From positions 1 to 64,000 of the IMG/VR virus record IMGVR_UViG_3300050821_004383: a stretch of 64,000 nt of DNA; one strand, 5' to 3'. The stretch is from a virus. Both the position numbers and the translations under genes were made by a program. Below, one piece after another: positions 1-64,000 of this stretch. The notes under the pieces were generated by a model. It did no database searches. It was not told the origin of the DNA and was given only the letters and a program-made list of their open reading frames with translations. How positions within the stretch are numbered: the first letter of the stretch is position 1; every line of letters starts with the position of its first letter.

Positions 1-2873
1 ATGCTGTCGGTCAAGAATGTCACGATACCTTGCGGCGTTCTAATCAAACGAACGACTGGCGCAAGAAAGGGTAGTTCATCGGAAGCGAGAAATGCCTCGT
101 TCGGATTCCCTACCGCCGTGTCTGGACCACCTGAGAACGGAACGCTTTGCCCGTTCGCTCCCCAGATGCGCTGATAGTTGTAAACCATCGGCAAGAATGT
201 TGGGAGCGGCGGGTTGTTTACGTTTCCAACCGGAGCCGGGAGAAGAACGTTCAAGCCCGGGTAGATGTTGTTCGCGACACTCGGTAGGAAGTCAGCAAAA
301 GACCAGTCAAACAAAACGCCCGTGTTTGCCAAGGACGGGATGTTAGGGATTTCCGTCAATTCAAACATGGTGCCAGCGCCGCTCGCCGTATCCGCAGAGC
401 GCCAGATGACGATTGTGTCAACCTGGGGGTCCGGCGAGTATCTGCCGCTAACCGTGTTTACGGAACCCGTGTTTGCGCCGACAATCTGATTTACGGGCGA
501 CGCAGAAGATATCGCATTCGTCCCAGAACCTTTCGGAGCACCGAGTGCGACTCCGCCAGGAGGAACTGCCCCGCCGCCCAAAGGTGTAGGAGAATAAAAA
601 TCACCCACAGAGCGAGCCTTATAACTGTACGCATATGCCAGTCCGAACTTCCACGCGAGAGAATTTGTTGTTATCACCGAGACTGCTTGCCACGTAATAG
701 TGTTGTCTGTCGTCGTAGGAGGGGTGCTGGTTACAGTTGACCACGCAGGAGCCGACCCGCCAGAAATACCTGAATTGATAACAGCTTGAACGTCTCCGCC
801 GCCGTTAACTTCTGAACCGCCGAACTGCTGCGAAGGTCCTGGTGGTTGAAAACCGACGCTCGGCAAGTTCCACGTCTGACCTGATGCCCAAGGAACGTTC
901 TGCCCCACGCAGGTCCACACGATGCCGCTGTCCGTTGTAGTGGTGCCGTATCCTGTTCCCCACACGCCGGAAGATGCCGACGCAGTAGCTGTTTCCACTA
1001 CTCCGTTCGGGTTTACAGCCGTGATGGAGTTTGATGTTGCCGACACGACTTTGAATGTGCCGTTGTTGCCCGCGTTAGCGAAACCAGAAAATGTAACTTG
1101 GTCGCCCGGGCTGGGAGTGAACGACCAGCTACCAGAACCGAGAGTGTAAATTGTGTTTCCACCAGAAAGAGAAGTCGTGATGCTCTGGCTCGTTGCTAGA
1201 GAAGTTCCCGGCTGGTGAGCACCGCTATGCCCTAATCCGGTAGTACTCGTGCAAACTTGAAAGTTCGTGCCATCAAATACGCAGCCGAAAGTTAAGCCTT
1301 GTGCGGACCACGGAACGTACGGGAAATTCGCCTGCCATGCAGCTTGTCCTAGATTCAACCACTGCACCTGTTTATCGTTTACGATGGTGCCTATGGGTGC
1401 CGACGCGGGAAACGGAGCGTATCCGGAACCGGAAGTTCCGCCTGTAGTCGGGATGAACAAATAAATCTTGGTGCCTGCTGCTGCCGGAAGATTTCCGGTT
1501 ACGATAAAATCAAGCGCTGTTTTTCCGCCCGATTGCCATCCCGCATACGTGTGCGATTGTTTCCAACGCATATTTGCCATCGCAGCGGTAGTTGCGTAAC
1601 TGCCGATTGCAAACCAGTGGGTGTTGTTGTCGAAGTATCCGCCGCTCGGACCTGGGAATGCGCCAGAGAAGTTAGGCTCGTGTCCCGCAGAGCCTGTGTT
1701 ACCGAGTCCGCCAGAGTTCTTGAAGTTGCCATAAAGCGCCTTCACGCTAGCTACTGCGATTGCAGCAGGGTCAGCAAAAGAAGGGGGAGGAGAATTTCCA
1801 AACCAGCCCATGTCGGTGAAGAACGTGTTCGGTGCCCAGTCGTTCAGCACACCAGCGTTTGTCCACGTTACAGTGCCATCAACGATGGTGTTTCCTTCTG
1901 ACGCCGCGTTTCCCCAGTTAGGCTCCCCCTGTCCAGTGATTCCAAACTGAGGCGTTGTTAAGTTTGTACCGTCCGCGTTCGTGCCAACGATTTGCCAAAT
2001 TTGAGGAGTAGCGTTCGTATCCTTCGTCAGCCCCATTGTCGAGAAGACAGTGGCGGCTTGCCACACGCTGGCCGCAGCGCCGGAAGGCGTTGACGTTACG
2101 GTAGGCTGAACGGACGGAGCCGTGATTCCCCAATTCCAAACTGTGCCATTCGCGTTTAACGGGGTGTACTTCTTCACGTCTATGCCGTCACCGAAGTAGA
2201 GCACGCCCGCAACTGAAAGGAAGTACGCTTGACCTGCGCCTACGCTCTTAGCGAAAATCAGCGTTGCGGTGCCGTCCTGGTTATCTCGGTATACGCCGCC
2301 CGATGTAACAGCCGTGGCAGCATGCGTTTCCGCGACGCCCCCTGAGTTTGCAAGAGTAAGCGTTGTTGCAGTGGACGCAGTAGCGGTGTAAGTTCCGTTG
2401 TTCGTTGTGTTTGTTACGAAGCCGTTGATGGAGAAAACTAGACCAGCAAGGCCGTTTGCAGCGCCTCCTGGGAACGTTCCGTTGTAAACGGTGGTTCCGG
2501 CTGAGGCGTTGTTGGCACTGGTGATTGCCAGCAATCCACTGGTGCCTGTGTCGATGATTACTTGAATTGACCCATCGGCTACTTGGAAAGAGAACGCGCG
2601 GTCTGGGGGCGTAGGGTAAGGAAAGCCGCTGCCGCCGAACGGAATCATGCCAGGACGACGCTGTAGTGTTAGACGGTTCGTTAACTCTATGTTACGGCCT
2701 GTTAGAAGCGCATCCGGACGACCGCCGTAGAATCTTGCGGTGTAAACGTCGGACGGGTCGTGCAGTATCGCACGCTGGGTATACAACCCGGTGAACGCGC
2801 GGTCCATGAAAATCGGCACGTATTTCGGCTGCTTTTGAGGGCTACCGCCGTTTGCTTCCAATAGAGTTGTCAT
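1..2873 (-). CDS. Large tail/neck structural protein (possibly P22 gp10/nozzle-like), runs off the window start
   Basis: Own translation from ATG at 2873 (MTTLLEANGGSPQKQPKYVPIFMDRAFTGLYTQR...NIELTNRLTLQRRPG); absent from the ORF track because the stop lies outside the window; follows head-completion genes; contains repeated 'GF..NNGTF' and 'W...TTD..V.W' modules. Confidence 0.6.
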   Translation of the reverse strand, partial: MTTLLEANGGSPQKQPKYVPIFMDRAFTGLYTQRAILHDPSDVYTARFYGGRPDALLTGRNIELTNRLTLQRRPGMIPFGGSGFPYPTPPDRAFSFQVADGSIQVIIDTGTSGLLAITSANNASAGTTVYNGTFPGGAANGLAGLVFSINGFVTNTTNNGTYTATASTATTLTLANSGGVAETHAATAVTSGGVYRDNQDGTATLIFAKSVGAGQAYFLSVAGVLYFGDGIDVKKYTPLNANGTVWNWGITAPSVQPTVTSTPSGAAASVWQAATVFSTMGLTKDTNATPQIWQIVGTNADGTNLTTPQFGITGQGEPNWGNAASEGNTIVDGTVTWTNAGVLNDWAPNTFFTDMGWFGNSPPPSFADPAAIAVASVKALYGNFKNSGGLGNTGSAGHEPNFSGAFPGPSGGYFDNNTHWFAIGSYATTAAMANMRWKQSHTYAGWQSGGKTALDFIVTGNLPAAAGTKIYLFIPTTGGTSGSGYAPFPASAPIGTIVNDKQVQWLNLGQAAWQANFPYVPWSAQGLTFGCVFDGTNFQVCTSTTGLGHSGAHQPGTSLATSQSITTSLSGGNTIYTLGSGSWSFTPSPGDQVTFSGFANAGNNGTFKVVSATSNSITAVNPNGVVETATASASSGVWGTGYGTTTTDSGIVWTCVGQNVPWASGQTWNLPSVGFQPPGPSQQFGGSEVNGGGDVQAVINSGISGGSAPAWSTVTSTPPTTTDNTITWQAVSVITTNSLAWKFGLAYAYSYKARSVGDFYSPTPLGGGAVPPGGVALGAPKGSGTNAISSASPVNQIVGANTGSVNTVSGRYSPDPQVDTIVIWRSADTASGAGTMFELTEIPNIPSLANTGVLFDWSFADFLPSVANNIYPGLNVLLPAPVGNVNNPPLPTFLPMVYNYQRIWGANGQSVPFSGGPDTAVGNPNEAFLASDELPFLAPVVRLIRTPQGIVTFLTDS

Positions 2874-2889
2874 GTTTCCTTAAACGACG

Positions 2890-3828
2890 TTAAATGCCGC
2901 GACTGGTGTTCCCTGTTGTGATTATTCCCGCGTCGCCTTGGCGCTCGTTCGCGCGAGCAATCCACTGTTGAACGAACACGTTCTTCTGCATCTCGCTCAA
3001 GCCTGTTGCCTTGGCTAGAAACGCTGCGACGCCACGCTGACGGTAAAGCTGTGCGCGGCTATCATCGACCATCGCTAATGCTTCGGAAAGAAATAGGTTG
3101 TTGTACACGTCCGAGTACTGACTCGGAATCGGGTCCCAGCTAAAGTTGCTCACGAATGCCGATGCCGTTTCCGCCACGCCTGCCGCGTTCGCAAGCACGA
3201 GAGATGTGTTTGTAACGCTCACCACCGTAAACGAGCCGTTGTTAACCGCGTTGGTTACGAACCCGGTGACAATCGCTGTTGCTCCGACCGGGAACGAGAT
3301 GGTATCAAACGACCCTGTGTAGGTCGTGTTACCACCGCTCGCGTTGCTAGAACTGGTGATGAAGAACGGGCCGAACTGTGGAGACAGCTTCTGGTACGTG
3401 AGAGTAGCGGTGTAAATCTTCTCTGGCACGCCTAGGAAGCGAACCGTGTAATTCAAAACGTTTGAAATGATGGACGACGCTTGAACTGATGCCGCGTTCG
3501 GACGCTGTTGAAACGACGAGACAGCCAGCGCCGCGTTGTTTTGAATGTCCTTGATTTCGAAAATATTCCCTTCGTCGTCGGCCAGCGAAATCTTCTCTGC
3601 AAACGCTAAGTCCGGGACCGTTGACAGAACGTAATCCTGTTGTCCTACAACCGTCGGGAAGGTGACTTCCTTACGATTGAAGAACCACGTCAACGGTGGA
3701 TTCAGTATCGAGTTGCGAACCATAGAGGCAATTGAAACCGCAGGCTCTTGTCCGAATCCCGCAGTCAGCGGCGAATACTGAATAAACGGCTTCGCGAAAT
3801 TGATTGAGTGTTGCAGTGTTTGCGTCAT
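2890..3828 (-). CDS. Head-tail adaptor-like virion protein
   Basis: 312 aa; 'W.FNRKEVTFPTVVGQQDY' and 'IPSQYSDVY' adaptor-like motifs; position downstream of capsid. Confidence 0.5.
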   Translation of the reverse strand: MTQTLQHSINFAKPFIQYSPLTAGFGQEPAVSIASMVRNSILNPPLTWFFNRKEVTFPTVVGQQDYVLSTVPDLAFAEKISLADDEGNIFEIKDIQNNAALAVSSFQQRPNAASVQASSIISNVLNYTVRFLGVPEKIYTATLTYQKLSPQFGPFFITSSSNASGGNTTYTGSFDTISFPVGATAIVTGFVTNAVNNGSFTVVSVTNTSLVLANAAGVAETASAFVSNFSWDPIPSQYSDVYNNLFLSEALAMVDDSRAQLYRQRGVAAFLAKATGLSEMQKNVFVQQWIARANERQGDAGIITTGNTSRGI

Positions 3829-3831
3829 AAA

Positions 3832-5169
3832 TTATGGTCTCGGGTAGTTATACGGCCAAGCTGCACCTTGGAAGTTGTTACGGCTTCGGGCCGCGCCGAA
3901 GACGGTACGGCTAGGAATGAACTTGTTCTCTTCCAATTCGCGGTCTTCCTTCACGCGCAATTCTCGAAGAGCCTGCTCCCATAGCTTCCACGCGTTTTCA
4001 AACTTCGCATAAACCGCCTTCTCCGGGGAGCGACGGTAAAGCTGCGCGATGAAACCTTCGCGGAAATGTGGCTCCATCTCGTCCGGGAGCGGCGCAAGGG
4101 TCTGAGATAGGCTGACGAAGCGCACAGGCTTCATCTGGGCAGTTAAGAGCATCTGCCACTCGGTGCCTGACTGAGACGGAACCGGGGTGAATCGGAAGCC
4201 CCAGCCGTTGGGGTCTAGGACGGTCCAGACGGTCGTTGCGCCCGTTCCGGATGCCGTGGTGCCCGGGGTCGCGTTACGCGGCGCTAGAGGCGCTGTGGTG
4301 CCCTCGGTGCCATACGTGGTCAAGAGTAGGAAGTTCCCGTTGGCGTCGATTATCTGGGTAATCGGGTTTTGCGGCTGGGAATGGCTGCCCGTCGGAGCGA
4401 TGTACACACTGCCCGCAACCGGGTTATTGCCGAGGGTGCCGGACCCAACGTCTGTCGCGCCCCAGGTTCCGTAATACAGCGTACGGTTCGGGAACCAGTT
4501 GCAGCGGAAGCCTGGGTCGCCTAGCCCTGCGCCGCCTGTGTAGCTCGCGCTGACTTGCGGTAGCTGACGACCGCATTCAATACGAACGAACGGCTTCGGA
4601 TTCGCGTTGTTGTTGATATCGAATGCAGCGCCGCGCTCCAACCAGGACATGTTCAGTAGCGGACCTGCCGCCGAAATTGCGTTCCCCGCATGAGTCTCTA
4701 GCACGGCTCCGGTGTTCTTCAACACCAATGCGCCCGCCGAAGATGCAACGCACATAAACGTGCCATTGTTGCCGCTGTTAGTGAATCCGGTGATTACGAA
4801 CGGTACGCCAACGAAGCCGCCGAACGCGCCGTCTGGAATCACGCCAGCGTACGTTGCGGTGCCCGCCGCAGCGGAGACCTGGGTCACGCCCGTCAGCGTT
4901 AGATTGCCTGTAAGACCTGCCGGGTTAACGACCGCGTAGTCTTGCTGAAAGCTGTTCGAGTAAATCGGAGGAATGTTGAACTCGTTCCACTTGTGAGGGA
5001 ACGCTACTCCGCATATGGAATTCATGACGGTGTTGCAAGCTGAGAGCGCAACGGTCTGCGTGAAGCCCGCAGCGTTAACTACAGGTTCGAGGTCGCCGTA
5101 AGTCTGAGCGATGTCAACGAGGCTTTGAACCGTGACGGTCGATAAACTTGAAAACAATCCGTATGCCAT
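3832..5169 (-). CDS. Head-tail adaptor-like virion protein with inserted modules
   Basis: 445 aa; 'KWN...FQQDYA' and 'LPDEMEPHF' resemble the neighbouring adaptor-like ORF. Confidence 0.5.
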   Translation of the reverse strand: MAYGLFSSLSTVTVQSLVDIAQTYGDLEPVVNAAGFTQTVALSACNTVMNSICGVAFPHKWNEFNIPPIYSNSFQQDYAVVNPAGLTGNLTLTGVTQVSAAAGTATYAGVIPDGAFGGFVGVPFVITGFTNSGNNGTFMCVASSAGALVLKNTGAVLETHAGNAISAAGPLLNMSWLERGAAFDINNNANPKPFVRIECGRQLPQVSASYTGGAGLGDPGFRCNWFPNRTLYYGTWGATDVGSGTLGNNPVAGSVYIAPTGSHSQPQNPITQIIDANGNFLLLTTYGTEGTTAPLAPRNATPGTTASGTGATTVWTVLDPNGWGFRFTPVPSQSGTEWQMLLTAQMKPVRFVSLSQTLAPLPDEMEPHFREGFIAQLYRRSPEKAVYAKFENAWKLWEQALRELRVKEDRELEENKFIPSRTVFGAARSRNNFQGAAWPYNYPRP

Positions 5170-5177
5170 ATTCTACC

Positions 5178-6437
5178 TTACGTAATGAAGTACTGCGGAA
5201 ATCCCTTTGTGCCGCCGAAAGTTCCTATCCCGAATGTTCCCCACTTGACGATATCCGGACAAGCTAGAAAAACCGGAGAAGCAGTTCCGGGAGAAGTCGG
5301 AACTTGAATAAAACTCATCGGAGAAGACCACTGCTGAACAGGTTGATTGGGTCCGACTACAATCGTGTTTTCACCTAATCCGCCAGCATCAGCGGGGTAG
5401 GTGTACACTATCTCCCACGTGAACGGCTCAGTTCTAGGAGAGCAACTTACGACGGTGCCGACCGCCGAAAAACTACCGCTGGCTGACCCGCCCTTGAAAT
5501 TTACGACACCCACATCTGTATAATTTGTTGGCACCACCGGGTCAGAGAATGTTGCAGAAGAATCCAATTGAAAACCTGGGATGCCCGAACTGATTAGTGG
5601 TGCCCCTGCGGCAATCGACTCAGCTATCGGTGCAACATAAAGCAGTGACCCATTCAATAGAACATACAAGTGACCGGACGCTCCACCAATTACTCCGAAT
5701 CGGAGAACGTCACCTTGCTGCACTATCTGCGGTTGAAAGTCTACATACACATGGGTTATGTTACTGCTTGCGTCTAGTTGGTCCAAAAGCCATCCCGAAA
5801 CTCCGAAAACAGAACTTCCGCCCGAAAAAGGCCCAGTAATAATGAAGCGGTAACACGGAACAGTTTCATTTGTATTAGGAGCATCTGTGCGTAGATACAA
5901 GTTTATAACGCCGATTGCTCCTGTTGCGACGGTCCCGAAATCGTGCAACTGAAATTCTATCCACTGGTCTGGGACAGAGGTCCAGTCAATCGCAATATTC
6001 CACGTGTTGCTGTCGCTTTGAACGTTCGGGGGATTCAAATTAATCGTGCAAATGTTGTTATGAATTATCGTAACGTCTGTGTCGAAAAGCGGAGACTGCA
6101 CCCACACACCGTTCCCTAGAGGGTTTTCATCGGCGCGAGTGAACGTGTCTTGCGTTAACTGATTAGCGGAGAGCACTGCCGACATGGGGCCGTACGTAAA
6201 ATTGACACCCGAAATGTTTGCGCCTGAAATCGTGTGTTGAGAAAATCTTGGTCCGAACCCGAATCCTAATTTGCTCGGATAGATATTGTACGTAGTGCCA
6301 TCCGTCAAGACCGCTCCGGTATTGTAGTTACCATTGCTATCGGACGTGACAAAACCACCGCCAAACGTGACCGGATTTATATAAAATACAGTCGCGCTTG
6401 CTGCGCCGCAGTTACCTGAAATTCCAAATAGAGCCAT
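5178..6437 (-). CDS. Virion accessory protein (Ig-like N-terminus, beta-sandwich C-terminus)
   Basis: 419 aa; 'SDSNGNY..GTTYNIYPSKLGFGF' Ig-like motif; 'DTFTRADENPLG' typical of lectin-like virion domains. Confidence 0.45.
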   Translation of the reverse strand: MALFGISGNCGAASATVFYINPVTFGGGFVTSDSNGNYNTGAVLTDGTTYNIYPSKLGFGFGPRFSQHTISGANISGVNFTYGPMSAVLSANQLTQDTFTRADENPLGNGVWVQSPLFDTDVTIIHNNICTINLNPPNVQSDSNTWNIAIDWTSVPDQWIEFQLHDFGTVATGAIGVINLYLRTDAPNTNETVPCYRFIITGPFSGGSSVFGVSGWLLDQLDASSNITHVYVDFQPQIVQQGDVLRFGVIGGASGHLYVLLNGSLLYVAPIAESIAAGAPLISSGIPGFQLDSSATFSDPVVPTNYTDVGVVNFKGGSASGSFSAVGTVVSCSPRTEPFTWEIVYTYPADAGGLGENTIVVGPNQPVQQWSSPMSFIQVPTSPGTASPVFLACPDIVKWGTFGIGTFGGTKGFPQYFIT

Positions 6438-6592
6438 TACGACACCTCAAGCGCAGGCGTGGTGCTCGCTTTGAAATGTGTTTGGATGCAGCCGAAGGTG
6501 GTAGATTGAGAGGTTTGAGTAGTAGCAACTGTGCTCATTCTTTTCCCTGGAAATTAGTGGGGCGGAAACCGCCGCCCCTCGGGTTGTTTGCC

Positions 6593-7141
6593 TTAAATCT
6601 GTAGGTTGCTAACGTCGAGACCGTCTCGGCTCTTCGGCATCGTGCCCTTCGGTTCTTCACCGAAACGCTCCGAGGCTGAGGGCTTGTTGCTCGAATCCGC
6701 CGCCATATCGACGGCTCTCGCCCAACCGATGTTGGTCCAGTTCGGAATCTTGCTTCCGTTGCGTGTCAAGTACTCGTCTGTGTCGCCTGGGAGCCAACGT
6801 GCGCCGCACAACTGGCACTTGATAACGCGGTCGCCCTTTGTGAACGTGTGCATGTAAACTGCTGGGTCTTTCTGCTGACCGCGAGTACGGCCCTTTCCGC
6901 CCTTCAAATGGCGGCAAGCCTTCTGGCCTTCAATCTTCGCGACTGTGTAGTTCTCTGAGTCTCTGCGACGCTGTTCGTCGCGGGCCTTGAGAGCCGTATC
7001 CAACGCGGCTTCTTTCTCCGCGATGCGAGCTTCCTTCGCCATCATAAGACTTAGGAGAGCGGTAAACTTCGCTTCCGAGAGACTTCCAACCTTCTGCGCG
7101 TCTGCGAGAAGAGAGGCTACATCTTGTTCTTGCTTTGACAT
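6593..7141 (-). CDS. Hypothetical head-module protein (coiled coil plus Cys/His motif)
   Basis: 'CRHLKGG...HTF...KCQLC'; paralogue at 36934-37626. Confidence 0.6.
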   Translation of the reverse strand: MSKQEQDVASLLADAQKVGSLSEAKFTALLSLMMAKEARIAEKEAALDTALKARDEQRRRDSENYTVAKIEGQKACRHLKGGKGRTRGQQKDPAVYMHTFTKGDRVIKCQLCGARWLPGDTDEYLTRNGSKIPNWTNIGWARAVDMAADSSNKPSASERFGEEPKGTMPKSRDGLDVSNLQI

Positions 7142-7210
7142 AATACACCCTTGAGGTTGGCTAAACGTCTTCAACCGCCCTGTTTAATGCCCGGGGTCAG
7201 GCTATTTGAA

Positions 7211-7900
7211 CTACTGTCCGAGTGCTTCCTGGTCTTCGATATCAGAGTAACGCTTAGCGTGTCTCTTCTCCCAAAGACTGCGGAAGTATCTAGCGGAGAT
7301 TGCATTGGGTGATGGTACCCCAAAAATTTGATGTGCTTGTGCCTCGGTGATAATTTCTTTCTCAACGAGTTGAATGACGACCGTGCGCCATCCGCGAGAC
7401 TTTTCACCGTTCGGGATTCCGTGGTGGTCTAATTTAAGCACGCTCCACTCCCACATGAACGGCACGTCCAGGTAGCAAATAGGACGTAGCTTATTCGTTC
7501 TGTTTGGAGGAGTGCAAAACAACGCGACCGTCGGAATGCCGCCCGGTCCTACCCAGCCGTTATCGAAAATGGTAGCCTTAACGCCGTTCGCGCGTAGCTT
7601 CTTTTCAACGAAGTCTCTGGTAGTAATCTTGTTGACCTGTCGTGCGACCTCGTTCGTGAGGTTCTCCTGGTCATCCCACTTATATCCTACCGCCATTTTA
7701 TCCGAAATTTCTTTCTCGGCGGCGAAGGACTCTTTCACATACGACTTGTACTCGTGCGGCCACTTCACCCAGTTCGGGGTGCCGCCCGCTAGCATCTGCT
7801 GAACAGCCTGATGCGTTGCATCTATGTCGTGACGTTCGTTAAACGGATTCTCTACGTCAGGACCCTTGATGAAAGGTTGACCCGGAAGTTGGATTGTCAT
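7211..7900 (-). CDS. Hypothetical protein
   Basis: 229-aa ORF coupled to the upstream gene. Confidence 0.6.
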   Translation of the reverse strand: MTIQLPGQPFIKGPDVENPFNERHDIDATHQAVQQMLAGGTPNWVKWPHEYKSYVKESFAAEKEISDKMAVGYKWDDQENLTNEVARQVNKITTRDFVEKKLRANGVKATIFDNGWVGPGGIPTVALFCTPPNRTNKLRPICYLDVPFMWEWSVLKLDHHGIPNGEKSRGWRTVVIQLVEKEIITEAQAHQIFGVPSPNAISARYFRSLWEKRHAKRYSDIEDQEALGQ

Positions 7901-8298
7901 TTTTGGTATCCTTTGAGATATTCGATTGCGTTACTTAGGACTTCTATTGAGTCTTTGAATCTACCGAGGCCGAGGTTGCAATCTTCGCAAAGAAGACCGC
8001 GTCGGCATTTATCGCAACTTCTCAGATTTGGACAGCACGCGTGACTGTGGTCAACGTGCGGCGTTCCTTCAAATTCTTTGTGGCAGATAGCACAACGGCT
8101 ATCTTGCTCTACCATCTTCGCGTCGTATTGTTCTTGCGTGATTCCGTGACGGTAGTTTCTACGAGTCTGGTTTACCTTCTCTTTGTTATCTCTACAATAG
8201 ACTCGATTCTTTTCGAGCACCTCATCTCTGTGCTTATCATAGTATCTTTTGTATTTCTGTTGCGGTGTTAACGGCGCTTCTGAGTTTATTCTTCTCAT
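7897..8298 (-). CDS. Endonuclease VII-family (HNH-like) homing endonuclease
   Basis: 'GITQEQYDAKMVEQDSRCAIC...HVDHSH...RGLLCEDCNLGLGRFKD'. Confidence 0.9.
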   Translation of the reverse strand: MRRINSEAPLTPQQKYKRYYDKHRDEVLEKNRVYCRDNKEKVNQTRRNYRHGITQEQYDAKMVEQDSRCAICHKEFEGTPHVDHSHACCPNLRSCDKCRRGLLCEDCNLGLGRFKDSIEVLSNAIEYLKGYQK

Positions 8299-8357
8299 GT
8301 TCTCTCCTAGAAAGAGTGATTAAGGGCATGTGTTCTAGGCACATGCCCCCAATCTGT

Positions 8358-8386
8358 ATCCTAACACAAGTTGCAACTCGTGTCAA
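8358..8386 (-). promoter_or_regulatory. Sigma70-type promoter for the EndoVII gene
   Basis: Minus strand TTGACA-17 nt-TAGGAT, followed by hairpin GGGCATGTG..CACATGCCC. Confidence 0.65.
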
Positions 8387-8397
8387 GAGGAAACTTG

Positions 8398-9423
8398 TTA
8401 CTGAATCGCGGGCACGCTATCGATATAACGAATACGCTGAGTGTTCGTTCCGGTAGCTGGCGGAAGAGTAACTGTTTGGTGGAATTTATAACTGCACCAC
8501 CCCCCAATTGTCGAAACAGGGTCGAACGATGATGCTGGCGCGTCTGTTACGACACGGCAGTCAATCGTCTTCCAATCCCCGTCATCGAGGTCGGTGTCGC
8601 CCGGAACCTGCAACCACACGCCAATCATGGCATAGTTACCGAACACGTATGTACGGTAGCCAATCTTGCCGCTGCCGCTGTAGTTAGCGGTCGTGGTTAC
8701 GAACGGGGTCTGCATGAAGCCGATGTTGGTGCCCGGGAGAACAATGACCTTGTTCTGGTCGCTGCCCGCCATAGCATCAAACTTCTCCATGTTTTCGTAC
8801 TTCCACAAATCAGCGATGCTGTTGTTCACAGTCGTTGAGTTGTAGATGTCGCCCAACACGTTCGGGCTGATTGCGCCCAAGAACATGCCGCGCTTGCAAG
8901 GCAACACGTTCTTTGCAACAAGCTGCTGCTTCAATTCACGGATGGTGCCTAGGTCAAGGGTGAACGGAGATGCCAGCAAGCTGCTCTGGTTAACCTGAGA
9001 GTCCACAGTTGACGCGCTATCTGCTACTGCCGAGTACAACTCGCTGATGGACTGCCCAGCTTGGTAGCCAAGTTCCACGGCGCTGTTGCCAACAAGTTCG
9101 TCAATCGCTGCTGCGATAGCAAACGACGAGAAGTTGCTGTAGTTGTTCCACTCACCAATCTGTGCTGGCGATGACAACTGGCTGATGACTTCCGGGTTGC
9201 CCACGGTACCATCAGAGTTCTGGATAACGTCACCAGATAGGGTGTTGTACTGGAAAAACGTACGGTTTACACCCATGTGGAGACCCTGCACACGGCGTTC
9301 TGCCGCGCCAACGAATGCGTTGGTGTTGCCCTTCAAGTTCGGAATCAATTCCTTATCGAAAATGATTGCCTGAGCCGTTAGGACGTTTGCTACGTTTGAT
9401 GCTGACGGGTTTGGACCTGTCAT
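8398..9423 (-). CDS. Major capsid protein (N4 gp56-like, HK97 fold)
   Basis: 341 aa directly after scaffold; 'AIDELV...ELGYQAGQS', 'YRTYVFG.YA', 'DPVSTIGGWCSYKF' motifs. Confidence 0.85.
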   Translation of the reverse strand: MTGPNPSASNVANVLTAQAIIFDKELIPNLKGNTNAFVGAAERRVQGLHMGVNRTFFQYNTLSGDVIQNSDGTVGNPEVISQLSSPAQIGEWNNYSNFSSFAIAAAIDELVGNSAVELGYQAGQSISELYSAVADSASTVDSQVNQSSLLASPFTLDLGTIRELKQQLVAKNVLPCKRGMFLGAISPNVLGDIYNSTTVNNSIADLWKYENMEKFDAMAGSDQNKVIVLPGTNIGFMQTPFVTTTANYSGSGKIGYRTYVFGNYAMIGVWLQVPGDTDLDDGDWKTIDCRVVTDAPASSFDPVSTIGGWCSYKFHQTVTLPPATGTNTQRIRYIDSVPAIQ

Positions 9424-9467
9424 AAATCACTCTCGTCTTTAAACTCCTGTGTTAACAGGGTAAGATT

Positions 9468-10766
9468 TTAGACTTTGACGCCATAAGAGCGTAATTTCGC
9501 CGCGTATTGCGGGTCCTTTACGCGTCTCTTCATTTCTTCTGGCTTCTGTTTCAGAAAATCTTGGAGAAATTCCTTTCTCGTAAGTGCCGGGTCTGGCGTT
9601 CCTGGTCTTTGTGCGCTCAAAGAACCTGGAGCGATGCCCCCGTTCACTCCCGGACGACGGGTCGCTGGTTGCACATTAGGTGCGGCGACAGGCGTCGGAG
9701 CCGTTGCTTCAACCGGAGGCGCGACGACGGCCACGGGTTGTGCGGGTACTACAGATGATGGCACTGCAACTGGCGTTTCCGCTCCCGGGATTGCCGGGGC
9801 TACGGGCGTTGTTGGAGTGGCGGTTGGTGTCGGATTAGCGACCTCAACAGCTTGTCTTGTTGCCACGGTTTCCACCTTGGCAAGTTTGTCACCCTGGTCG
9901 AAGAGGTCTTGAAATGCGGCCTCCAAGTTGTCCAAGGTATAATCTAGGTTGTGCTTTTCGAGATATTCCCCGAGGGCCTTGTTGTTGGCCTCGCACGGGT
10001 TATAATCGTGAAGGTGATTGCGCATGAACGTATTCGCGATTGTGCGACCGTCCTCGCGCCACTGCTTTTCCTTCAACTCTCGTTCTCTCTGCTGATACTC
10101 AGTCTCGATGACCTGATGAATGACATCGGTGACCTTAGCTGAGTCCTTCGACTCCAAAGCGATTCGCGCTGCTTCCGCGATTGCTTCCGGAGACAAAACT
10201 GTTTTCTCTTGCTTGAACGTCAGCTTCTGCTGCTTCAAGCGATGAAACGCGCGAGTCGCCTGGGTGTGAACCTCGCGCTTCTTAGCGAGGAACTCCGGGA
10301 GCGTACGCGCTTCCAAGTGTGTCGGGCGTCCGATAGCCTTGCCATCTTCGCCTACGACCTGATATTCTTCAACGTAACGGCTGACTACGCCGTTCGCGTC
10401 GCGAAGTACGGTGATGCCTAACTTCTTCAATTCTGAATCTTCTGCCTCGTACGGCTTTACGACGGGCACGGGTACAGTTTCCACTGGCACTGGCGGGACT
10501 TCCGCGACGACAGGCTGTGCGGCCATTGTCTGCGCTTCCGCTGCGAGTGCTTCCGTTGAGGGAGGAACTGTGCGAGCTAACTGGGAATCAACCTCAGCCT
10601 CTCGGGTCTGAGCCTCTAGCATCAGCTTAGAGATGTGAGTAGCTACTCCGCTACCACGGTCTCCCATCAGCTTCTGCATATCGGCTGCGGTCTTTGGGTC
10701 TTTCACGGCGGCAAAGATGGACTTCAAGTCCATTGCCAGCACGGCTTCGCGAGTTATTGAACTCAT
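9468..10766 (-). CDS. Capsid scaffolding protein
   Basis: Helical, P/A/V-rich, between portal and capsid genes. Confidence 0.7.
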   Translation of the reverse strand: MSSITREAVLAMDLKSIFAAVKDPKTAADMQKLMGDRGSGVATHISKLMLEAQTREAEVDSQLARTVPPSTEALAAEAQTMAAQPVVAEVPPVPVETVPVPVVKPYEAEDSELKKLGITVLRDANGVVSRYVEEYQVVGEDGKAIGRPTHLEARTLPEFLAKKREVHTQATRAFHRLKQQKLTFKQEKTVLSPEAIAEAARIALESKDSAKVTDVIHQVIETEYQQRERELKEKQWREDGRTIANTFMRNHLHDYNPCEANNKALGEYLEKHNLDYTLDNLEAAFQDLFDQGDKLAKVETVATRQAVEVANPTPTATPTTPVAPAIPGAETPVAVPSSVVPAQPVAVVAPPVEATAPTPVAAPNVQPATRRPGVNGGIAPGSLSAQRPGTPDPALTRKEFLQDFLKQKPEEMKRRVKDPQYAAKLRSYGVKV

Positions 10767-10787
10767 GTGATTTCCTTATATTTGATT

Positions 10788-11159
10788 CTACTGCTTTCCC
10801 TCGGGAGAAGGAGATTTGACTACGGGCAACTGAAAGCGATTTTTCACGCCCTCGACAACCGTTGGGTTCTCTCGTTGCTGTACAACTTGAAACGCTTTAC
10901 GCTGGTGTACTCGAACTGAGTCGAGCACGTCAGCGGAAAACTTGTTCATGGCACGGGCCGTGGTTTGCAAACCCGCTAACTGCTCCGGATAACGCTCTAC
11001 TGTCGGATTCAACTTAATGACTTCCTCGGTTGCTTGACGGCATGATTCAGCCATCAGCCTCACGAGGATTTTCCATCCCGGTTGTGTCGTCAGTTGTGCG
11101 AGCGCGACCTGCTCTTCGAGATTTAGGCTCTCGCCCAAAACTTTACGTTCCTCAGCCAT
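10788..11159 (-). CDS. Small helical protein downstream of portal
   Basis: 123 aa; 'LTTQPGWKIL' motif; position after portal. Confidence 0.65.
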   Translation of the reverse strand: MAEERKVLGESLNLEEQVALAQLTTQPGWKILVRLMAESCRQATEEVIKLNPTVERYPEQLAGLQTTARAMNKFSADVLDSVRVHQRKAFQVVQQRENPTVVEGVKNRFQLPVVKSPSPEGKQ

Positions 11160-11220
11160 TGGTTGCTTCCTTTACCCTTTCAGGTATTGTGTCAAGGGCG
11201 TCCGCCGACGCCCCCGATAG

Positions 11221-13338
11221 TTATAGAGATGTTGTTGCGCCGAAGCCTTGCGATTGCTCCGGGCCTGTGCCTAGTAACGACGGCTGGGTTGACTTCTCGA
11301 TAGAAGCACGCCAAGATTCGTTGCCCGCCTTGCCAAGTTGCTTCTGGTTTTCCAGCGTCTGTTCTTGTTCGAACTTAGACTGCTGCATCTTGGCTGCTGA
11401 TGCTGCCTGCGCTTGCTGCAATGCCGCTGGGCTGTTAGCATCGTGCTTCTGCTTCTCTTCCGGTGTCATTTCACGTAGGAACTTCTGACTGAACTTCCAG
11501 CCAGCCGCGTCCACGAATGCTTGGAAGATGGCAACTGCGTCGAACTGGTATCCAGCGTCGTTTGCGTTAGCAACGAATGTCGGGTTGTTCAACAACTGAA
11601 TCATGATTGGGAGCGCTTGAGCCATTTCTTTCTTGGCTCCCAGGTTTGCTCCCGCGAGAACTTCGTATTCAACCTTCGCGTTACGAAGGGCGATATGGTC
11701 AACCTTGAAGTCGTTACCAATCTTCTCGCCTAGAATGTCCTTGATGACCGAGGTCGGCAACAAGTCGTTGTCGAGGTCGTCCATCTGGAACATCCAGGGT
11801 TCGAAAACTTGGCGGATGAAACGTCCGGTTGGTCCATCGAGACGCGACGCGTTCGCGGCGACAACTGCTGCCGCTCCCGTTCCACTTCTCATGCCCGTCG
11901 TGCTAATGCCTGCGTGGCCTGCGCCTTGAACGACTTGTTCGTTCGCGCCCGAGGTAGCCGCGCCTGCTGACTGCGACTGCTGAATGAATGCGAACGCCTC
12001 TTGAGGCGGCGTCGGCATTTGTAGGAACTTGAAAGCCTTCTCAACGTCTTCTTCAACGTCGATGATGCCTCCCTGTTCCCAGCGAGTGTTTTGTGTTGGT
12101 GCGTTGAAGCCCTTCTTACGAAGAGCGACAGGTTGCAAACAGTAGGCCAGCAAATCAAGAGCGAGGTTCGTTACCCCCTGCTCAACAATCTGCTCACTAC
12201 CGATTAGCAAACCAAGTCCCTGACCGTAGAAGTTATCAGGGATGTTACGCCAATTAGCCGAGTAGAAAGGAATCTTTCCAAACGGGTTCGCTTCATTGCG
12301 AATAAGAATGTTGTGACCGTTGTAAATCAAGACGACGATGACCTTCTCGTTGTCCCAATACTCCAAGAGTTCGAGAGGTGCACGGTTCGGGTCGGCGGTC
12401 GATTTGTAGCTGCGCGGCTTCGCGTGCTGCAAATAGCCCATCATCCCTTCCGGGATGGTCATAGAAATGTTGTCTGGTCCCGGCGAGGTTGCCTTCGCAA
12501 ACATCGCACGAAGAACATCCGCTTCCGGAATAACGTAACCTTCCACTCCGCGTAGGCGGTCGAGGTCTTGGTACGTCGCGTAGTCGCGGTAAACAACCCA
12601 CTTCGCCGCGCGGATATCGCCCACACGGCATCCTGGGTCCACTAGAACCGTACGAATGTCGCAGAACTTTATCCACGGATGGGAGACCGTCTTCTTGTAG
12701 AACTCGATTTCGAAGTCGTCTGAATCCGGCGTGTCAATCGGCGCAACGGTTAGACCTTCCGGCGCGTTCACCTTTGGTGCGTAGCGCTTGTACTTCTTTT
12801 CGGTCTTCTGGTACTCGGTGTAGCCCCACTTCCAGATTGCTGTGCCTAGGAGCGCCATCTGCTCCAAACCGCGCTCAACTTCTTCTTCAAAGCGCATCGC
12901 CTTTAGTTGGAAGGTAAACAGAGCGGTCTTCGCGTCGATTACATCCTGGCTTGTGCCCGGACTCGGGCGAAGCAGGAAGCACGGGTCTTCATAGAAGATG
13001 CCGCCCATAATCTTTGGCACGATTGAACTGATGTGGTTCGAGACCATGAACTTCGGCACCGCCGAGTTCGCAACGTCGGTCCCACCAGCAACGTCGTTGC
13101 TCGAAATCGGAGACTGATAAAGCAAGTCCGACATCGTCCAACCGCTGGCCCACTGATTAATGTTGATGAAGTTGTCTGCGAGTTCCGCGTTGTTAAGAAC
13201 GAGTTTAATCGCAGCGGCGGCGTCGAACTGTACGGTCCCAGTATCCGAGTCGATGTAGGTATTGTCTACCGTAATCTCTTCGGCTGGCACCTGCTCTAAA
13301 TTGGCTATTGTTACGTCAACGTCGCTCATAGTCTCCAC
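11221..13338 (-). CDS. Portal protein (podovirus type)
   Basis: 705 aa after terminase; 'LLGTAIWKWG', 'VDPG', 'NPFGKIPF...FYGQG'. Confidence 0.85.
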   Translation of the reverse strand: METMSDVDVTIANLEQVPAEEITVDNTYIDSDTGTVQFDAAAAIKLVLNNAELADNFININQWASGWTMSDLLYQSPISSNDVAGGTDVANSAVPKFMVSNHISSIVPKIMGGIFYEDPCFLLRPSPGTSQDVIDAKTALFTFQLKAMRFEEEVERGLEQMALLGTAIWKWGYTEYQKTEKKYKRYAPKVNAPEGLTVAPIDTPDSDDFEIEFYKKTVSHPWIKFCDIRTVLVDPGCRVGDIRAAKWVVYRDYATYQDLDRLRGVEGYVIPEADVLRAMFAKATSPGPDNISMTIPEGMMGYLQHAKPRSYKSTADPNRAPLELLEYWDNEKVIVVLIYNGHNILIRNEANPFGKIPFYSANWRNIPDNFYGQGLGLLIGSEQIVEQGVTNLALDLLAYCLQPVALRKKGFNAPTQNTRWEQGGIIDVEEDVEKAFKFLQMPTPPQEAFAFIQQSQSAGAATSGANEQVVQGAGHAGISTTGMRSGTGAAAVVAANASRLDGPTGRFIRQVFEPWMFQMDDLDNDLLPTSVIKDILGEKIGNDFKVDHIALRNAKVEYEVLAGANLGAKKEMAQALPIMIQLLNNPTFVANANDAGYQFDAVAIFQAFVDAAGWKFSQKFLREMTPEEKQKHDANSPAALQQAQAASAAKMQQSKFEQEQTLENQKQLGKAGNESWRASIEKSTQPSLLGTGPEQSQGFGATTSL

Positions 13339-15626
13339 GGCCCTTTGTTACCGAAAACAACCATTCTTGGGTCCTTCGGCTTTTCAGGCTCCTGTGCTTC
13401 GGGTTCCGGTACAGTTACATCGCCCCGTTCACCTCTCACATACTGACGCCACGTTGGCGCGTGTACAGTAGGAGGCTGCTCGTGTCTTTGGCTATAAGGC
13501 GACCCGCCCGAGAACATTCGGTCGTACTGCATCTGCTTCAATTGTTTACGCTCGTACTCTTCTTGCGCTCTCTTCTCTTCTTCCGGGTCTACCCTGGATG
13601 CGGTAAACATTCTCTGGTCGAGGAGTCGAGTCGCTTGAGAAATAGCGTCTGGTATATCGTCTTTTCTTCCCTTCTTTGTCTCGCCCGTGAATCTCTCGAA
13701 CTGACGGTATAACTCGTCAATCCAAGGACCCGCGACGAAATGAAGGCGGTCATCCGCGAGCAAAATCTCCAAGCATTTGATTCTGTTTGATTTTGCGTTA
13801 AGCGTGTTTCCGGTTTCTACCCATCGGATGCTGCTCAAAACTTCCGGGCATCCATATCTGTTCGCGTAAGCAACCAGCACCAAGTTAAAGAGGTCGTGGC
13901 CTAATGATTTTTCAATCAAAGTTCTCGACGGTCTGTGCTTTCTTAAAAACAGCACTGTGTTATTGGCTAAGTCGGATGCCTTCCACTTATCGTAGTGAAC
14001 ATCCAAAACAACCAACTCTTGAGTGTTATCCGCTCGGGTGTGTATGCGGGATGCTGCTAGAACTGAAAAATCCGAACCCTTATTCTCTGAGTAAGCCCAG
14101 TCTAGCGTTACAACCACGTCTCCGGATTCAGGCGCGGCTGAGGCTCCGTAGGTGTGGGTGCGTAGAACTGCCTTCTCGAAGTGGACCGCTAGGTCGCTTA
14201 CTTCTATCGGGTCTGTTGCAATGTTCAAGTACTGGTTTTTGAAACCGCGCTCTTTGTACTCTTTCAGTTTGCTACGAAGAGCCTTCCAGTTCAGCTTGTA
14301 CGGGAACCACAAATCAACCATATCTTCTGTGACTTCGAAGACGCCGTTCGGCTTTTCCAGAAGTCGCTGATACTCTACTCTGAATTGCGACTTCGGTGTC
14401 CAGCACGAGAGGCACAGATACTTAAACGGTTCCGTCGAACTAACATCGTCCTCGTCAACCGCCTGACCCATGCGCCATCCGTACCAGTCTGTGGTGAAGT
14501 AGCGCGTACCGATAATGTCGGTGAATCCCCAACCCTCGACAAGAGCGTTGGTTGACTTAACTTTTTCTTTCAACTTCTCTCGAAGGTCTTCGTCCGCCGA
14601 GTTCTTGTCTTCTACGATATCGTCCAACTTTCTGATATCGCAGCGCTGTCCTACGAAAGACGAATCCAGCGACGTAATCCACACGTGCGGTTCTTTCGAG
14701 TTGAATAGCTGTGCTGGGCAAGTAATCGGCTGCTCAGAGCGGCCATCCACGCCCGTCAAAATATACTCTGGGAAGAGCATCTGAAATGCCGTCGGCTTTC
14801 CGCGCGGCGGCAGGTAAAAGTACTGCTTGACTTCTCCCATCAACTGATTCGATAGGCTCTTGACCGAAGTCATAATCATGACGCGAATGTCCGGGCAGTT
14901 CAACATCCACTGCACGGTATCCAGGCCGTCGATTGTAGACTTGTATCCGGAACGAGGAGCAAACAGCATCAGCGTGCGCGTCTCGGAGCCGTCTGCCGCG
15001 AAGCGCTGCTGTCTTCCGATTATGTCGTGCACGTCATCAAAGGTGCAGTCCGGGAAGTAGGCCCCATCAAAATTCTTCTGCACGAAGGCGTCGCAGATTA
15101 CCTGATGCGTGTCGTGAAACAGACTCTTTCCCACCAAGCGACCGAACCAGAACAGGTCCTTGCGTGCTTTGTCGCGCAGGTCAAGCCAATCTCGGAACGA
15201 GACAACCCGGTCAACTTCGAACGTCTTGCGATGCTCGATGTTGTTCGGGTCAATCTTGATGCCACCGATTTCGACGGCACGGATTTGAATCTTTTGCATA
15301 ACAGGAACCGGGAAGTTGCTTATCTTCTTTCCGGTCTTGTTATCCAGCTTCTCGTCTTCGTCGCTGATAATCGCAGAGGTTGCGCCCTCGTAAATAGCGA
15401 GCAACTGCACGGTGCTGCGGCACTCGCTCTTGTAGAAACGTCCGCTCTCGTCCAGTTCTTTTGCCCAAGCAAGATTCTCGTGATGCTCCTGCTCTCTTAA
15501 GGATTTTTCTGCTTCCTCGACAATAAGACTGGTTGTCGAGTAGGGTTCCGGCATACCCTTTTCACGTGCGCGTTTATTCGCTTGTCTACGACGGGCCGCT
15601 TCTCTTGACTGTTCTGCCGTTGCCAT
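13326..15626 (-). CDS. Terminase large subunit with long N-terminal extension
   Basis: Walker A-like 'APRSGYKST', Walker B 'KLDD', 'IIGTRY', nuclease 'LDWAYS..SDFS' and 'KDDIPDA'. Confidence 0.9.
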   Translation of the reverse strand: MATAEQSREAARRRQANKRAREKGMPEPYSTTSLIVEEAEKSLREQEHHENLAWAKELDESGRFYKSECRSTVQLLAIYEGATSAIISDEDEKLDNKTGKKISNFPVPVMQKIQIRAVEIGGIKIDPNNIEHRKTFEVDRVVSFRDWLDLRDKARKDLFWFGRLVGKSLFHDTHQVICDAFVQKNFDGAYFPDCTFDDVHDIIGRQQRFAADGSETRTLMLFAPRSGYKSTIDGLDTVQWMLNCPDIRVMIMTSVKSLSNQLMGEVKQYFYLPPRGKPTAFQMLFPEYILTGVDGRSEQPITCPAQLFNSKEPHVWITSLDSSFVGQRCDIRKLDDIVEDKNSADEDLREKLKEKVKSTNALVEGWGFTDIIGTRYFTTDWYGWRMGQAVDEDDVSSTEPFKYLCLSCWTPKSQFRVEYQRLLEKPNGVFEVTEDMVDLWFPYKLNWKALRSKLKEYKERGFKNQYLNIATDPIEVSDLAVHFEKAVLRTHTYGASAAPESGDVVVTLDWAYSENKGSDFSVLAASRIHTRADNTQELVVLDVHYDKWKASDLANNTVLFLRKHRPSRTLIEKSLGHDLFNLVLVAYANRYGCPEVLSSIRWVETGNTLNAKSNRIKCLEILLADDRLHFVAGPWIDELYRQFERFTGETKKGRKDDIPDAISQATRLLDQRMFTASRVDPEEEKRAQEEYERKQLKQMQYDRMFSGGSPYSQRHEQPPTVHAPTWRQYVRGERGDVTVPEPEAQEPEKPKDPRMVVFGNKGPWRL

Positions 15627-15643
15627 GAAAAACCTCTATTGGG

Positions 15644-15898
15644 TTACTGCTGGTCTAGCACCTTTTTAGCCTGCTCTCGACTTGCGAGAGCGGTATTGAT
15701 TTCGGGTGCTTCGTTACTTCTAACTCCCAAGAACTCGCCCGGGGCCTTTCGGGCCTCTCGTGCGTGGGAGTAATCGGTTCTTGGTTTAACTTCCGGAGCG
15801 AACGCGCTGGGCTTGTTGCCCGTAACGCTCTTGGTGAAATTGTTTGCTTTGTCGAGGGCCTTCTTCGCGCCCTCTAAAACGTTTGGTACTGAACCCAT
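15644..15898 (-). CDS. Hypothetical protein
   Basis: 84-aa ORF in operon. Confidence 0.6.
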   Translation of the reverse strand: MGSVPNVLEGAKKALDKANNFTKSVTGNKPSAFAPEVKPRTDYSHAREARKAPGEFLGVRSNEAPEINTALASREQAKKVLDQQ

Positions 15899-15900
15899 CT

Positions 15901-16527
15901 TTAGCTCCCCGGCAGGTCGATATCTTCTTCGCTGTCGCTTTCTTTTACAAGCGGCTGAACTTCGTATCCGTTCGCGTTTTTGAAGACACCGATGATGCCG
16001 CCCGGTTCAACCTTCAAGCTGTCATAACTCTCGTCAAAGAGACGGGAGATTTCTCGGATGACTGAGCCGTGAACACAAGCTGCCGATGGCACGCCGCTGT
16101 CTTCCCCCACTTTGATAACTTTCAAAATAGCGGGGTCAACGCGGTCGCGAAAATGCTGTACGCTCTCGCCGCCCGGGATAGTCACTTCCGGATTATTGCG
16201 GTAGTACTCCATCTTCTCTCGGTTCTCGTCCGACTTCGGGAGACCGGAAAAATCTCCGGTATTCAAGCTGTCAAGATTATCCAACTTCGCTGACTTCATT
16301 CTCTTCGCTTTTTCCAGCGGTAGAAGAGTCTGAGCGGTGCGCTGCATGCCGCTGTGGTATAAAGCGCTCAACTTATATGCAGCCAAGTAGCCTGGGATTT
16401 CCTCCGCCTGAGCCTTGCCGTCCGCGTTCAGCGGAACATCAAGGTCCCCACGGAACTTCTCTTTTCCGTCCGGGGGATTATTCAGTTCGGTTTCTCCGTG
16501 TCTGATGAAAAACGCGATGATATTCAT
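15901..16527 (-). CDS. Histidine phosphatase family protein
   Basis: 'RHGET', 'LN..G..QA', 'PGGES..F..RV', 'VHG'. Confidence 0.9.
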   Translation of the reverse strand: MNIIAFFIRHGETELNNPPDGKEKFRGDLDVPLNADGKAQAEEIPGYLAAYKLSALYHSGMQRTAQTLLPLEKAKRMKSAKLDNLDSLNTGDFSGLPKSDENREKMEYYRNNPEVTIPGGESVQHFRDRVDPAILKVIKVGEDSGVPSAACVHGSVIREISRLFDESYDSLKVEPGGIIGVFKNANGYEVQPLVKESDSEEDIDLPGS

Positions 16528-17418
16528 TTACATCCAATGCTTCTTAAAGTACAGAACAATCGCTTCCAAAAGCGTTGGCTTCTTGGGAGTGATGTGGTCC
16601 TTGATGTCTTCCCCGTTCGGCGGTGCTTGAGAGCGAATGCCCGCTGACGCGTCATCCATGAAGTCTACGAAGTGGGTGCCCATCGGCATTACTATGGTTG
16701 CCATCTGGGTGCTAGGGAAAACGGCTTCTACCATCCCAACAATCTTGTGCGTGCTCGCGTCTACCACCGCGCTGCCGGATGCGCCCGGTCCAACGCCGAT
16801 GCTTACGAAGTAGCGGCTCTTGCACATGTGACTGCAAGCAGGTCCGCCTTCGTCGTACGTAATCTGCTTCGAGACGACCTTGCCCTCGATAACTTGTTTC
16901 ACGACGCCTAGAGAGAAGTTTGCATTCAATACCGGGGTACCGATTGCCGGAATCTCTTCCTGGTCTTTCAAAATTTCGATGACCGGATAATTGCGGAGGC
17001 TTTGAAATTCAAAGACCGCGTAATCGTATCTGTCGTCGGATGCGAACTTTATGAGGTGAATTTCATGAAGTACGGGCTTCTCGCTCAACGCGTCGGAAAC
17101 GTAGTACTTCCAACCCTTGTCTAGCGCTTCGTAGCTAAAGCAGTGTCCCGCCGTCAAACCAGCGAAACCCCCGCCGCCGTTCGCGTCAATCACGGTTGCG
17201 GTGCACGTGAAGTGACTTTCGAACTTGCAACCCCACACGTCGTAACTTCCGAACCAGCCGTCAACGACCTTGTAATCGCAGACCTGCTTCCCGGTGTAGA
17301 CGGCCAAGGTTGCCTTGGACAGCGTCTCTGAGAAGTCCGGCTGCGCGGTCTTAGCGAACGCGGCGGTTCCGAATAGAGATGCGGCTAACAACGATAGTGC
17401 GAGAAAGAGTTTCTTCAT
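16528..17418 (-). CDS. Secreted trypsin-like serine protease
   Basis: Signal peptide MKKLFLALSLLAASLFGTAAFA; triad motifs 'TAGHC', 'DYA', 'GASGS'. Confidence 0.85.
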   Translation of the reverse strand: MKKLFLALSLLAASLFGTAAFAKTAQPDFSETLSKATLAVYTGKQVCDYKVVDGWFGSYDVWGCKFESHFTCTATVIDANGGGGFAGLTAGHCFSYEALDKGWKYYVSDALSEKPVLHEIHLIKFASDDRYDYAVFEFQSLRNYPVIEILKDQEEIPAIGTPVLNANFSLGVVKQVIEGKVVSKQITYDEGGPACSHMCKSRYFVSIGVGPGASGSAVVDASTHKIVGMVEAVFPSTQMATIVMPMGTHFVDFMDDASAGIRSQAPPNGEDIKDHITPKKPTLLEAIVLYFKKHWM

Positions 17419-17493
17419 TCTGATTCTCATGAGCAACTCTTGGCAGAGCACTGTCGCCCATACGCGGTTCCCGAAGGACCCCCTGCTCCGCGT

Positions 17494-17700
17494 TTACTTC
17501 CCGTCTTGGTCCGGATACTTTTGATACGTGAATGCGTGTGCGCCTAGAAAGCCGTAATACGCATAAACCGTGTTCTGAATACCTGACCCAATGTCGTGGC
17601 CTGTTTTGAAGTGGTACACAAAGATAGCAGCTTGAGCCGCAGTTCCTAGAATGATGTGGAACTTGTTTATGAGTAGGTCTAGCGCTTTGCTGAAATTCAC
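17494..17700 (-). CDS. Small membrane protein (holin candidate)
   Basis: 68 aa with two hydrophobic segments. Confidence 0.35.
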   Translation of the reverse strand: MNFSKALDLLINKFHIILGTAAQAAIFVYHFKTGHDIGSGIQNTVYAYYGFLGAHAFTYQKYPDQDGK

Positions 17701-17885
17701 TTCTTGAATCCTTTCATGGTCTTGGCAAAATTTTTCATGTGCTTCATGTGCTCGCTGTCGCTATCGTGAGTCGCCAGCTTATCTTCCGGAATGGTCTCGC
17801 CTTGAGGCACACCGAGAGCACGGTGAAGACCACCCTTTCGTAGGTGATGCATCGCGCGATAAGGGGAAGCGTTGTGCTTAGCCAT
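17697..17885 (-). CDS. Small basic hypothetical protein
   Basis: 62 aa; 'KGGLHRALGVPQGETIP'. Confidence 0.6.
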   Translation of the reverse strand: MAKHNASPYRAMHHLRKGGLHRALGVPQGETIPEDKLATHDSDSEHMKHMKNFAKTMKGFKK

Positions 17886-17886
17886 G

Positions 17887-18150
17887 TCAGGCTCCTGGCG
17901 TTAAGCCCGATGCTGTTGGCGGCGGTACTGCACCACCTTGAGGAAGCGCGTGAGGCGCTGCTTCCGCATCTGCCTCGCCTGGGTTCGGCGCGGAAGTGTG
18001 GTCCATCATGTGGTCCATCAAGCCGTCGTGGTCCGCCACGGCGCTCTTAACGTCCTTGTGAGCACCGTCCTTGTGCACGTGGTGCACAGTGTGGCTTCCG
18101 TCTTCGTGATGCTCAATGTGAGTATGTGTGAACGGGTGATGCTTTTTCAT
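17887..18150 (-). CDS. His-rich hypothetical protein
   Basis: 87 aa; 'HHPFTHTHIEHHEDGSHTVHHVH'. Confidence 0.6.
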   Translation of the reverse strand: MKKHHPFTHTHIEHHEDGSHTVHHVHKDGAHKDVKSAVADHDGLMDHMMDHTSAPNPGEADAEAAPHALPQGGAVPPPTASGLTPGA

Positions 18151-18158
18151 AAATCCTC

Positions 18159-18833
18159 TTAAACCTGTTTTGCTTTACGCGCATTTCTAGCGCGTACGTA
18201 TTCGGAGTCCTCGGTCTTGGGCAAACTCTTTTGAGATTCGAGGCTAAAATCTTTCGACTTAAACTTGGGCTTGTCTGGAGGCGATATCAGTTTCTGTGCC
18301 TCTCGCCACTCCATGTGCTCGCCTTCGTGACCGTCACAGCAATCATCCCAATCAACGCTCTGACCTTTGTGCTCCGACATCGCGTCGGAAGTTTCATCCT
18401 GGTCTTTGGACATCAGCTTGCAAACGCCGTCTTCGCCTTTACCGTCGGTAACTACGAAGTGCTCGCAAGAAGCGCCGTCCTTAAAACCGCCGCAGTTGGT
18501 TCCGGTAGGAGACTTCGCCCACTCTAAACCAGTTTGGTCTGCTGCTTTCTCACCAACAGTGTTGACGTTGTAGACGACTTGGTCGTCCCCAACCGCCAGC
18601 GGAGTTCCTCCGCGTTGGTAGGTACAAACAGGCGTGTAAACCTGACCGCCCTTGGTGACGCGGTCGATGACGATATCAGGCCCATGAATCTGACAACGCT
18701 TTTGGTGCGCATACATAAACGCACAGTTGAAGCAACTCTTGGGAGCGTCGCCCGTGTCTTTACCACCGACGAACGCTAGCGCCCATCGTTGTACGCCGGA
18801 AGCTGGTTCGATTTGTACTAGCTTATCCGCCAT
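18159..18833 (-). CDS. Cys-rich protein, possible metal/Fe-S binder
   Basis: Likely start MADKLV at 18833; two Cys clusters (CFNC..C..C and C..CEHF..C..CC). Confidence 0.55.
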   Translation of the reverse strand: MADKLVQIEPASGVQRWALAFVGGKDTGDAPKSCFNCAFMYAHQKRCQIHGPDIVIDRVTKGGQVYTPVCTYQRGGTPLAVGDDQVVYNVNTVGEKAADQTGLEWAKSPTGTNCGGFKDGASCEHFVVTDGKGEDGVCKLMSKDQDETSDAMSEHKGQSVDWDDCCDGHEGEHMEWREAQKLISPPDKPKFKSKDFSLESQKSLPKTEDSEYVRARNARKAKQV

Positions 18834-19016
18834 ACCAATCCTCTTACTTATTGGATTCTTTTCTAGCCGCACGCGCTGCCGTATAAGACGGCTTCTTGAC
18901 GTGCTCCGGAACGTGCTGTCCCTTCGATGCAGCATCCCACTCGGCAAGCGCTTTCTTCCCTAGTATCTCCGGGTGCGCGTGTAAATAGCCTCGTTGTGCG
19001 GCAGACTTGAACGGCA

Positions 19017-19247
19017 TTACTTAATCCAGTGAAGATACTGAGCTAACTGATGTAATCCGCCTGTAACCGGGATTACGCAGACAGCTTGAATCTTCTGCCA
19101 AAGACGTGTGCTCTTATCGTTGTCTTCCAACGACTTGACCTTGGTTGACATCTCGCCGCGAAACTCGCGAAAATCACCGTGATATGTTTCCACGACCTTG
19201 GTTAACTCTGTTATTGCTTTCAAGATTTCTGTTTTGTCATCGGGCAT
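19017..19247 (-). CDS. Small coiled-coil protein with C-terminal hydrophobic segment
   Basis: 76 aa. Confidence 0.55.
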   Translation of the reverse strand: MPDDKTEILKAITELTKVVETYHGDFREFRGEMSTKVKSLEDNDKSTRLWQKIQAVCVIPVTGGLHQLAQYLHWIK

Positions 19248-19340
19248 GGGAACTCAAAAGTTTGTCGGGGCTATGACTCGACCTGCTCGGGGTTTCACCG
19301 AACTGGGAGGTCGCCGTTTATGTAGGCGCACCTGCCACAG

Positions 19341-19369
19341 AAAAAGAAAGGGGAGCCTTTCGACTCCCC
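19341..19369 (-). terminator. Rho-independent terminator
   Basis: Minus strand GGGGAGTCGAAAGGCTCCCC followed by TTTCTTTTT. Confidence 0.8.
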
Positions 19370-19511
19370 AAAGTTATTATGGAGTTGCGTACCATTGCAA
19401 CTGTGGAATCGGTACGGTGCTTCCACTCACCTTAAGAAGAACAACAACTTGGTCTCCTGAGTTGATAGTAAGACGGGATGTGTTAATGTACCCGACTTTC
19501 ACACTGAGAAT

Positions 19512-20123
19512 TTATGCGCCGTATGCTTGGAACTGGTACAAGCGAGCAAAGTTCTGCGCCAACGACACGGAGAACGTTACACGAGCAACCAAACCAACTA
19601 CGTTACCCTGCGTCGGAGCAGGCTGACCCTTTACGAAGTCAAGACCGCTCGGTGGGTTCGTGATTGGGCTAGGTCCAATAACAGCCGCGTTATTCAACGA
19701 AGCAATGAAGTAGCCTGATAGAAGACCCGGAGTTGCGCCCGAGTTGTTCGTACCAACCAACGTTGCCTCTATAGACCAGTTAACTGGGGTTGCCGATGCT
19801 AGAGTAACTGCGCCTGTGCTTGCGATTGCAGCGTAGGTCGGAGATGCGATTGTTCCGGTGTTTGCCACCAAATCAATCGTGACGTTACCGCCACCAGTGA
19901 AGGGAAGAACGTCTCCACCTAGCACAACTTTGAACACCTGACCCTGCAATTCACCGAATGCCGGAACGTCAAGCTGACCAGCCGCGCTCGTTGCGGAAGG
20001 CGCTGCCGAGAAGTTACCGATTGACGAACCTAGGATGCGGGGGAAGTACTTTGCTGCTGTACCTACGCCGCCAACGGTAGACGGGTTAAGGCCGTTTACC
20101 TGGAAGTCTCTGATTACTGACAT
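19512..20123 (-). CDS. Virion structural/decoration protein
   Basis: 203 aa, G/A/T/S-rich beta protein. Confidence 0.55.
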   Translation of the reverse strand: MSVIRDFQVNGLNPSTVGGVGTAAKYFPRILGSSIGNFSAAPSATSAAGQLDVPAFGELQGQVFKVVLGGDVLPFTGGGNVTIDLVANTGTIASPTYAAIASTGAVTLASATPVNWSIEATLVGTNNSGATPGLLSGYFIASLNNAAVIGPSPITNPPSGLDFVKGQPAPTQGNVVGLVARVTFSVSLAQNFARLYQFQAYGA

Positions 20124-20249
20124 GGTTTTCCTTTATGTACCCGCGACGAAAGGTGTTTTAATGTCCCCGCGCCGAGAGCTTTAGTAGAACGCGTTTAGAA
20201 CGTGCTACGCGTTACCACTTCAATTTGTGAGCGAACCCACAAAAACTTT

Positions 20250-20588
20250 TTAGTTCTGAACGTACCAAGCTGTTCCGGTGATAGGCGATGTTGTGGTTAG
20301 AGTTGCAGCAATCGCATTTCCGGCGACCGCCGACTGATACCAATCAACTGTCGGGTCTGGCGGAAGAGTTATAACAGTGCCGTTTGCGCTTATAGCCATT
20401 GCTCCGCTTAGTGCAGTTCCCGCTACTCCGTCATTTATCACTATGGTGTTCGCGCCCGTACCTACCATCAACAAAGACACGATGGTGATAATTTTTCCTG
20501 CTACACCCGGAACGATAGTGTTAGCGGTACCGATAGAAGACAGGGTAAACGCCACTTGATGAATTTGTTCTCTTAGTGCTACGCCCAT
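20250..20588 (-). CDS. Small virion structural protein
   Basis: 112 aa, beta-rich. Confidence 0.55.
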   Translation of the reverse strand: MGVALREQIHQVAFTLSSIGTANTIVPGVAGKIITIVSLLMVGTGANTIVINDGVAGTALSGAMAISANGTVITLPPDPTVDWYQSAVAGNAIAATLTTTSPITGTAWYVQN

Positions 20589-20762
20589 GTTTCTCTCCGT
20601 TACGCTGCCGGATTGGGCGTGGGAGCCTCAATCTTTGTCGGCGGTTTTCCTATCTCTGAAAGCTGCGCTTGGGCTTGTGCCAATTGTTCTCGAAGCTGCA
20701 TCACTTCGAGGTGGAGGCGACCCAACTCAGCGAAAATCTTATTGATGTCCATTGTCAATCCT

Positions 20763-21428
20763 TTAGACAGTTACTTCTGCCCACAACAAACGACCCGTAA
20801 CGCTGACCGTTGTTGTTGAAACTGTATTCAAAAGCGCTAGCACGCCACCCGGTGGAACGATGAACGAGCCGTCTATGTTTTGTGTGTAGCTAACCGTCGG
20901 TGTTTGAATGGCGGTTGATACTGCGGCGGTCGTAATAATTGTTGGAGTCGGGAAGTCCGCTGCTTCCAGAAGAACTAGGTTGTTAGTCAAACCAGTTAGT
21001 GCCACAAATGCCAAACCCTTAGCCTTGGAACCAGCGCTCGTTAGGTTGCTGTGGTTTACTGGGGCGGTTCCTAGGGTGAGTGCACTGTTACCAACTGAAC
21101 CTGCCCAAACAAATGCTCCGGGACCAGTTGATGCCGCGTTGTTGATACCAGATGCCAGCGTTGCTTGGAGAATGACCAAGTTAACACCAGAACTCAACGG
21201 ATTCCATACACCAAGAATCGGTGTCGTGGTATTCGTCAATGTGATGGTGTTCGCGGTTAACGCTGTGAGAGCAGTTACGCCGTTTCCAAACAATTGCCCA
21301 CGGTAGTTCTGTTCGTAAAAGCGACCTTGAAATTCTGAGACTAGGATATCGCTGAACTCGCCTACGCCCGCAGTAATATTCTGTCCGGTCTGCTTACCTG
21401 TCTGTCCTTGGTTGCCTTGAAGAATCAT
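20763..21428 (-). CDS. Virion structural protein
   Basis: 221 aa, T/A/G-rich. Confidence 0.55.
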   Translation of the reverse strand: MILQGNQGQTGKQTGQNITAGVGEFSDILVSEFQGRFYEQNYRGQLFGNGVTALTALTANTITLTNTTTPILGVWNPLSSGVNLVILQATLASGINNAASTGPGAFVWAGSVGNSALTLGTAPVNHSNLTSAGSKAKGLAFVALTGLTNNLVLLEAADFPTPTIITTAAVSTAIQTPTVSYTQNIDGSFIVPPGGVLALLNTVSTTTVSVTGRLLWAEVTV

Positions 21429-21437
21429 CGTTATTCC

Positions 21438-23216
21438 TTAGTCAGCGTAATCGTCAACGCCTTCCTCCTGGGCAATAGCTCCAGGGTCAAAATCTCTTGG
21501 GTTGTTACGACCGCCGTCGCACGCGATGGCTACAAGCGCTCGTCTCATTGCTTCCAACAAAATCGTTTGCTGTGAGCGAAGGTCATTCCCAGAAACCAAA
21601 CTCTGGTCTGTTGATGCTCCAACAGGGAGCGGCAAAGACGCCACGCTAACTGGTTGAGTTGCTTGGAAAAATGTTCCGGTAACTGCTTGCGTTGCCGGGA
21701 ATGAGTCCGATGAAACGGTCACGCGCGGAATGCCCGCGCCGCTCACGCCCGTTCCGGTTACAACGGCTGAGCCGCCAAACTGTGCAACGTTTTCGTTCCA
21801 AGGTGTGGCATTCGCCGTACCTTGGTTGGCCGTTACCGTTCCACTTACAACCCACGGAGAGGTGCTCTGTGTTACGGCTAGCGTTGCGTTCTGCACGCTT
21901 ACGTTGACGGTTGCTGCAATGCTGACAGCCTGAGTTGCTGGAAATGAATCCGATGAAACTGTAACGCGAGGAATACCTGCGCCTGAAACTCCGGTTCCGG
22001 TTACGACGTTGCTGCCGCCGAACTGACTAACGTTGTCTGTCCACGGAGAAGAACCTTGCGTTGCTGCTACGGTCCACGAGCCGCCCTGATTTGCTGTTAC
22101 GGTTCCTGATACAACCCACGGAGAAGTGCTTTGAGTTACCGCTATCGTTCCCGAGACTGGTTGAGTGGAACCAGAACCGTCAACTTTCAACGTTCCTGTT
22201 CCAGCGTCCACTTGAACGCGACGCCATACGGTGTTGGTTGCATCCCAACCTAGAAGGTTCGCGCCGATTTCGGTTGTTGTAGGATTCGCTAAAGCGTCTC
22301 CCAAGGCAACAGCAGCCGGAAGATGGTTGTCCGATGTTACCCACGGAGATGTGCTTTGCGTTACAGCTAGCGTGGCGTTTTGAACGCTTACGTTCACCGT
22401 TGCTTCATCAGAAGCTAGCACAACCGGAATCGAGTTTGCGCTAGTCTTGGTTCCAAGCGTAACCGCTGAACCACCAAACTGCGCGATATTCTCGTTCCAA
22501 GGAGTTGCGTTTGCTGTGCCCTGGTTTGCTGTAACTGTGCCCGCTACCGTAACCGTCCCAAGCGTCGCACTGTCGATGATGACGTGCTGCGCCGAAGAGA
22601 AGGCTACGAATAAATCTTGTGATGCGTCTACCTTCAACGCACGAATCTTTGAGTTGACAGAATCCCAACCCATAGACAGTGTGCCTGTCGGGGTTGCACC
22701 GCTGGCCGCGTTGTCCGCGAACTGAGTGCCGCCGCCGAAGGACGTAATCTGATTTCCGGAGCCGTCAACGATGGCGACCGTCGGTGCCTTGGTCGTTGCT
22801 CCTAGAGCGAGACCAGTTACGCCGACAAGATTGCCGCCGATGTTCACGCCTTGGTAGTCGGCGTTGACCGGAACCGCTGAACCAGTTGCTGACGCTGCCG
22901 CGTTGCCGCCCGAGATGGTCCCTTCCGCCAGGTTGACGTTAAGGTTTCCGGCTGCGCTTAATCCTAGAGCATGAAGAATGTTGCTCGGGTTCTTGCCTAG
23001 GGCAACGGTGCCTGTTGGCGTTGCCTGGGTCGTGCCGTCCGCGTACTGCGTGCCGCTTGCAGCACCAGCCGCGATGTTGACCAGAATGTTCCCATTTGCA
23101 TCAAGTTGAAACGGTAGTGCTTGACCTGGGCTTGGCGCAGGAGACGTTAGATTGTAAACGCCCCCAATAAGAATCGATGTTGTGGGGGCCGAACTGTTCA
23201 GTGGCCCTGTGCTCAT
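21438..23216 (-). CDS. Fibre-like virion protein with internal repeats
   Basis: 592 aa; repeats 'TVTANQGTANATPWNEN.AQFGGS' and 'LAVTQSTSPWV'. Confidence 0.65.
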   Translation of the reverse strand: MSTGPLNSSAPTTSILIGGVYNLTSPAPSPGQALPFQLDANGNILVNIAAGAASGTQYADGTTQATPTGTVALGKNPSNILHALGLSAAGNLNVNLAEGTISGGNAAASATGSAVPVNADYQGVNIGGNLVGVTGLALGATTKAPTVAIVDGSGNQITSFGGGTQFADNAASGATPTGTLSMGWDSVNSKIRALKVDASQDLFVAFSSAQHVIIDSATLGTVTVAGTVTANQGTANATPWNENIAQFGGSAVTLGTKTSANSIPVVLASDEATVNVSVQNATLAVTQSTSPWVTSDNHLPAAVALGDALANPTTTEIGANLLGWDATNTVWRRVQVDAGTGTLKVDGSGSTQPVSGTIAVTQSTSPWVVSGTVTANQGGSWTVAATQGSSPWTDNVSQFGGSNVVTGTGVSGAGIPRVTVSSDSFPATQAVSIAATVNVSVQNATLAVTQSTSPWVVSGTVTANQGTANATPWNENVAQFGGSAVVTGTGVSGAGIPRVTVSSDSFPATQAVTGTFFQATQPVSVASLPLPVGASTDQSLVSGNDLRSQQTILLEAMRRALVAIACDGGRNNPRDFDPGAIAQEEGVDDYAD

Positions 23217-23224
23217 TCAGCCTC

Positions 23225-23890
23225 TTAAATCGTGCCGCGACGCTTCATGTCGAGAATGATGCTCGCGACTGCTTCTGTGAACTCTCTCGTCTTGACTGTG
23301 AACGGAAGCCCTTGAGGACCTTCCGGACCTTGCTCGCCGCGCTCACCTTGCGGTCCCTGCGGTCCTGTTGGACCCGCCGGACCTTGTGGCCCTGCTGGGC
23401 CTTGTGGACCAGTTGCGCCCGTTGCGCCTGCCGGACCTGGGATATCTGAAACTCCTGCTTCGCCTTGAGGACCCTGCTCGCCGCGTTCGCCTTGAGGACC
23501 CTGCTCGCCCTTGGCTCCGTCGTTACCATCGCGACCGTCGGCTCCGTTGACGCCGTCGTTACCATCGCGTCCGGCTTCGCCGCGCTCGCCTTGTGGGCCT
23601 TGAGGACCTTGGGGTCCTGTCAAACCTGTTACGCCCGTTGCGCCGCGCTCGCCCTGTGGACCTTGCTCGCCACGCTCACCGCGCGGACCCGGCTCACCTT
23701 GCGGGCCAGTTGCGCCGCGAGGACCTTGCGGACCTGGGACATCTGACTTACCCGGCTCACCTTGCGGGCCGCGTTCGCCTTGAGGACCGACGCGCGAATT
23801 TTGATGTGCACGCAGGTCTTCGAGATACTTCTCAATTTGATAGACTCTCTCTTCGTACGTCAAAGAGGCGTCGAATAAATTTCTGCCCAC
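23225..23890 (-). CDS. Collagen-like (GXY) protein
   Basis: About 50 consecutive GXY triplets (GPQGERGEQ...). Confidence 0.9.
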
Positions 23891-23891
23891 G

Positions 23892-23984
23892 TTATCTCCA
23901 AACCCAGCCGCATTGACACTTCACAACTTCGCCGTGCTTCTTTCGAAGCAGACGACGACAGCCACCGCACAGACGCTCCCACAT
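23892..23984 (-). CDS. Tiny Zn-ribbon protein
   Basis: Own translation MWERLCGGCRRLLRKKHGEVVKCQCGWVWR. Confidence 0.5.
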   Translation of the reverse strand: MWERLCGGCRRLLRKKHGEVVKCQCGWVWR

Positions 23985-24015
23985 AGGGATGCCCCTAGGC
24001 TAACTTGGCCTGAAA

Positions 24016-24051
24016 CAAAGAAAAAGGCGCACCCGTTAAGATGCGCCTTTT
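24016..24051 (-). terminator. Rho-independent terminator
   Basis: AAAAGGCGCA..TGCGCCTTTT hairpin with T tract. Confidence 0.75.
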
Positions 24052-24055
24052 GAAA

Positions 24056-24490
24056 TTACTTAGTGTGCCACTGACCGTTCGTTGTGCAGAAGAACAGAAC
24101 TGGTGTACCAACCGCGACGGGAGTAAATCCTACGTTCGCGCCAGCGTTATTGATTTGCTCACCTAGTGCGGGCCAAACCTTGAGTCCTGCCGCGCCGTCA
24201 TTGATGATGGTAACTTCCATACCACGTAGTCCCGGTGGTAAGGTCGTAGAATCGTTCAATGTTGCGACGGTTGAAAAACGGGAAATCGGAGTTGAAATCA
24301 CAATGCTATTTCCTTGTGTTCCGGCTGCCGTTGCCGTTAATCCGTCTGACGCCATCTTGGTGCCGTAGAAAAACCCGGATACTGTTTGTCCTGTCAAAAC
24401 TGCGCCGCCTGGACCAAGAACCTGGACAACGTCTAAGTTCTCGCCCATGTCAATGTACTGGTCTCTTGCTGTTGTTGAGGGAATCGCCAT
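24056..24490 (-). CDS. Virion structural protein
   Basis: 144 aa; 'LP....GMEVTIIND...LKVWP..GEQIN' fibre-associated motif. Confidence 0.55.
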   Translation of the reverse strand: MAIPSTTARDQYIDMGENLDVVQVLGPGGAVLTGQTVSGFFYGTKMASDGLTATAAGTQGNSIVISTPISRFSTVATLNDSTTLPPGLRGMEVTIINDGAAGLKVWPALGEQINNAGANVGFTPVAVGTPVLFFCTTNGQWHTK

Positions 24491-24609
24491 TTAAGGCTCC
24501 TTAAAATCAAATTTGCTCGTCAGATAGTGGCCCCGTGCCAAAGCTACCCCGAGACTTGTCGATAACTGCTATTGGATGCTGCGTCGGAGATTTTATTGTC
24601 CGAGAAAAT

Positions 24610-24684
24610 TGGTTCCGGCGTGTGGATTCGAACCACAATTAGCGGATTCAGAGTCCGCAGTCCTGCCAGTTAAACGACATCGGA
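24610..24684 (-). tRNA. tRNA-Gln(CTG)
   Basis: Cloverleaf, loop CTCTGAA, encoded CCA. Confidence 0.9.
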
Positions 24685-24793
24685 ACAGAAATTGGAGCGG
24701 TGTCCTCGTACTCACTAGAGCGATGGGGTCCTTCTCACCTAGGCACTCACCGCCGAGTGTACTCCCAGATTACCAGACCTACGATTACGAAAT

Positions 24794-24869
24794 TGGTTGG
24801 ATGCGAAGGATTCGGACCTTCATCTGACTGATTCAAAGTCAGCCGTGTTGCCAGTTACACCAGCGTCCA
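24794..24869 (-). tRNA. tRNA-Gln(TTG)
   Basis: Loop CTTTGAA; T-loop TCCGAAT; CCA. Confidence 0.9.
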
Positions 24870-24878
24870 ACAGAAAAT

Positions 24879-24953
24879 TGGTCCTACACCGTGGAATCGA
24901 ACCACGTACGCCCGCCGTTTCAAGACGGCGCTCTACCAATGAGCTAGCGTAGG
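24879..24953 (-). tRNA. tRNA-Phe(GAA)
   Basis: Stem CCGTC/GGCGG, loop TTGAAAC; CCA. Confidence 0.85.
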
Positions 24954-24954
24954 A

Positions 24955-25041
24955 TGGAGGAAGAAGATGAAATCGAATCATCAACCCGCTAGAGTTGGCC
25001 TAGTGTTCGAAACTAGTTGAGCGCCTTGCTCACCATCTTCC
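24955..25041 (-). tRNA. tRNA-Ser(CGA)
   Basis: Loop TTCGAAC, long variable arm; CCA. Confidence 0.85.
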
Positions 25042-25511
25042 AAAACTTTTCTACGAATACGGTCTTTGTAATTCTTCTCACACTCGATGCAATCACGACG
25101 AAGACCGTTCCAATTAGTTCTATTCTTTGCAAATCTATCAACAGAGAAGAACTGTTTATGTGTTCGACACCAAGCCTTGCCTTCTGGTGGTGTTATACGA
25201 TTACAACTGGGTTTTCCCAGTGAACCTTGAATGTGGGGTGTATTACAACGCGTGTGAGAAAATGTCACATTATCTAAATCCCAAAACAACTCAGGAGAGC
25301 GATTCTCCCAAGGACGAATGTGCTCAATACTCAAATCATCAACAGACTCAATCATCTTACCACACTTCACACAAACACTGTCACCGTATTTTTGTAATTG
25401 ACGAAACAAAATCATCTTACGAAGACGATTTGCCGCTGCTCCGTGGGACATACCAAGTTGTTCTGCAATTCTAGCACTGCGTGCTGCATGTGATGCGTGT
25501 GAGTTACCCAT
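24981..25511 (-). CDS. HNH homing endonuclease
   Basis: Likely start MGNSHASH; 'CVKC...SIEHIRPW...NVTFSH..CN' plus C-terminal Cys domain; stop lies inside tRNA-Ser(CGA). Confidence 0.85.
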   Translation of the reverse strand: MGNSHASHAARSARIAEQLGMSHGAAANRLRKMILFRQLQKYGDSVCVKCGKMIESVDDLSIEHIRPWENRSPELFWDLDNVTFSHTRCNTPHIQGSLGKPSCNRITPPEGKAWCRTHKQFFSVDRFAKNRTNWNGLRRDCIECEKNYKDRIRRKVLEDGEQGAQLVSNTRPTLAG

Positions 25512-25551
25512 CGTCGTTGGCTCCTTTAAGCACTTGACTGATGTTTTCAAA

Positions 25552-25638
25552 TGGCGGATGATGAAGGAATCGAACCCTCTCGACCTTTCAGTCGGGACAG
25601 TTTTCAAGACTGCTGCTCCCCATGAAGCCCAATCATCC
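25552..25638 (-). tRNA. tRNA-Ser(TGA)
   Basis: Loop CTTGAAA, long variable arm; CCA. Confidence 0.85.
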
Positions 25639-25646
25639 GTAAAAAT

Positions 25647-26003
25647 TTAGGCTACTTTCTTCGCCTTGCGAATCTTCAAATAGTTTCTCACAGGAAACGT
25701 CATCGTGCCCGCTGCGCATGCAAACGGAAGCCATGAGTGTGCCGCGTCAACCACGCCCGCGTATCCGGATGCTGCTAGAAACGCTAGCACGATTGCCGGA
25801 CGAAGGACCCCGGCGTCCAAAAACGTACGGAACGGGTGAGCCTTCTCGGTGAACCACTTCATCAATTTGTTGCCTTCGGTCTGGCCGTAGTACCAGATGC
25901 CCCAGCGGGTCACAAACACATCTGTCAACATCGCCACGTACCAAAGAACGGCAGCGAAGTTGTAAGTAAAGTCTCCGTTCGGAAGCGTGCGGGGGTCGAA
26001 CAT
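25647..26003 (-). CDS. Membrane protein
   Basis: Start MFDPRT; 'D..T..G.....E.N' with hydrophobic helices; resembles the adjacent ORF. Confidence 0.55.
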   Translation of the reverse strand: MFDPRTLPNGDFTYNFAAVLWYVAMLTDVFVTRWGIWYYGQTEGNKLMKWFTEKAHPFRTFLDAGVLRPAIVLAFLAASGYAGVVDAAHSWLPFACAAGTMTFPVRNYLKIRKAKKVA

Positions 26004-26011
26004 TCGGTCTC

Positions 26012-26323
26012 CTAAACTGGTATCTTCAAATTTCTGATAGCTTCTCTGATGTGCGCGTACCCGGCTTGAAATGCAAAGCCTGCTGCCATCACGTAGCCCG
26101 CGTAAACCGAGAAACGATTCGCTAACAACCCAACCGCAACCTCGCCCGCGATAACAAGAGTGCCCAAGCCATAAACCTTCAATGTGCTGGGTCTGGGTCC
26201 GAACAGCCACGCTGTGTCGGCTTCGTAGTAGTCCGGATTCTTCAAGAACCGAACTGTTGTCCATCCATCGAATAATGCCGCGCCGGATAAAACCACCGAC
26301 GCCACTACTAGTGGTATGTTCAT
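26012..26323 (-). CDS. Membrane protein
   Basis: Start MNIPLVV; three hydrophobic segments, 'DGWTT...YYEAD'. Confidence 0.55.
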   Translation of the reverse strand: MNIPLVVASVVLSGAALFDGWTTVRFLKNPDYYEADTAWLFGPRPSTLKVYGLGTLVIAGEVAVGLLANRFSVYAGYVMAAGFAFQAGYAHIREAIRNLKIPV

Positions 26324-26328
26324 AAAAT

Positions 26329-26414
26329 TGGCGGAACGAGGAGGAGTCGAACCTCCACGTGCTTTCACACGCTGGTTTAGCAAACCAGTCCGGCTACCGT
26401 TTCGGCACCGTTCC
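26329..26414 (-). tRNA. tRNA-Ser(GCT)
   Basis: Loop TTGCTAA, long variable arm; CCA. Confidence 0.9.
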
Positions 26415-26457
26415 AGAAAATGTGGGGCGACCGGAGCCGCCCCGATTTTGTCTCAGA

Positions 26458-28140
26458 TTAAACCTCTACCGTAATACGAGGATTCGTCGGTGCGGCTGGT
26501 GGTGCTGGCGGCACGTTCGGTCCTGATGGCGGTAGCGATATCTGTACGCTTACCTCTGGCGGGTCTAGTGAAACCCACGTCACTGTGTTGTCCTGTGTGA
26601 TGGTATTCAACACTGGAGAGAACACTGGACGATGGGCTGCGTCACTGCTGATACCCGGAACAGAGACTTGCTGAAACGATTGGCTAACGCAATCGAATAC
26701 GATGTCCCCAACGTTGAACTGCTTGTTAGGAGCATAAACCGATAGCGTTGCGGATAAGAACATGACAACTGAATCAGTGTCCAGTGTCACTGCGCCTACG
26801 CGAGCCAGCAATCTGCCGTTGACTCTTACGCCCGTGTTAACGGTGATAGACGCTTGAGCCATGATTGTCCCGGAGAAGTTCGTTCCAACTCCGAGTGTTG
26901 CAGAACTGCCGACTTGCCAGAAAATGTTCGCCGCTTGTGCGCCGCCTAGCAATACGATGTTGCTGTTGCTAGCAGCGGTTGTAAGCGTTGAACCAATTTG
27001 AAAAATGAAAACCGCGTTCGGGTCTCCTAGTCCATCGAGAACCAGGGTCCCGGTGATGCCTACCGAACTTGCGTTCTTATAAACACCCGGTGTGAGAGTC
27101 AACCCGCCTAAATCACCCGGGAGAGCCGTGAACGGACTGCCGCTGGATGTGAGTCCAGAAGCCGATGCCGTTGCTGTCTCCGCCGTTGCTGCTGGGTTCG
27201 TCAACGTGATTGCTGTAATCGTCTGGGCTATGCAAACGAACGTTCCGTTGTTGGAAGCGTTAGTAAAGCCTGTGACCGTGAATCTTTGTCCAACTAGAGC
27301 GTTTCCTGCTGGGAAGGTTCCCACGTATGATGTATTTCCGAATGCGTCTGGTGCAGCAACGGAAGTTACAGGATACGGGCCTGTTGCAGAAAAACCGCCT
27401 ATGCCCGAAGGATTAACAGCGGATGCGGCTGCATTGTAAGCCGTTGTTAGTGCGGCCTGCGCTGCTGCTGCAACGAAGTCCCCGGCGTGAAACACGCCCG
27501 AGATTGCTGCTGGTGCTCCGAAACCAGTGATTGAAGTTCCCGGCCAAACTCCCACGTCACCCGCGACGGTTGTTGCGCCCGTGTTGGTGACAGTAGAACC
27601 TGCCAAGATTTCAAAACTGTTTGCCACTCCCACGTTTGGTGGGGTTGGGCTGGGACCGAACGGAACAGCGACGGAAAGAACGCCGACCGAGTTAGCACTT
27701 GAAATGCCGCCTGCGACCGATTCAATCTCGTAGCTGTAAACGTGGCCCGGGACAACTCCGAAATCCTCAAAGAACGGATTCGGTGTAGCAAGCGCCGAGT
27801 GTACCTCTGCGGTTGCGAACGAACTATTTAGTGTCAACGTTGTCGCAGAAGACGCGACGCATTGAAACTGCCCGTTGTTCGCGGAGTTACCGAAACCTGT
27901 AACGCGGAACACCAATCCTACGAAGGCGTTTGCTGCGCCACCGCTGATAACTCCAGTGTAAACGGCTTGACCGTTAGCGGACTGGGATACCGAGGATAAG
28001 ACGAGCGCTGGTCCTTGCTCAATCAGGCCAACGTTGTACGGAACTAAACTCTCATTTCCGGGTGCTGTACCACGGAAAATGTTGTAGCCATCGACCAGGG
28101 ACGGACTTGGGTCCCATGAGATGGTAATAGAATGTGTCAT
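26458..28140 (-). CDS. Ice-binding-like protein (DUF3494) fused to FN3 and virion modules
   Basis: 'FEILAGSTVTNTGATTVAGDVGV.PG', 'DLGGLTLTPGVY', 'GDPNAVFIFQIGSTL', 'AQAANIFWQVGSSATLG', 'NGRLLA..GAVTLD'. Confidence 0.9.
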   Translation of the reverse strand: MTHSITISWDPSPSLVDGYNIFRGTAPGNESLVPYNVGLIEQGPALVLSSVSQSANGQAVYTGVISGGAANAFVGLVFRVTGFGNSANNGQFQCVASSATTLTLNSSFATAEVHSALATPNPFFEDFGVVPGHVYSYEIESVAGGISSANSVGVLSVAVPFGPSPTPPNVGVANSFEILAGSTVTNTGATTVAGDVGVWPGTSITGFGAPAAISGVFHAGDFVAAAAQAALTTAYNAAASAVNPSGIGGFSATGPYPVTSVAAPDAFGNTSYVGTFPAGNALVGQRFTVTGFTNASNNGTFVCIAQTITAITLTNPAATAETATASASGLTSSGSPFTALPGDLGGLTLTPGVYKNASSVGITGTLVLDGLGDPNAVFIFQIGSTLTTAASNSNIVLLGGAQAANIFWQVGSSATLGVGTNFSGTIMAQASITVNTGVRVNGRLLARVGAVTLDTDSVVMFLSATLSVYAPNKQFNVGDIVFDCVSQSFQQVSVPGISSDAAHRPVFSPVLNTITQDNTVTWVSLDPPEVSVQISLPPSGPNVPPAPPAAPTNPRITVEV

Positions 28141-28334
28141 GAACTGCTCCTTGCACGCAATAAACTACATGCGCGTTGGGAGCAACGTGATACCCAGCTA
28201 GCTGACGCAACCACAATCCTGATTGTCGCACTCTATGGCGAGAGCGCGAGGACCGGACACATTCATTTTCAGTCACTTCCAAAGAAGTGAACCAAAAGGG
28301 AAGGAGGCTTTAACTCCGACTGACTACCTGATGC

Positions 28335-28439
28335 TTACTTCTTTGGATTACTTACACAAAATTTGCAAACTGGTCTTCTGTGAGGATGGCTGTAAATTAG
28401 TTCCTCTGCCAGTTTCTTGCATACGGGGCACATCTTCAT
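28335..28439 (-). CDS. Tiny Zn-finger protein
   Basis: Own translation MKMCPVCKKLAEELIYSHPHRRPVCKFCVSNPKK; GGAGG RBS. Confidence 0.5.
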   Translation of the reverse strand: MKMCPVCKKLAEELIYSHPHRRPVCKFCVSNPKK

Positions 28440-28533
28440 GGCTGTCACCTCCAGCCATAATACTACCACACCCGTGGTACCGCGTCTGTTCAATATTGGA
28501 CAGTACTGTTAATACAAGACACTTATCTAAAAT

Positions 28534-28609
28534 TGGCAGGTCATGAGGGATTCGAACCCCCACCGCATCGTTTTGGAGACGAGCATGCAACCAGTAACAC
28601 TTATGGCCT
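28534..28609 (-). tRNA. tRNA-Trp(CCA)
   Basis: Loop CTCCAAA; CCA end. Confidence 0.9.
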
Positions 28610-28618
28610 GTTGAAAAT

Positions 28619-28706
28619 TGGTGGAAAGTCGAGGACTCGAACCTCGGAAGCCCACAAGGGGCATCTGGTTTACAGCCAGAAGCAATTGCCGCTATGCGAA
28701 CCTTCC
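28619..28706 (-). tRNA. tRNA-Tyr(GTA)
   Basis: Loop CTGTAAA, long variable arm. Confidence 0.9.
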
Positions 28707-28778
28707 ACAATGCTAGTTGCGCCTCGGTGGCTCTATGGACTGCTCTCACCGATATGTTTAATGTCACAGCGCAAAACT

Positions 28779-28852
28779 TGGAGCCTCGTCGAGGAATCGG
28801 ACCCCGGCGTTCGCTTTACGAAAGCGACGTACTGCCACTATACTAACAAGGC
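28779..28852 (-). tRNA. tRNA-Thr(CGT)
   Basis: Loop TTCGTAA; T-loop TCCGATT. Confidence 0.9.
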
Positions 28853-28861
28853 TCGGAAAAT

Positions 28862-28935
28862 TGGAGCGAAATGCGGAAATCGAATCCGCGCCTGGACCTT
28901 GGCAAGGTCCCGTTCTGCCACTATACCAATCTCGC
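28862..28935 (-). tRNA. tRNA-Gly(GCC)
   Basis: Loop TTGCCAA; U73. Confidence 0.9.
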
Positions 28936-28947
28936 CCAGAAAATTTG

Positions 28948-29019
28948 CCGACCGTATTAGCCGTTATACGGACCCAGGTTGTTGAGACCCAGGAGAGGAT
29001 TCGAACCTCAAATCGTCGG
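28948..29019 (-). ncRNA. Circularly permuted tRNA-like RNA (YrlA/Y-RNA-like architecture)
   Basis: Order: CCGAC, T arm (TGAGG TTCGAAT CCTCT), closed acceptor hairpin (CCTGGGT/ACCTGGG), D arm (CGTA..TACG), GTCGG. Confidence 0.7.
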
Positions 29020-29081
29020 ACTTCTCGGACGCGTGGCTGGCCGTGTCACAGCCCTTTGGACTCGCGCTACCCGATTAGTAT

Positions 29082-29157
29082 TGGAGCACAATCGTGGATT
29101 CGAACCACGGTGACCGAGGTACAAGCTCGGTATATTGGACCGCTATATGAATCGTGC
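29082..29157 (-). tRNA. tRNA-Thr(TGT)
   Basis: Loop CTTGTAC. Confidence 0.9.
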
Positions 29158-29158
29158 T

Positions 29159-29232
29159 TGGAGCTTCGACGTGGAATTGAACCACGACTTGTTCCTTACC
29201 AAGGAACCGTTCTGCCGTTAGACTATCAAAGC
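29159..29232 (-). tRNA. tRNA-Thr(GGT)
   Basis: Loop TTGGTAA. Confidence 0.9.
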
Positions 29233-29243
29233 TCGGAAATTAT

Positions 29244-29708
29244 TTAGGCGTGGTCACCCTTGTCGCCCTTATCGCCTTTGTCACCCTTGTCGCCACGGTC
29301 GCCCTTGTCTCCTTTATCACCCTTGGAGCCTACTGCGCCGTCCTTGCCATCGACGCCTTTATCGCCTGCGTCGCCCTTATCACCTTTGTCGCCCGGGTCG
29401 CCCTTCAAACCGTGTACGCCGTTCTCGCCTGGGTCGCCCTTGTCGCCCTTCAAGCCATGCTCACCGTTGGTGCCAGCATCGCCTTTGTCGCCCTTCGGGC
29501 CGACTGGGCCGGGTACGCCTTGTGGTCCCACAGGGCCTTGGAGACCTTGTGCGCCGACCGGACCCGCGATACCGCGCGGACCTAGAGGGCCTGCTTGACC
29601 TGCCGGACCTGCTGGTCCGACGTGCTTCTTCAAACTCAAAATGAATGCAGCTACAGACACTGCGGCTGTAACAGCAGAAACCAATTCAGCGGGGGCAATC
29701 ATTGGCAT
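29244..29708 (-). CDS. Membrane-anchored collagen-like protein
   Basis: Start MPMIAPAEL (AAGGAG RBS); N-terminal hydrophobic helix then GXY repeats (GDKGDK). Confidence 0.85.
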
Positions 29709-29734
29709 CTCCTTATTTTTAACTTCTACAAAAT

Positions 29735-29810
29735 TGGAGCGGCGAACGGGATTCGAACCCGTACGTTCTGCTTGGAAGGCAGACATGCTAGCCGTTAACA
29801 TCACAGCCGC
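29735..29810 (-). tRNA. tRNA-Gly(TCC)
   Basis: Loop CTTCCAA. Confidence 0.9.
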
Positions 29811-29818
29811 TTTGAAAT

Positions 29819-29897
29819 TGGTTGCGGAGGTGGGATTTGAACCCACGATAACAAGGTTATGAGTCTTGTGTTTTAGACCAGGCTAAACTACCCCGCT
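29819..29897 (-). tRNA. tRNA-Met(CAT), initiator-like
   Basis: Loop CTCATAA; 1:72 mismatch. Confidence 0.85.
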
Positions 29898-29907
29898 ATA
29901 GAAAATT

Positions 29908-29983
29908 TGGTTCTGGTCGCTGGATTCGAACCAGCTACCTTCCGCTTATCGAGCGGACGCCCGTCCACATGTGCTCGACCAGA
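29908..29983 (-). tRNA. tRNA-Ile(GAT)
   Basis: Loop TCGATAA (C33). Confidence 0.85.
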
Positions 29984-29991
29984 ACAGAAAT

Positions 29992-30067
29992 TGGTGGACC
30001 GTTCCGGCTCTGCCCCGGACGCCTCGGAGGTGCAAGCTCCGCGTTCTCCTGAATGAACTAACAGCCC
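29992..30067 (-). tRNA. tRNA-Ala(TGC)
   Basis: Loop CTTGCAC; G3:U70 present; atypical T-loop GGCAGAG. Confidence 0.85.
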
Positions 30068-30071
30068 AAAA

Positions 30072-30491
30072 TCATCGTCCACGTTTAGTATCGTGGCACT
30101 CTTTACAGTTTATTTGAAACCCACTCCAACGAGTTTCTTTCTTATAAAAGTTATCCACCGGAAGAAACTGCTGATGACCACCGCACCATGACGTGCCTTC
30201 TGGTCCAACAAACTTTCGTAAACTGCCTCCGTGATGCACATGGGGACGATTACATTGTAAATGCGAGAACGCTATATTATCCAAATCCCAAAAGAGTTCA
30301 GCAGAACGACCTTCCCATGGAAGCTTATGCTCTATGCTTAACTCTTCTACGACTAAAATCTCTTTGTTGCACTTGAAACAAATATTTTCTTTCAACTTTT
30401 TCAAAAGATGAAACAAAATATTCTTTCTTAATCTTCCATTGGCCGTGCCGTGAGGCATGCCTAGCGTTGCAGCTTTCTGCGTATTACTCAT
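30072..30491 (-). CDS. HNH homing endonuclease
   Basis: 'CFKC...SIEHKLPW...NIAFSH..CN'; paralogue of 24981-25511. Confidence 0.85.
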   Translation of the reverse strand: MSNTQKAATLGMPHGTANGRLRKNILFHLLKKLKENICFKCNKEILVVEELSIEHKLPWEGRSAELFWDLDNIAFSHLQCNRPHVHHGGSLRKFVGPEGTSWCGGHQQFLPVDNFYKKETRWSGFQINCKECHDTKRGR

Positions 30492-30529
30492 AATCGTTAA
30501 CCCTCTTTGGGTTGTTGATTAAGTTAAAT

Positions 30530-30606
30530 TGGTACTCGCGGCGGGATTTGAACCCGCGTTCTTGGCTTGAAAGGCCAGCGTCCTGGGCCGACTAGACGAC
30601 ATGAGC
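30530..30606 (-). tRNA. tRNA-Glu(TTC)
   Basis: Loop CTTTCAA. Confidence 0.9.
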
Positions 30607-30689
30607 ACTACATGCGCCGATACAATTCGCTTTTTGGGGAAGTGGCTTTATGCATTTATAGCCAATCCGATAATTGTATCGTACGAACT

Positions 30690-30765
30690 TGGTAGCGTCG
30701 GCGGGATTTGAACCCGCGTGACCAGATTGAGAATCTGGCATCCTAGACCACTAGATGACATCGCC
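30690..30765 (-). tRNA. tRNA-Glu(CTC)
   Basis: Loop TTCTCAA. Confidence 0.9.
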
Positions 30766-30773
30766 ACAGAAAT

Positions 30774-30866
30774 TGGTTGTCAGCCTCGGTGCCGACCCGA
30801 GTCGTCGCGCTAATCAGGCGCTCTCCTCGACTTATAAGGTCGAGCCGCATGCCGATGCTGCCGACA
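30774..30866 (-). tRNA. Atypical tRNA with TAT (Ile) anticodon and long variable arm
   Basis: Acceptor TGTCGGC/GCTGACA+ACCA; 6-bp anticodon stem, loop CTTATAA; V-arm GCGC..GCGC; T-loop GTCGGCA. Confidence 0.7.
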
Positions 30867-30954
30867 AAAGGCTGGGCCGACGGGGAATCTAACCCACAAT
30901 GGGGCAGCCTCTGGCGTTCCTTCCAGCGCATCCCATCACTCGTCCCAGAGAAAT

Positions 30955-31030
30955 TGGTAGCTCGTAAGAGAATCGAACTCTTCCTATCCGGGTGTAGGCC
31001 GGATGCATACGACCAGTTTGCTAACAAGCT
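30955..31030 (-). tRNA. tRNA-Val(TAC)
   Basis: Loop CCTACAC (C33). Confidence 0.85.
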
Positions 31031-31037
31031 ACAGAAA

Positions 31038-31154
31038 TCAACGGTGGTAATAATGAATCCAGAGAACCAGGGCACTCGCGCTAATCACTACCCCCAGGAT
31101 GTTGCACACTGTCCGTATCAGTGCCATCCACTGGTCGAATGTTAGCCTTTTCAT
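31038..31154 (-). CDS. Small membrane peptide
   Basis: Own translation MKRLTFDQWMALIRTVCNILGVVISASALVLWIHYYHR. Confidence 0.45.
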   Translation of the reverse strand: MKRLTFDQWMALIRTVCNILGVVISASALVLWIHYYHR

Positions 31155-31341
31155 TGTCCTTCTTCTTTGTTCTGGTCTCGTACCACTTTCTTCTCAACCC
31201 CAAGTATTCGAGTTGAGCCTTCAAACTTTCTTCCGCTGCGTGGCGCATCGCGCGGTCATCGCGCCAAATGCCCACCAGGAAGTACAACGCGACTAAGTCA
31301 ACTACCAACGCCGCAACCGAAGCTACGTTCGCTATAGTCAT
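31081..31341 (-). CDS. Small membrane-anchored protein
   Basis: 86 aa with N-terminal hydrophobic helix. Confidence 0.5.
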   Translation of the reverse strand: MTIANVASVAALVVDLVALYFLVGIWRDDRAMRHAAEESLKAQLEYLGLRRKWYETRTKKKDNEKANIRPVDGTDTDSVQHPGGSD

Positions 31342-31435
31342 ATTCGCTCACAAAGTTGTGCCCCAACTAGTAACTTCAACAGACCGTCAGGGTCTTGCCG
31401 CGCGTATCTGCTAGTTTACTCGGCGCGGAAAAATT

Positions 31436-31511
31436 TGGTCGAGCGCCAGAGACTCGAACTCTGACCCTACCCGTTAAAAGCGGGATATGCTGCCCCTAAC
31501 ACCTGCACTCG
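31436..31511 (-). tRNA. tRNA-Lys(TTT)
   Basis: Loop CTTTTAA. Confidence 0.9.
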
Positions 31512-31796
31512 ACGGTATTTCTTTGTGAAACTGTGTCCAAGCGCCTTAGTCAACTCTTCGTGGCACTCTTGACATTGCAGTTCACATTTCAAAACTTCTT
31601 TCCAAAACTTTTCATCTGAATACGAAGAACCATCAGCGAGTGTGAACTCTTTTGTTTCCGGGTCCTTGTGATGAAACTGTAATTCTTCTTGCGACCCGCA
31701 AGTCTCGCACCGCGTTCCAAGAAACATGATTGCGCGAATGCGACGAAGTTGCCAGCGGCGCTTCATGTACTCATTCATGTATTCATTTGTACTCAT
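31467..31796 (-). CDS. HNH endonuclease
   Basis: 'CETCG...LQFHHKDP..K...KCELQCQECH'; stop lies inside tRNA-Lys(TTT). Confidence 0.85.
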   Translation of the reverse strand: MSTNEYMNEYMKRRWQLRRIRAIMFLGTRCETCGSQEELQFHHKDPETKEFTLADGSSYSDEKFWKEVLKCELQCQECHEELTKALGHSFTKKYRRVQVLGAAYPAFNG

Positions 31797-31802
31797 AAAA
31801 AT

Positions 31803-31879
31803 TGGTGCGCCGCCTCAGACTTGAACTGAGACCAAGCCTCCTTAAGAGGGAGGTATTCTGCCGCTCGAAATCGCAGCGC
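31803..31879 (-). tRNA. tRNA-Lys(CTT)
   Basis: Loop CTCTTAA. Confidence 0.9.
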
Positions 31880-31892
31880 ACTGAAAATTATT

Positions 31893-32187
31893 TGGTTGCG
31901 CTATAGCCCGGTTTCTGTCGAGGACGAACATTCCTCTAAGCACGCTACCCGCTCGTCATCCTGCTCAATAAGCAGTCAGAGCCTATTTGCGCTTGCACCC
32001 GTGTGGAGTGCCTTCGCTCGAATGAGGGTTTCCAACATGTGAAGATGGATAACCCTACGAAGCCTTACCCGAATCCTTGCGGACCCCGCATCTTCCACGG
32101 CACGGTGTTGAGATGTGACCGGAACTTCCTCGCTGACGTTTAGCCACTATCCGGACTCATACGCCATCGCGTTCGTCTACGCTACCA
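31893..32187 (-). ncRNA. rnpB: Phage-encoded RNase P RNA
   Basis: CR-I GAGGAAGTTCCGGT and CR-V ACAGAAACCGGGCT form P4 with bulged U; P2 GACGAAC/GTTCGTC; P1; GGTGCAAG; P15 with GGT; P16/P17. Confidence 0.9.
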
Positions 32188-32300
32188 AAATTAATCCGGG
32201 GGAGGTTTTCGTTACCCGTCCCGGCACCCAAACGATTCGACTAGTCTACTTCGAGTGTTGCCCACAAGGGGCACCCCCGCACGTGTAGGGCCGACAAACT

Positions 32301-32377
32301 TGGACTCCTCGGCTAGACTGTAACTAGCTAAGAGCGGGTTTGCAATCCGCCGTCTCGACATCTTCGACATCGAGGAG
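32301..32377 (-). tRNA. tRNA-Cys(GCA)
   Basis: Loop TTGCAAA; U73; atypical T-loop TTACAGT. Confidence 0.85.
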
Positions 32378-32382
32378 AAACT

Positions 32383-32468
32383 TGGTGCGCCGCACAGGAT
32401 TCGGACCTGTACGCCATTTCTGGCCGGGGGTTTTAAGTCCCCTACGTCTGCCGTTCCGCCAGCAGCGC
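32383..32468 (-). tRNA. tRNA-Leu(TAA)
   Basis: Loop CTTAAAA, long variable arm. Confidence 0.9.
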
Positions 32469-32522
32469 AATATCTACCCGGCTTGCTGTATATCCTTCAA
32501 CAGTGTTCGCCACCGGGAATCT

Positions 32523-32611
32523 TGGTCGCCCGCCCCGGAGTCGAACCGGGACTCTACTTTATTCGAACCGCGTTTTGAGTGCGGCGCGTCTGCCAGTTCC
32601 GCCAGCAGGCG
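32523..32611 (-). tRNA. tRNA-Leu(CAA)
   Basis: Loop CTCAAAA, long but weakly paired variable arm. Confidence 0.85.
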
Positions 32612-32613
32612 AT

Positions 32614-32688
32614 TGGTAGCCCATGAAGGACTCGAACCTTCATCGCTTGATTCGTAGTCAAGCATCCTATCCATTGAACGAACAGGCC
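32614..32688 (-). tRNA. tRNA-Arg(ACG)
   Basis: Loop CTACGAA. Confidence 0.9.
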
Positions 32689-32698
32689 ACTGTAAAAT

Positions 32699-32776
32699 TG
32701 GAGGCCCCGGTCGGATTCGAACCGACTTTTGTACGGGTTAGAACGCCGTTGAGATATCCATTTTCTCGACGGAGCC
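32699..32776 (-). tRNA. tRNA-Arg(TCT)
   Basis: Loop GTTCTAA, C31:C39 mismatch, A20 present. Confidence 0.75.
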
Positions 32777-32785
32777 TCTGAAACT

Positions 32786-32872
32786 TGGTGGGCCGCGAGG
32801 GATTCGAACCCCCACGCTTTTCACGGCACTGGTTTCTAAGACCAGCATGTCTGCCAATTCCATCAGCAGCCC
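32786..32872 (-). tRNA. tRNA-Leu(TAG)
   Basis: Loop CTTAGAA, long variable arm. Confidence 0.9.
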
Positions 32873-33027
32873 ACAGAAATCCTGGCGGTATTTGTCATCG
32901 CGCCCCGCCGGAAGCGCATCGGATGATGTTTAGTCACCGAGAGTTTTGCCCCTTACCAGTGCACGAGGCCACGCACCCAGTAGCTAGCTGGGGATGTTTA
33001 ACTCTCTGTTGCAACGTCGTACAAAAT

Positions 33028-33101
33028 TGGTCAGGAATCGTGGAATCGAACCACGGCCTCATGCTTCCGACGCACGTAGACTACCACTATCAGAATACCT
33101 G
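33028..33101 (-). tRNA. tRNA-Pro(CGG)
   Basis: Loop GTCGGAA. Confidence 0.85.
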
Positions 33102-33110
33102 ACGTAAAAT

Positions 33111-33185
33111 TGGCTCCATCCCTAGGATTCGAACCTAGACCTGTTCGGTTAACAGCCGAGCGTCCTACCGTTGGACCAGAATGGA
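33111..33185 (-). tRNA. tRNA-Asn(GTT)
   Basis: Loop CTGTTAA. Confidence 0.9.
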
Positions 33186-33192
33186 ACTGAAC

Positions 33193-33573
33193 TCAATGCC
33201 CGGTAGTTTGATATTTTATTCGACGACGTTCTGTTGTGTACACTTTTCTCATGTACCCAGCAACTTGTCCTCTTCGAACTCGTATCGCTTCTTCGGGCGA
33301 ATACTTTCTTCTAATTCGACGGGCATCTGTGTTGCAGGCTCTGTGACTGAAAGCGATGTTCTCCAAAGAGAAGAACACGGTCCTCGGGTCACTGCTGTGC
33401 AACCACGGCTCTTTGTGGTCTATCGAGAGGTCTCGACTTTCCGCAATTTGCTTACCGCATCGAAAACAAAAATCTCTTTTCACTTCCTTCACTAACCCGA
33501 AAAGAATTTCTTTTCTAAGTTGGTGACAGGCTGTTCCAAACGGAACACCTAATTGCTGTTGTTTCTTATCCAT
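33193..33573 (-). CDS. HNH homing endonuclease
   Basis: 'CFRC...SIDHKEPW...NIAFSH..CN'; third paralogue. Confidence 0.85.
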   Translation of the reverse strand: MDKKQQQLGVPFGTACHQLRKEILFGLVKEVKRDFCFRCGKQIAESRDLSIDHKEPWLHSSDPRTVFFSLENIAFSHRACNTDARRIRRKYSPEEAIRVRRGQVAGYMRKVYTTERRRIKYQTTGH

Positions 33574-33670
33574 TCAAACCATCCTTTAAGATGGTTCGAA
33601 TCCGATACTGTACCAGCCACTCGGTTTAAGTCCGAGAACTTTTACAACCCGGGCGTTACTCCGGTGAAAT

Positions 33671-33748
33671 TGGCGGTCCATACGGGATTTGAACCCGTGG
33701 TCTTCTCCGTGACAGGGAGACGAGGACTCCTGACTCCTCCAACAGACC
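33671..33748 (-). tRNA. tRNA-Asp(GTC)
   Basis: Loop CTGTCAC. Confidence 0.9.
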
Positions 33749-33757
33749 GCAGAAAAT

Positions 33758-33836
33758 TGGTCGAGGAACCTGGATTTGAACCAGGGGTCTCATGCTTCCA
33801 AAGCACGCGGGAACGGCCAGACTTCCCCATTCCTCG
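33758..33836 (-). tRNA. tRNA-Pro(TGG)
   Basis: Loop TTTGGAA. Confidence 0.9.
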
Positions 33837-33999
33837 AAAAATTTCTCGCTTTCCTCAGCGTCGCCACTTAAGGCTAGGTGGACTATCTGCGAGATGCTGA
33901 CCCGTCACTGGGCCACTTGATTCTTTAGTTGACCGTGTAAATGCCGGGTCCCATCGGTGTTGCTCGTCCCAAACTCTCTGTGTCTTTCATCGTGAAACC

Positions 34000-34028
34000 A
34001 TCCTAGCACAGTTCTCGAACTTTGTCAA
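34000..34028 (-). promoter_or_regulatory. Sigma70 promoter driving the tRNA array
   Basis: TTGACA-17-TAGGAT with TG extension. Confidence 0.75.
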
Positions 34029-34047
34029 GCACTATTTTCGAGAATCT

Positions 34048-34362
34048 TTACTTCTTCGAATAAGCGCGGCCTGGGTAGTTACGAGCGTATGCGTGAGCGT
34101 CGTCTCCCGGCTGCTCGGTCTGCTTGCCGATGTGCTCCATGCTGCACGGCAATCCCTTGTGGGAACCGTTGGCGCTTACGCCCATCGAGTTCGAACGTCC
34201 GGCCTTCAATGCGGCTGCATCGTGAGAAGTCTCGTGACGAACCTTCTCGGCCTTGGGTGTGCTACGGCCTGGATACTTGTGCGCGTGCGGCTGGTCGTGG
34301 GTCATCACTGTCTCGGGTGCGTGGGCCATGCCCGCCGCTGTCTTTTCGCTGTACTTCGCCAT
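34048..34362 (-). CDS. Hydrophilic hypothetical protein
   Basis: 104 aa, internal repeat 'HA....YPGR'. Confidence 0.55.
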   Translation of the reverse strand: MAKYSEKTAAGMAHAPETVMTHDQPHAHKYPGRSTPKAEKVRHETSHDAAALKAGRSNSMGVSANGSHKGLPCSMEHIGKQTEQPGDDAHAYARNYPGRAYSKK

Positions 34363-34424
34363 TTTCTCATTCCTCGCGTTGCCTCACCTTTCGGTACGGG
34401 GCACGCTTCGTACTTCTAAATTTT

Positions 34425-34501
34425 TGGGGTGGGTGATGGGTCTCGAACCCACTCTGGCCCGATTCACAGTCGAGCGCGTCACCTGTTTCGCCTCACTCAC
34501 C
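34425..34501 (-). tRNA. tRNA-His(GTG)
   Basis: Loop CTGTGAA; encoded G-1 and C73. Confidence 0.9.
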
Positions 34502-34512
34502 ATCGTAGAAAT

Positions 34513-34541
34513 ACTCTACCACGGAAGCGGAGCGTTGTCAA
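34513..34541 (-). promoter_or_regulatory. Sigma70 promoter upstream of tRNA-His
   Basis: TTGACA-17-TAGAGT with TG extension. Confidence 0.7.
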
Positions 34542-34548
34542 GAACTAT

Positions 34549-34722
34549 TTACAGAACGGCCTTCACGCGGGCAATGACTGCCTTTGCGTCAGCAACGACT
34601 TCTGCTTCAATCTTTGCAATCTCGGCCTTGACAGCACTTAGCTTCAAGTTGGCCGGATGCTTTACTCGCCCGAAGCCGAAGCCTACGGCGAGCGCTACTG
34701 TAACTGCTGCGATGGTGAACAT
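34549..34722 (-). CDS. Small membrane-anchored helical protein
   Basis: Start MFTIAAV with AAGGAG RBS. Confidence 0.55.
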   Translation of the reverse strand: MFTIAAVTVALAVGFGFGRVKHPANLKLSAVKAEIAKIEAEVVADAKAVIARVKAVL

Positions 34723-34732
34723 TGATTGCTCC

Positions 34733-34984
34733 TTAGTTATTCGGCCCGTGAGTCTTGTGGTTCGCCTCATGGGAATTGATTGGGTATCTGTTTTCGCCCG
34801 TCTGCTGTTTCGCTAGACGTACTGCCGCGCCCTTCTCAATCGTGGGCGACGCCTGGACGTGCTTGTCTTCTGCCGGGACACCGACACGGGTCGGCGGCGT
34901 ATCTGTGAAAGTCGGATTTACGGGAGGCGCATCGTGTTCGCCGCGATTCAAGTTACCGTTGCGTGTTGTTTCTGGGAACTGCAT
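34733..34984 (-). CDS. Hypothetical protein
   Basis: Start MQFPETT. Confidence 0.5.
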   Translation of the reverse strand: MQFPETTRNGNLNRGEHDAPPVNPTFTDTPPTRVGVPAEDKHVQASPTIEKGAAVRLAKQQTGENRYPINSHEANHKTHGPNN

Positions 34985-34992
34985 AAACCCTC

Positions 34993-35169
34993 TTATGGAT
35001 AAATCTTCTCGTACAACCAACCTGCCATCGAGACGCCGAGTCCGACGTAAGCAACCAGCGGGTGACGGAGAACCAAGCCGCCGAATGCCAGCATGTAACC
35101 GACGAACTGGAGCCAAGGTTGAATCTTGATGTATTGGTCAATGCTGTTGAAAATCGTTGAGAGACTCAT
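34993..35169 (-). CDS. Small membrane protein
   Basis: Own translation MSLSTIFNSIDQYIKIQPWLQFVGYMLAFGGLV... Confidence 0.5.
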   Translation of the reverse strand: MSLSTIFNSIDQYIKIQPWLQFVGYMLAFGGLVLRHPLVAYVGLGVSMAGWLYEKIYP

Positions 35170-35333
35170 ATCACTCCGTCCTTCTTAAGTCTTAACATGT
35201 CACCAACGAAATGAACCGCGAATGCCACACTAAACAGAACCTGTGATAGTCCTCGAAGAAACAGGAGAACGGCTAGCGCTGCAACGAAGCCTGCTGTTTG
35301 AATCACTAAAATCGTTTTGTCTGAGAACTTCAT
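35166..35333 (-). CDS. Small membrane protein
   Basis: Own translation MKFSDKTILVIQTAGFVAALAVLLFL... Confidence 0.5.
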   Translation of the reverse strand: MKFSDKTILVIQTAGFVAALAVLLFLRGLSQVLFSVAFAVHFVGDMLRLKKDGVI

Positions 35334-35334
35334 C

Positions 35335-35448
35335 TCAAGTCCAAGGTAGAACGTACTCGGTGTAAATCACTAGAACAGCGAAAATAATCATGACGACCAC
35401 AGCGATAGCGCCGAGAACTACGAGTCCACCGAGAGCAATCTTCTTCAT
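35335..35448 (-). CDS. Small membrane peptide
   Basis: Own translation MKKIALGGLVVLGAIAVVVMIIFAVLVIYTEYVLPWT. Confidence 0.5.
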   Translation of the reverse strand: MKKIALGGLVVLGAIAVVVMIIFAVLVIYTEYVLPWT

Positions 35449-35627
35449 GACTTCTTGTGCTCCACGAGCCTTCCGCCTGTGAGAGAACCGGGGTCCTTCC
35501 CACGCATGATGGCACGCATCGAACTGCCCTTGTATTCGTAAACTCTGTGTCCGTCCGGATTCTCGAAGGTGACGCGGACTGTGTTGTTGTCAATCTTCTC
35601 TTTCGAGAGAATGTTCTTCTTGCTCAT
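35445..35627 (-). CDS. Hypothetical protein
   Basis: 60 aa, translationally coupled. Confidence 0.55.
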   Translation of the reverse strand: MSKKNILSKEKIDNNTVRVTFENPDGHRVYEYKGSSMRAIMRGKDPGSLTGGRLVEHKKS

Positions 35628-35767
35628 TGTCGGAGCCTGTTAGACATCTGCACGAGTTCGTGAAGAGTCATCTCGTCTGGGAGTTCGTTGAAGTCCACGC
35701 CGAGGTCGAGCAATTCCTCGAAGAGTTCTTCAACGTCTTCTGAGGAATAAATGTCTTTGTACTTCAT
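35624..35767 (-). CDS. Small acidic protein
   Basis: Own translation MKYKDIYSSEDVEELFEELLDLGVDFNELPDEM... Confidence 0.5.
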   Translation of the reverse strand: MKYKDIYSSEDVEELFEELLDLGVDFNELPDEMTLHELVQMSNRLRQ

Positions 35768-36015
35768 GCGAGTGCTCTCTGGTAGAAGACGAACCACTTA
35801 GTGATTCTGGGTTCTTCTCCGCGCGTCTTCAACCACATCTTCTCGCCGGGTCGGAGAACGTAAACGGCCTTGTCGTGGGTTAGTTCCACTTCATGCTTGC
35901 CGACGTTGTGGAACTGGAACTGCTTTCTAAAGTCGCTCGGGTCCATAGTGACGGTGCACTGGACTCCTGCGTCCCAACAAATGTTATTGAACTCTTTCGA
36001 GACGTAATCAGGCAC
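35764..36015 (-). CDS. Hypothetical protein
   Basis: 83 aa, coupled. Confidence 0.55.
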   Translation of the reverse strand: MPDYVSKEFNNICWDAGVQCTVTMDPSDFRKQFQFHNVGKHEVELTHDKAVYVLRPGEKMWLKTRGEEPRITKWFVFYQRALA

Positions 36016-36304
36016 GGGAGGTCTCGGACAAGAATCTGTAACTCTGTCCGGCTCGGTGACTTAACTCAGCGGCGGCTTCCGCCACGGAGTCGTCTATCGC
36101 GGACGCAAGAGCGAAGCTGGAGAAGTTCGCGTAATCCGCGTAGCCGCTAATGACAGCGTCCTGCCCCATGATGTACGTTGTGTACGCCGCTGGTGCAGCA
36201 ACGGGTGCCACGCAAGCGGGTCCCTCGGAAAGGAGGATGCTTGGGGCGACTGCGGCCCCCACTGCTCCCACCCCTAGCCATTGAAGGAACTTGCGGCGGT
36301 TCAC
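36008..36304 (-). CDS. Tat-signal protein made of major-capsid-like fragments
   Basis: MNRRKFL twin-arginine motif; 19/31 aa identical to a segment of the capsid protein at 8398-9423. Confidence 0.75.
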   Translation of the reverse strand: MNRRKFLQWLGVGAVGAAVAPSILLSEGPACVAPVAAPAAYTTYIMGQDAVISGYADYANFSSFALASAIDDSVAEAAAELSHRAGQSYRFLSETSRA

Positions 36305-36921
36305 GGTCTCGGTGCCTTCGGTCGTCCTAGGAGAAACGCGGATTGCGCTTCACGAAGGTCGTTAAGAAGTTCAGCCTCTGCTTCCAATCTTTGAACTCGC
36401 GATTCCAAATCTGTAGTCGTGTCGTAAACGCCGGACAACTTCTTGTTGACCCAAACGTGGTCGGACGGCATCGACGGCGCTGGTGCTGGGTTGCCCAGCG
36501 ACTTCTCAATCTTGGTAACACGCGCTTCCACGCCTACCATGTGCTGGTAAGCAGCGTTTCCTACGCCGACCTGACTTTCAACTTGGCCGACGCGCTCGTT
36601 CAAGCGCTGAATCTGTTTCAACAGCGCTTCCACATCTTTGCGAACTTGGTCGAAACCCTTCTGGGTCGATTCGCGGAGATTGACCAGCGATTGAACGTTA
36701 GACTGGTCGCGGAGGGTCTGCGCGGTCTCTCGCTTGTCGTTCACAGCGATGGCTTCATTCAGCTTCACGAGAATCTCTTCTTCTCGTTTGAATGATAGTT
36801 TCGCTACATCGATAACTCGGCTTTCTACCGCACGAATCTCGTCGGTGTTAGCGGCAGTTTTGCCGATTAAATCGAATACCAAGTCGATGATAGATGGCTT
36901 GGGGGTCTTCTTGTTTGACAT
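36301..36921 (-). CDS. Coiled-coil protein
   Basis: 206 aa with heptad pattern. Confidence 0.65.
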   Translation of the reverse strand: MSNKKTPKPSIIDLVFDLIGKTAANTDEIRAVESRVIDVAKLSFKREEEILVKLNEAIAVNDKRETAQTLRDQSNVQSLVNLRESTQKGFDQVRKDVEALLKQIQRLNERVGQVESQVGVGNAAYQHMVGVEARVTKIEKSLGNPAPAPSMPSDHVWVNKKLSGVYDTTTDLESRVQRLEAEAELLNDLREAQSAFLLGRPKAPRP

Positions 36922-36933
36922 TGGGTACGTCCT

Positions 36934-37626
36934 TTACTTTCCGCTTTTGCGGGATTGGGTCTTACGTGACTTTCGAATCTTGGTGTTTCTCTTAATGGGT
37001 TCGGGGTCGAAACCGCGAACACGATTCTCGGGAATCAGTGTAGACGGCTTACTCATTGCCTTCTCTCGCTGGCGCAAGTGGCGTAGCTTAATGCCACGCT
37101 CCACGATTGATTCCGGTGCTTCCTTCGGGTCCGGGTGTGGAAGAAGTGCGCCGAGGATTGGGTCGTCCGCCTTGATGCGTCCGTTTTCCAAACCTTGGGT
37201 GATGCTCTTCCAAAACAGGTCGGTCGATTCTTTGATGCGCTGACGGTACTCGTCTGAGTAGGTCGGCACGGGTCCCGGGTCTCTCTTACCGCTTGCTACC
37301 TCGGAACTGGCACGGGTGTTGGAACTGGGAAGGTCGTACAACTGATTGAAGGCGTTGACCAAGTCTTTCTGGTCGGAGCGAGCCTTCAAACCACAGTTGT
37401 ACAAACACTTGACTTCGGTGACACCGTTAGGGAACGTGAAGACGCTGAGGTTGTAGTCTTTCCCTATTCCGTTCAAAGAACTGCGACGACCGCCGCCCTT
37501 CAAGTGGGTGCAAGCGAACCTGAGTTTGCTTTTGAACTGTTCGAGGACGTTCGCGAGGGAATACTTCCCCGGCGCAACCCTTTCCAACTGTTCTAGGAGG
37601 AACTGCTCAACTGTCTGTGTTGCCAT
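36934..37626 (-). CDS. Hypothetical protein, paralogue of 6593-7141
   Basis: 'ACTHLKGG...KD....FTF..G...KC...SSN..ASSE'. Confidence 0.65.
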   Translation of the reverse strand: MATQTVEQFLLEQLERVAPGKYSLANVLEQFKSKLRFACTHLKGGGRRSSLNGIGKDYNLSVFTFPNGVTEVKCLYNCGLKARSDQKDLVNAFNQLYDLPSSNTRASSEVASGKRDPGPVPTYSDEYRQRIKESTDLFWKSITQGLENGRIKADDPILGALLPHPDPKEAPESIVERGIKLRHLRQREKAMSKPSTLIPENRVRGFDPEPIKRNTKIRKSRKTQSRKSGK

Positions 37627-38571
37627 TGGGTGCTTCCTATCCGGCGAACCGGGATTGGTACTTCATCGGTACTGCTAGCCCCGCTGTGCGGGTATAAGGT
37701 CTTAGCTCAAAAAGTGTAGTACACTGTAATCCGTTGTTAGTGACGACACGTACGTGTCACGACGTATTTGCAATCCGACCCGGGTATCTGCCGGGGGACC
37801 CTAGTCACGTGACGGGTAGCGGTGTAGAGCGGGGTTGCCACGTAAACGTCTACGAGCCAGCGAAGCCGCCTAGGGGCGACTACGGCATGCCAACCACCTA
37901 CCCCCTACGATTGGCCCTCGACGTGCTGGGGGAGCAAATTTTCTACCAAACTCTAACTCATTGAAAACAAATAACATCATGTTTCGCTGCGAGTTCGCTG
38001 TCGGCTCGACACCTCAGTTCGTTGCGCGTTGCAAATCGTTGCAAGGAGGGTTGGCGGTTAATAAGGCATTAACCGTCAAAGGCCCGAAAGAGCGCTAAGT
38101 CGCTGATAATAAAGGCTTTCAGGTTTGGCAAGCCGATTGCTGGGGGAGCAAATTCGTTGCCAAACTTGCAAACTGTTGAAAATAAAGGATTTGTTGGAGA
38201 AATTTTCGTTCTTAAGATTTCGCTGGCAATCACTCGCGCGATACTCGGTCGAGTCACTGGCTTGTAAGTGATTGATTGTGTTGAGGTTGTTGGTGAGTTC
38301 GAGCGTTTAAGTTTGGGTTGATTCTGACTGAATCGTCACCCGAGACGGTCACCATCTTCCTTCCATAGGTAGCTGCTAACTGCCTCATTGATTTTATCTT
38401 CATTGTTGTCATCGTGTTATAGACTATGCTTCGAACGAGCCTTGATAACACTTCGAAGCCCAGGCCGGGAATCAAGCGTGTCACTCGCCTGCCGTTCGAT
38501 TGTGTCATAGTGTCATAATTGTGTCATAAATGACCTTTTTGGCACTTAACCTTATGAATCAACTGGTCTTA

Positions 38572-38797
38572 CACGAATAGTGTCATACGAAAAGGGCTGT
38601 TGCAGGTATTACGCGGCGTGCAAACTGATATCATTTCGAAAATAGAACCTTGATTTATATAATATATGATTTTTCATATTATTCTTCTGAATGTAACACC
38701 CCCCTCAAACTGATATCATTTCGAGGTGCAAACTGATATCATTTGTGCGCTCGCCTGTAATACCTGCAAACGGCATTTTCGTATGACACAATTCGTG
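38572..38797. repeat. Imperfect ~47-bp inverted repeat flanking an AT-rich core (origin-like)
   Basis: CACGAATAGTGTCATACGAAAA..TTGCAGGTATTAC vs GTAATACCTGCAA..TTTTCGTATGACACAATTCGTG. Confidence 0.8.
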
Positions 38798-39090
38798 CAA
38801 CTCTTGTAGAATGAGCACTATAAGCCACAAAAATAGTGTCATACAGCATCCATGACAGAATGACAGAATAGCCTAGATGACACGCAAACTGATATCATTG
38901 TGCGTCCAAACTGATATCATTGTGCGTCCAAACTGATATCATTGTGCGTCCAAACTGATATCATTGTGCGTCCAAACTGATATCAGTTTACGCGTGACCC
39001 CAACACCTGCACCCGCGTCAGTGACCCTCTCAAACTGATATCAGTTCGCGTACCAAGCCGCATTTCGTGCTTGACACTGATATCAGTTTC
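38621..39090. repeat. Ten copies of (CAA)ACTGATATCA, including a 22-bp tandem array (iterons/operators)
   Basis: Copies at 38621, 38706, 38729, 38885, 38907, 38929, 38951, 38973, 39031, ~39075; full palindrome AAACTGATATCAGTTT. Confidence 0.9.
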
Positions 39091-39100
39091 GTGCTATGCT
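39071..39100 (+). promoter_or_regulatory. Rightward sigma70 promoter with repeat in the spacer
   Basis: TTGACA-18-TATGCT with TG extension; spacer is CTGATATCAG. Confidence 0.75.
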
Positions 39101-39119
39101 CCCGGTCGGAGGTGAGATT

Positions 39120-39287
39120 ATGGCCCGCACAGTGAAGAAGGACCAGGACCCCGTCACCCGTGAGTTTACCGTGGTGGACACGCAAACGAAGCTGATTCTC
39201 TTTCGCTCCCAGGAGCGATACGAGCGAGACAGGTTTTTCATGCAAGAGTGTAAGCGTCGCATCGCCCGAGAAAGAGAGCAACCATGA
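39120..39287 (+). CDS. Hypothetical protein
   Basis: GGAGG RBS, start MARTVKK. Confidence 0.55.
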   Translation: MARTVKKDQDPVTREFTVVDTQTKLILFRSQERYERDRFFMQECKRRIAREREQP

Positions 39288-39454
39288 CACGCGTGTTGCT
39301 CCAATTCACTCCCGAGATGCTCTCCCGACTAAAACGCCAAGCGGAATTGAAGGGCACGACGCTGGCCGGATTGGTTCGCGTCATCTTGGAGAACTGGCTC
39401 GATGGAAAGTACCAGACCCCGAGTACCACTCAAAATGAACCGAAAGTACTATAG
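39284..39454 (+). CDS. Ribbon-helix-helix (CopG-like) DNA-binding protein
   Basis: Own translation MTRVLLQFTPEMLSRLKRQAELKGTTLAGLVRVILENWL... Confidence 0.7.
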   Translation: MTRVLLQFTPEMLSRLKRQAELKGTTLAGLVRVILENWLDGKYQTPSTTQNEPKVL

Positions 39455-39498
39455 GTTCTAATCCAGGCTGTGATAGACTAAGCGTGTTGGAGGACAGC

Positions 39499-40065
39499 AT
39501 GATTAGCAAACAGACGGACGCAGGCCGCAACCAATCACACCCCACCGAGCGGAACGATTGCACCGTGGTAGCGCTAGCGAATGCCGCTGGAATATCTTAT
39601 AGGGAAGCGCACGAGTTTGCATTCCAGGTCGGACGCCGCCACGGTCATGGATTGAAGAAAGAAGCGATTAGAACCATGCTGCGCAACGTGGACATCTCAG
39701 GAGTAGCGACCGCGCGCGAGTTGGCAACCATAGCGCCCGTGTTTCACATTCACAACAGTGAGAGCATATACGGATATCGCCGCCGCGCACGCCGGACTGG
39801 TATCTCGGTCGCATCCTACCTCGCGACGCTGCCGAAGAAAGGCCGATTCTATCTAGGCTGCACCTCACACGCGTTCGCTTACGTAGACGGCGTAGTGGTG
39901 GACAATCTGAGCAGGCCCAGGACTCGCGCTATCATGCTCCTCGCTTATGAGATTGTCCCGACTGTGAAGAAGGCGGAGACGGTCTCGCCGTCTATCACTC
40001 AACCCCAGATTAACGAGTTGTGGGAGAGACTGAACAAGCTGGAAGCACAAAGGAGAGCATCATGA
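39499..40065 (+). CDS. Early protein, possible papain-like fold
   Basis: 'NDCTVVALANA...HAFAYVDG..VD' Cys/His/Asp pattern. Confidence 0.5.
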   Translation: MISKQTDAGRNQSHPTERNDCTVVALANAAGISYREAHEFAFQVGRRHGHGLKKEAIRTMLRNVDISGVATARELATIAPVFHIHNSESIYGYRRRARRTGISVASYLATLPKKGRFYLGCTSHAFAYVDGVVVDNLSRPRTRAIMLLAYEIVPTVKKAETVSPSITQPQINELWERLNKLEAQRRAS

Positions 40066-40213
40066 ACATTCGCCGCATGTGGATAAACCAGCCTTCAACG
40101 TCGCAGCCACTTCATCATCTGCACGGGACAAACGTGCTAGCGGTCGAGGACGACCGTGGAGCCATCAAAGAACGACCCCAAGTTTGGATTCTATAAGCGC
40201 CCGAAGCTGAGCG

Positions 40214-40262
40214 GTACCAGTACGGAAGTACCATTGACCTGAAACTCGACTCGCGGTACACT
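40214..40262 (+). promoter_or_regulatory. Early promoter with GTAC-triplet upstream motif
   Basis: GTACCAGTACGGAAGTACCA-TTGACC-17-TACACT. Confidence 0.75.
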
Positions 40263-40283
40263 TTAAACATGGAGGCAACACCA

Positions 40284-40481
40284 ATGATGGGAGCGAGCTA
40301 CAAGACGAAGAAAGAACTCAAGGCCGCAGTCGGACAGCCGCTGCGATATATCGAGACCAGTTTCTTCGGTCCCGAGTTTAAAGAGAACGGCACGTTTTGT
40401 GTCGTTGGTCCTTCACCCGAGAAGCGCGTTTGGTTCGCATCCGTAACGATGGAGAACGGTCTAATCAAAAAGGTGTCGTAA
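40284..40481 (+). CDS. Hypothetical protein
   Basis: GGAGG RBS; 'YKTKKELKAAVGQPLRYIETSFFG'. Confidence 0.6.
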   Translation: MMGASYKTKKELKAAVGQPLRYIETSFFGPEFKENGTFCVVGPSPEKRVWFASVTMENGLIKKVS

Positions 40482-40693
40482 TGACTCACACTTTCACATT
40501 CCCGTGCACCGCAGAGGGGAGTCTTCAACGGACTCTCCTCGCTATCAACCTGCAAAAGGTAGGGCACACGACCGAGAACAAAGAGGTAACGGTCGCTGGC
40601 ACCGTGCTCCTGGTCTTGGAGGTTACAGGCAAAAGGGCAGGCGAGGGTCTGATTGCCCTTAATATGAAAGCGAGGAAACATGGGAATCGTTAA
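40481..40693 (+). CDS. Hypothetical protein
   Basis: Coupled start MTHTF. Confidence 0.45.
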   Translation: MTHTFTFPCTAEGSLQRTLLAINLQKVGHTTENKEVTVAGTVLLVLEVTGKRAGEGLIALNMKARKHGNR

Positions 40694-40871
40694 CCCACGT
40701 CCCGCAATGAGAGCAGGCGAGGAGCGACGCCTTCGCAGCACTCTTCAACAGCACCAAGAACTGCGCACCCAGATTCGAGAAGCAGGCGCGGAGGACAGCG
40801 TCGCATCTAAGATAGCGTTCGACATCGTTACCACGCACGCGAAACGGAAAGCAATCTGGGGGGCAAAGTGA
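40680..40871 (+). CDS. Hypothetical protein
   Basis: 63 aa in operon. Confidence 0.5.
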   Translation: MGIVNPRPAMRAGEERRLRSTLQQHQELRTQIREAGAEDSVASKIAFDIVTTHAKRKAIWGAK

Positions 40872-41194
40872 AACTACTCACGGCAGAAATTATCAAGCGT
40901 TTGGAAAAGACCCCGTTGTACTCGACCGAGAACCAGGACGTGGCACCTGTCCTCGTGAAATTTTTCAACCCCTGCGGCGCTGGCACGTGGTACGCGCTGG
41001 AAGCGGAGAAGCAAGAGGACGGCGACTGGCTGTTCTTCGGGCTGTGCGAAATTCACGAGAAAGAACTCGGCTACTTCACCTTGAGTGAATTGCAATCTGT
41101 CTGCCTGCGATTCGGTCTCAGCATTGAGCGCGATATGTACTTCGATGGTATGGTGGTGGACAAGACAACGAACGACGTACGGAGAGCATCATGA
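40868..41194 (+). CDS. DUF2958-like protein
   Basis: 'VKFFNP.GAGTWY...FFGLC...ELGYFTLSEL...IERD.YF'. Confidence 0.8.
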   Translation: MKLLTAEIIKRLEKTPLYSTENQDVAPVLVKFFNPCGAGTWYALEAEKQEDGDWLFFGLCEIHEKELGYFTLSELQSVCLRFGLSIERDMYFDGMVVDKTTNDVRRAS

Positions 41195-41427
41195 CATTCC
41201 TAATTGTGATTCGAAACATAGAGACGAACGAGAAGCGCACCTTCGAAGTCGGCATTGACCCTAACCGCGTTAATCTAAGTCAGGAGTCGGATGCTGTCTT
41301 TGCGATTCGTTCTCAGTACGGATTCTGGGACCGTCAGAAGTATCGCCTGCACAGTCTTCGCGTTATTCCAAACGGTATCATGGAGCATGACAAGGTCGAG
41401 GAACTGAAAACATATGGAGGCATCTAA
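41191..41427 (+). CDS. Hypothetical protein
   Basis: Coupled ORF. Confidence 0.55.
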   Translation: MTFLIVIRNIETNEKRTFEVGIDPNRVNLSQESDAVFAIRSQYGFWDRQKYRLHSLRVIPNGIMEHDKVEELKTYGGI

Positions 41428-41714
41428 TGGCACTCTGCGAAAGTTGTAAGATGCAAATACCTACAATGGAAAAGCGCCTGCGTCTCGTGAATAATACTCT
41501 CTGGCAATTAGGATTGGAGTATCACAAACATCTTCCAGTGCACGCGTTGGATTATATCCTAACTTCTCACGGGTTCAATCCTACATCCGTGTGGACATTT
41601 CAACCAGGGGGAGAAGTTCGAATCCACGAAGAAGTTGGTGAAGGAAAATGGTTGTCGGTCGCAGCACACAAGATGGACTCAGGACTCTGGGAAGTAACAG
41701 CCTACGTAAACTAG
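41427..41714 (+). CDS. Hypothetical protein
   Basis: Coupled ORF. Confidence 0.55.
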   Translation: MALCESCKMQIPTMEKRLRLVNNTLWQLGLEYHKHLPVHALDYILTSHGFNPTSVWTFQPGGEVRIHEEVGEGKWLSVAAHKMDSGLWEVTAYVN

Positions 41715-41722
41715 GAGGAGGA

Positions 41723-42193
41723 ATGCACCTGCACGCTATCTGGCTCGAAAATGCAATCGTGATAGACAACGCGAAGCACGCCGTTAAAAAGGCGGTCGAG
41801 GTATTGAAGGAGAGCAAGGTCGAATTTGATACCATTGCGTTCTCCGGTATGAGCGGAGCGCTGTTCGCTACTCCCCTAGCGCACCGCATGAACAAGGAAA
41901 TGATTCTGGTGCGCAAGAGCAGCGACCAGAGACATAGCTGTCACAGCGTGGAAGGATATCAGGCGGCAAAGCGAGTGCTAATTGTCGATGATATTTGCGC
42001 CAGTGGCACCACGGTGAAACACATCATAGCGGGCATTAGAGCGCACTGCAACGGACCCGTTAAGATTGTGGGAGCATACTTCTACGGAGAAGGCCGAGGC
42101 GCGTGGGGAAGCCCGGTCGGATTCGTGGAAAAGATTCACATAAATACAGAAGGTCTTATTCCTACAATCATTGACATCGAGGTGAGCCAGTGA
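41723..42193 (+). CDS. Type I phosphoribosyltransferase
   Basis: PRPP-binding motif 'VLIVDDICASGTT'; 'LVRK'. Confidence 0.85.
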   Translation: MHLHAIWLENAIVIDNAKHAVKKAVEVLKESKVEFDTIAFSGMSGALFATPLAHRMNKEMILVRKSSDQRHSCHSVEGYQAAKRVLIVDDICASGTTVKHIIAGIRAHCNGPVKIVGAYFYGEGRGAWGSPVGFVEKIHINTEGLIPTIIDIEVSQ

Positions 42194-42477
42194 ACAGCAA
42201 GCGCCTAGCCCTGCTGTTCATTTTCAAACTCGGATGCATCGCGACCACAGATTGGTTCAACGCGCACCGTGTAACGATTGGTCTAGTGCTCTTATGGTTA
42301 GCGTGTATGCCAACACAAACCGCGCTCACCGTAGTGAAGGCCAGTAACCCGATGCCGCGCTATTTCGAGGGCTATCTTCCAATCCCAGGACCCAGGCCGG
42401 AAGATTGCATCGCGGTACCGCTAGCGAACCCGAAGCCACAAGACACCGTGGGATATCATCTGGACATCACGACCTAG
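42190..42477 (+). CDS. Membrane protein
   Basis: Hydrophobic N-terminal half. Confidence 0.45.
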   Translation: MNSKRLALLFIFKLGCIATTDWFNAHRVTIGLVLLWLACMPTQTALTVVKASNPMPRYFEGYLPIPGPRPEDCIAVPLANPKPQDTVGYHLDITT

Positions 42478-42525
42478 TACTAGTACGTTTTTGTTGTTGA
42501 CACGGTTTCGCATCTGTGAGAGGAT
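42477..42525 (+). promoter_or_regulatory. Early promoter with GTAC motif
   Basis: GTACTAGTAC...TTGACA-17-GAGGAT with TG extension. Confidence 0.6.
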
Positions 42526-42531
42526 AACGAC

Positions 42532-42903
42532 ATGGCACGCAAACACATTCAACAGATGAACCAATTGGAACGCGCATTCATTCACGGGTATCTGCGCAGT
42601 CCGAAGCGCGACTACCACGCGACTACCTCACACTTTCGGGACCGCGCAAGCGAGCGCGTATTCAGCGTACAAGACGCCGTGAACGCACTTCGCAACGGAT
42701 TGGTAGTCGAGGTCCACAACGACCGTGCGCCCTCCCTGCGTGCCCTGGTACGCGATTCTAAGGGCACCTGCGTCATCGTGGAACTGCAAACGGGTCTCAT
42801 TATCAGCGTGTACTACAATTCACCGGATGATAAGCACGAGACGCTAAATTGGGCACCGTACCGATGGACCCAGGACATCGTCGCGCTGGTGAAGGGACTA
42901 TGA
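42532..42903 (+). CDS. Hypothetical protein (DUF4258-like)
   Basis: 'TSHFRDRASER..S..D....L..G.VVE', 'IISVY.N'. Confidence 0.55.
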   Translation: MARKHIQQMNQLERAFIHGYLRSPKRDYHATTSHFRDRASERVFSVQDAVNALRNGLVVEVHNDRAPSLRALVRDSKGTCVIVELQTGLIISVYYNSPDDKHETLNWAPYRWTQDIVALVKGL

Positions 42904-43004
42904 AAATGGATTGGCTCGACTGGCTCGATTCGTATCACGACGAGTTGATTATCAGCGTCCTGGCGCTCACCGTGATATGGTACTTTCTGCAATAGGAGCG
43001 TACG

Positions 43005-43238
43005 ATGAATATCAGACAGACAATCATTAAACTGCTCACCCGCTACTTGCCTGAGCATATCATCATGCACTTGTACCACGAGTTGGAACTGGAAGCGAAT
43101 CATTACGAAACCGTGGGAGCGCCGATTCGCGCGGCATACATTCGTCGTCAGGTTGCGGTACTACACGAGACCGAGAAGAAGTTGAACGAACTCCCGTACC
43201 AGTACGAAAGTACTATTGACGCGAAACCCAAACCGTGA
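43005..43238 (+). CDS. Hypothetical protein
   Basis: AGGAG RBS. Confidence 0.5.
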   Translation: MNIRQTIIKLLTRYLPEHIIMHLYHELELEANHYETVGAPIRAAYIRRQVAVLHETEKKLNELPYQYESTIDAKPKP

Positions 43239-43244
43239 GATACT
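43196..43244 (+). promoter_or_regulatory. Early promoter with GTAC-triplet motif
   Basis: GTACCAGTACGAAAGTACTA-TTGACG-17-GATACT with TG extension. Confidence 0.75.
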
Positions 43245-43420
43245 TTGAACATGGAGGACACGCAAATGCTCAAAGGGCAAGCAATCTGCAAGGACTGCGG
43301 CAACGGAACTTTGAACAACGAATTGCTGGAACGGTTCGCTGTAGACGAGGTTAACGGAGTTTATTGCGTTCAGTGCGGTGGAAACCACATCGACGGCGAG
43401 TTGTACGAAGGGGGTGAGTA

Positions 43421-43669
43421 ATGTTCACCATATACCATAACGCAACGCGCGGCGGATTGTACAGCATCGCGCTCCTCTTGCACGAGGATGGCACGTACTG
43501 CATCCAAGAATACAAGCGCACGAATTTGCAAGGTGTCGCGTGGCTCGGACAGAAGAGTGCCGTTGACGCGGTCACCGAGTATAACAAGCGAATCGATGAT
43601 TCCGCGAAGTACGATGGCATCTTCTACACCAAGGACTTGAAACCAATCCTGGACGGCGGGGTACTCTAA
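43421..43669 (+). CDS. Hypothetical protein
   Basis: 82 aa. Confidence 0.5.
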   Translation: MFTIYHNATRGGLYSIALLLHEDGTYCIQEYKRTNLQGVAWLGQKSAVDAVTEYNKRIDDSAKYDGIFYTKDLKPILDGGVL

Positions 43670-43844
43670 TGACACGCGGCGAACGTTACCAAGTACGCGC
43701 TAAAATTTCAATACTGTACCGGGAAGCGAACCTCTTCGAGGACCGTGCCAGCGAAGAAGGCCGCGTAAAGGCCCAGGCGCTGCGCCACGAGGCTAACGCG
43801 TTGAACGACGGACTCAAGGCAACGATGATGAAAGTGAGGTCACT

Positions 43845-44231
43845 GTGAACACTATCGAAAACGCACCCGTACTCGACCTGGACAAGGTTCTGTATTTTAG
43901 CAGAGGCTTGAAGCCCTCACCCCGGACAATCCGGGAGCGCCGGGTAGTGTGGAACCTTTTCAAACACCTCCTAGCCGATGGCTGGCATATTGCATCCGTC
44001 TACGACGGCGACGATTACGTGAAGGTCACGGACCCGAAGTCGGCATTAGAGATTATCTTCAACCTGGATGACACGACCGTTTCTTTCGTGAAAGCGGGAG
44101 CACAAAGGCACGGCGTCAAGCTGGTGCTGGGTAATGACCTGGATGTTATCAGTGACTGGTATTTCAGCGCTGGCGACCCGGACGGTTTCAGCGCAACGAT
44201 GGACAAATTCGACGCGGAGGTGTGCGCATGA
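43845..44231 (+). CDS. Hypothetical protein
   Basis: 128 aa. Confidence 0.6.
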   Translation: MNTIENAPVLDLDKVLYFSRGLKPSPRTIRERRVVWNLFKHLLADGWHIASVYDGDDYVKVTDPKSALEIIFNLDDTTVSFVKAGAQRHGVKLVLGNDLDVISDWYFSAGDPDGFSATMDKFDAEVCA

Positions 44232-44476
44232 ACGAATCAACACTCAGTCCTTTTCAAGCAGTAACCATTCGCCACAAGATTCGCGGCGCATACGAGGAGC
44301 GCATCAACGAACTAAAGGCGATTCGAGCGCGTCACGTCGAGAGACTTATCGACGGCGGGTCAGACTTAACCCGCGTCAACCTTCTACGCACGCTGATTCG
44401 AGATATCGACACCCAAGTTAAAAACCACGAGCAGATGCGGGTCGTGATTCTCGCGGAAATCGAGGTGCCAGAGTGA
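44228..44476 (+). CDS. Helical hypothetical protein
   Basis: Coupled ORF. Confidence 0.5.
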   Translation: MNESTLSPFQAVTIRHKIRGAYEERINELKAIRARHVERLIDGGSDLTRVNLLRTLIRDIDTQVKNHEQMRVVILAEIEVPE

Positions 44477-44703
44477 AGATTCGCATCTGGCTCCTAGCGA
44501 CCGCGTTGTCCGCCGTCTTGCTCTACCTGACGCTGGACGGAGTTAGCAGACTCATTGCGGCAATCTACCACGTACGGAAGCCACTACACGCTGTACCGCT
44601 GGTAACCGGGAGGGCGAAATGATTGGATGGATACTACTCGGTGCCCTGGTCTTGTGGGCCAGTCGCATCGTTCAAGCGTTGTACATCGTGAGGAGGGCAG
44701 GCC

Positions 44704-44997
44704 GTGAGAACAACGAGAGCATTTGAGATATTGAAAGCAATCAAAGCACACTTCGATGAAGGCGCGGATTGCGTGTACCGCGACGGGCTGATTCTTTCAG
44801 ACGAGAGTACGTTGCACGAAGCGATAAAGGACTGCCTACAAGAGGAAGAAACTATCCCCTGGATACCGCGCAGGTTGCGCAAAAAGATAGGCAAGAACTA
44901 TTACGGGGATTGGAACGGCTTCGAGGGCAAGACGAAGGTCAAGGAGTTCGGCAAGGACCAGGAGGCAGCACACAAGTGGCTGCACGAAAATGATTAG
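44704..44997 (+). CDS. Hypothetical protein
   Basis: 97 aa, GGAGG RBS. Confidence 0.55.
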   Translation: MRTTRAFEILKAIKAHFDEGADCVYRDGLILSDESTLHEAIKDCLQEEETIPWIPRRLRKKIGKNYYGDWNGFEGKTKVKEFGKDQEAAHKWLHEND

Positions 44998-45233
44998 CAC
45001 CAACATTCAGTTAATCGACAAGGCAGTATTTGCTCGCCGCGCAGCACGCAAGAACGCGGCGAAGCCTGGGGCTACTCAAAAGATTGAAGACAAGCGCCGA
45101 AAGGCACCGAAGCACCGCAAGCCTTTGAAGGAGGAGTAATGGTCAACGTGCTACAAGGTGTTGCAATGGCGGCTGGTCTTATAGGACTCTGGCTCTGTTT
45201 GATGTACGAGCCAAAGAATGAAAGGAAAAACAA

Positions 45234-45662
45234 ATGAAAAAGTCAGAACTAGAAGTCGGTCAGAAAGTTTTCGTCCCCGCGAGCCTCAACGATTATTGGA
45301 CAGGTGAGGGCATCGTGGAAAGAGTCAGCGAGAATCACGATATCGCCATCGTTTCGATGAAGACAGGCAAACAGGTTGGAATCTCAGGCGGTTTCGCTGT
45401 CTCCAAATTGCAGCCAGCGACAGGGATGCAAATTGTGAGTTTGAAGCGCAGCACTCACCGAACCGGGTTGAAAGTTTACGGCAAGGTCCTCGGTGAGTCT
45501 GGCAAGGAGTACAACGTCGCGTACTTCCGCCGTCCGAACTTTCGCGGGTGGATTTGCTCTTGCGAGAATTTCTTCTTCACGATGTTCGCGAAGAAGCGCA
45601 ACTGCAAGCACCTCCGTTTCGTTCGCGGACAAGTCGGTCGGTTCGCAGCGTCCGTAAAATAG
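45234..45662 (+). CDS. SWIM zinc-finger protein
   Basis: 'WICSCENF........NCKHL'. Confidence 0.8.
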   Translation: MKKSELEVGQKVFVPASLNDYWTGEGIVERVSENHDIAIVSMKTGKQVGISGGFAVSKLQPATGMQIVSLKRSTHRTGLKVYGKVLGESGKEYNVAYFRRPNFRGWICSCENFFFTMFAKKRNCKHLRFVRGQVGRFAASVK

Positions 45663-45704
45663 TACCAAAGTACTATTGACGGAAAAACAGAACGGGTGTA
45701 GTAT
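45662..45704 (+). promoter_or_regulatory. Early promoter with GTAC motif driving an ncRNA
   Basis: GTACCAAAGTACTA-TTGACG-17-TAGTAT. Confidence 0.75.
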
Positions 45705-45711
45705 TCTTTCA

Positions 45712-45932
45712 GAGTCGGACACCTTAACCGAGGTGCAATAAGTGGCCCTCGGACGTTGCTAGAAGCACCTTAGAAAAGTAGGATGGCGCAGCAGGCCAGT
45801 AATGCCGAGAGGCAATCCTACACGGGCGCAACGGTTGGATGCGGAGGCCGCAGGGAGGTTCATCACCTCACCTCGACGCCTTACCGGGTAGGCTGATAAC
45901 CCCCGGTGGTTCGAATCCCGCCCGACTCACCC
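45712..45932 (+). ncRNA. ~220-nt structured RNA with tRNA-like ends
   Basis: 5' GAGTCGG pairs with 3' CCGACTC+ACC; GGTTCGAATCC T-loop; many internal helices; T tract after. Confidence 0.65.
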
Positions 45933-46335
45933 TTTTTGGACGCGTGAGTGTACCGCGTCAAGCGAGACGGCTGCAAGCGCCTGCCCGTAGGTCGAAACGG
46001 GTACCTTCCCCTCCTTCGGTCGGGAAGGGTACACGGCTTGCACGCGTATGGCGACTATATCGAAAGTCGTATCCTTCGAGAAGCGTCGCTCGAAGGATTA
46101 TTAGACGCCGTGCACCGGGTGCCACGTTAAACAATGCGATGCGCTAGGCCAGCGCAAGGCGAGCACCCGGACTAAATTAGAGGAGGCACCATGTGGGACC
46201 TGCAAACTCTGAACCGATTGAACGCGGAAGTGGAAGCGAAACAAAAGCAGGAAGCGAGCGAAGGGGAGTTGGAGTTTGAAGAGGCTCGCAGGTTGGATAC
46301 GCGTAACAAAGATTAAGCTGGGAGCGACGTTGCTT

Positions 46336-46491
46336 CTAGCAGTACAGGGCGGCAATTCTGGCGTCCGGGTGAACACCGCAGCGGCGGGAGCCGAAGAGCG
46401 GAACCGGGGAGCGTCGGTCGGCGGTAGCACCCTAGGGCGAAACCAAAGTCTAACCCAAAGTCTAACCCAAAGTCTAACCCTGTACTGCTAG
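46336..46491 (+). repeat. 14-bp perfect inverted repeat enclosing three 12-bp tandem repeats
   Basis: CTAGCAGTACAGGG/CCCTGTACTGCTAG; (CCAAAGTCTAAC)x3 at 46443-46478. Confidence 0.85.
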
Positions 46492-46724
46492 GCGCATCGG
46501 AGCATCAGGCATCACTCCTGACGGAACCGGAAGGAACTTAAAAATGTCAGGGCAGTCCTTCATGACTGGTGCGCCACTAGTTGTACGAAAACGTGTCGAA
46601 TTGCGGAATTGTACGGGAGAATACAAGTGCTCGGACTGTGGATTATCATCGCAGCAGTTTTTGGACTGGTCGCGATTTTCGTGATTGACCTCGGTAGAGT
46701 AGACAAAATATCTAGGAGAAAAAG

Positions 46725-47309
46725 ATGAGCAATAAAAAAGTACCAGAAGGTTTTCATAAGCATACGAACGGCGGCGGTACTGTTCAGGACACCGCTCACG
46801 TAGAAGAATCAGTTTACGTTGGGCCAGACGCGCGGGTGTTCGGCGACGCGCGGGTGTCCGGCAACGCGCGGGTGTCCGACAACGCGTGGGTGTTCGGCGA
46901 CGCGCGGGTGTCCGGCAACGCGTGGGTGTTCGGCGACGCGCGGGTGTCCGGCGACGCGTGGGTGTTCGGCGACGCGCGGGTGTCCGACAACGCGCGGGTG
47001 TTCGGCGACGCGCGGGTGTCCGGCAACGCGTGGGTGTTCGGCGACGCGCGGGTGTCCGGCAACGCGTGGGTGTTCGGCGACGCGCGGGTGTCCGGCGACG
47101 CGTGGGTGTTCTCACCACTTTACATTCAAGGACCACGCCACGCTCTTACAAATTGCAAATACGGCTACATACAAATTGGTTGCCATTGCAATACTTTCGC
47201 ATACTGGCAGAAGCATTACAAAGCAATCGGGCGAGCCGAAGGCTACACGGAGGAAGAAATCGAACAATACGGTCTCTTCATTCAAATGTTCGCAAAGATA
47301 GGGAAATAA
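46725..47309 (+). CDS. Hexapeptide-repeat (left-handed beta-helix) protein
   Basis: (DARVSG/NAWVFG)n encoded by 18-bp tandem repeats. Confidence 0.85.
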   Translation: MSNKKVPEGFHKHTNGGGTVQDTAHVEESVYVGPDARVFGDARVSGNARVSDNAWVFGDARVSGNAWVFGDARVSGDAWVFGDARVSDNARVFGDARVSGNAWVFGDARVSGNAWVFGDARVSGDAWVFSPLYIQGPRHALTNCKYGYIQIGCHCNTFAYWQKHYKAIGRAEGYTEEEIEQYGLFIQMFAKIGK

Positions 47310-47649
47310 TGAGCGACACACAAGGCTACGAGGACGTTAAGTGCCAAGTGAGAGTCAGCAGACAGTGCGAGGGCGGAAACGCGGGCTATCAGCGTACGAA
47401 GCAATTCGCACGTGTCGGTCCCTGGCTTGACGCATGTGAACCTTGTGCCCGCACCGAGTACGAGCAACCCACACAGTTTCAAAAAGAGGAGGACCCTGAA
47501 CAAGGGTTTTGATATGAGCAAAACATACAGAGACCAACCGCGCAGCAAACACTCAGACGAGACGCCTCAGAAGGCGATTGACCGTCTGCGCAAAGCAGAG
47601 GCTCGGGAAGATATTCGAGAGGCCCTAGCAGCCTCCCAGGAGGCAACAA

Positions 47650-47871
47650 ATGCAGGCAAGTGACCACTGGCCGACCCCGTCCGCGCACCGCGAGTATTGG
47701 GAGCACCGCCACAACGCATACATCTACGAGTATGACCCAACAGATGATGGACAAGAATGGTTTACTCTTCGCATCATTCTCGCGACTCATGACCCGGAAG
47801 AACTGGAAGTGGAGCGCCAAGAAACAATGGAGCGCCGCTGCGGTCGCATCAAATCGAGGTACTACGTATGA
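47650..47871 (+). CDS. Hypothetical protein
   Basis: AGGAGG RBS. Confidence 0.5.
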   Translation: MQASDHWPTPSAHREYWEHRHNAYIYEYDPTDDGQEWFTLRIILATHDPEELEVERQETMERRCGRIKSRYYV

Positions 47872-48065
47872 CGTTCATCCTTCTTCCATATGGTAGCGGT
47901 GGATTTTCAATCGAGCGAACGTTAGCGCGATGGTTCCCTCCCGCGTTAACACCTCTGGACCTGGACTCTCACAAGCAATCCCTCGCGTATCAATATCGAA
48001 TTTCACGCAAGGGCGAGGACCGAAACCCGACGATGATTGCTGGCGTGCAGATTGTTCGATAAACA

Positions 48066-48518
48066 ATGAGGCATTTTCTTGCTCCTTATGTGAAAGAGCA
48101 AGCAAAAGAAAAGGCGCGAGCAAAGCGCTTAATGGACAACTACAAGCTGACGGTGGAACAGTATGACGCCATCCTTGCGTACCAGGGTGGCGTTTGCTAC
48201 GTGTGCCAGTGTCCGGAACCTGTAAAGGGCCGTCGATTGTCTGTGGACCACGACCACGACACCGGGGAGATTCGCGGACTCGCCTGCTCTCGCTGCAATC
48301 CACTTCTAGGCAAGATAGAGAACGCGTTTAAACGTTACGGACTCGGAAAGGTCCCAGGCTTAACAGTGGCGATTGTAGTGTGCCGACTGTATCGATATCT
48401 GGCAAGACCGCCAGCCCGCATTGCGTTAGGCGGGACACACATCGGTTACCCTGGACGAACCGGAACGAAGGCGCACCGCGCTCGGCTACGTAAAGAGAAG
48501 AAAACAAAGGCCACATAA
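48066..48518 (+). CDS. Endonuclease VII-family nuclease (possible resolvase)
   Basis: 'QGGVCYVC...LSVDHDH.TGEIRGLACSRCN'. Confidence 0.85.
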   Translation: MRHFLAPYVKEQAKEKARAKRLMDNYKLTVEQYDAILAYQGGVCYVCQCPEPVKGRRLSVDHDHDTGEIRGLACSRCNPLLGKIENAFKRYGLGKVPGLTVAIVVCRLYRYLARPPARIALGGTHIGYPGRTGTKAHRARLRKEKKTKAT

Positions 48519-48642
48519 ATCATGAGGCATTTCAGCGCTTCTTTCGAAGGGAAGGACGAGCTAATTCTCTTAAAGGTAACGGCACTGCTGAGGAATTGAG
48601 ACGAGTCGCAGAATACGCAGAACAATGCGGAGGCCAAAACGT

Positions 48643-49383
48643 ATGAATTTACCCATCGTGACTAATGCCGAAAACGTCGTGAAGAAAGACCTGTCCTGGA
48701 TTACACATCACCTCATTTTAGTGGGCGTGCTGGTCGCAGTTTTGTTTCTCGGTATCTGGGAAGTCCAATCCCTTATCGAGAAACACGACGAGAAGAAAGC
48801 ACAGCAAGCGAACACCGCGCTGCAAGTGGTTGTTGACCAAGTAAAGAGATTGGAAGAACACCAAGCACAGAACGACGTAGCCATCGCGCAGCGCGAGGCC
48901 GCTCGTGATGCCCTCGACAAAGCACTTATCGCAACTATCAACGCTCGCGACAAAGCGCTCACCGACCAAATTCAAAAGAACGCCACACTCACAGCACAGC
49001 AAGCCGCTGCGCGACTCTCGGAGCAATATAAGGCACAGCCGGGAGAAGTTACAGCAAGTGGCGACACCGTTATAGCGGACCTCCCTCTCGCTCGCTCCTT
49101 CGTAAACACGTTTGACCAACTCAACGTCTGCACCGCTAATTATGTTGATGAACAAAAGCAACTGGCTGCGGAGCAAGCGCGTACCGCTGACTTGAAGACC
49201 CAGGTGTCCGACCGCGACAAAACCATCACAGGAAAGAACGAAGAACTCGTTAAGCAAAAAGCAAAGGACGACGAGGGCAAGAAGGTCGCTGTTGACAAAG
49301 AGAAGAAGAAGCACAAGTGGTACGCACTAGGCGGCATCATCATCATCGAAGCAGTTCGATTTTATCTTACGGGGAAACCATGA
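48643..49383 (+). CDS. Membrane-anchored coiled-coil protein (spanin-like candidate)
   Basis: N-terminal TM, long coiled coil, C-terminal hydrophobic tail. Confidence 0.45.
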   Translation: MNLPIVTNAENVVKKDLSWITHHLILVGVLVAVLFLGIWEVQSLIEKHDEKKAQQANTALQVVVDQVKRLEEHQAQNDVAIAQREAARDALDKALIATINARDKALTDQIQKNATLTAQQAAARLSEQYKAQPGEVTASGDTVIADLPLARSFVNTFDQLNVCTANYVDEQKQLAAEQARTADLKTQVSDRDKTITGKNEELVKQKAKDDEGKKVAVDKEKKKHKWYALGGIIIIEAVRFYLTGKP

Positions 49384-51038
49384 ACGTACCGAAGCGCGAT
49401 AGAAAATCAGTTGAAGAAGTCTCCGCTGTTTACGAAGCGACAGGTGGAAACATTCGCCAGACTGCGAAGAAGTTAGGCATCAGTCGCTCCTCGGTGCGCC
49501 GTATTTTGGAAGGCACCGGGATAATGAAGAAGCCGTTAGTCGGCGGCACCAAGGGCGGCACAGAGACGCAGGTTCGACCTCTGCCCAAGAAGGGTGAAGT
49601 CAACCGCTACATTCTTACTTCCGCGCAGAATAATACACATGTTCACGCGGAACTGCTAGCGAACCTGAAAGCACTAGCGAACCACTACGGCGCTGCAATC
49701 ATTGTGGGCACGTACACATACAATCAGAATCATTACGGTAAGCTGAGCGTAAAGCGCGGCAAAGATAAACCGGAAGAGACTCAGTTGTGGTACGACCCGG
49801 CCATCGTAGATTACATCAAGGATTATCGTATTGAACTCGGTAAGGGTCTCGTGTGGTGCGGCGAATACAACGCGCTGCCGACGAACGTGAACCCGCTGGC
49901 CGGACTCGAATCGTACACCGGACGCCAAAGCGCTATCTTCCCTCACGCCAAGCTGGCGATGCGCAGCATTGCAACGATGCAAAACGAGGGCGTGAAGCTG
50001 AACTACACCACAGGCACCGTCACTCAGCGCAACTACATCCAGAAGCGCGAGGGTGTGATTGCAGAGTTTCATCACATCTATGGCGCACTGCTCGTGGAAG
50101 TGAACAGTGAAGGCAATTGGTGGGTCCGCCAGTTGAACCAGGACGAGGGCACCGGGACGCTGCAAGATTTGAGCGTGCTCGTTAAGAACGGCAAGGTTAT
50201 CGCAGAGGACGCTGGGGTAGAAGCTATCACATACGGCGACCTGCACGGTGTCTTTGCGGACCCGGATGTAATCAACGCGTCGCTGGACATGCGTTTTCAC
50301 CTCGCGCCGAAGTATCAGTTCTTGCACGACGTGATGGAAGGCGCGGCAGTCAATCCGCACCAACGCAAGTACCAGACGAACCACGAGAAGTTTCACACGT
50401 GGCTGCGCGGCTATCACAAGCTGGACAACGAACTGGTGGACACCGCCAAGCTGTTGGAGCGCTTCGATGTCAACACGACTAAGACGGTCATTGTGGATTC
50501 GAATCACGACGACGCGTGGTTGAAGAAGTGGCTGCGCGAGTACGATTATCGTAAGGACCCTCCGAACACCGAGGTCTTTTTGAAGCTGCAAGCGTATCTG
50601 TATGGGCAGATTCGCAACGGAGTTACCGACGAGCAGTCTCGCGCACGCACCGCGAACCCGAAGATGGTACGCGACATCAACGTGCTTGAGTATGCTCTTC
50701 GAGAAGTCGGCGGCTACAAGGCTAAGGCGAAGTTTCTCCTAGCCGACGAGTCATTCCTTACGTGCGGCAAGAAGATTGAGAACGGCATGCACGGTCACCT
50801 GGGGCCAGCCGGACGTTTCGGGACCCCGGAGAACTTGTCCAAGATGGCACGCAAGGCCAACACCGCGCACACGCACAGCACCGGAATCTGGAATGGACTT
50901 TACGTCGCGGGAACGAGTAGCAAGCTGCGCTGGGATTACACCAAGGGACCCAGCAACTGGACACACTCACATATAGTGACGTATCCGAACGGCAAGCGCA
51001 CGATTGTGACAATCTACAACGGCGCGTGGAGAGCATAA
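49380..51038 (+). CDS. HTH plus metallophosphoesterase-like protein (T5 A1-like, from memory)
   Basis: N-terminal HTH; 'ILTSAQNNT', 'GDLH', 'HD', 'SNHD', 'HGH', 'HTHS'. Confidence 0.6.
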   Translation: MNVPKRDRKSVEEVSAVYEATGGNIRQTAKKLGISRSSVRRILEGTGIMKKPLVGGTKGGTETQVRPLPKKGEVNRYILTSAQNNTHVHAELLANLKALANHYGAAIIVGTYTYNQNHYGKLSVKRGKDKPEETQLWYDPAIVDYIKDYRIELGKGLVWCGEYNALPTNVNPLAGLESYTGRQSAIFPHAKLAMRSIATMQNEGVKLNYTTGTVTQRNYIQKREGVIAEFHHIYGALLVEVNSEGNWWVRQLNQDEGTGTLQDLSVLVKNGKVIAEDAGVEAITYGDLHGVFADPDVINASLDMRFHLAPKYQFLHDVMEGAAVNPHQRKYQTNHEKFHTWLRGYHKLDNELVDTAKLLERFDVNTTKTVIVDSNHDDAWLKKWLREYDYRKDPPNTEVFLKLQAYLYGQIRNGVTDEQSRARTANPKMVRDINVLEYALREVGGYKAKAKFLLADESFLTCGKKIENGMHGHLGPAGRFGTPENLSKMARKANTAHTHSTGIWNGLYVAGTSSKLRWDYTKGPSNWTHSHIVTYPNGKRTIVTIYNGAWRA

Positions 51039-51265
51039 TGCCCGGAAGAAAACGAGAAGAACCGAAGCACAACTCCGCAGAGCGCACTGAACGCCGCGCG
51101 AAGCAGGGACCGAAGAAGGTTCTCTACATCAACGGTAAACTCGCCTGCCAGCGCTGTTCCAACGGCTGGGTGGTGGTTGACCTTAATTCGGAGCACAAGG
51201 TCGTGAAGTGTCCGATATGCAGTTTTCCGAATGATATTCGAGAGGCTATCAAGAGGGCAGCATGA
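51038..51265 (+). CDS. Zn-ribbon protein
   Basis: CQRC...CPIC. Confidence 0.55.
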   Translation: MPGRKREEPKHNSAERTERRAKQGPKKVLYINGKLACQRCSNGWVVVDLNSEHKVVKCPICSFPNDIREAIKRAA

Positions 51266-51930
51266 TGCAGTTAATCCTAGGTATCGGTCACAAGTCTCGC
51301 CACGGCAAAGATTCTTTTGCCTCAGCGATTGAGAACCACTACGCGACTCAGTATTACGCCGCGCAGAAGCATGGACTGAGCAGTTATCGCCCCGTGATAG
51401 TTCAACGTCACGCGTTCGCTGACGCGCTGTATCACGAGGTCAACGAGTGGCTAAGAATTAATCCGGAGTGGGCCAAAGACGGAAAGGGGCCAACTAGTTT
51501 ACCGTCTTGGGTAACCCCTGACCCTAATCCGGAAGTCAGCGTTCGCGCACCGTACGGCAAGCACGCGAAGTTGTTGCAGTGGTGGGGCACCGAGTACCGC
51601 CGCTCTCAAGACCCTCTGTATTGGGTGAAGAAGTGGAAGTCCGGAATCAATCCGAAGGCGCAGGTTGTGATGGCAACCGATATGCGCTTCCTCAACGAAG
51701 CAGAAGCAGTCCTCGACTTGAAGGGATTCACAATCGACGTGAGCCGCTTGAATCCAAACGGCACCAACTTCATCGATGGGAGCCGCGACCCGCTGCACGT
51801 CTCGGAGACTCAGTTAGATGACTACAATTTCGATTATCGCATCAAAGTGAAAACCGGGGACCTCGTCTTGCTAGAAGAGTGGGCGATTACGTTGGTTCAC
51901 TATCTGCGAGCGTTGAAAGGACACAAGTGA
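51262..51930 (+). CDS. Deoxynucleoside monophosphate kinase
   Basis: 'GHKSRHGKD', 'FADAL', 'LQWWGTE', 'DMRFLNE', 'HVSE'. Confidence 0.85.
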   Translation: MMQLILGIGHKSRHGKDSFASAIENHYATQYYAAQKHGLSSYRPVIVQRHAFADALYHEVNEWLRINPEWAKDGKGPTSLPSWVTPDPNPEVSVRAPYGKHAKLLQWWGTEYRRSQDPLYWVKKWKSGINPKAQVVMATDMRFLNEAEAVLDLKGFTIDVSRLNPNGTNFIDGSRDPLHVSETQLDDYNFDYRIKVKTGDLVLLEEWAITLVHYLRALKGHK

Positions 51931-52490
51931 AAAAATCAAAAGAATCGAATGCATCAATCGAGACGTTTACAGGAAAGCTGTTCGATATTCGAAATCCGAA
52001 GCCAGAGATGGTTTGTATCGAGGATATTGCTCACTCGCTTTCCGGTCTTCCTCGATTCACGATGCATTGCAAATTCCCTTATCCGGTAGCACAGCACTTG
52101 CGCATCGGGAGTTTCTTCATCCCAGATGAATTTGCATTCGATTACTTTTGCCACGACTTCGCGGAAGCATACCTAAACGACATGAGCCGCCCCTTGAAAC
52201 ACTTCACGATGGTAGGCCGGGAGTACAGGAAGATAGAACGACGCGTACAAGCCGTGGTCGCAGAAGTCATTGGATTCCACAAAAAAGAGCCGAAGATTGT
52301 GAAACTGTACGATACCCGGATGCTTTATACGGAAAAGGCGCAGTTGATGCACAGCGGCAACTTTCATCACGAGTGGACGAACAGAAAAGAAGGAAGAGAG
52401 CCGCTTCCGGTGACTCTTGAGTACGCGGATTTTTGGACTCAAAAAAGGTTGTTCATGGAACGATTCAATCAATTAAGGAGAAATAAATAA
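51927..52490 (+). CDS. HD-domain nucleotide phosphohydrolase
   Basis: 'DIAHSLS..PRF..H...Y.VAQH...HDFAEAY..D'. Confidence 0.85.
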   Translation: MKKSKESNASIETFTGKLFDIRNPKPEMVCIEDIAHSLSGLPRFTMHCKFPYPVAQHLRIGSFFIPDEFAFDYFCHDFAEAYLNDMSRPLKHFTMVGREYRKIERRVQAVVAEVIGFHKKEPKIVKLYDTRMLYTEKAQLMHSGNFHHEWTNRKEGREPLPVTLEYADFWTQKRLFMERFNQLRRNK

Positions 52491-52493
52491 ATA

Positions 52494-52850
52494 ATGTCAA
52501 TTTTGGATAGTCAAATTCGTAGCATCGTGTGTGACGGCCCCGGCTGTGGCAAAGAAGTAATGTTCGACCTCAAAGACCAGAAGACGGTATTCGAGAACCC
52601 GGACAATGTCTGGTTGAAGTCTACCCGCATTACTCAGACCGGGGATGGCCGCAATCTCGTGTACTGCTCTGACACGTGCGAAGTGAAGGGCGTTGCAACA
52701 GGCAAGCACAACATCCCGGAGGCACCGAAAATTATCACGCCTACAAACCCAGCAGCCATCATAGAAGCCGCGCGTGCCGCGCAGCAAGCGAAGCAGGCTG
52801 AGCAGGCAATCCGCGACGGCCAGCCGACTAAAGTTCAACTGACGGACTAA
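52494..52850 (+). CDS. Zn-finger hypothetical protein
   Basis: CDGPGC...YCSDTC. Confidence 0.55.
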   Translation: MSILDSQIRSIVCDGPGCGKEVMFDLKDQKTVFENPDNVWLKSTRITQTGDGRNLVYCSDTCEVKGVATGKHNIPEAPKIITPTNPAAIIEAARAAQQAKQAEQAIRDGQPTKVQLTD

Positions 52851-53222
52851 ATGCTCGACACTCCAAACAAGACGCAGACCGTTGTTCGATTCAACGGACA
52901 CATCACCTGGGAGGGCCGCGCTGGCGGACTTCCTGAAACTATTCACGCGTTTCTGATTTTGGAAAACGCGGACGAGAAGTTCATAAGCGAGATGGTCGAG
53001 GCTCAGTCGAGAGCGTTCATCGGTTCTCAAGCGATGTACGTGCAACGTGACCAGGGCGCGATAGTGGACCTGCGAGTGATGCCTCGCAACCGAATGCTGG
53101 TGCCGTTTCACAACATCGCGTACATCGATGTGGACGTAATCCCAATGACGGGAGAACTCTCAGCGCCGGACGAGCTAGGCGTAGAACGTCTGTCGAACGG
53201 CGAAGAACCAACGAAACAGTAA
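52851..53222 (+). CDS. Hypothetical protein
   Basis: 123 aa. Confidence 0.55.
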   Translation: MLDTPNKTQTVVRFNGHITWEGRAGGLPETIHAFLILENADEKFISEMVEAQSRAFIGSQAMYVQRDQGAIVDLRVMPRNRMLVPFHNIAYIDVDVIPMTGELSAPDELGVERLSNGEEPTKQ

Positions 53223-53260
53223 TTCATGAGGCATTTAAGAGATGCTAATAGGAGAAGTAC

Positions 53261-53983
53261 ATGATTGTTGCCGGACTGGACATCGAAAGCACGGGACTCG
53301 ACAAGGTCAAAGACCGCCCAATAGAAATTGGCGTGGCCTTGTGGACTACAAAATACAACCGTAGTCTTGATACCCGTGCGATTCTTGTTCAGTCCGACGG
53401 CGTCCCTGTCACTCCCGAGATTACCGAAATCACTGGCATCAACCAGGGTATGGTGGACACGTTCGGGTACACGCCAGAAGAAGCCTTCGATGAAGCGACG
53501 TACTTTGTGGACCGCGCGGAAGCGGTCGTGGCGTTCAACGGCAACCGATTCGACATTCCGATGATGCACAACCTAGCGAAGCGCGTGAAGAAGCAGTTCC
53601 CGGACAAACTCATAATTGATCCGTTCACCGACTTGCCCATGCGCGGACAAGAACTGATTACCATGTGCGCCAAGATGGGCATTTACTATGACCCGCACGA
53701 AGCGGGGGCAGACGTTGGCGCGATGCTCCGACTCATGAGCAAGTTCTCGTTTGATACGGTGCTGGCTCGCGCGAAGAGTCCGACCGTCGTAATACAGTCA
53801 ATGCAGCCGCGCAGCAATAACAAGGCGGCTAAGAAGCACAAGTTTCGTTGGAACCCGAATCATGAAATATGGTGGAAGGCAGTGAAGGAGATAGACCTCA
53901 ATGACCTCGTTGCAGCAGTTAACAACGAGTTTGGTCTTCAACAACTCGACTTTCGACCGGAAGATTTGGAGACCGACGATTAG
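53261..53983 (+). CDS. DEDDh 3'-5' exonuclease (DnaQ-like)
   Basis: 'LDIESTG', 'AFNG.RFD', 'HEAGAD'. Confidence 0.9.
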   Translation: MIVAGLDIESTGLDKVKDRPIEIGVALWTTKYNRSLDTRAILVQSDGVPVTPEITEITGINQGMVDTFGYTPEEAFDEATYFVDRAEAVVAFNGNRFDIPMMHNLAKRVKKQFPDKLIIDPFTDLPMRGQELITMCAKMGIYYDPHEAGADVGAMLRLMSKFSFDTVLARAKSPTVVIQSMQPRSNNKAAKKHKFRWNPNHEIWWKAVKEIDLNDLVAAVNNEFGLQQLDFRPEDLETDD

Positions 53984-54019
53984 AAGTAACTCAACGCGCA
54001 CAGCGCACAGGAGATAAGC

Positions 54020-54607
54020 ATGAATATCGGACAAGGAAAAGTATTTGAAAGACCGACAGGCGGAGCGTTCCTCGGGACAATCATCGACGTGGTTGACATG
54101 CCTCAACAGCCAACCAAGTTCGGACCCAAGGATAAGATTCGCGTTCTGTGGGTTCTTTCTCACATCAACGGAGCGCCGTACCTCGACAAGGAAGGCCAGC
54201 CGTTCACCATCGCGGGCTTCTACAACGCGACCATGACGGACAACTCGAATTTGTCGAAGGCCCTTCGCCAGATTCTTCAAGCACAACCGCCACTCATTAC
54301 CAACACAGAGGACCTGACTCGCTTGCTGCTAGGTCGTTCGAACCAGTTGTTCCTCACCCAGGAGCCGGACCAGAAGAAGCCGAACGAGTTTGTAACGTTC
54401 GTCGCTGGAATCTCTCCGCTTCCCCCTGGCGTCATACCACCGCAGGCCCCAGCAGGCTTCGTTCGCCACGTCAATAAGCCGAAGACCCAGGCGGGACCGC
54501 AGGGTCGCCCGGTTCAGACGTACGCGCAGCCTCCTCAACAGCCAGCGGCACTCCAGAATAACGTCTCGTTCAAGACGCCAACAGCGCCTGGACAAGAAGC
54601 GTTCTAA
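54020..54607 (+). CDS. Putative single-stranded DNA-binding protein
   Basis: Beta-rich core, P/Q-rich tail ending in F, in the replication module. Confidence 0.5.
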   Translation: MNIGQGKVFERPTGGAFLGTIIDVVDMPQQPTKFGPKDKIRVLWVLSHINGAPYLDKEGQPFTIAGFYNATMTDNSNLSKALRQILQAQPPLITNTEDLTRLLLGRSNQLFLTQEPDQKKPNEFVTFVAGISPLPPGVIPPQAPAGFVRHVNKPKTQAGPQGRPVQTYAQPPQQPAALQNNVSFKTPTAPGQEAF

Positions 54608-54692
54608 GTTTCCCTCGAACCCTGAAAGCCGAGGGATGAACAAGGCTTGACGCCCGCGCCAGAGTGCGCGGCTTAATTCGAATCGAGGGCAA

Positions 54693-56732
54693 ATGGGTTT
54701 TAAAGCAATAGCTGAACCGTTGGCAAAGATGGGCGTCCCTATGACGCCAGTGCGACCGGGCACAAAGAGAGCCTTCCTTCCGGACTTCCCTACCACTGCG
54801 ACTACAGACTTGAAAACGATTGAAGAGTGGGACGCTGCATATCCCGACTGCAACGCCGCTTGTGTTGCGCGTGCGGAAGAGGGCGGCGTTTGGTTCTTCG
54901 AAGTGGACTCTGCGGACGTAATCCCTCGCTTGGAGCGCCAGACCGGGCAAACGATGCCCGAGACCTTTCGCGTGCGCTCACGTCCCGGTCGCGGCCACTA
55001 CTATTTCCGCCACACGCCCGCATCTATCGCGCTGGGGAATATCAGTCAGACCTACGTCATGGGACAAGACTGGTCTGTTCGCACTAATCGAGAATACGTC
55101 GTTGGTCCCGGAAGCATCCACCCGGACACAAAGTTGCCTTACACCGCGCTCAACTGGAACACACCGATTGCGAAGGCACCGGACTGGCTCATTAACTGGT
55201 TCATATCTCAAAAGACCCAGAAGCAAAATACTGCTGCGCCAGTAGCGGAGGCTCCTCGCAACGAAAGCGGACTGGTGCCACACGGCGCGATTCACGGCTA
55301 CATGCTGTCAGAAGCCGGACGCTTGCGCAACCTGGGACTAGGCGAGGAGTCTATTCGCACCGCGCTCCGCGAACTGGTTGAGAAGAACTGCCAGCCGCCG
55401 ATTGATTGGGACAAGGTTGACACGATGGCAAGGTCCATCTGCAACTTCCCGGCAGGCGAGAATAAGGGCATCGTGCTAAATCAGGCACCGGAGCCGCCGC
55501 CCAGCGCGGAGCCGGAAGAAGAACTAAGTTTTGAAGCCGTCTCGTACCCGGTGTTTCCTCATTGGGTAATGGAAGGGACGAGCATCTACGAGGGCTTCGC
55601 GAAGCCGTATTGTAAGGAGAACTCTCGCATCGATTACTTCATGTGGATGCCGACCGCCGCGATGATGATGAACTATCTCGGCACGAAGGTGACCGTTCCG
55701 TTCTCCTCGTGGAAGCCGTCGTTTTATATCGTGCTGATTGGACGACGCGGACAAACTAATAAGTCGTCCTCGATGAAAGACGGGATGCGTTACTTGAACT
55801 TTGCGGGTATACTGTCTCATTACTCGAAGAGTTTGAAAAACGCGGACGGTAGGTCCATCGTGTGGGAGGCAGGCTCGGCGGAGGGACTCGGCACCGACAT
55901 GATGCGCATCAACTGCAAGAACGCCATCTTATTCTACGACGAACTATCCGCCCTGGTCTCGAAGGCCCGCATCGAGGGCAGCAGCCTTTACAGCGCGTTG
56001 TTGAAAATGTACGACTCGAACAACTTTGGCAACTCGGTGAAGACCAAGAAGGACGCCTTCGAGGTGGAAGAGGGGACGTATTGCGGGAGCCTTATCACCG
56101 CTACCACCGATAAAAAGTTCATGGAACTGTGGTCACAACTCGCGGGTGAAGACACCGGGTTGAACGACCGTTTCACCTGGGTCTTGGAGCCGAAGGAACT
56201 CCCGACAAAGAGATTGGAGCACGTCGTTAACTTCAACGAGGCCGCTCTAATTACTCGTAAGTTTATCGACCGCGCTGTAGAGAAGAAAGTTTTTCAATTC
56301 TTCGACAAGACTCCTCTAATGAAGACATTGGAGATGTACGATAACCGTGCCGCTGCCCGCGCAGAGAAGTGGGCGTTGTACTTTGCTATCGACTTGGGGC
56401 TGCAAGAGATTGACGAGGACTGCTTGGAGCGCGGCATCGAAATGGTGAAGTACGAGTACGCCGTGAAGGATTATCTGGAAGTCTTCGAGGCTAAGAACGA
56501 CGAATCAGCAATTCAGCAGGGCGTACTTCGTACGCTTAAGAAGAACGGGCTGGTGATGAAGAAGCGCGACATCGAGCGTGCCCTTAACTCGAACAAGTAC
56601 GGGTTGAGCGTTTGGAACAAAGCGTATTTTGCTCTAGTTAACAGCGGATACATAGTGGAAGAGGGCCGTGGCGTGAAGGACAGCCCTCGCGTGGTCCGTA
56701 TGCTGCGCAATATGGATAGTGGAGGAGATTAA
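54693..56732 (+). CDS. Bifunctional primase/polymerase fused to a P-loop-like domain
   Basis: Prim-Pol motifs 'EVD', 'GRGHYYF', 'YVVGPGSIHP'; PriCT-like 'NCQPP'; 'GRRGQTNKS', 'LFYDEL'. Confidence 0.85.
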   Translation: MGFKAIAEPLAKMGVPMTPVRPGTKRAFLPDFPTTATTDLKTIEEWDAAYPDCNAACVARAEEGGVWFFEVDSADVIPRLERQTGQTMPETFRVRSRPGRGHYYFRHTPASIALGNISQTYVMGQDWSVRTNREYVVGPGSIHPDTKLPYTALNWNTPIAKAPDWLINWFISQKTQKQNTAAPVAEAPRNESGLVPHGAIHGYMLSEAGRLRNLGLGEESIRTALRELVEKNCQPPIDWDKVDTMARSICNFPAGENKGIVLNQAPEPPPSAEPEEELSFEAVSYPVFPHWVMEGTSIYEGFAKPYCKENSRIDYFMWMPTAAMMMNYLGTKVTVPFSSWKPSFYIVLIGRRGQTNKSSSMKDGMRYLNFAGILSHYSKSLKNADGRSIVWEAGSAEGLGTDMMRINCKNAILFYDELSALVSKARIEGSSLYSALLKMYDSNNFGNSVKTKKDAFEVEEGTYCGSLITATTDKKFMELWSQLAGEDTGLNDRFTWVLEPKELPTKRLEHVVNFNEAALITRKFIDRAVEKKVFQFFDKTPLMKTLEMYDNRAAARAEKWALYFAIDLGLQEIDEDCLERGIEMVKYEYAVKDYLEVFEAKNDESAIQQGVLRTLKKNGLVMKKRDIERALNSNKYGLSVWNKAYFALVNSGYIVEEGRGVKDSPRVVRMLRNMDSGGD

Positions 56733-56948
56733 ATGACTGAGTTCTACTTTGAAACAAGCGAATCAGACGGCACTTGTCGAGTTAACTTAACTCCCGGCTC
56801 CTACCCGCCGAAATTGTGCGGGAGAGAAGCGTGCGCTAAGGCTGACTTTCAGATGTTAGAAAGCGACGAGCGCGTTCACATCCCTGTTTGCAGAGAGCAC
56901 GGGAAGAAGATTGCTGCATCAGGAACAACCGTGAGGTTTGAAGAGTGA
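56733..56948 (+). CDS. Small Cys/His protein
   Basis: 71 aa, coupled. Confidence 0.5.
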   Translation: MTEFYFETSESDGTCRVNLTPGSYPPKLCGREACAKADFQMLESDERVHIPVCREHGKKIAASGTTVRFEE

Positions 56949-58165
56949 TTGAACTGCATTGCGACTTCGAATCACGCAGCCCGGTTTCTCCCGGGGACGT
57001 GGGATTGCATAACTACATCTTCCATCCGGAGACGGAGCCGCTATTCCTCTGGTACAAAATAGGTGACGCGGGCTACCAGTGTTGGAACATCTGGGAGAGG
57101 GCAGGCTTCGTAGAGCGCGACTGGGAGGGCATGAGCGTCCCCCAAGATTTGGACGAATCGTTGCATGACCCGGATGTGATGCTCGTTGCCTTCAACAGCG
57201 CTTTTGAGCGCTACATGTTCAAGAAGCTGGGATACGATATCCCGGCCAGTCGTTTCATAGACCCACAAGTCGGAGGGCGTTACCTCTCGCTCCCCGCCAG
57301 CCTTGACGTGCAGTGTCGCGTCATGGACCTACCTGCAAACCTCACCAAAGACGAACGCGGAGAAGAACTAATCAAGCTATTCTGCGAGAAAGTAATCGTT
57401 AAGAAGACTAAGAAAAATCCCGCCCGGGAGTATTACAACGATTGGACCACGCACCCTCGTGAGTGGCAGGAGTTTCTGAATTACGGCAGACAGGACGTTG
57501 TTGCGGAGGGAGAACTACTTCGCAGAATGCGAATCTTGCGTGCGCTCCCCCTCCCGGAGTTTGAACAGAAGTTGTGGCTGCTTGACCAGACGATAAACGA
57601 CCGAGGCATGCCTGTAGACCGCGTGTTCGTTGAGAAGATGTACCGACTGGCGGTACGCGCCAAGGAAGAAGCGAAGAAAAACTTCGAGAAGATGACAGGC
57701 GTTACAAACGCAAATTCGCCCGCTCAGATTAAGAAGTGGGCAAAGACACAAGGCTATCCGTACGGCACGTTGAAGAAGGACACCGTCACGTCCGTGCTCA
57801 AGGACCCGGATATCAAGTTGACCGACACGTGTCGTGCAGCATTAAAGATGCGTGCGGAAGCGGCCAGCACAAGTTATCAAAAGCTGGGGAAGATATTAGA
57901 GTGTGTCTCCCCAGACGGGAGGTTGCGCGGGCAATTTATTTTCTTGGGTAGTTCTCGCTGTGGGCGGTGGTCTGGTAACGCTGTACAACTTCATAATTTC
58001 CCGCGCCCTCTGGTTGTGGGAGGTTTTGACTTCGAAGACCAGAAGGTCGTGAGGGAAGCACGTGCGATGGTGTACGCGGAAGACTACGATGGCATCAAGG
58101 AAAAATACTTGAGTGTTCTTCTTGTTGTGAAAAGTCTGATTCGTACGGTGTTTGTCGCGCCATGA
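56945..58165 (+). CDS. Family A DNA polymerase, N-terminal part (exonuclease and thumb)
   Basis: 'DFES', 'AFNSAFER', 'YGRQDV', 'INDRG', 'GRWSG..VQLHNFPR', ends 'IRTVFVAP'. Confidence 0.9.
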   Translation: MIELHCDFESRSPVSPGDVGLHNYIFHPETEPLFLWYKIGDAGYQCWNIWERAGFVERDWEGMSVPQDLDESLHDPDVMLVAFNSAFERYMFKKLGYDIPASRFIDPQVGGRYLSLPASLDVQCRVMDLPANLTKDERGEELIKLFCEKVIVKKTKKNPAREYYNDWTTHPREWQEFLNYGRQDVVAEGELLRRMRILRALPLPEFEQKLWLLDQTINDRGMPVDRVFVEKMYRLAVRAKEEAKKNFEKMTGVTNANSPAQIKKWAKTQGYPYGTLKKDTVTSVLKDPDIKLTDTCRAALKMRAEAASTSYQKLGKILECVSPDGRLRGQFIFLGSSRCGRWSGNAVQLHNFPRPLVVGGFDFEDQKVVREARAMVYAEDYDGIKEKYLSVLLVVKSLIRTVFVAP

Positions 58166-58374
58166 TTACTCTAATTAGAACTCCAAAATGTGACTACCCG
58201 TCGTGCTCGTGGCAAGGTCTCGTTAAAGATTTGCTGCGGTGGCTTGATGTTGGGGGACCATATCGTTTGTGCCCGGAGCACTATAAATTAAAGTATTTTC
58301 AACGTCAACAAGAACAGATGCAGGCTCAAAAGGATGAGTTTGACGCACTTGAAAAGGGAAAGTATGAGAAGTAA
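58162..58374 (+). CDS. Small Zn-binding protein inserted within the polymerase locus
   Basis: CDYPSC...LCPEH. Confidence 0.55.
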   Translation: MITLIRTPKCDYPSCSWQGLVKDLLRWLDVGGPYRLCPEHYKLKYFQRQQEQMQAQKDEFDALEKGKYEK

Positions 58375-59053
58375 ATACTACGTAGCTGGAACACATCATT
58401 CAACTGGCAGTTGTCTGTTGTTTTCCAAGGAAGAGGATAAAATTATCCGAGGAATGTATGAATCGAGTATACCAGTTCAAAACATTGCTCGAAAGTACGG
58501 AATTTGTTTGCCGACTGTTTATGCTTCTGTTCGTCGTGCGGGCGGTCGTGTTCGTAAGAAAGGAGAAAGCGATAAGCGAAAAAGACTAACCCTTGAGCGT
58601 GCAAAAGAACAAATACCTACAGCCTTAGCGGTGCGTCACGACAGCAAGCGCAGGCCGCAAGTGTTGGTAGCGTGCCCTCTTCAAACATCTCCCAGTTGTC
58701 AAGTACGAAAACCAAAGTGGCGCTACATAAACACGAAGATGCGTCAGACTACGGGGATTTGTCGAAGTTGCTCAGGTTTTCGCGGAGGACATGTTTCTAA
58801 CGGCTACAGACGTGTTTATATAAACGGAAAGTCTGTGGCGGAACACCGCACAGTTATGGAAAGGATGCTAGGTCGAAAACTTCGTTTTTATGAGACAGTG
58901 CATCACAAAAACGGAGACGGGTTAGATAATAGGCCACGTAATCTTGAATTGTTTACGAGTCGCCACACAAAAGGCGCGAGACCACGAGATTTGGTAAAAT
59001 ACTTGAAAACAATCCCAGTAAGTTTGGGAGGATTGAAGGAGAAGCAGCGATGA
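58364..59053 (+). CDS. HNH homing endonuclease with N-terminal HTH
   Basis: 'EHRTVME..LGRKL...ETVHHKNGD..DNRPRNLEL'. Confidence 0.9.
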   Translation: MRSKYYVAGTHHSTGSCLLFSKEEDKIIRGMYESSIPVQNIARKYGICLPTVYASVRRAGGRVRKKGESDKRKRLTLERAKEQIPTALAVRHDSKRRPQVLVACPLQTSPSCQVRKPKWRYINTKMRQTTGICRSCSGFRGGHVSNGYRRVYINGKSVAEHRTVMERMLGRKLRFYETVHHKNGDGLDNRPRNLELFTSRHTKGARPRDLVKYLKTIPVSLGGLKEKQR

Positions 59054-60160
59054 GTACAAGATTTAACGTCTGCGACCTTTAACGCGATTGAAACCAGAGT
59101 AGGAGCATGGCTGGCGGGCTGCACCGACTTGATGAAGGTCTTCGAGCCGTACACCGACCAGTTTGGCGTCTACCAGAAGAACGGACGGGACCCGTATCTT
59201 GCGTTCGCGTGTAAAATGTGGGCGCTCGATTACGCTCCTCTCTACGCCGATTACAAGGGCAAGAATGGCAAGGACCGCAAGGGCGACGCGAAGCGTAAAC
59301 GCCAAATTGCAAAGCCGGGAGTCCTCGGCGCTATTTATCGTCTCGCTGGCGGCGGATGGGGATTCGCACCTCCACGCAAGGACCACGGCGACGATTGCAA
59401 CGCTAAGGAAGTTGGAGCCAACGGCAAAAAGATTGGCGTGAAGCACTGCCACTGCGAAGAGGTTCGCGACCGCATCAAGACCGGGATGTGGGGATACGCT
59501 GATAACATGGGCATCGAGATGTCGCAGGAGCAGGCGAACGAAGTCGTGCGCATCTTCCGAGACTCGTATCCGGAAATTTGCGACCCTCAGCGCGGTATTT
59601 GGAAGCAGCTAGAGGTTGCGGTCGCGGACGTGATGCACCCGGACCACCCGGCGACCGTGCGCACGATTGGACCGAACGGCTGCGTCGTAATCGACCGTCT
59701 TAACATCGAGGGCCGCAAGCCGATGATGCGCATGCGCCTGCCCTCGGGACGCTACCTACACTATTTGGATGCAAGACTCGAACCCACGCTGATGCCGTGG
59801 AAGGGAGAAGACGACGATGGAAACGAAATTGAAGTTTACCGTGACAGTCTCATTTACGCCGGAACAAATCAAAAGACTAAGCAGTGGGATATCTGGGTTT
59901 CCACCCACGGAGGGAAGCTCTTTGAAAATCTCGTCCAAGGAATTGCTCGCGATATTCTCGCTCATTGCCTTCTCCGATTCGAGGCCCTTGAAATGCCTCT
60001 CGTCGGACACGTTCACGACGAAGGTATTGCGCTGGTGGAAAACGACCTGCTCTCGCCTACGCACCATGACATGGTCGAGATAATGAGCACGCCGATTGCG
60101 GAGTACCCCGGGTTGTTGCTCGGCGCGGACGGGTACGAAGATTTGTACTATCACAAGTGA
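59050..60160 (+). CDS. Family A DNA polymerase, C-terminal part; needs a +1 frameshift at 59077-59082
   Basis: ATG 59050 gives MSTRFNVCDL-stop; the +1 frame continues NAIETRVGAWLAG; motif B 'RQIAK...LG..Y'; 'ENLVQGIARD'; motif C 'HVHDE'. Confidence 0.8.
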
Positions 60161-60166
60161 GGATAT

Positions 60167-60370
60167 ATGTCTCAGGAAGGATTATCACCAAATTTGAGAG
60201 AGAAAGTCGCAGAAGCCATAGACAACGGCTCAGTGCAGTGGCAAATTCATACGCTGTACAATCAATTCGGATTGGAGACAGATGACATCAGAGAGGCGGT
60301 GTATATTAATTCGAGGGGCGTCCTCTCGATGAAAGTGATTTTAGGAGAAAGTAATGATTCCTCAAGATAG
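60167..60370 (+). CDS. Hypothetical protein
   Basis: 67 aa. Confidence 0.5.
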   Translation: MSQEGLSPNLREKVAEAIDNGSVQWQIHTLYNQFGLETDDIREAVYINSRGVLSMKVILGESNDSSR

Positions 60371-61097
60371 CGCGAAGTTTTGGTTCCCTAGGCTGGTATC
60401 ACACCCGTGGAAGTGGATGCGGGATTGGCTCCCGAACACGGTGATGATTGATTACTCCGAAGAAGCGCTAGCAGATTCTTTAAGAGGGCACCATACCGCC
60501 GAGTATGACCGACTGTACTACGCCGTAGAGGCCGCTATACGGCATGAAATTGCTGGTCCGGCTTTCATTCGCACCGATATCACATCGGCAAAACACTCGG
60601 GACGCAACGCGTACATTGTGGATGGAACAGACGAGGACGGATTGAACCACGCGTTACTTACTACGCTCGCCCATTCACAATTGAAGACCTACCACGGTAA
60701 GATGAAAGCGAGCGCGATTATGGTGCGCAGCGTCATCGAGATTCAAGCCGACCGTACCGCATTTCACGGCCTGCCGATTGGAAAAGAGTGGCGCGTTTTT
60801 GCAGACCAAAGAGGTGTGCAGTGCCATCACGGATACTGGCCTACGGTTGCACTTGATGGGCATATGGATGATGGACAACCGCCAACAGAGAACAGTTTGG
60901 GCCTTCACTGGATTCGCACCGATGCACTAGACGCCGCGAAGTTGGCGGCAAAGGCAATGGGGCAATTCAAGTGGAGCGTAGACTTCGCAGAAGATACAAG
61001 CGGCAAGGTCTGGCTGCTCGATATGGCAACCGCGATGAACTCATTCCACACCCCAGAGTGCCCATTTTTTCAACTTGACAATCTGGAACGATTGTGA
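60354..61097 (+). CDS. ATP-grasp-like protein
   Basis: 'FIRTD..SAKH', 'EWRVF', 'WSVDF......WLLD'. Confidence 0.65.
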   Translation: MIPQDSAKFWFPRLVSHPWKWMRDWLPNTVMIDYSEEALADSLRGHHTAEYDRLYYAVEAAIRHEIAGPAFIRTDITSAKHSGRNAYIVDGTDEDGLNHALLTTLAHSQLKTYHGKMKASAIMVRSVIEIQADRTAFHGLPIGKEWRVFADQRGVQCHHGYWPTVALDGHMDDGQPPTENSLGLHWIRTDALDAAKLAAKAMGQFKWSVDFAEDTSGKVWLLDMATAMNSFHTPECPFFQLDNLERL

Positions 61098-61120
61098 TAC
61101 GCTTTAAAGATGGAGGCACC

Positions 61121-61657
61121 ATGCGAAGACTAGCAGGTACAGTACTAGCCTTGTTCGCAGTTTTGTTGGCGTTGCCATCGACGCCGGAAATCAAGTTCAG
61201 ACCGACACCGCCCACGGAGGCATCCATCCGCGCGGATATACAGGCGGAAAAGTTGCAGCGCCAGTACGACTTGGCGGAGAACCAAGCCGACCGAGTATTT
61301 AGCAAGGTAGGCTGCACGACCGAGTTTTCCGAACTGGTTGCACACGCTGCTGTAGACGAACGTCTCCCCGCGAGATTAATTGCGGCGGTGGTAGTCACCG
61401 AGAGCACGTGCGACCCATCAAAAATCTCCCGCACCCAGGACGTGGGATTGATGCAAGTCAACCGCAAAGTTTGGAAAGTATCAACGGCCAAATTGCTCAA
61501 CCCGGCCTTCAACGTTAAGTTTGCCGCGCACCATATTCTGGCACCATTGGTGCACACGTACGGCATCCGAGAGGGCCTGCACCGCTACAACGGTCTGGGC
61601 AACCCCTCCAATGAGTACAGCGAGAAGGTTATGAGAATCGCGGGGTTTCAGTCATGA
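61121..61657 (+). CDS. Lytic transglycosylase (SLT) with signal anchor
   Basis: 'AAVVVTES', 'GLMQV', 'RYNG'. Confidence 0.85.
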   Translation: MRRLAGTVLALFAVLLALPSTPEIKFRPTPPTEASIRADIQAEKLQRQYDLAENQADRVFSKVGCTTEFSELVAHAAVDERLPARLIAAVVVTESTCDPSKISRTQDVGLMQVNRKVWKVSTAKLLNPAFNVKFAAHHILAPLVHTYGIREGLHRYNGLGNPSNEYSEKVMRIAGFQS

Positions 61658-61992
61658 AACGTGCTATGCCGTGGTGGGTCCCGCTAATCCTGTTGCTGCT
61701 CCTGTTGTGGACCATCGCGGCGAACGCAAAGCAGACCCAGCCGGACCCGAACCGCGTCAAGCAGATTCAAACGGCGCTCCTGGCCCACGGGTTCGAGTCC
61801 GGCAAAACGTGGCCCCAGACCCAGGAAATTCTTCGAGGCATCGCTAAGGCCCACGGATGGCAGGTGCACCGCGCACCTGATGCCCGGGTGCTCGGATGTG
61901 TGTTGGAACTCGGTAACAAGTATTTTGACCCCCAGATTTGCGACGAAGGCCCTAATCGTTTGGAGAAACCTTTGGATGACGAGGCTCAATAA
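61654..61992 (+). CDS. Secreted protein, peptidoglycan-binding-like
   Basis: Signal peptide; 'VKQIQTAL..HGF'. Confidence 0.5.
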   Translation: MKRAMPWWVPLILLLLLLWTIAANAKQTQPDPNRVKQIQTALLAHGFESGKTWPQTQEILRGIAKAHGWQVHRAPDARVLGCVLELGNKYFDPQICDEGPNRLEKPLDDEAQ

Positions 61993-61998
61993 AGGGTC

Positions 61999-62027
61999 TT
62001 GACTTTTTTAAAGAAGTGTGGTATGGT
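61999..62027 (+). promoter_or_regulatory. Sigma70 promoter
   Basis: TTGACT-17-TATGGT with TG extension. Confidence 0.65.
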
Positions 62028-62045
62028 ATTCAAAGTGAGGAAATT

Positions 62046-63404
62046 ATGACCAAAAATCAGCTTGTTATTCAGCACGACCTTTCGAAGTTGTCCCCAGAAC
62101 AGTTGACGCAGTATTTGCGGGACGTGAGCGAATTTATCGGGCTGGACCCGAACTTGAACGCGCTCGATACCATCTGGATGCAGAACGAGAACGGTCCCGG
62201 TCAGTCTCTCGTTGTCTACGCCCGCCGTGGCACCGCAGAAATTCTTCGCAATTTGTACGGCATCAACATCACCTCTCTTCCCCACGTAATCACTCCTCAA
62301 GGTTCAATCGTTTTCACTGCGACCGGAACAAATCAGAAGGGCCGTCAAGAGATTGCAATCGGTTCGAAGTACATCGCCGCGCTCTCAGGCAAGGCTCTCG
62401 ATGACGCCATTATGACCGCGAGCACACGCGCGATTCGCCGCGTCACTATGCAGTTCACCTCTCTCGGAATCTTGGATGTGAGCGAAGTCGAAGCGATTCA
62501 AGGCAGCACCGTGAATCCCGCAGCAGGCGCGACACTCGCAGGCAGTCCGGTGGTGCTCCCGCCCGCGCCGTCCGTCCCGGCGAACAATGCCCCAGGCCGC
62601 GACATTACGATGATTGCTCCTTCCCAGGACCCTAAGACCCAGGCGCAGGTTGCCGCCGTGATGCTCATTAATCAGGCCGATAACATCAAACAAGTTTACG
62701 AGGAAGGCAGAGCCGCCTTGGCCGCGATGCCGGAACCGAAAGCGGACATTTATCCGGCTATTTCGAGCGTCCTAGCGCCTGTAACTCCTGTAGAATCACC
62801 AGTTACGACCGTTCCGGAAGCGGACAAAGAAGCGGCTAAACCGCGCCGCGCTCGCAAACCGCGCAACACGGTCTCTATGGACGGCCCGGAGCCGGAAGTC
62901 GTTCTCTCGCCCGCTCAAGTGGACGAGACTGTCCGGGCCATTATGACGGCAGATAGTGCGCCAGCGCCCGCCCCAGTGCCAGCAGCGCCTATTTCAGCGC
63001 CTGCCCCGGTTTCAGCGCCTGCCCCGGTTTCAACACCCGTTGAAACGGCCCCAAAGACTGAAACTGCCCCGCCGCAAGTCGTCCCCCAAACGGGAGCCAA
63101 TCAGGTCAGCACCAATTCCGCCTCGGCTGCACCGTCAACTGACTTCCCGGGCAAGCCGACCGACGCGCAGATGGGCGAGTACCGCAAGCGCGTGTCAGTC
63201 TATACCTCGGAACTGCCTAGCAGCGAGAACATGGGCAGCGTGCAAAAGATGCGTGCCTTCATTACCCGCCAGACGGGTGCGGCACCTCAGTTCATGACTG
63301 TTGAACAATGGGAAGAAATGCTTTCCTGGTTTGAGTCCTTCGTGGAGCGCAACAAGGTCAAAGGGTTGGTGAACTACATCAATGATTCTCTAGGGGTGAA
63401 ATAA
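62046..63404 (+). CDS. Possible single-strand annealing recombinase with long P/A-rich linker
   Basis: 'GLDP...LVVYA', 'AIMTASTRAIRR' resemble phage SSAP-like proteins. Confidence 0.45.
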   Translation: MTKNQLVIQHDLSKLSPEQLTQYLRDVSEFIGLDPNLNALDTIWMQNENGPGQSLVVYARRGTAEILRNLYGINITSLPHVITPQGSIVFTATGTNQKGRQEIAIGSKYIAALSGKALDDAIMTASTRAIRRVTMQFTSLGILDVSEVEAIQGSTVNPAAGATLAGSPVVLPPAPSVPANNAPGRDITMIAPSQDPKTQAQVAAVMLINQADNIKQVYEEGRAALAAMPEPKADIYPAISSVLAPVTPVESPVTTVPEADKEAAKPRRARKPRNTVSMDGPEPEVVLSPAQVDETVRAIMTADSAPAPAPVPAAPISAPAPVSAPAPVSTPVETAPKTETAPPQVVPQTGANQVSTNSASAAPSTDFPGKPTDAQMGEYRKRVSVYTSELPSSENMGSVQKMRAFITRQTGAAPQFMTVEQWEEMLSWFESFVERNKVKGLVNYINDSLGVK

Positions 63405-63540
63405 TGAATAAGACACCAAAACAGCTAGGACACAACACACGTTACAGCGACTCGTCTCTCTACGACGAAGTTTGCAAAAAGTGTGGTGCAACAGACGGTC
63501 GCGGAGACGACCGACTCAACCAGCCTTGTCCCAGGAAGAA

Positions 63541-64000
63541 GTGAGTCTCGAACTAAATCCTGAACAACAAGTGGGTGTCGATGCCGTGGACGGCGACTTT
63601 GTAACAATCGCTGGTCCTGGTTCCGGAAAGACCCGCGTGCTAGTGGAGCGCTACTTGAAAATGAGAGCGCGTGGAATCCCAGACCGCGATATCTTGAACC
63701 TCACTTTCACGAGCGCCGCCGCAACCGAAATGGTGGAGCGAGTCGGACTCCTTAATTCGGCGGAGGTGTTCCGCACGTTCCACTCGTTCTGTCTGCAACT
63801 GGTGAAGCAGGAGCGCGAGTTTCTCCCGTTCCCCACGTGCCCGACCGTTATCCCGGTACGAGGGGAGCAGTTCCTTCTCATGAAGGACCTGTTGAAAATT
63901 TATCCGCCCATCTCGTCTTACCACGCGTTGAACGACCGCATCAGTCAGTGGAAGGCCGAAAATGTGGACCCGGAACAAGCGCTGAACGAGGAGTTCAACG
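63541..64000 (+). CDS. UvrD/PcrA-family helicase (truncated by window end)
   Basis: Own translation 'LNPEQ...AGPGSGKTRVL...LTFTSAAA.EM.ER...TFHSFC'. Confidence 0.9.
   Translation, partial: MSLELNPEQQVGVDAVDGDFVTIAGPGSGKTRVLVERYLKMRARGIPDRDILNLTFTSAAATEMVERVGLLNSAEVFRTFHSFCLQLVKQEREFLPFPTCPTVIPVRGEQFLLMKDLLKIYPPISSYHALNDRISQWKAENVDPEQALNEEFN

Follow-up and report, generated by a model that had tools for sequence, protein, structure and literature searches.

Gene content of the tRNA cluster

The DNA analysed here is a window of 64,000 nucleotides (IMG/VR record IMGVR_UViG_3300050821_004383, positions 1 to 64,000) from an uncultured tailed phage of ~98 kb, whose nearest isolate shows a terminase identity of only 27%. 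Its minus strand carries a tRNA cluster of ~10 kb (24610-34500), and all Rfam tRNA matches of the phage genome fall within this array. The features are listed in Table 1. We found 33 tRNA genes, representing all 20 amino acids (30 by ARAGORN, one by Rfam, one by hand and one by relaxed ARAGORN). CCA is encoded in all of them, an A(U/G)UU trailer (DNA A(T/G)TT) directly follows 25 of the 33, and a T is present at position -1 in 23. These counts agree with a sequence-only reading of this DNA, which had reported 33 CCA-encoding tRNA genes for 20 amino acids, mostly followed by a short A/T-rich trailer. The hand-found tRNA-Cys(GCA) is called by neither ARAGORN nor Rfam; its homologue in the related locus L012 has U73, and all changes in the acceptor and T stems of that homologue are compensated; the copy in L165 is 97% identical. 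The tRNA(UAU) was obtained with relaxed ARAGORN, and the copies in relatives are called at default settings.

Protein genes, assigned to families via Pfam and PHROG matches, make up the larger inserts and occupy ~5.0 of the 9.9 kb of the array. They are selfish or accessory genes: four HNH endonucleases, an ice-binding-like gene, a collagen-like gene and small ORFs. The 86-aa ORF looks mobile, because homologous DNA occupies other slots in two relatives (L008 and L021). A search of the 98.5-kb genome revealed no rnpA, CCA-adding enzyme or RtcB. The cluster had earlier been described as a self-contained RNA operon; since about half of it is protein-coding and these three genes were not found, the array is neither RNA-only nor self-contained.

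Table 1. Features in and around the tRNA array, from upstream to downstream (all on the minus strand)
Feature	Coordinates	Remarks
Predicted promoter P1	34513-34541	TTGACA-17-TAGAGT, TG-extended; ends 12 nt upstream of tRNA-His
tRNA-His(GUG)	34425-34500	First gene of array; G at -1
ORF, 104 aa	34048-34362	Own ribosome-binding site; no family match
Predicted promoter P2	34000-34028	TTGACA-17-TAGGAT, TG-extended
Leader between P2 and tRNA-Pro	33837-33993	~155 nt
tRNA-Pro(UGG), tRNA-Asp(GUC)	33671-33836	ARAGORN
HNH endonuclease ORF, 126 aa	33193-33573	Pfam/PHROG
tRNA-Asn(GUU), tRNA-Pro(CGG)	33028-33185	ARAGORN
X155	32873-33027	Predicted conserved structured RNA, ~155 nt; five helices and H-type pseudoknot
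tRNA-Leu(UAG), Arg(UCU), Arg(ACG), Leu(CAA)	32523-32872	ARAGORN
Insert h	32469-32522	54 nt; hairpin
tRNA-Leu(UAA)	32383-32468	ARAGORN
tRNA-Cys(GCA)	32301-32377	Hand-found; U73, T loop UUACAGU, D loop without GG
Element g	32189-32300	Conserved structured leader abutting 5' end of RNase P RNA
RNase P RNA, type-A derived	31892-32188	297 nt; Rfam RF00010 match
tRNA-Lys(CUU)	31803-31879	12 nt downstream of RNase P RNA (8 nt from end of Rfam match)
HNH endonuclease ORF, 109 aa	31467-31796	Last 45 nt and stop codon within tRNA-Lys(UUU)
tRNA-Lys(UUU)	31436-31511	ARAGORN
Element f	31348-31435	88 nt; conserved RNA in four phages; five pairs changed on both sides
ORF, 86 aa	31081-31341	No family match
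tRNA-Val(UAC)	30955-31030	ARAGORN
Element e	30867-30954	tRNA-sized three-way junction; ends CC and U run
tRNA(UAU)	30774-30866	93 nt; long variable arm (class-II-like), A73, T loop GUCGGCA
tRNA-Glu(CUC)	30690-30765	ARAGORN
Insert d	30607-30689	83 nt; long hairpin; z = -2.4 (30612-30689)
tRNA-Glu(UUC)	30530-30606	ARAGORN
HNH endonuclease ORF, 139 aa	30072-30491	Pfam/PHROG
tRNA-Ala(UGC), Ile(GAU), Met(CAU), Gly(UCC)	29735-30067	Ala (29992-30067): Rfam call, G3:U70, unusual T loop GGCAGAG; Met: A1xA72 mismatch
Collagen-repeat, tail-fibre-like ORF	29244-29734	Pfam/PHROG
tRNA-Thr(GGU), Thr(UGU)	29082-29232	ARAGORN
Element c	28936-29081	5' hairpin module, then predicted circularly permuted tRNA-like domain
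tRNA-Gly(GCC), Thr(CGU)	28779-28935	ARAGORN
Insert b	28707-28778	72 nt; z = -1.3
tRNA-Tyr(GUA), Trp(CCA)	28534-28706	ARAGORN
Ice-binding-like ORF (PF11999), 560 aa	26458-28140	
Terminator-like G+C-rich hairpin	26424-26443	Inside array, just upstream of tRNA-Ser(GCU), after ice-binding ORF
tRNA-Ser(GCU)	26329-26414	ARAGORN
ORF, 205 aa	25647-26264	DUF5658 match, sub-threshold
tRNA-Ser(UGA)	25552-25638	ARAGORN
HNH endonuclease ORF	24981-25551	Frame enters tRNA-Ser(CGA) by 61 nt before stop codon
tRNA-Ser(CGA), Phe(GAA), Gln(UUG)	24794-25041	ARAGORN
Insert a	24685-24793	109 nt; ends CCA and AUUU linker; z = +0.35
tRNA-Gln(CUG)	24610-24684	Last tRNA of array
ORF, 144 aa	24056-24490	Followed by terminator-like hairpin
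Strong intrinsic-terminator-like hairpin	24051-24022	After last ORF

Non-tRNA inserts

Nine non-tRNA inserts of 54-155 nt are present in the array. The sequence-only reading had proposed at least eight structured inserts whose RNAs should be conserved. As a count this stands, and for five of the nine (X155, g, c, e and f) related phages show conservation with compensatory changes; no homologue of the remaining four (a, b, d and h) was found in ~40 related loci, so that they are unique to this phage, and they lack structural support. The five conserved inserts match no Rfam family. One of them, X155, is always found upstream of tRNA-Leu(UAG) and directly adjoins it in this phage: over 16 loci (12 distinct sequences) 98.2% of its pairs are formed and 19 of 25 covary, as does the pseudoknot. 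Judged by these alignments X155 is a new pseudoknotted RNA. Element g, with a 3' hairpin loop reading UAACGAAAA, is 95.4% paired over 8 distinct sequences and covaries in 16 of 28 pairs. Compensatory changes were also found in elements c, e and f; the central hairpin stem of e is wholly swapped in L163/L150 (CUGG/CCAG to CCAG/CUGG). The arrangement of element c (closing stem, T arm, loop-closed acceptor-like stem, D arm) is that of a predicted permuted, YrlA-like tRNA mimic. At least five of the interleaved non-tRNA elements are thus, on comparative grounds, conserved covarying RNAs. Their flanks are tRNA-like, with a linker of the AUUU type and a tRNA directly on the 3' side, which would make tRNA processing the natural mechanism of their release.

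A different explanation, to which we give slightly less than an even chance, is that the short inserts are functionless debris (scars of recombination or HNH homing, or decayed genes) that is discarded during processing. The lack of homologues for a, b, d and h fits this view, as do the irregular presence and absence of slots across relatives and the HNH genes and mobile 86-aa ORF in neighbouring slots. In addition, shuffled sequence folds as well as nine of the ten spacers tested (z from -1.3 to +0.85), insert d being the exception. Against it, X155, g, c, e and f occupy fixed syntenic positions and show many compensatory changes as well as a covarying pseudoknot. Nor are the inserts recognisable decayed tRNAs, since the T and D arms of element c are their only resemblance to any of 740 clade tRNAs.

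Promoters and transcription

Both consensus promoters reported earlier at the upstream end were recovered; they are predicted to be TG-extended and of the sigma-70 type, and lie on the minus strand. The P2 motif recurs in two relatives (L008 and L012), and the 3' 78 nt of the leader that follows show 86-88% identity with L012 and L159. Seven TG-extended motifs occur in the window against 0.83 expected, a number reached in none of 100 shuffles. Promoter-like sites overall are not above chance in the region (9 against 7.7 expected). The hairpin after the last ORF likely marks the end of the transcription unit. Nonetheless, one transcript for the whole array is not established, because a terminator-like hairpin lies inside it and the count of promoter-like sites is at chance level.

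It is possible, rather than probable, that the array is a patchwork of several units (early tRNA blocks, HNH cassettes, and morons expressed on their own, for example the ice-binding gene), with punctuation acting within sub-clusters only. The two promoters are 500 nt apart and the internal hairpin follows the ice-binding ORF, and the tRNA region of phage T4 is also transcribed as two sub-clusters (cited in PMC11143913, ref. 49). A continuous unit is favoured by the location of all features on one strand, by the position of the sole strong terminator after the last ORF, and by the region 24600-34000, in which no further strong promoter of the extended -10 type used by the phage was found.

The RNase P RNA of the phage

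The RNase P RNA noted earlier in the middle of the array proved well founded: it matches the full span of the Rfam model at 92.5 bits (E ~1e-27), a score below the Rfam cut-off of 100. It retains P1-P5, P8-P11, P15-P17, the bulged U of P4 and the L15 GGU, and with CR-I, CR-V and the J5/15 GCAA it keeps every catalytic-core element. CR-II, CR-III, P13, P14 and P18 are absent, and in place of J11/12 and J12/13 we observed a hairpin that varies and a CAUUCGAG block specific to the clade. When 10 phage homologues are aligned, pairing is seen in 96.3% of pair cells, whereas slid registers give 36-40%. Both sides have changed in 37 of 64 pairs (including P4, P2, P1, P9 and P15-17), which 0 of 500 shuffles match. 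These results indicate that the phage has an RNase P RNA of its own within the tRNA array and that this RNA is under structural constraint, with a predicted intact catalytic domain and a remodelled specificity domain. Among the alignments used for the RNase P RNA and the companion RNAs, two (A10 and A12) rest on models that were themselves derived from a small number of the aligned sequences, a procedure biased towards the modelled structure, and several low-scoring matches were taken in.

The association with tRNA arrays extends to other viruses. A scan with three exact-match patterns yielded ~35 IMG/VR contigs in which an RNase P RNA lies within a tRNA array. All 14 viral contigs matching the CR-I...CR-V pattern have the RNA among tRNAs (3-43 ARAGORN tRNAs per fetched locus, even in loci of 1.9 and 4.9 kb), and so do 18 of 24 further contigs, against only 1 of 120 cellular loci with at least five tRNAs nearby. 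The association is virus-specific. In the literature we found no paper that describes phage mini-RNase P RNAs.

Ribozyme activity is unproven, because the score lies under the Rfam cut-off and the CR-II/CR-III elbow motifs are missing. To our knowledge, these motifs bind the tRNA elbow in all bacterial enzymes studied. Together with the loss of P13, P14 and P18 and the lack of a phage-encoded protein subunit, this could suggest that the RNA is no working ribozyme (a decaying captured rnpB copy, or a decoy acting by titration of host RnpA or by competition with the RNase P of the host), but we consider this improbable: a decaying copy would not hold 96% pairing and 37 covarying pairs over 10 diverged phages, the whole catalytic core is retained including the CCA-binding L15 GGU while all cis substrates encode CCA, and independent phage lineages keep such RNAs beside tRNAs, although the decoy variant would be compatible with the sequence alone.

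Proposed processing and comparison with known systems

Summarizing, the region is probably a translation-supply module of the ~98-kb tailed phage, a promoter-driven one-strand cluster with a phage-specific RNase P RNA and conserved RNAs. Long transcripts would begin at the two TG-extended sigma-70-type promoters. RNase P would cleave the 5' end of each tRNA, mostly behind a U at -1, with the L15 GGU able to pair with the encoded CCA; a host endonuclease would cleave the AUUU trailers and exonucleases would trim to CCA. Such cuts would automatically free the parts between the tRNAs (the RNase P RNA, X155, g, c, e, f and the ORF mRNAs), akin to mitochondrial tRNA punctuation and to the tRNA cluster of phage T4. 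The most likely holoenzyme would combine the phage RNA with host RnpA, because the phage encodes no RnpA, and it would increase or safeguard the capacity to mature the 5' ends of a burst of phage pre-tRNAs. As the elbow-reading CR-II/CR-III module is absent, this RNA may depend less on a canonical tRNA elbow. The earlier observation thus holds in large part and is partly confirmed, and its interpretation, release of spacer RNAs by tRNA punctuation, is partly supported as a plausible reading of the sequence.

Compared with type-A RNase P RNA (RF00010; E. coli M1 RNA, rnpB), the phage RNA aligns over the whole model and is alike in CR-I and CR-V forming P4 with its bulged U, in P1-P3, P5, P8-P11 and P15-P17, in the J5/15 GCAA and in the L15 GGU pairing with substrate CCA. 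It differs in being 297 nt long (M1 377 nt), phage-encoded inside a tRNA array without a cognate rnpA, just below the Rfam cut-off, and devoid of CR-II, CR-III, P13, P14 and P18 with J11/12 and J12/13 replaced. The minimal type-T RNase P RNA of Pyrobaculum, which Lai et al. are said to have described in 2010, reportedly also keeps the catalytic domain and has lost most of the specificity domain. Both are natural RNase P RNAs, but that of Pyrobaculum is archaeal, chromosomal and the only one of its cell, whereas the phage RNA still has P8-P12-like helices.

In the T4 tRNA cluster, multimeric precursors are cut by RNase P and the stable species 1 and 2 RNAs (rnaC, rnaD) are interleaved. Both clusters hold small non-tRNA RNAs among tRNAs, those of T4 being stable RNAs unrelated in sequence; T4 has 8 tRNAs, several without encoded CCA, and no RNase P RNA. 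T4 tRNA processing is reviewed in PMC11143913. Additional RNase P RNA copies with altered specificity domains, beside an endonuclease gene and thought to be horizontally acquired, are described for Mycobacterium austroafricanum and M. sp. YC-RL4 (Behra et al. 2022, PMC9569102). Compared by description, these lie in bacterial chromosomes, and PMC9569102 neither ties them to a tRNA array nor gives a family-wide covariation analysis. Large arrays in which tRNA genes stand beside HNH endonucleases and GOLLD RNA also occur in mycobacteria and their phages (PMC6582537, PMC9569102). Those arrays and ours both comprise thirty-odd tRNA genes amid HNH genes and non-tRNA structured RNA, and share the rare tRNA-Ile(UAU); here the companions are the RNase P RNA and new small RNAs, and Rfam gave no GOLLD or ROOL match in the array.

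YrlA-type Y RNAs contain a T arm, a loop-closed acceptor-like stem and a D arm, with a closing stem replacing the anticodon arm; they occur in phages, and adjacency to rsr defines them (Chen et al. 2014, PMC4201824). The modules of element c follow this order, and its CG(U/C)CCGA, which lies on the 5' side of the tRNA-like domain, is similar to the Ro60-contact motif GGUCCGA. It differs in that no Ro60/Rsr (TROVE) gene was found in the phage genome and the exact GNCGAAN0-1G motif is absent; Rfam gave no match at E up to 10. Finally, theta (HDV-like) ribozymes adjoin phage tRNAs and are proposed to lessen the dependence of tRNA maturation on host RNases (Kienbeck et al. 2024, PMC10879173). No HDV-like ribozyme was matched here with Rfam. 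Both systems would be phage-encoded ribozymes linked to tRNA maturation (here predicted), but theta acts in cis on 3' trailers, whereas 5' leaders are the targets of RNase P, which works in trans.

Gene content of the tRNA array

The window covers positions 1-64,000 of a viral contig of 98.5 kb from IMG/VR that is 97% complete by its record, with terminase and portal genes at 11-16 kb. The closest isolate, Tunturiibacter phage Tunturi_3 (97.6 kb), originates from Arctic tundra soil and shares 27% terminase identity. It was dropped as a guide to host or function, having only 3 tRNAs and no RNase P RNA.

ARAGORN finds 30 tRNA genes at 24610-34500, every one on the minus strand. To these Rfam adds a tRNA-Ala, and comparative stems and relaxed ARAGORN settings add a tRNA-Cys and a tRNA with anticodon UAU. 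All fit the cloverleaf and anticodon expected of the tRNA family (RF00005), and the set thus agrees with the 33 tRNAs for all 20 amino acids claimed in the sequence-only reading. Two further details of that reading hold as well: CCA is encoded by 33/33 genes, and the A/T-rich trailer reported for most of them is seen as A(U/G)UU directly 3' of 25/33. The nucleotide at -1 is U in 23/33 tRNAs and G in tRNA-His. The tRNA-Cys has a homologue in locus L012 whose acceptor and T stems differ, both fully compensated, and a 97% identical copy in L165. Relaxed ARAGORN calls were mostly noise, including a spurious tmRNA over the RNase P gene in relatives, and a search of the whole 98.5-kb genome gave no tRNA match outside the array.

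Two tRNAs deserve separate mention. The UAU tRNA (AUA codon) combines a class-II-like long variable arm with A73, and at least 13 distinct copies of 89-95 nt occur in related phages (L007 6648-6736, L008 1898-1988, L022 7585-7673, L004 9513-9607 and others). The stem of the variable arm covaries and its loop is conserved (UAGAUYA / CUGAUUA), while in sister phages the same slot holds a normal 74-75-nt tRNA-Ile(UAU). The second is the sole tRNA with a CAU anticodon (29819-29897, minus strand), which has an A1xA72 mismatch atop the acceptor stem. Mismatches of this type are a trait of bacterial initiator tRNAs; neither an elongator tRNA-Met nor a tRNA-Ile2(CAU) was found as a separate gene.

The gaps of 300-2100 nt between the RNA genes are same-strand ORFs, summing to approximately 5.0 of the 9.9 kb of the array. 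The genome also lacks rnpA (no PF00825 match in 98.5 kb), from which it follows that any protein cofactor of the phage RNase P RNA has to come from the host. With about half of the array consisting of protein ORFs and no rnpA in the genome, the term "self-contained RNA operon" is wrong. The ice-binding-like and collagen-repeat proteins are unusual passengers for a tRNA array. The stop codons of two HNH frames fall inside the next tRNA, 45 nt into Lys-UUU and 61 nt into Ser-CGA; excision of these tRNAs would consequently leave a non-stop mRNA.

Two promoters had been proposed at the upstream end, and the two best sigma-70-type matches of 24000-36500 are indeed promoter-like sites located there, each with the TG extension and on the minus strand. 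Generic promoter-like sites are not above chance (9 against 7.7 expected); the extended motif of this phage, TTGACA-N14-TGNTANNNT, is present at 7 sites of the window, where 0.83 would be expected.

Features of the tRNA array and its flanks
Feature	Coordinates	Strand	Remarks
Promoter-like site 1	34541-34513	-	ends 12 nt upstream of tRNA-His
Promoter-like site 2	34028-34000	-	sequence recurs in relatives
HNH endonuclease	33193-33573	-
X155	32873-33027	-	covariance model from five copies
tRNA-Cys(GCA)	32301-32377	-	perfect 7-bp acceptor stem, U73, D loop without GG, T loop UUACAGU
g	32189-32300	-	abuts RNase P RNA 5' end in 8 distinct phages
HNH endonuclease	31467-31796	-
HNH/tRNA overlap	31467-31511	-	Lys-UUU
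f	31348-31435	-	common to four phages; five pairs changed on both sides
e	30867-30954	-	homologue with central stem wholly swapped
tRNA, anticodon UAU	30774-30866	-	long variable arm, 93 nt; relaxed ARAGORN here, default ARAGORN in relatives
HNH endonuclease	30072-30491	-
tRNA-Ala(UGC)	29992-30067	-	added by Rfam; G3:U70, unusual T loop
Collagen-repeat, tail-fibre-like ORF	29244-29734	-
c	28936-29081	-	5' hairpin module, then circularly permuted tRNA-like domain
Ice-binding-like protein (PF11999)	26458-28140	-	560 aa
G+C-rich hairpin	26443-26424	-	within array
HNH endonuclease	24981-25607	-
HNH/tRNA overlap	24981-25041	-	Ser-CGA
Strong terminator-like hairpin	24051-24022	-	directly after last ORF
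ORFs without family match (n = 3)	in array	-

A phage RNase P RNA with a remodelled specificity domain

The RNase P RNA noticed in the middle of the array is confirmed by a match to the bacterial type-A model RF00010 and by covariation in phage homologues. The match (31888-32188) covers the full model length at 92.5 bits (E about 1e-27), which is under the Rfam gathering cut-off of 100 bits. Other members of the same clade exceed this cut-off (102 bits for L012/L015, 101 bits for L011), and more canonical phage copies reach 134-171 bits (L002, L014, L004).

The conserved core is kept: CR-I (GAGGAAGUUCCGG), CR-V (ACAGAAACCGG), GCAA in J5/15, AAAUAGG and UAGAGGAAUG are all present. So is the L15 GGU that pairs with the substrate 3' RCCA, here within CGGGUAG, and all 33 putative substrates encode CCA. 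Losses concern the specificity domain. CR-II, CR-III, P13/P14 and P18 are deleted in the covariance-model alignment, and the clade alignment shows that the elbow-docking CR-II/CR-III (the J11/12-J12/13 T-loop module) is replaced by a variable hairpin and CAUUCGAG.

Structural constraint was analyzed on 10 diverged phage sequences of the window's clade, using P1, P2, P4, P5, P8, P9, P10/11 and P15-17. In these, 96.3% of the cells are paired, against 36-40% when the partners are slid, and 37 of the 64 pairs have changed on both sides; none of 500 shuffles reaches any of the measures. P15-P17 covary. The pseudoknot helix P4, formed by CR-I and CR-V, is 100% paired with 3/8 pairs changed on both sides (CCGG/CCGG to CAGG/CCUG and CUGG/CCAG), and its bulged U is present in all ten sequences. 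The RNA of the window is a selected, folded RNA and not a decaying copy. Some clade members also carry extra small GNRA-capped hairpins in their RNase P genes, at the P18 position in that of L021 (gene at 5797-6119) and between P2 and CR-V in those of L022, L024, L006 and L011. Peripheral helices are thus gained and lost quickly in the phage family.

A pattern search with a CR-I/CR-V spacing of 185-215 nt retrieved 14 IMG/VR contigs, in each of which the RNase P RNA lies inside a tRNA array of 3-43 genes. A clade-specific pattern added 3 viral contigs and 21 metagenome loci, while shorter or longer spacings yielded another 24 viral contigs; in 18 of these, 3 or more tRNAs lie within 1.5 kb. 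In the shortest-spacing class CR-II/III are almost always missing. Overall, the three narrow patterns place RNase P RNAs in tRNA arrays of about 35 IMG/VR contigs. As a control, the CR-I/CR-V pattern was found in at least 120 cellular loci, and among the matches listed only one has at least 5 tRNAs nearby. This locus, L086 (Mesorhizobium sp. M1312, NZ_JAMYLQ010000033.1; 5 tRNAs within 8 kb), could be an array that is carried by a prophage or was transferred, and that includes an additional RNase P RNA. A short distance between CR-I and CR-V was rejected as a sufficient mark of the phage type, given that cellular matches were mostly ordinary chromosomal rnpB. Compared by blastn with 50,697 phage records, the RNase P region gave no match.

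Conserved RNAs between the tRNA genes

Nine short slots of 54-155 nt hold neither a tRNA nor a protein gene. The structured inserts proposed for them could be substantiated in part: X155, g, c, e and f are conserved with compensatory changes, whereas for a, b, d and h no homologue turned up in the related loci compared. Insert d is the sole spacer that folds better than its shuffles (z = -2.4); thermodynamic stability was uninformative as evidence of structure for 9/10 spacers. No Rfam match to catalogued RNAs (HDV-like and theta ribozymes, GOLLD, ROOL and others) was obtained for the inserts in 24000-35500 at E up to 1; with the limit raised to 10, X155 and c stayed without a match too.

X155 is found at 16 loci (12 distinct sequences), only in the window's clade among the phage lineages searched, and in every locus upstream of tRNA-Leu(UAG). 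In the alignment fitted to its model 98.2% of the cells are paired and 19/25 pairs have changed on both sides; an independent MAFFT alignment of five copies yields 98% paired and 9/31 pairs changed on both sides. The latter alignment also reveals an H-type pseudoknot, in which loop and partner covary as GGCGG/CCGCC, GGUGG/CCACC and GGCGA/UCGCC, with GGAAC/GUUCC and GGCGU/ACGCC in further copies. Insert g shows 95.4% of cells paired and 16/28 covarying pairs, though some of its matches are weak.

An alternative origin was considered for X155, namely a detached specificity domain of a split RNase P. Twelve nucleotides of X155 (UGCAACAGAGAG; 32999-33010, minus strand) are identical to nt 125-137 of E. 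coli M1 RNA, in the CR-II region, and the copy in L007 matches M1 RNA at 25/27 positions, a score reached by none of 300 shuffles. The M1-like stretch, however, is part of helix H1, and this helix covaries in distant members. An HMM built from 119 S-domains of bacteria and phages gives no match, the reverse search yields nothing, Rfam reports no RNase P match, and ACAGAGAG occurs in only one of about 145 RNase P cores compared. Given the covarying helix and the silent S-domain profiles we judge the identity to be coincidental and reject a split RNase P. Derivation of the inserts from decayed tRNAs was rejected too, as blastn-short against 740 clade tRNAs matches only the T and D arms of c.

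Insert c is organized as a closing stem, a T arm (UUCGAAU), an acceptor-like stem of 7 bp that is closed by a loop, and a D arm containing GG. In its homologues (L156, L151/L161) compensatory changes preserve the closing stem, the T arm and the D arm, for L151 as CCAAC/GUUGG, CGCGG/CCGCG and CGUCA/UGACG, respectively; the acceptor-like stem is degenerate in L156.

Two other elements were observed in this context. Phages with only about 75% similarity elsewhere share, at 97% identity, a 37-nt hairpin module with a GAGUCCAAAGGGCUGUGACACGGCCAGCCAC core (window 29030-29066, minus strand; L012 4863-4899; also L155, L156 and L151). In some phages the module lies on the 5' side of a tRNA-like domain, in others on the 3' side of one; it may be mobile, or it may bind a protein and have been shuffled. 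Relatives further share a conserved element of about 130 nt (L007 3823-3967, L012 4692-4926, L155 3039-3267) that the window lacks. With its canonical T arm, the start motif UGACGCCGAACGGCAAGGCGC and a position between Tyr/Trp or two Gly tRNAs, this element looks like another family of tRNA-derived RNAs in the clade.

Possible roles and relation to known systems

Gene content, strand, promoter-like sites and encoded CCA with trailers are read directly, as is the constraint on structure in the RNase P RNA and its five companions. By analogy with bacterial and T4 tRNA processing, RNase P would cut multimeric transcripts at each tRNA +1 and an RNase E-type activity would cut the A/U-rich trailers. 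The same cuts may free the interleaved RNAs and the ORF mRNAs, and the phage RNase P RNA would, by a similar analogy, partner with host RnpA. Loss of the elbow module might adapt the ribozyme to tRNAs with odd elbows (Ala, Cys, long-arm UAU) and to tRNA mimics; this is speculative, and odd elbows are present in only 3/33 tRNAs.

Combining these elements, the remodelled RNase P RNA and its companions (the 5'-fused g leader, the pseudoknotted X155 and the Ro-less YrlA-like mimic c) could form a phage-specific tRNA-maturation system, a proposal we consider possible but rather unlikely as a whole. The ribozyme, with host RnpA and its elbow module shed, could then process phage pre-tRNAs, including those for odd-elbow Ala, Cys and long-arm UAU, and tRNA mimics, independently of or in competition with host RNase P, and the freed companions would target host proteins of tRNA handling or defence. 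Summarizing, what the sequence-only reading observed is mostly right, and its interpretation appears plausible, with support in part.

The RNA of RNase P is seen as a housekeeping ribozyme common to all cells. In phage tRNA arrays it recurs here as a passenger under structural constraint, with the S-domain trimmed or replaced. Such natural minimal variants could serve to test how much of the S-domain substrate recognition needs, and phages may secure tRNA maturation besides tRNA supply. X155 with its pseudoknot, the g leader and the Ro-less YrlA-like mimic are new RNA families with defined boundaries and genomic neighbours.

Stable RNAs interleaved in a phage tRNA cluster are represented by rnaC and rnaD of T4. 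No description of a phage-encoded RNase P RNA was found in the open-access literature; the closest report found concerns M. austroafricanum, with two extra RPR homologues with altered S-domains beside an endonuclease gene (PMC9569102). The permuted topology of c (T arm, closed acceptor stem, D arm) is also that of the YrlA Y RNAs (PMC4201824). YrlA is encoded beside rsr, whereas the genome carrying c has no Ro60 gene (no PF05731 match for Ro60/rsr, TROVE). A conserved CG(U/C)CCGA 5' of the tRNA-like domain of c resembles GGUCCGA and not the YrlA consensus GNCGAAN0-1G. Already known are phage tRNA arrays with HNH genes and GOLLD in mycobacterial arrays (PMC6582537, PMC9569102), YrlA RNAs in phages (PMC4201824) and theta ribozymes beside phage tRNAs (PMC10879173).

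Follow-up and report, generated by a model that had tools for sequence, protein, structure and literature searches.

A class A-type RNase P RNA gene with a reduced specificity domain in the tRNA array of a soil phage

An RNase P RNA gene within a phage tRNA array

The window analysed here comprises the first 64 kb (64,000 nucleotides) of the IMG/VR record IMGVR_UViG_3300050821_004383, which is 98,515 bp long and rated 97% complete. Among its coding sequences are those of a portal protein and a large terminase, and the carrier is a ~100-kb soil phage. The RNA gene under study and the features around it are as follows.

31888-32188, minus strand: phage RNase P RNA gene, 301 nt, class A-derived (RF00010 match and covarying relatives)
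24610-34500, minus strand: same-strand array of 30 called tRNA genes, with the ribozyme inside it (ARAGORN, Rfam)
31803-31879, minus strand: tRNA-Lys(CUU), starting 8 nt after ribozyme P1
32301-32377, minus strand: gene resembling tRNA-Cys(GCA), with an acceptor stem of 7 bp, T-loop UUACAGU and terminal UCCA (read from the sequence)
34513-34541, minus strand: promoter-like TTGACA-17-TAGAGT with TG (extended -10) at the upstream end of the array (consensus match only)
34000-34028, minus strand: second promoter-like site (consensus match only)
24022-24051, minus strand: strong terminator-like hairpin where the array ends downstream, 13 bp and a T run (consensus match only)

A scan of the window with an E-value threshold aligned this RNA with RF00010, the model of bacterial class A RNase P RNA, over model positions 1-367 (92.5 bits, E 9.8e-29); class A was the best match within the clan, and lower-scoring clan matches were dropped. 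Judged by this E-value, homology of the window RNA to bacterial class A RNase P RNA is beyond doubt. The score lies below the RF00010 gathering cut-off of 100 bits, a curated threshold and no biological feature, and routine annotation is therefore left without a phage RNase P gene; a default Rfam scan of the window returned tRNAs only. A blastn search in 'distant' mode with positions 31700-32500 found no match among 50,697 GenBank phage records. The first-pass annotation had set the limits of the gene at 31893-32187; the gene is indeed there, with the model extent running from 31888 to 32188 instead.

CCA is encoded by all 30 called tRNAs, which fits the GGU retained in L15 of the ribozyme. 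The Cys-like gene upstream of the ribozyme was called by neither ARAGORN nor Rfam, and the same slot holds a normal tRNA-Cys(GCA) in most relatives. About 112 nt (32189-32300, minus strand) separate it from the ribozyme, and the whole 194-nt spacer folds no better than its shuffles (z -0.31). The number of promoter-like sites in the array region is not above chance.

The same setting recurs throughout the family: in all 33 relatives the RNase P RNA lies in a same-strand tRNA array, and no opposite-strand tRNA was found at the family loci. The gene order is mostly tRNA-Cys(GCA), RNase P RNA, tRNA-Lys, and in a subclade tRNA-Arg(CCU), RNase P RNA, tRNA-Ser(GCU). At 17 of 34 family loci no more than 9 nt separate P1 from the start of the next tRNA, and at six loci 2 nt lie between the end of the previous tRNA and P1. 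The array of one relative (L037, 278-378, plus strand) also contains a weak match to the Y RNA-like YrlA (32.7 bits, cut-off 69), echoing a permuted tRNA mimic that the first-pass annotation had described in the window.

The catalytic domain

Three segments hold the conserved landmarks of the catalytic half.

32118-32131, minus strand: CR-I and the P4 5' strand, GAGGAAGUUCCGGU, with the bulged U at 32123 (GAGGAA invariant, n=33; register from the model)
31905-31918, minus strand: CR-V, ACAGAA followed by the P4 3' strand ACCGGGCU (model alignment and covariation)
31942-31992, minus strand: P15-P16-P17, with the L15 motif CGGGUAG at 31945-31951 and the P6 3' strand at 31965-31969 (pairs covary)

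P1-P5, P7-P11, P15-P17 and the P4 and P6 pseudoknots are all present in the window RNA. In the RF00010 alignment, P1 and P2 are aligned, P3 is long, and CR-I with the P4 5' strand reads GAGGAAGUUCCGG. The start of P10/P11 follows P9, and after it come the 3' strands of P11, P10, P7 and P5 and then GCAA. The 3' part runs through P15-P16-P17 with CGGGUAG, J18/2, the P2 3' strand, ACAGAA, the P4 3' strand ACCGGGCU and the P1 3' strand. The earlier claim of a phage RNase P RNA with an intact catalytic core is thus borne out by a match to the full model in which the core helices are present: every helix that had been named (P1, P2, P3, P4, P5, P7 as CCGUG/CACGG, and P15-17 with its GGU) is found in the alignment. 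So is the stated absence of P18, which is a clean 0-nt deletion in the window RNA, while a few relatives carry a short hairpin in its place.

P4 of the window RNA is AG[U]UCCGGU paired with ACCGGGCU, in the register A-U, G-C, U.G, bulged U and five further pairs. The bulged U of P4 is universally conserved in RNase P RNA. Here it is found in 33 of 33 sequences, within a helix of 8 pairs in which 99.6% of cells are paired and 3 pairs show compensatory change (pair types C-G/A-U/U-A/G-C and U-A/A-U/C-G/G-C). The class A arrangement of this helix, flanked by a CR-I like GAGGAAAGUCCGG and a CR-V like ACAGAA-CCGGCUUA, is seen in the phage RNA, and so are the class A-specific features of the 3' part, namely the P6 pseudoknot between J5/7 and L17 and P15-P16-P17 with the L15 GGU. 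P6 is paired in 95.7% of cells, UCAAC/GUUGA giving way to UAAAC/GUUUA, UCGAC/GUCGA and CGGAC/GUCCG in relatives; the pairs of P15-17 covary as well, and CGGGUAG is invariant (n=33). By alignment and covariation, the catalytic domain of the phage RNase P RNA is complete.

Relatives and selection

A terminase search yielded 35 related viral loci. When RF00010 was run over 16 TerL-related records, an RNase P RNA was found in 7 of the 16 (78-102 bits, two above the cut-off), among same-strand tRNAs in all seven; one of these carriers is a complete 111,567-bp genome with terminal repeats. A sequence pattern on L15 and CR-V gave 30 viral loci. Six of them (L055, L060, L061, L063, L068 and L070) did not match RNase P even with the threshold at E 1e-4 and were dropped; L059 and L067 were without a match at the gathering score. 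A family-specific pattern, CATTSRAG...CAAATAGG...CGGGTAG, retrieved 42 metagenome stretches, with ~36 full-length members (nhmmer). The complete or near-complete carriers of 100-105 kb have terminases 36-45% identical to that of the window phage, and TerL identity across the carrier phages is only 36-75%. Since the carriers share TerL, the RNase P RNA tracks one phage clade. Most members score under the Rfam cut-off, and current phage annotation therefore misses them. At one further locus, in a 78.5-kb viral record (L049, 10293-10636, minus strand), a 344-nt RNase P RNA match of 80.5 bits was observed; a search of its surroundings (14.5 kb, E 1e-4) detected no tRNA, unlike at all the others.

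We aligned 33 distinct sequences from viral and metagenome contigs (260-398 nt, mean column identity 46%; MAFFT, nhmmer) and scored 70 hand-placed pairs, both pseudoknots included. Pairing is seen in 95.1% of 2300 cells, against 35-39% when the partners are slid by 1-3 columns, and 49 of the 70 pairs show compensatory change on both sides, against 14-21 when slid. The covariation score of 0.471 compares with at most 0.076 for slid partners and was reached by none of 500 shuffles. Both pseudoknots, P4 and P6, covary (n=33), and GAGGAA, the bulged U of P4, the AA of GCAA, CAAAUAGG, CGGGUAG, AGA-G-AU and ACA-AA are invariant (n=33). Such pairing and compensatory change across 33 sequences indicate that the gene is under selection.

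Among representative genomes covering 185,579 species of bacteria and archaea, the family pattern hit five loci, all in MAGs. Four of them are full-size type A RNAs (306-329 bits), and their P14 3' strand accounts for the motif in the alignments displayed; L120, the fifth, did not match at the gathering score. The reduced form was not found in these genomes by the pattern, and the search gave no clue to the host.

A reduced specificity domain

The specificity (S-) domain lies between the two strands of P7.

31999-32105, minus strand: reduced specificity domain, P7 5' strand to P7 3' strand (supported by P7, P8, P9 and P11)
32071-32100, minus strand: P8 (loop GAAGA) and P9 (GNRA loop GCAA) (model alignment and covariation)
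32026-32055, minus strand: P12 hairpin (GGGUU...AACCC), of variable length in the family (hairpin in 31 of 32 relatives)
32017-32025, minus strand: J12/11 junction UCAUUCGAG, core A-U-U-S-R-A-G, in which UUCGA fits U-N-N-R-A
32004-32016, minus strand: P11 3' strand (CGAAG), internal loop and P10 3' strand (P11 pairing)

P7 is 98.8% paired and all five of its pairs covary, as do all five of P9; the loop of P8, UGGAAGNUG, is invariant (n=33). P10 has 3 bp, the first being G.A in 28 of 33 sequences, and is set off from P11 by an internal loop of UAAGG opposite GCACU. P11 has 5 bp, is 99.4% paired and covaries at 5 of 5 positions, with CUUCG/CGAAG here and CUCGA/UCGAG, CUCGG/CCGAG or GCUGG/UCAGC elsewhere. 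P12 closes into a hairpin in 31 of 32 relatives, with a length between 10 and 69 nt; the exception is L048, which has none. At that locus (2247-2542, minus strand) a 14-nt loop closes P11, with AAUUCGAG still inside it.

The CR-II and CR-III junctions of bacterial RNase P RNA form interleaved T-loops that bind the tRNA elbow. Neither CR-II (J11/12, ACAGAAA-like) nor CR-III (J12/13, GUGAAA-like) is seen in the window RNA, their model positions, like those of P12, being deleted or taken up by insert states, and P13, P14 and P18 of class A are missing too. J11/12 is ~2 nt long (UA or UG) across the 33 sequences, and CR-II has therefore been lost. The 3' junction reads (U)CAUU-S-R-AG throughout the family, with A166, U167, U168, A171 and G172 invariant in 33 sequences, and its pentamers UUCGA, UUCAA and UUGGA fit the U-N-N-R-A rule for T-loops. 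Judged by this fit, the J12/11 pentamer may be the sole survivor of the two interleaved elbow-binding T-loops.

The first-pass annotation took the ~105 nt inside P7 for a replaced specificity domain of crossing helices. The insert is there, at a length of 97 nt, and CR-II and CR-III are indeed unrecognisable in it. A search with the Rfam model, which had been expected to match the core and align poorly with the S-domain, matched the core and left the CR-II/CR-III region unmatched, but it aligned P8-P11 to type A. Two of the supposed crossing helices pair as described and have ordinary names: CTTCG/CGAAG is P11, and GGGTT/AACCC is the stem of P12. The third, GAAGATG/CATCTTC, joins the P8 loop to the P12 loop. 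Its 7 nt of complementarity are real in the window RNA and were reached by none of 200 shuffles of the insert, but no such complementarity above chance was found in the relatives. A conserved L8-L12 kissing interaction was rejected, as relatives are without it and three of them have only a 10-12-nt P12; the pairing is private to the window phage or due to chance. By homology of P7-P12 to type A, the S-domain is a reduced class A domain that has lost P13, P14 and both junction motifs.

It had further been suggested that this domain is tuned to tRNAs with odd elbows. T-loops of the canonical form UUCRA are present in 27 of the 30 tRNAs in the window and the D-loop GG in 30 of 30. The other three T-loops read UCCGA, with C replacing T54:

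24794-24869, minus strand: tRNA-Gln(UUG)
28779-28852, minus strand: tRNA-Thr(CGU)
32383-32468, minus strand: tRNA-Leu(UAA)

With ordinary T-loops in 27 of 30 tRNAs this rationale is weak, and the same reduced S-domain occurs beside tRNAs that score as ordinary in the relatives. The idea keeps some plausibility, since odd tRNA-like genes do exist in the array.

We therefore regard it as unlikely that the S-domain has been replaced by a new crossing-helix fold gripping odd-elbow tRNAs and tRNA mimics. The missing CR-II and CR-III, the 7-nt L8-L12 complementarity, the three UCCGA T-loops and the Cys-like tRNA with T-loop UUACAGU just upstream would all suit such a fold. Set against them are the alignment and covariation of P7-P11 as type A helices, the lack of L8-L12 pairing in 31 relatives (one of which has no P12 at all), the ordinary T- and D-loops of most of the tRNAs and the normal tRNAs near the relatives' ribozymes.

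A probable tRNA-processing ribozyme and its likely protein partner

No coding sequence for Ribonuclease_P (PF00825) was found in the 97%-complete record of the window phage or in 13 other RNase-P-bearing viral records, 9 of which are at least 90% complete; in control searches PF00825 was found in 10 of 14 reference genomes. With no phage rnpA detectable, the use of host RnpA is plausible, and the earlier suggestion that the host supplies the protein subunit was a reasonable one. The phage RNA likely uses host RnpA, and a novel phage protein may serve as cofactor instead.

Taken together, the sequence data make it highly probable that the locus encodes a functional RNase P RNA subunit, of class A descent, within the tRNA operon of a clade of ~100-kb tailed phages. 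The ribozyme would be co-transcribed with the tRNAs on one long minus-strand transcript and freed by processing of the neighbouring tRNAs, its 3' end being set where RNase P cuts the following tRNA at its 5' end, 8 nt further on. Once freed it would join host RnpA, a pairing proposed because the phage encodes none, and the holoenzyme would trim the 5' leaders from the CCA-encoding pre-tRNAs of the phage. Because the S-domain is trimmed to P7-P12 and AUU-S-R-AG, substrate binding would lean on pairing of L15 with CCA, on contact of the protein with the leader and possibly on one T-loop-like element. Apart from the called gene positions, we infer all steps of this scheme from the sequence. Absence of CR-II and CR-III weakens substrate affinity in bacterial enzymes; this counts against the reading as a working gene, as does the score below the cut-off (92.5 versus 100).

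A non-catalytic mimic, whose protein-binding core soaks up host RnpA or pre-tRNA and so slows or regulates host tRNA maturation, would also be consistent with the weakened S-domain and with the failure to find a phage protein subunit. We consider this very unlikely: the residues of the chemistry (the P4 bulged U, the A-rich J3/4, ACAGAA and the CCA-pairing L15 GGU) are invariant, a decoy needs no covarying P6, L15 or S-domain helices, and the 30 or more pre-tRNAs of the phage itself need RNase P activity. That the gene is a decaying passenger, a piece of host rnpB acquired with tRNA genes and now drifting, is hardly credible in spite of the sub-cut-off score and the deletion of P18 and large parts of the S-domain, because covariation and invariant letters rule out a drifting pseudogene (49 of 70 pairs compensatory, 95% of cells pairing), the 33 distinct copies come from phages with TerL 36-75% identical and, at 46% mean column identity, are no assembly duplicates, and the pattern search of representative genomes of 185,579 species met no such form.

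Retaining the working ribozyme as the preferred reading, we lean, with moderate confidence, towards a wider proposal from these sequences: RNase P ribozymes may be regular components of the large tRNA operons of tailed phages, and those of this clade may have had the substrate-reading domain pared by evolution to one conserved T-loop-like junction (AUU-S-R-AG) on a P10-P12 stalk and still be active with the host protein.

Biological significance

RNase P is the endonuclease that removes the 5' leader from pre-tRNA, with RnpA as cofactor, and to our knowledge it is treated as a universal cellular ribozyme. The parts of the translation apparatus known to be carried by phages include tRNAs, tmRNA and synthetases. 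Searches of the open-access full-text literature brought up no paper on an RNase P RNA encoded by a phage or other virus, and a phage-borne one appears to be undescribed in print. A virus-borne copy under structural selection would add the enzyme of tRNA 5'-end maturation to the translation parts of phages and, if the reading is true, would be the first viral RNase P. The family also supplies dozens of naturally occurring, covarying RNAs that have lost the elbow-binding junctions and kept the catalytic half untouched. With these it becomes testable how far RNase P needs its S-domain, and what the pairing of CCA with L15 and the protein can compensate for.

Comparison with known RNase P RNAs

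With the class A RNAs, such as E. coli M1 RNA (rnpB) and the P RNA of Thermotoga maritima, the phage RNA shares P1-P5, P15-P17 and the P4 and P6 pseudoknots, along with CR-I, CR-IV, CR-V, the bulged U of P4 and the GGU of L15. It keeps P7-P11 of the class A S-domain, including a GNRA-capped P9. It differs in size (260-385 nt, against about 350-400 for class A), in having no P13 or P14 and, in most members, no P18, in the loss of CR-II and the replacement of CR-III by AUU-S-R-AG, and in lying inside a tRNA array with no rnpA alongside. Class B (RF00011) is marked by P5.1, P10.1 and P15.1 and by the lack of P6, P16 and P17, whereas in the phage RNA P6, P16 and P17 are present and covary.

Bacterial constructs reduced to the catalytic domain are catalytically active with protein, and so is the S-domain-poor type T RNA of Pyrobaculum. 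The type T RNAs of Pyrobaculum and other Thermoproteaceae and the engineered C-domain-only 'mini' P RNAs thus resemble the phage RNA in that they cleave pre-tRNA, with protein, on little or no S-domain. Type T RNAs belong to archaea and are without almost all of the S-domain, P8-P12 included, whereas the phage RNA is of bacterial type, with P7-P12 (P7-P11 covarying, P12 in 31 of 32 relatives), P6, P16-P17 and the L15 GGU.

Among cellular RNase P RNAs the loss of P12 is highly unusual, type T being the case cited for it, and loss of P13, P14 and P18 is not unusual in bacteria (PMC8172020). Occasional loss of P12 is recorded, and the RNase P RNAs of the candidate phyla (CPR) needed lowered Infernal thresholds for their detection (PMC8172020). 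By their description there, the reduced CPR class A RNAs are like the phage RNA in the loss of P13, P14 and P18, and member L048 of the phage family is without P12. The CPR RNA is the sole chromosomal rnpB of its cell; the phage RNA is an additional copy with a viral carrier. That carrier is the unusual feature of the phage RNA, in combination with the retention of P7-P12 without either junction motif.

Viral counterparts are four RNase P RNAs (299-375 nt) in larger, unrelated records.

L046, 12987-13316: viral RNase P RNA
L047, 7064-7438: viral RNase P RNA
L056, 1102-1400: viral RNase P RNA
L058, 1836-2135: viral RNase P RNA

The records are 168, 456, 332 and 176 kb long, respectively, and rated complete, and their RNase P RNAs, at 167-191 bits, pass the Rfam cut-off. 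They have no TerL similarity to the window phage and no 16S rRNA, and a Terminase_6N domain was confirmed in one of the four. About 2.2 kb from the RNase P RNA of L046, within the same tRNA cluster, there is also a tmRNA gene (10443-10753, minus strand, 89 bits). The P4 variant AG-U-UC, which the window RNA has in common with L046 and L056, is a mixed signal as to common descent of the phage P RNAs: the canonical AAAGUC is found in L047 and L058 and, within the family, in L095. Like the window RNA, the four RNAs lie in same-strand tRNA arrays, have no P13 or P14 and are not accompanied by rnpA. Unlike it, they keep CR-II ACAGAGACGAG, P12, CR-III GGGUGAAA and P18. From these sequences the window family seems to have been reduced one step beyond this form, and, if that is true, the fuller phage forms and the window family would belong to a natural series of deletions marking out the smallest S-domain that an RNase P RNA can tolerate.

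Follow-up and report, generated by a model that had tools for sequence, protein, structure and literature searches.

Unidentified functions in the conflicts of phages with their hosts and with each other reside mainly in small accessory proteins. The T4 proteins Imm and Sp, as well as Cor, are superinfection-exclusion proteins located in the cell envelope. Together with SieA and the Ltp lipoproteins, they are small, diverse and patchily distributed accessory proteins that are targeted or anchored by their N-terminus and act at the envelope on the virion proteins of relatives. SieA of phage P22 is an envelope protein that blocks related phages via virion proteins, the ejection proteins gp16 and gp20 (PMC10883804), and the Ltp lipoproteins provide superinfection exclusion at the envelope (PMC3952083). 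The small phage protein described here is of the same general make, but it carries a twin-arginine (Tat) signal rather than a Sec signal, a lipobox or membrane spans, and a large part of it derives from a capsid protein; none of the known exclusion proteins compared here is made of copied capsid sequence. We found no sequence similarity between it and Imm, Sp, SieA, Ltp or Cor.

A short stretch of the major capsid protein is also treated as a separable functional unit in the T4 Gol peptide/Lit, CapRel and Avs7/Dsr1 systems. Capsid sensors of the CapRel and Lit type act in the cytoplasm. The triggers of the Gol, CapRel and Avs7 systems are likewise cytoplasmic and lie within the capsid protein, whereas the protein discussed here is a separate product with an export signal. 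It also differs from the HK97-fold capsids of the N4-gp56 and Phage_capsid_3/4 kind, to which its core is homologous: a complete HK97 fold comprises an N-arm, an E-loop, a P domain and an A domain in ∼300 residues or more, and the small protein, which does not have this set of elements, corresponds to ∼15% of the capsid sequence, apparently permuted and fused to the export signal.

The window, by which we mean the whole stretch of 64,000 nucleotides analyzed, is the first 64 kb of the 98,515-bp IMG/VR record IMGVR_UViG_3300050821_004383, judged 97% complete. It belongs to a soil phage of ∼98.5 kb that is a distant relative of the Acidobacteriota podophage Tunturi 3 (Tunturiibacter phage Tunturi_3, a 97.6-kb podovirus of Acidobacteriota; PMC11924767). 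Two divergent arms meet in the window at a promoter-like cluster at 38.2–39.1 kb (38200–39100), for which a consensus scan alone gave 9 sites against 3.6 expected. The plus arm holds replication genes (primase-helicase, DNA polymerase, dNMP kinase). The minus arm runs from small ORFs through 23 tRNA genes and a tail-fibre-like gene to the large terminase, the portal and the capsid gene. The gene for the small protein (36008–36304, minus strand; ORF listing and translation) is the third ORF of this leftward arm, with the capsid gene 26.6 kb downstream; it starts with GTG at 36304, stops at 36008–36010 and encodes 98 residues, beginning with MNRRKFL and a hydrophobic stretch. Three small predicted membrane proteins are encoded 0.6–1 kb downstream. 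The reading frame, its N-terminus and its place near the upstream end of the arm, far ahead of the capsid gene, agree with an initial annotation of this DNA, which had proposed that the protein joins a Tat signal to permuted fragments of the phage's own major capsid protein.

The capsid gene (8398–9423, minus strand; 341 residues) is uninterrupted in this phage and was assigned by homology, neighboring genes and protein-language-model comparisons. Over 99% of its length, the product aligns at 37% identity with the protein annotated as major head protein in Tunturi_3 (tblastn), and there is a weak match to PHROG 1357 (‘major head protein’). Its nearest protein-language-model neighbors (score 0.98) are clusters that carry a Phage_capsid_3/4 or N4-gp56 family name. 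On the minus strand the gene comes after the large terminase (13326–15626), the portal (11221–13338) and a 432-residue ORF. Searches of PDB sequences for solved relatives, with capsid profiles as query, yielded chance matches to kinesins only, and an AF2 model of the capsid protein, built with 28 relatives of 72–96% identity, had a pLDDT of 31.7, which makes it unusable for mapping the adjacency of segments.

In an all-against-all comparison of the 820 ORFs of the genome, the small protein and the capsid protein form one of the few paralogous pairs (E=1e-8). BLASTP aligns residues 50–88 of the small protein to capsid residues 87–125 with 21 of 39 positions identical (E=5e-11), and the comparison of a profile of 20 small proteins with a profile of 28 capsids in hhalign extends this to residues 49–98 against capsid residues 87–138 (52 columns, probability 97.4%, E=1e-11). 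A match to the major head protein of Tunturi_3 was found as well (tblastn, E=2e-6). The proposed match to a segment in the N-terminal third of the capsid protein is thus borne out, and we refer to residues 49–98 (36011–36160, minus strand) as the conserved core. Its counterpart in the capsid gene (9010–9165, minus strand) would be a strand together with the spine helix of the P domain, judging from the usual order of elements in the HK97 fold. The core consensus is roughly I-G-E-Y-A-D-Y-x-N-F-S-x-F-A, followed by A-I-D-E-x-V-x-x-A-A-x-E-L-G-Y-R-A-G-x-S, and almost all positions conserved among the small proteins are shared with the capsid. Along the long helix these positions recur every three to four residues, as read by eye, which suggests a single conserved, putative binding face.

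The structure predicted by AF2 for the small protein, from 111 sequences, consists of a helix at residues 3–24, an unstructured, low-confidence region at 25–62, a short helix at 63–68 and a long helix at 72–97. The block means of pLDDT are 88 for residues 71–80 and 97 for residues 81–98, and the pTM of 0.35 indicates no compact domain. The core, of about 45 residues, is predicted to be a helix-turn-helix. Since only residues 49–98 and, weakly, 40–54 align with the capsid and the model contains nothing but helices and disorder, the small protein would be unable to form a capsid fold. A complex prediction for the capsid and the mature small protein, run without controls, scored 0.00, a value that speaks neither for nor against binding.

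The second capsid-like piece, residues 40–54 (36143–36187, minus strand), lies in the linker between signal and core and resembles a capsid hairpin, residues 254–270 (8614–8664, minus strand); this resemblance, seen with an HMM and in BLAST searches with individual members, is confined to one subfamily. The initial annotation had taken it for a fragment from further along the capsid protein, joined to the core in reversed order. As a pairwise match this does not hold up, the segment YTTYIMGQDAVI aligning to capsid residues 255–266 with E=6.1 in BLASTP, which is not significant alone. At the level of the family the proposal fares better. An HMM of 17 positions, built from 15 other members, has capsid residues 254–269 as its best capsid match (8.1 bits), a score that none of 5000 shuffled capsids reached (best 5.9), and more than a dozen diverged members match capsid residues 254–270 individually, with 10 of 14 positions identical in P0128. 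Because there is also one short chance match of 9.5 bits at another place when the window is translated in six frames, we consider the support for this piece to be moderate. A colinear alternative, in which residues 40–54 are aligned to capsid residues 79–92, is poorer (2 identities compared to 6, by our own count). Three strands of the capsid end in I-G-x-W (residues 88–92, 267–270 and 305–309), so that the exact junction between the two capsid-like pieces is ambiguous. The canonical order of HK97-fold elements implies that capsid residues 254–270 would be a hairpin of the P domain, and the low-confidence capsid model (pLDDT 31.7) has strands at 257–262 and 265–270; in the small protein modeled in isolation, residues 40–54 have no predicted structure.

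Across the family the linker is hypervariable. Its length ranges from 10 to 90 residues. Some members have the hairpin-like piece in this place, others a module rich in Cys (4 to 11 Cys) or one with the sequence DPWCGSIAGEG, and others again unrelated sequence. Even phages whose capsids are 92–96% identical differ in linker type, and close relatives have Cys-rich or other inserts at this place.

The N-terminus resembles the Tat signals described by TIGR01409 and PF10518, with an R-R-x-F-L-K motif at residues 3–8 (N-R-R-K-F-L-Q at residues 2–8 in the window member), followed by an Ala/Gly-rich, moderately hydrophobic h-region of 12–16 residues and a helix-breaking proline. In the window member the signal spans residues 1–24 (36233–36304, minus strand), with an h-region of Ala, Gly and Val that ends in VAP, and coincides with the first helix of the AF2 model. 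This member scores 16.7 bits with TIGR01409, which is exactly the cut-off, and 18.8 bits with the Pfam model TAT_signal (PF10518), below the cut-off of 22.7; TIGR01409 matches 8 of 11 family members, the best with E=4.7e-6. For a broader survey we used 140 members chosen by their core motif alone. An RR pair is present upstream of the core in 130 of them, usually at residues 3–4, and the ten without it are N-terminally truncated ORFs, N-terminal fragments of capsids and three odd cases. Phenylalanine follows the RR pair at +3 in 123 of 131 cases, leucine at +4 in 103 of 131 and lysine or arginine at +5 in 86 of 131, which corresponds to the classical Tat motif, (S/T)-R-R-x-F-L-K; after the motif comes an uncharged stretch of 16 residues (median) that ends in A-P. 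The Tat signal claimed for the window member is thus a property of the whole family, whose N-terminus, by these counts and model matches, is supported as a twin-arginine signal.

There are also differences from the usual Tat signals. The signal is unusually conserved for so diverse a family, and no conserved A-x-A cleavage site is evident across its members. Further, the cargo is a largely unstructured peptide of 60–70 residues, unlike that of Tat enzymes, which bear cofactors; some members carry inserts with 4–11 Cys. A reading as lipoprotein was considered and rejected, as the residues ahead of a semi-conserved cysteine do not form a lipobox. From established knowledge on Tat signals, the Tat system of the host would take the small protein through the inner membrane to its periplasmic face, where it would be either released or tethered.

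A word-based search yielded five metagenomic homologs of 75–113 residues, and a profile search of 1.84 billion cluster representatives, clustered at 50% identity, yielded 272 matches at E≤1e-3, of which 93 reach E≤1e-10. With few exceptions these have 75–135 residues and match the profile end to end. The architecture of these proteins is constant on the sequence level, with a Tat-type signal, a hypervariable linker and the conserved core. No model in Pfam, PHROG, NCBIfam or PADLOC covers the small protein beyond its Tat signal, and our literature search found no described family or paper with this architecture. Neither reference prokaryote genomes, scanned with one core pattern, nor viral contigs, scanned with P0169, the most capsid-like member, gave a match. 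The ORF is a genuine accessory gene, and the family that it represents is large, comprises hundreds of clusters, has no annotation and shows an architecture that is clear and open to testing.

Among the IMG/VR records that carry the capsid type of the window, about 8 of 31 have the gene, so that comparable genes, which the initial annotation had suggested looking for, exist both in related phages and in hundreds of metagenomic clusters. Besides the window's own, intact copies are found in six records (G002, G006, G008, G012, G013 and G020); the record behind L257 has the gene, too. The copy in G001 is degenerate, most of the hydrophobic signal region being gone, and that in G007 is broken by stops. 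The gene is absent from eight relatives that are 94–100% complete (CheckV) and have capsids of 77–93% identity, as well as from all 20 records of the Tunturi_3 type (10 of them complete) and from the isolate Tunturi_3 itself; no pair of phage and host in culture has it.

Pairwise dN/dS values for the whole protein lie between 0.10 and 0.57 among six relatives, at dS values that are above 1 and hence saturated. The values are not near 1, in agreement with the proposed selection on the protein, and this indicates that the small protein is under purifying selection while evolving fast. The capsid segment, in comparison, is nearly invariant: among eight related phages, 31–33 of the 33 residues at 92–124 are identical, whereas the corresponding 33 residues of the small proteins share 16–23 with each other and 15–20 with the capsid. 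By this measure, the small protein evolves much faster than the capsid. The DNA of the 33 core codons is identical to that of the capsid gene at 56 of 99 positions in the window, which shows that no copying from the capsid gene has taken place recently, and at 44–62 of 99 positions across related phages.

The core of the window member shares 22 of 45 residues with its own capsid type and 24 of 45 with the capsid clade of the Tunturi_3 type; the two capsid clades share 23 of 45 with each other in this segment. Across the family, the identity with the capsid segment has a median of 19 of 45 and a maximum of 32 of 45. As the core resembles its own capsid no more than that of a distant clade, we take it to be an old paralog of a segment of the capsid family and not a fresh copy, and the description as fragments of the phage's own capsid is too narrow. 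A tree built from the 45 core residues places the capsid clades, with weak support, within the small proteins and does not separate one capture from several. Among close relatives, a comparison for mimicry of the own capsid is non-discriminating, since their capsid segment is invariant.

We conclude from these sequence comparisons that the small protein is probably a capsid look-alike that is sent to the cell envelope. The exported piece would imitate a surface of the capsid and bind something that normally contacts this surface, a reading we favor because capsids and small proteins have the conserved helix face in common. If so, it would represent a new use of structural-protein mimicry and point to a partner in the envelope that reads this element of the capsid. 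As to the purpose, we rank first, with a probability of roughly 0.4, an exclusion-like role in conflicts at the envelope, most likely against closely related superinfecting phages, with which the small protein would interfere, for example by binding ejected virion proteins. The predicted envelope location, the position near the start of the arm, the patchy distribution, the fast evolution and the hypervariable linker all favor such a role, as does the fact that envelope proteins acting on the virion proteins of relatives are known. Several points speak against it. To our knowledge, capsids do not enter the periplasm, so that a mimic of the capsid has no known natural partner there, and the structural genes are encoded on the same arm, so that the position of the gene does not imply early timing. 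The score below the cut-off of the Pfam model TAT_signal, the lack of an evident conserved A-x-A site and the lack of sequence similarity to known exclusion proteins count against it as well. Behind this reading we rank, in descending order, the reuse of the capsid helix for another purpose, a decoy in the cytoplasm and a part in the assembly of the phage's own heads.

The first of these, which we consider possible although tentative, holds that the similarity is only historical. A fragment of the capsid gene would have been captured a single time, intron sites possibly having served for the recombination. The amphipathic helix of this fragment would then have been reused without any mimicry for an unrelated function in the envelope, such as the timing of lysis or partnership with the small membrane proteins whose genes lie a short way downstream. 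The predicted structure (signal helix, disordered linker and amphipathic helix-turn-helix) contains no capsid-like domain and would fit this reading well, as would the proximity of those three membrane protein genes, the lack of a closer relationship to the own capsid, and the coincidence, described below, of the junction between the capsid-like pieces with intron sites in the capsid genes of relatives. It is harder to reconcile with the conserved positions of the small proteins being almost all shared with the capsid and with some members retaining up to 32 of 45 identities to the capsid segment. Independent chimeras with other pieces of capsid and terminase further suggest that the choice of virion fragments is not accidental.

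In one of these chimeras, P0272, the same signal is followed by capsid residues 298–323 (17 of 27 identical, 63%, E=1e-8), and P0261 possibly contains capsid residues 280–298 (E=0.007). A third case is found on an unrelated viral contig, L265, where the ORF directly after the large terminase has a very similar signal (18.2 bits with the Pfam model TAT_signal). Its payload is a paralog of the nuclease domain of the adjacent terminase, with 35% identity over 223 residues (E=2e-37). The motif of the first catalytic aspartate reads GVQ in place of GVD in an alignment judged by eye, and the copy is thus apparently catalytically dead. This locus is a cassette site, at which the signal is followed in relatives by other payloads, in some cases arranged in tandem. 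In L266, the payload behind the Tat signal has no paralog within its own, incomplete record, so that the pattern of fragments from the phage's own proteins is not universal.

Many relatives have interruptions in the capsid gene, and these recur at particular sites: behind residue 30, at 92/93 (GEW|NNY), at ∼204, at 271/272 (IGVWL|QVPG) and at ∼308–316. The insert at 92/93 in G015 contains an ORF of the LAGLIDADG type and matches an Rfam group I intron with 35.5 bits (gathering score 50; E=3.9e-6), while the shorter inserts in capsid genes had no Rfam match. Introns favor conserved sites in any case. In the small protein, the capsid-like pieces join at the points that correspond to two of these sites, 271/272 and 92/93, and recombination between the introns there could, as a post-hoc observation, have given rise to the permuted junction. 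Taken with the terminase chimera, this coincidence hints at how such genes arise and at a pattern that is perhaps general. A general device, by which phages place Tat-tagged paralogs of virion and packaging fragments in the envelope as mimics in conflicts with each other or their hosts, the permuted chimera having come about via group I introns, seems to us doubtful at present; it would amount to a new category of Tat-tagged copies of core virion and packaging fragments.

A decoy for immune proteins that sense the capsid, like those of the Lit/Gol, CapRel or Avs kind, had been suggested for this gene with reference to CapRel and Lit, and we found no link to such systems. The decoy would act in the cytoplasm, with the Tat signal tethering the sensor or exporting it as a hitchhiker. 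Its fast evolution and patchy distribution would fit an arms race, and the parallel copy of the terminase nuclease has apparently lost its first catalytic aspartate, which would suit a decoy. Yet export removes the protein from the compartment in which the sensors act, and a true copy of an epitope would be expected to trigger the sensor instead of blocking it. PADLOC models and anti-defence families do not match the small protein, and among five neighbors tested the sole PADLOC match was a marginal one of LmuB to the coiled-coil protein encoded upstream (E=0.009, 13.2 bits). Capsid and terminase are common immune triggers, but Avs7 recognizes the whole capsid fold over 3,700 square angstroms (bioRxiv 10.64898/2026.01.04.697583), which 45 residues cannot imitate. 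The export signal and this whole-fold recognition weaken the decoy reading to the point that we consider it unlikely.

Still less likely, in our estimate, is a part in the assembly of the phage's own heads, in which the small protein, by binding capsid subunits, would tether them to the membrane or serve as their nucleator, or else would control the timing as an inhibitor. The gene shares its arm with the structural genes, and its core is homologous to an element that, by analogy to the HK97 fold, packs against neighboring strands of the capsid. Against this stands the absence of the gene from the eight complete or near-complete close relatives, which marks it as dispensable for assembly. In addition, the predicted topology would put the capsid-like part outside the cytoplasm, and the small protein evolves much faster than the invariant segment to which it would have to bind.

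That the ORF arose by chance or is what decay has left of a capsid gene fragment, as the degenerate and interrupted copies in G001 and G007 might suggest, is highly improbable in view of hundreds of diverged full-length homologs with an invariant RR, dN/dS values below 1 and the conservation of the start position and of the apparent translational coupling. Concerning the latter, the GTG start of the gene overlaps by four bases (GTGA) with the stop codon of the ORF upstream, which encodes the coiled-coil protein of 206 residues (36301–36921, minus strand; ORF listing), and this overlap suggests that the two are translationally coupled. The start residue of the homologs is identical in six related records, with either ATG or GTG as codon, and an AAGG-like ribosome-binding site is well placed upstream of it in three of the six. 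Both the coiled-coil neighbor and the overlap of start and stop recur in relatives of the phage; where the gene is present, the order is an ORF of 230 residues, the coiled-coil ORF, the small protein and an ORF of 83 residues. In the database protein P0133 (315 residues), the part corresponding to the small protein is located at residues 216–305 and the start resembles the coiled-coil protein, so that P0133 may, on an informal judgment of this N-terminal likeness, be a fusion of the two.

The 98-aa small protein (36008-36304, minus strand) contains two capsid-like pieces: linker residues 40-54, which resemble capsid residues 254-270 with moderate support, and core residues 49-98, which are homologous to capsid residues 87-138. 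The point at which these pieces are joined corresponds to two positions where the capsid gene is interrupted in relatives of the phage, 92/93 and 271/272. Inserts of 200-930 bp interrupt the capsid genes of many relatives at five recurrent sites. One site follows residue 30, and the other four are 92/93, about 204, 271/272 and about 308-316; the capsid genes concerned are those of loci L016, L036, L012, L037, L142, L144, L146, L147 and L149. The capsid gene of the window itself (8398-9423, minus strand) is continuous and carries no insert. At site 92/93, the insert of locus L146 contains a LAGLIDADG-type ORF, and its comparison with the Rfam group I intron gave 35.5 bits (E=3.9e-6), a score under the gathering score.

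The Tat-like signal of the small protein is also found joined to other capsid pieces. In the small database protein P0272, the same signal is followed by a match to capsid residues 298-323 (63% identity, E=1e-8), and P0261 possibly carries capsid residues 280-298. A third such protein, P0253, combines the signal with the hairpin piece, after which its sequence is unrelated.

A closely similar Tat-like signal occurs in L265, an unrelated viral contig, where it begins a 240-aa ORF (3995-4717, plus strand) that adjoins the terminase gene (1839-3998). Behind the signal, this ORF carries a paralog of the nuclease domain of the neighboring large terminase (35% identity over 223 aa, E=2e-37). Read by eye, the alignment shows GVQ in place of GVD at its first catalytic aspartate motif. 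At this locus in the related contigs L261-L270, other payloads follow the same signal, in some of them in tandem.

In P0133, a single cluster representative of 315 aa, the small protein corresponds to residues 216-305, and the N-terminal likeness of this chain to the upstream coiled-coil protein (36301-36921, minus strand), noted without a formal alignment, suggests that both proteins may be present in one chain. If this fusion is real, the signal there would serve as an internal membrane segment; the apparent fusion could also be an artefact of gene calling or of a frameshift. In one relative, the divergent copy at the syntenic position (L124, record G001, ORF 1267-1689) keeps a weak core motif, and most of the hydrophobic stretch of its signal is missing, leaving RRRNDWVAVAPS.

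Downstream of the gene for the small protein, at a distance of 0.6-1 kb, are three successive minus-strand ORFs of 37, 55 and 58 aa (34993-35448) with hydrophobic stretches, none of which had family matches. An array of 23 tRNA genes (24613-34500, minus strand) lies between the structural genes and the small-ORF region. On the plus strand, the DNA polymerase (56945-60160) appears to be interrupted by an HNH endonuclease ORF (58334-59053) and to lie in two separate ORFs, 56945-58165 and 59129-60160.
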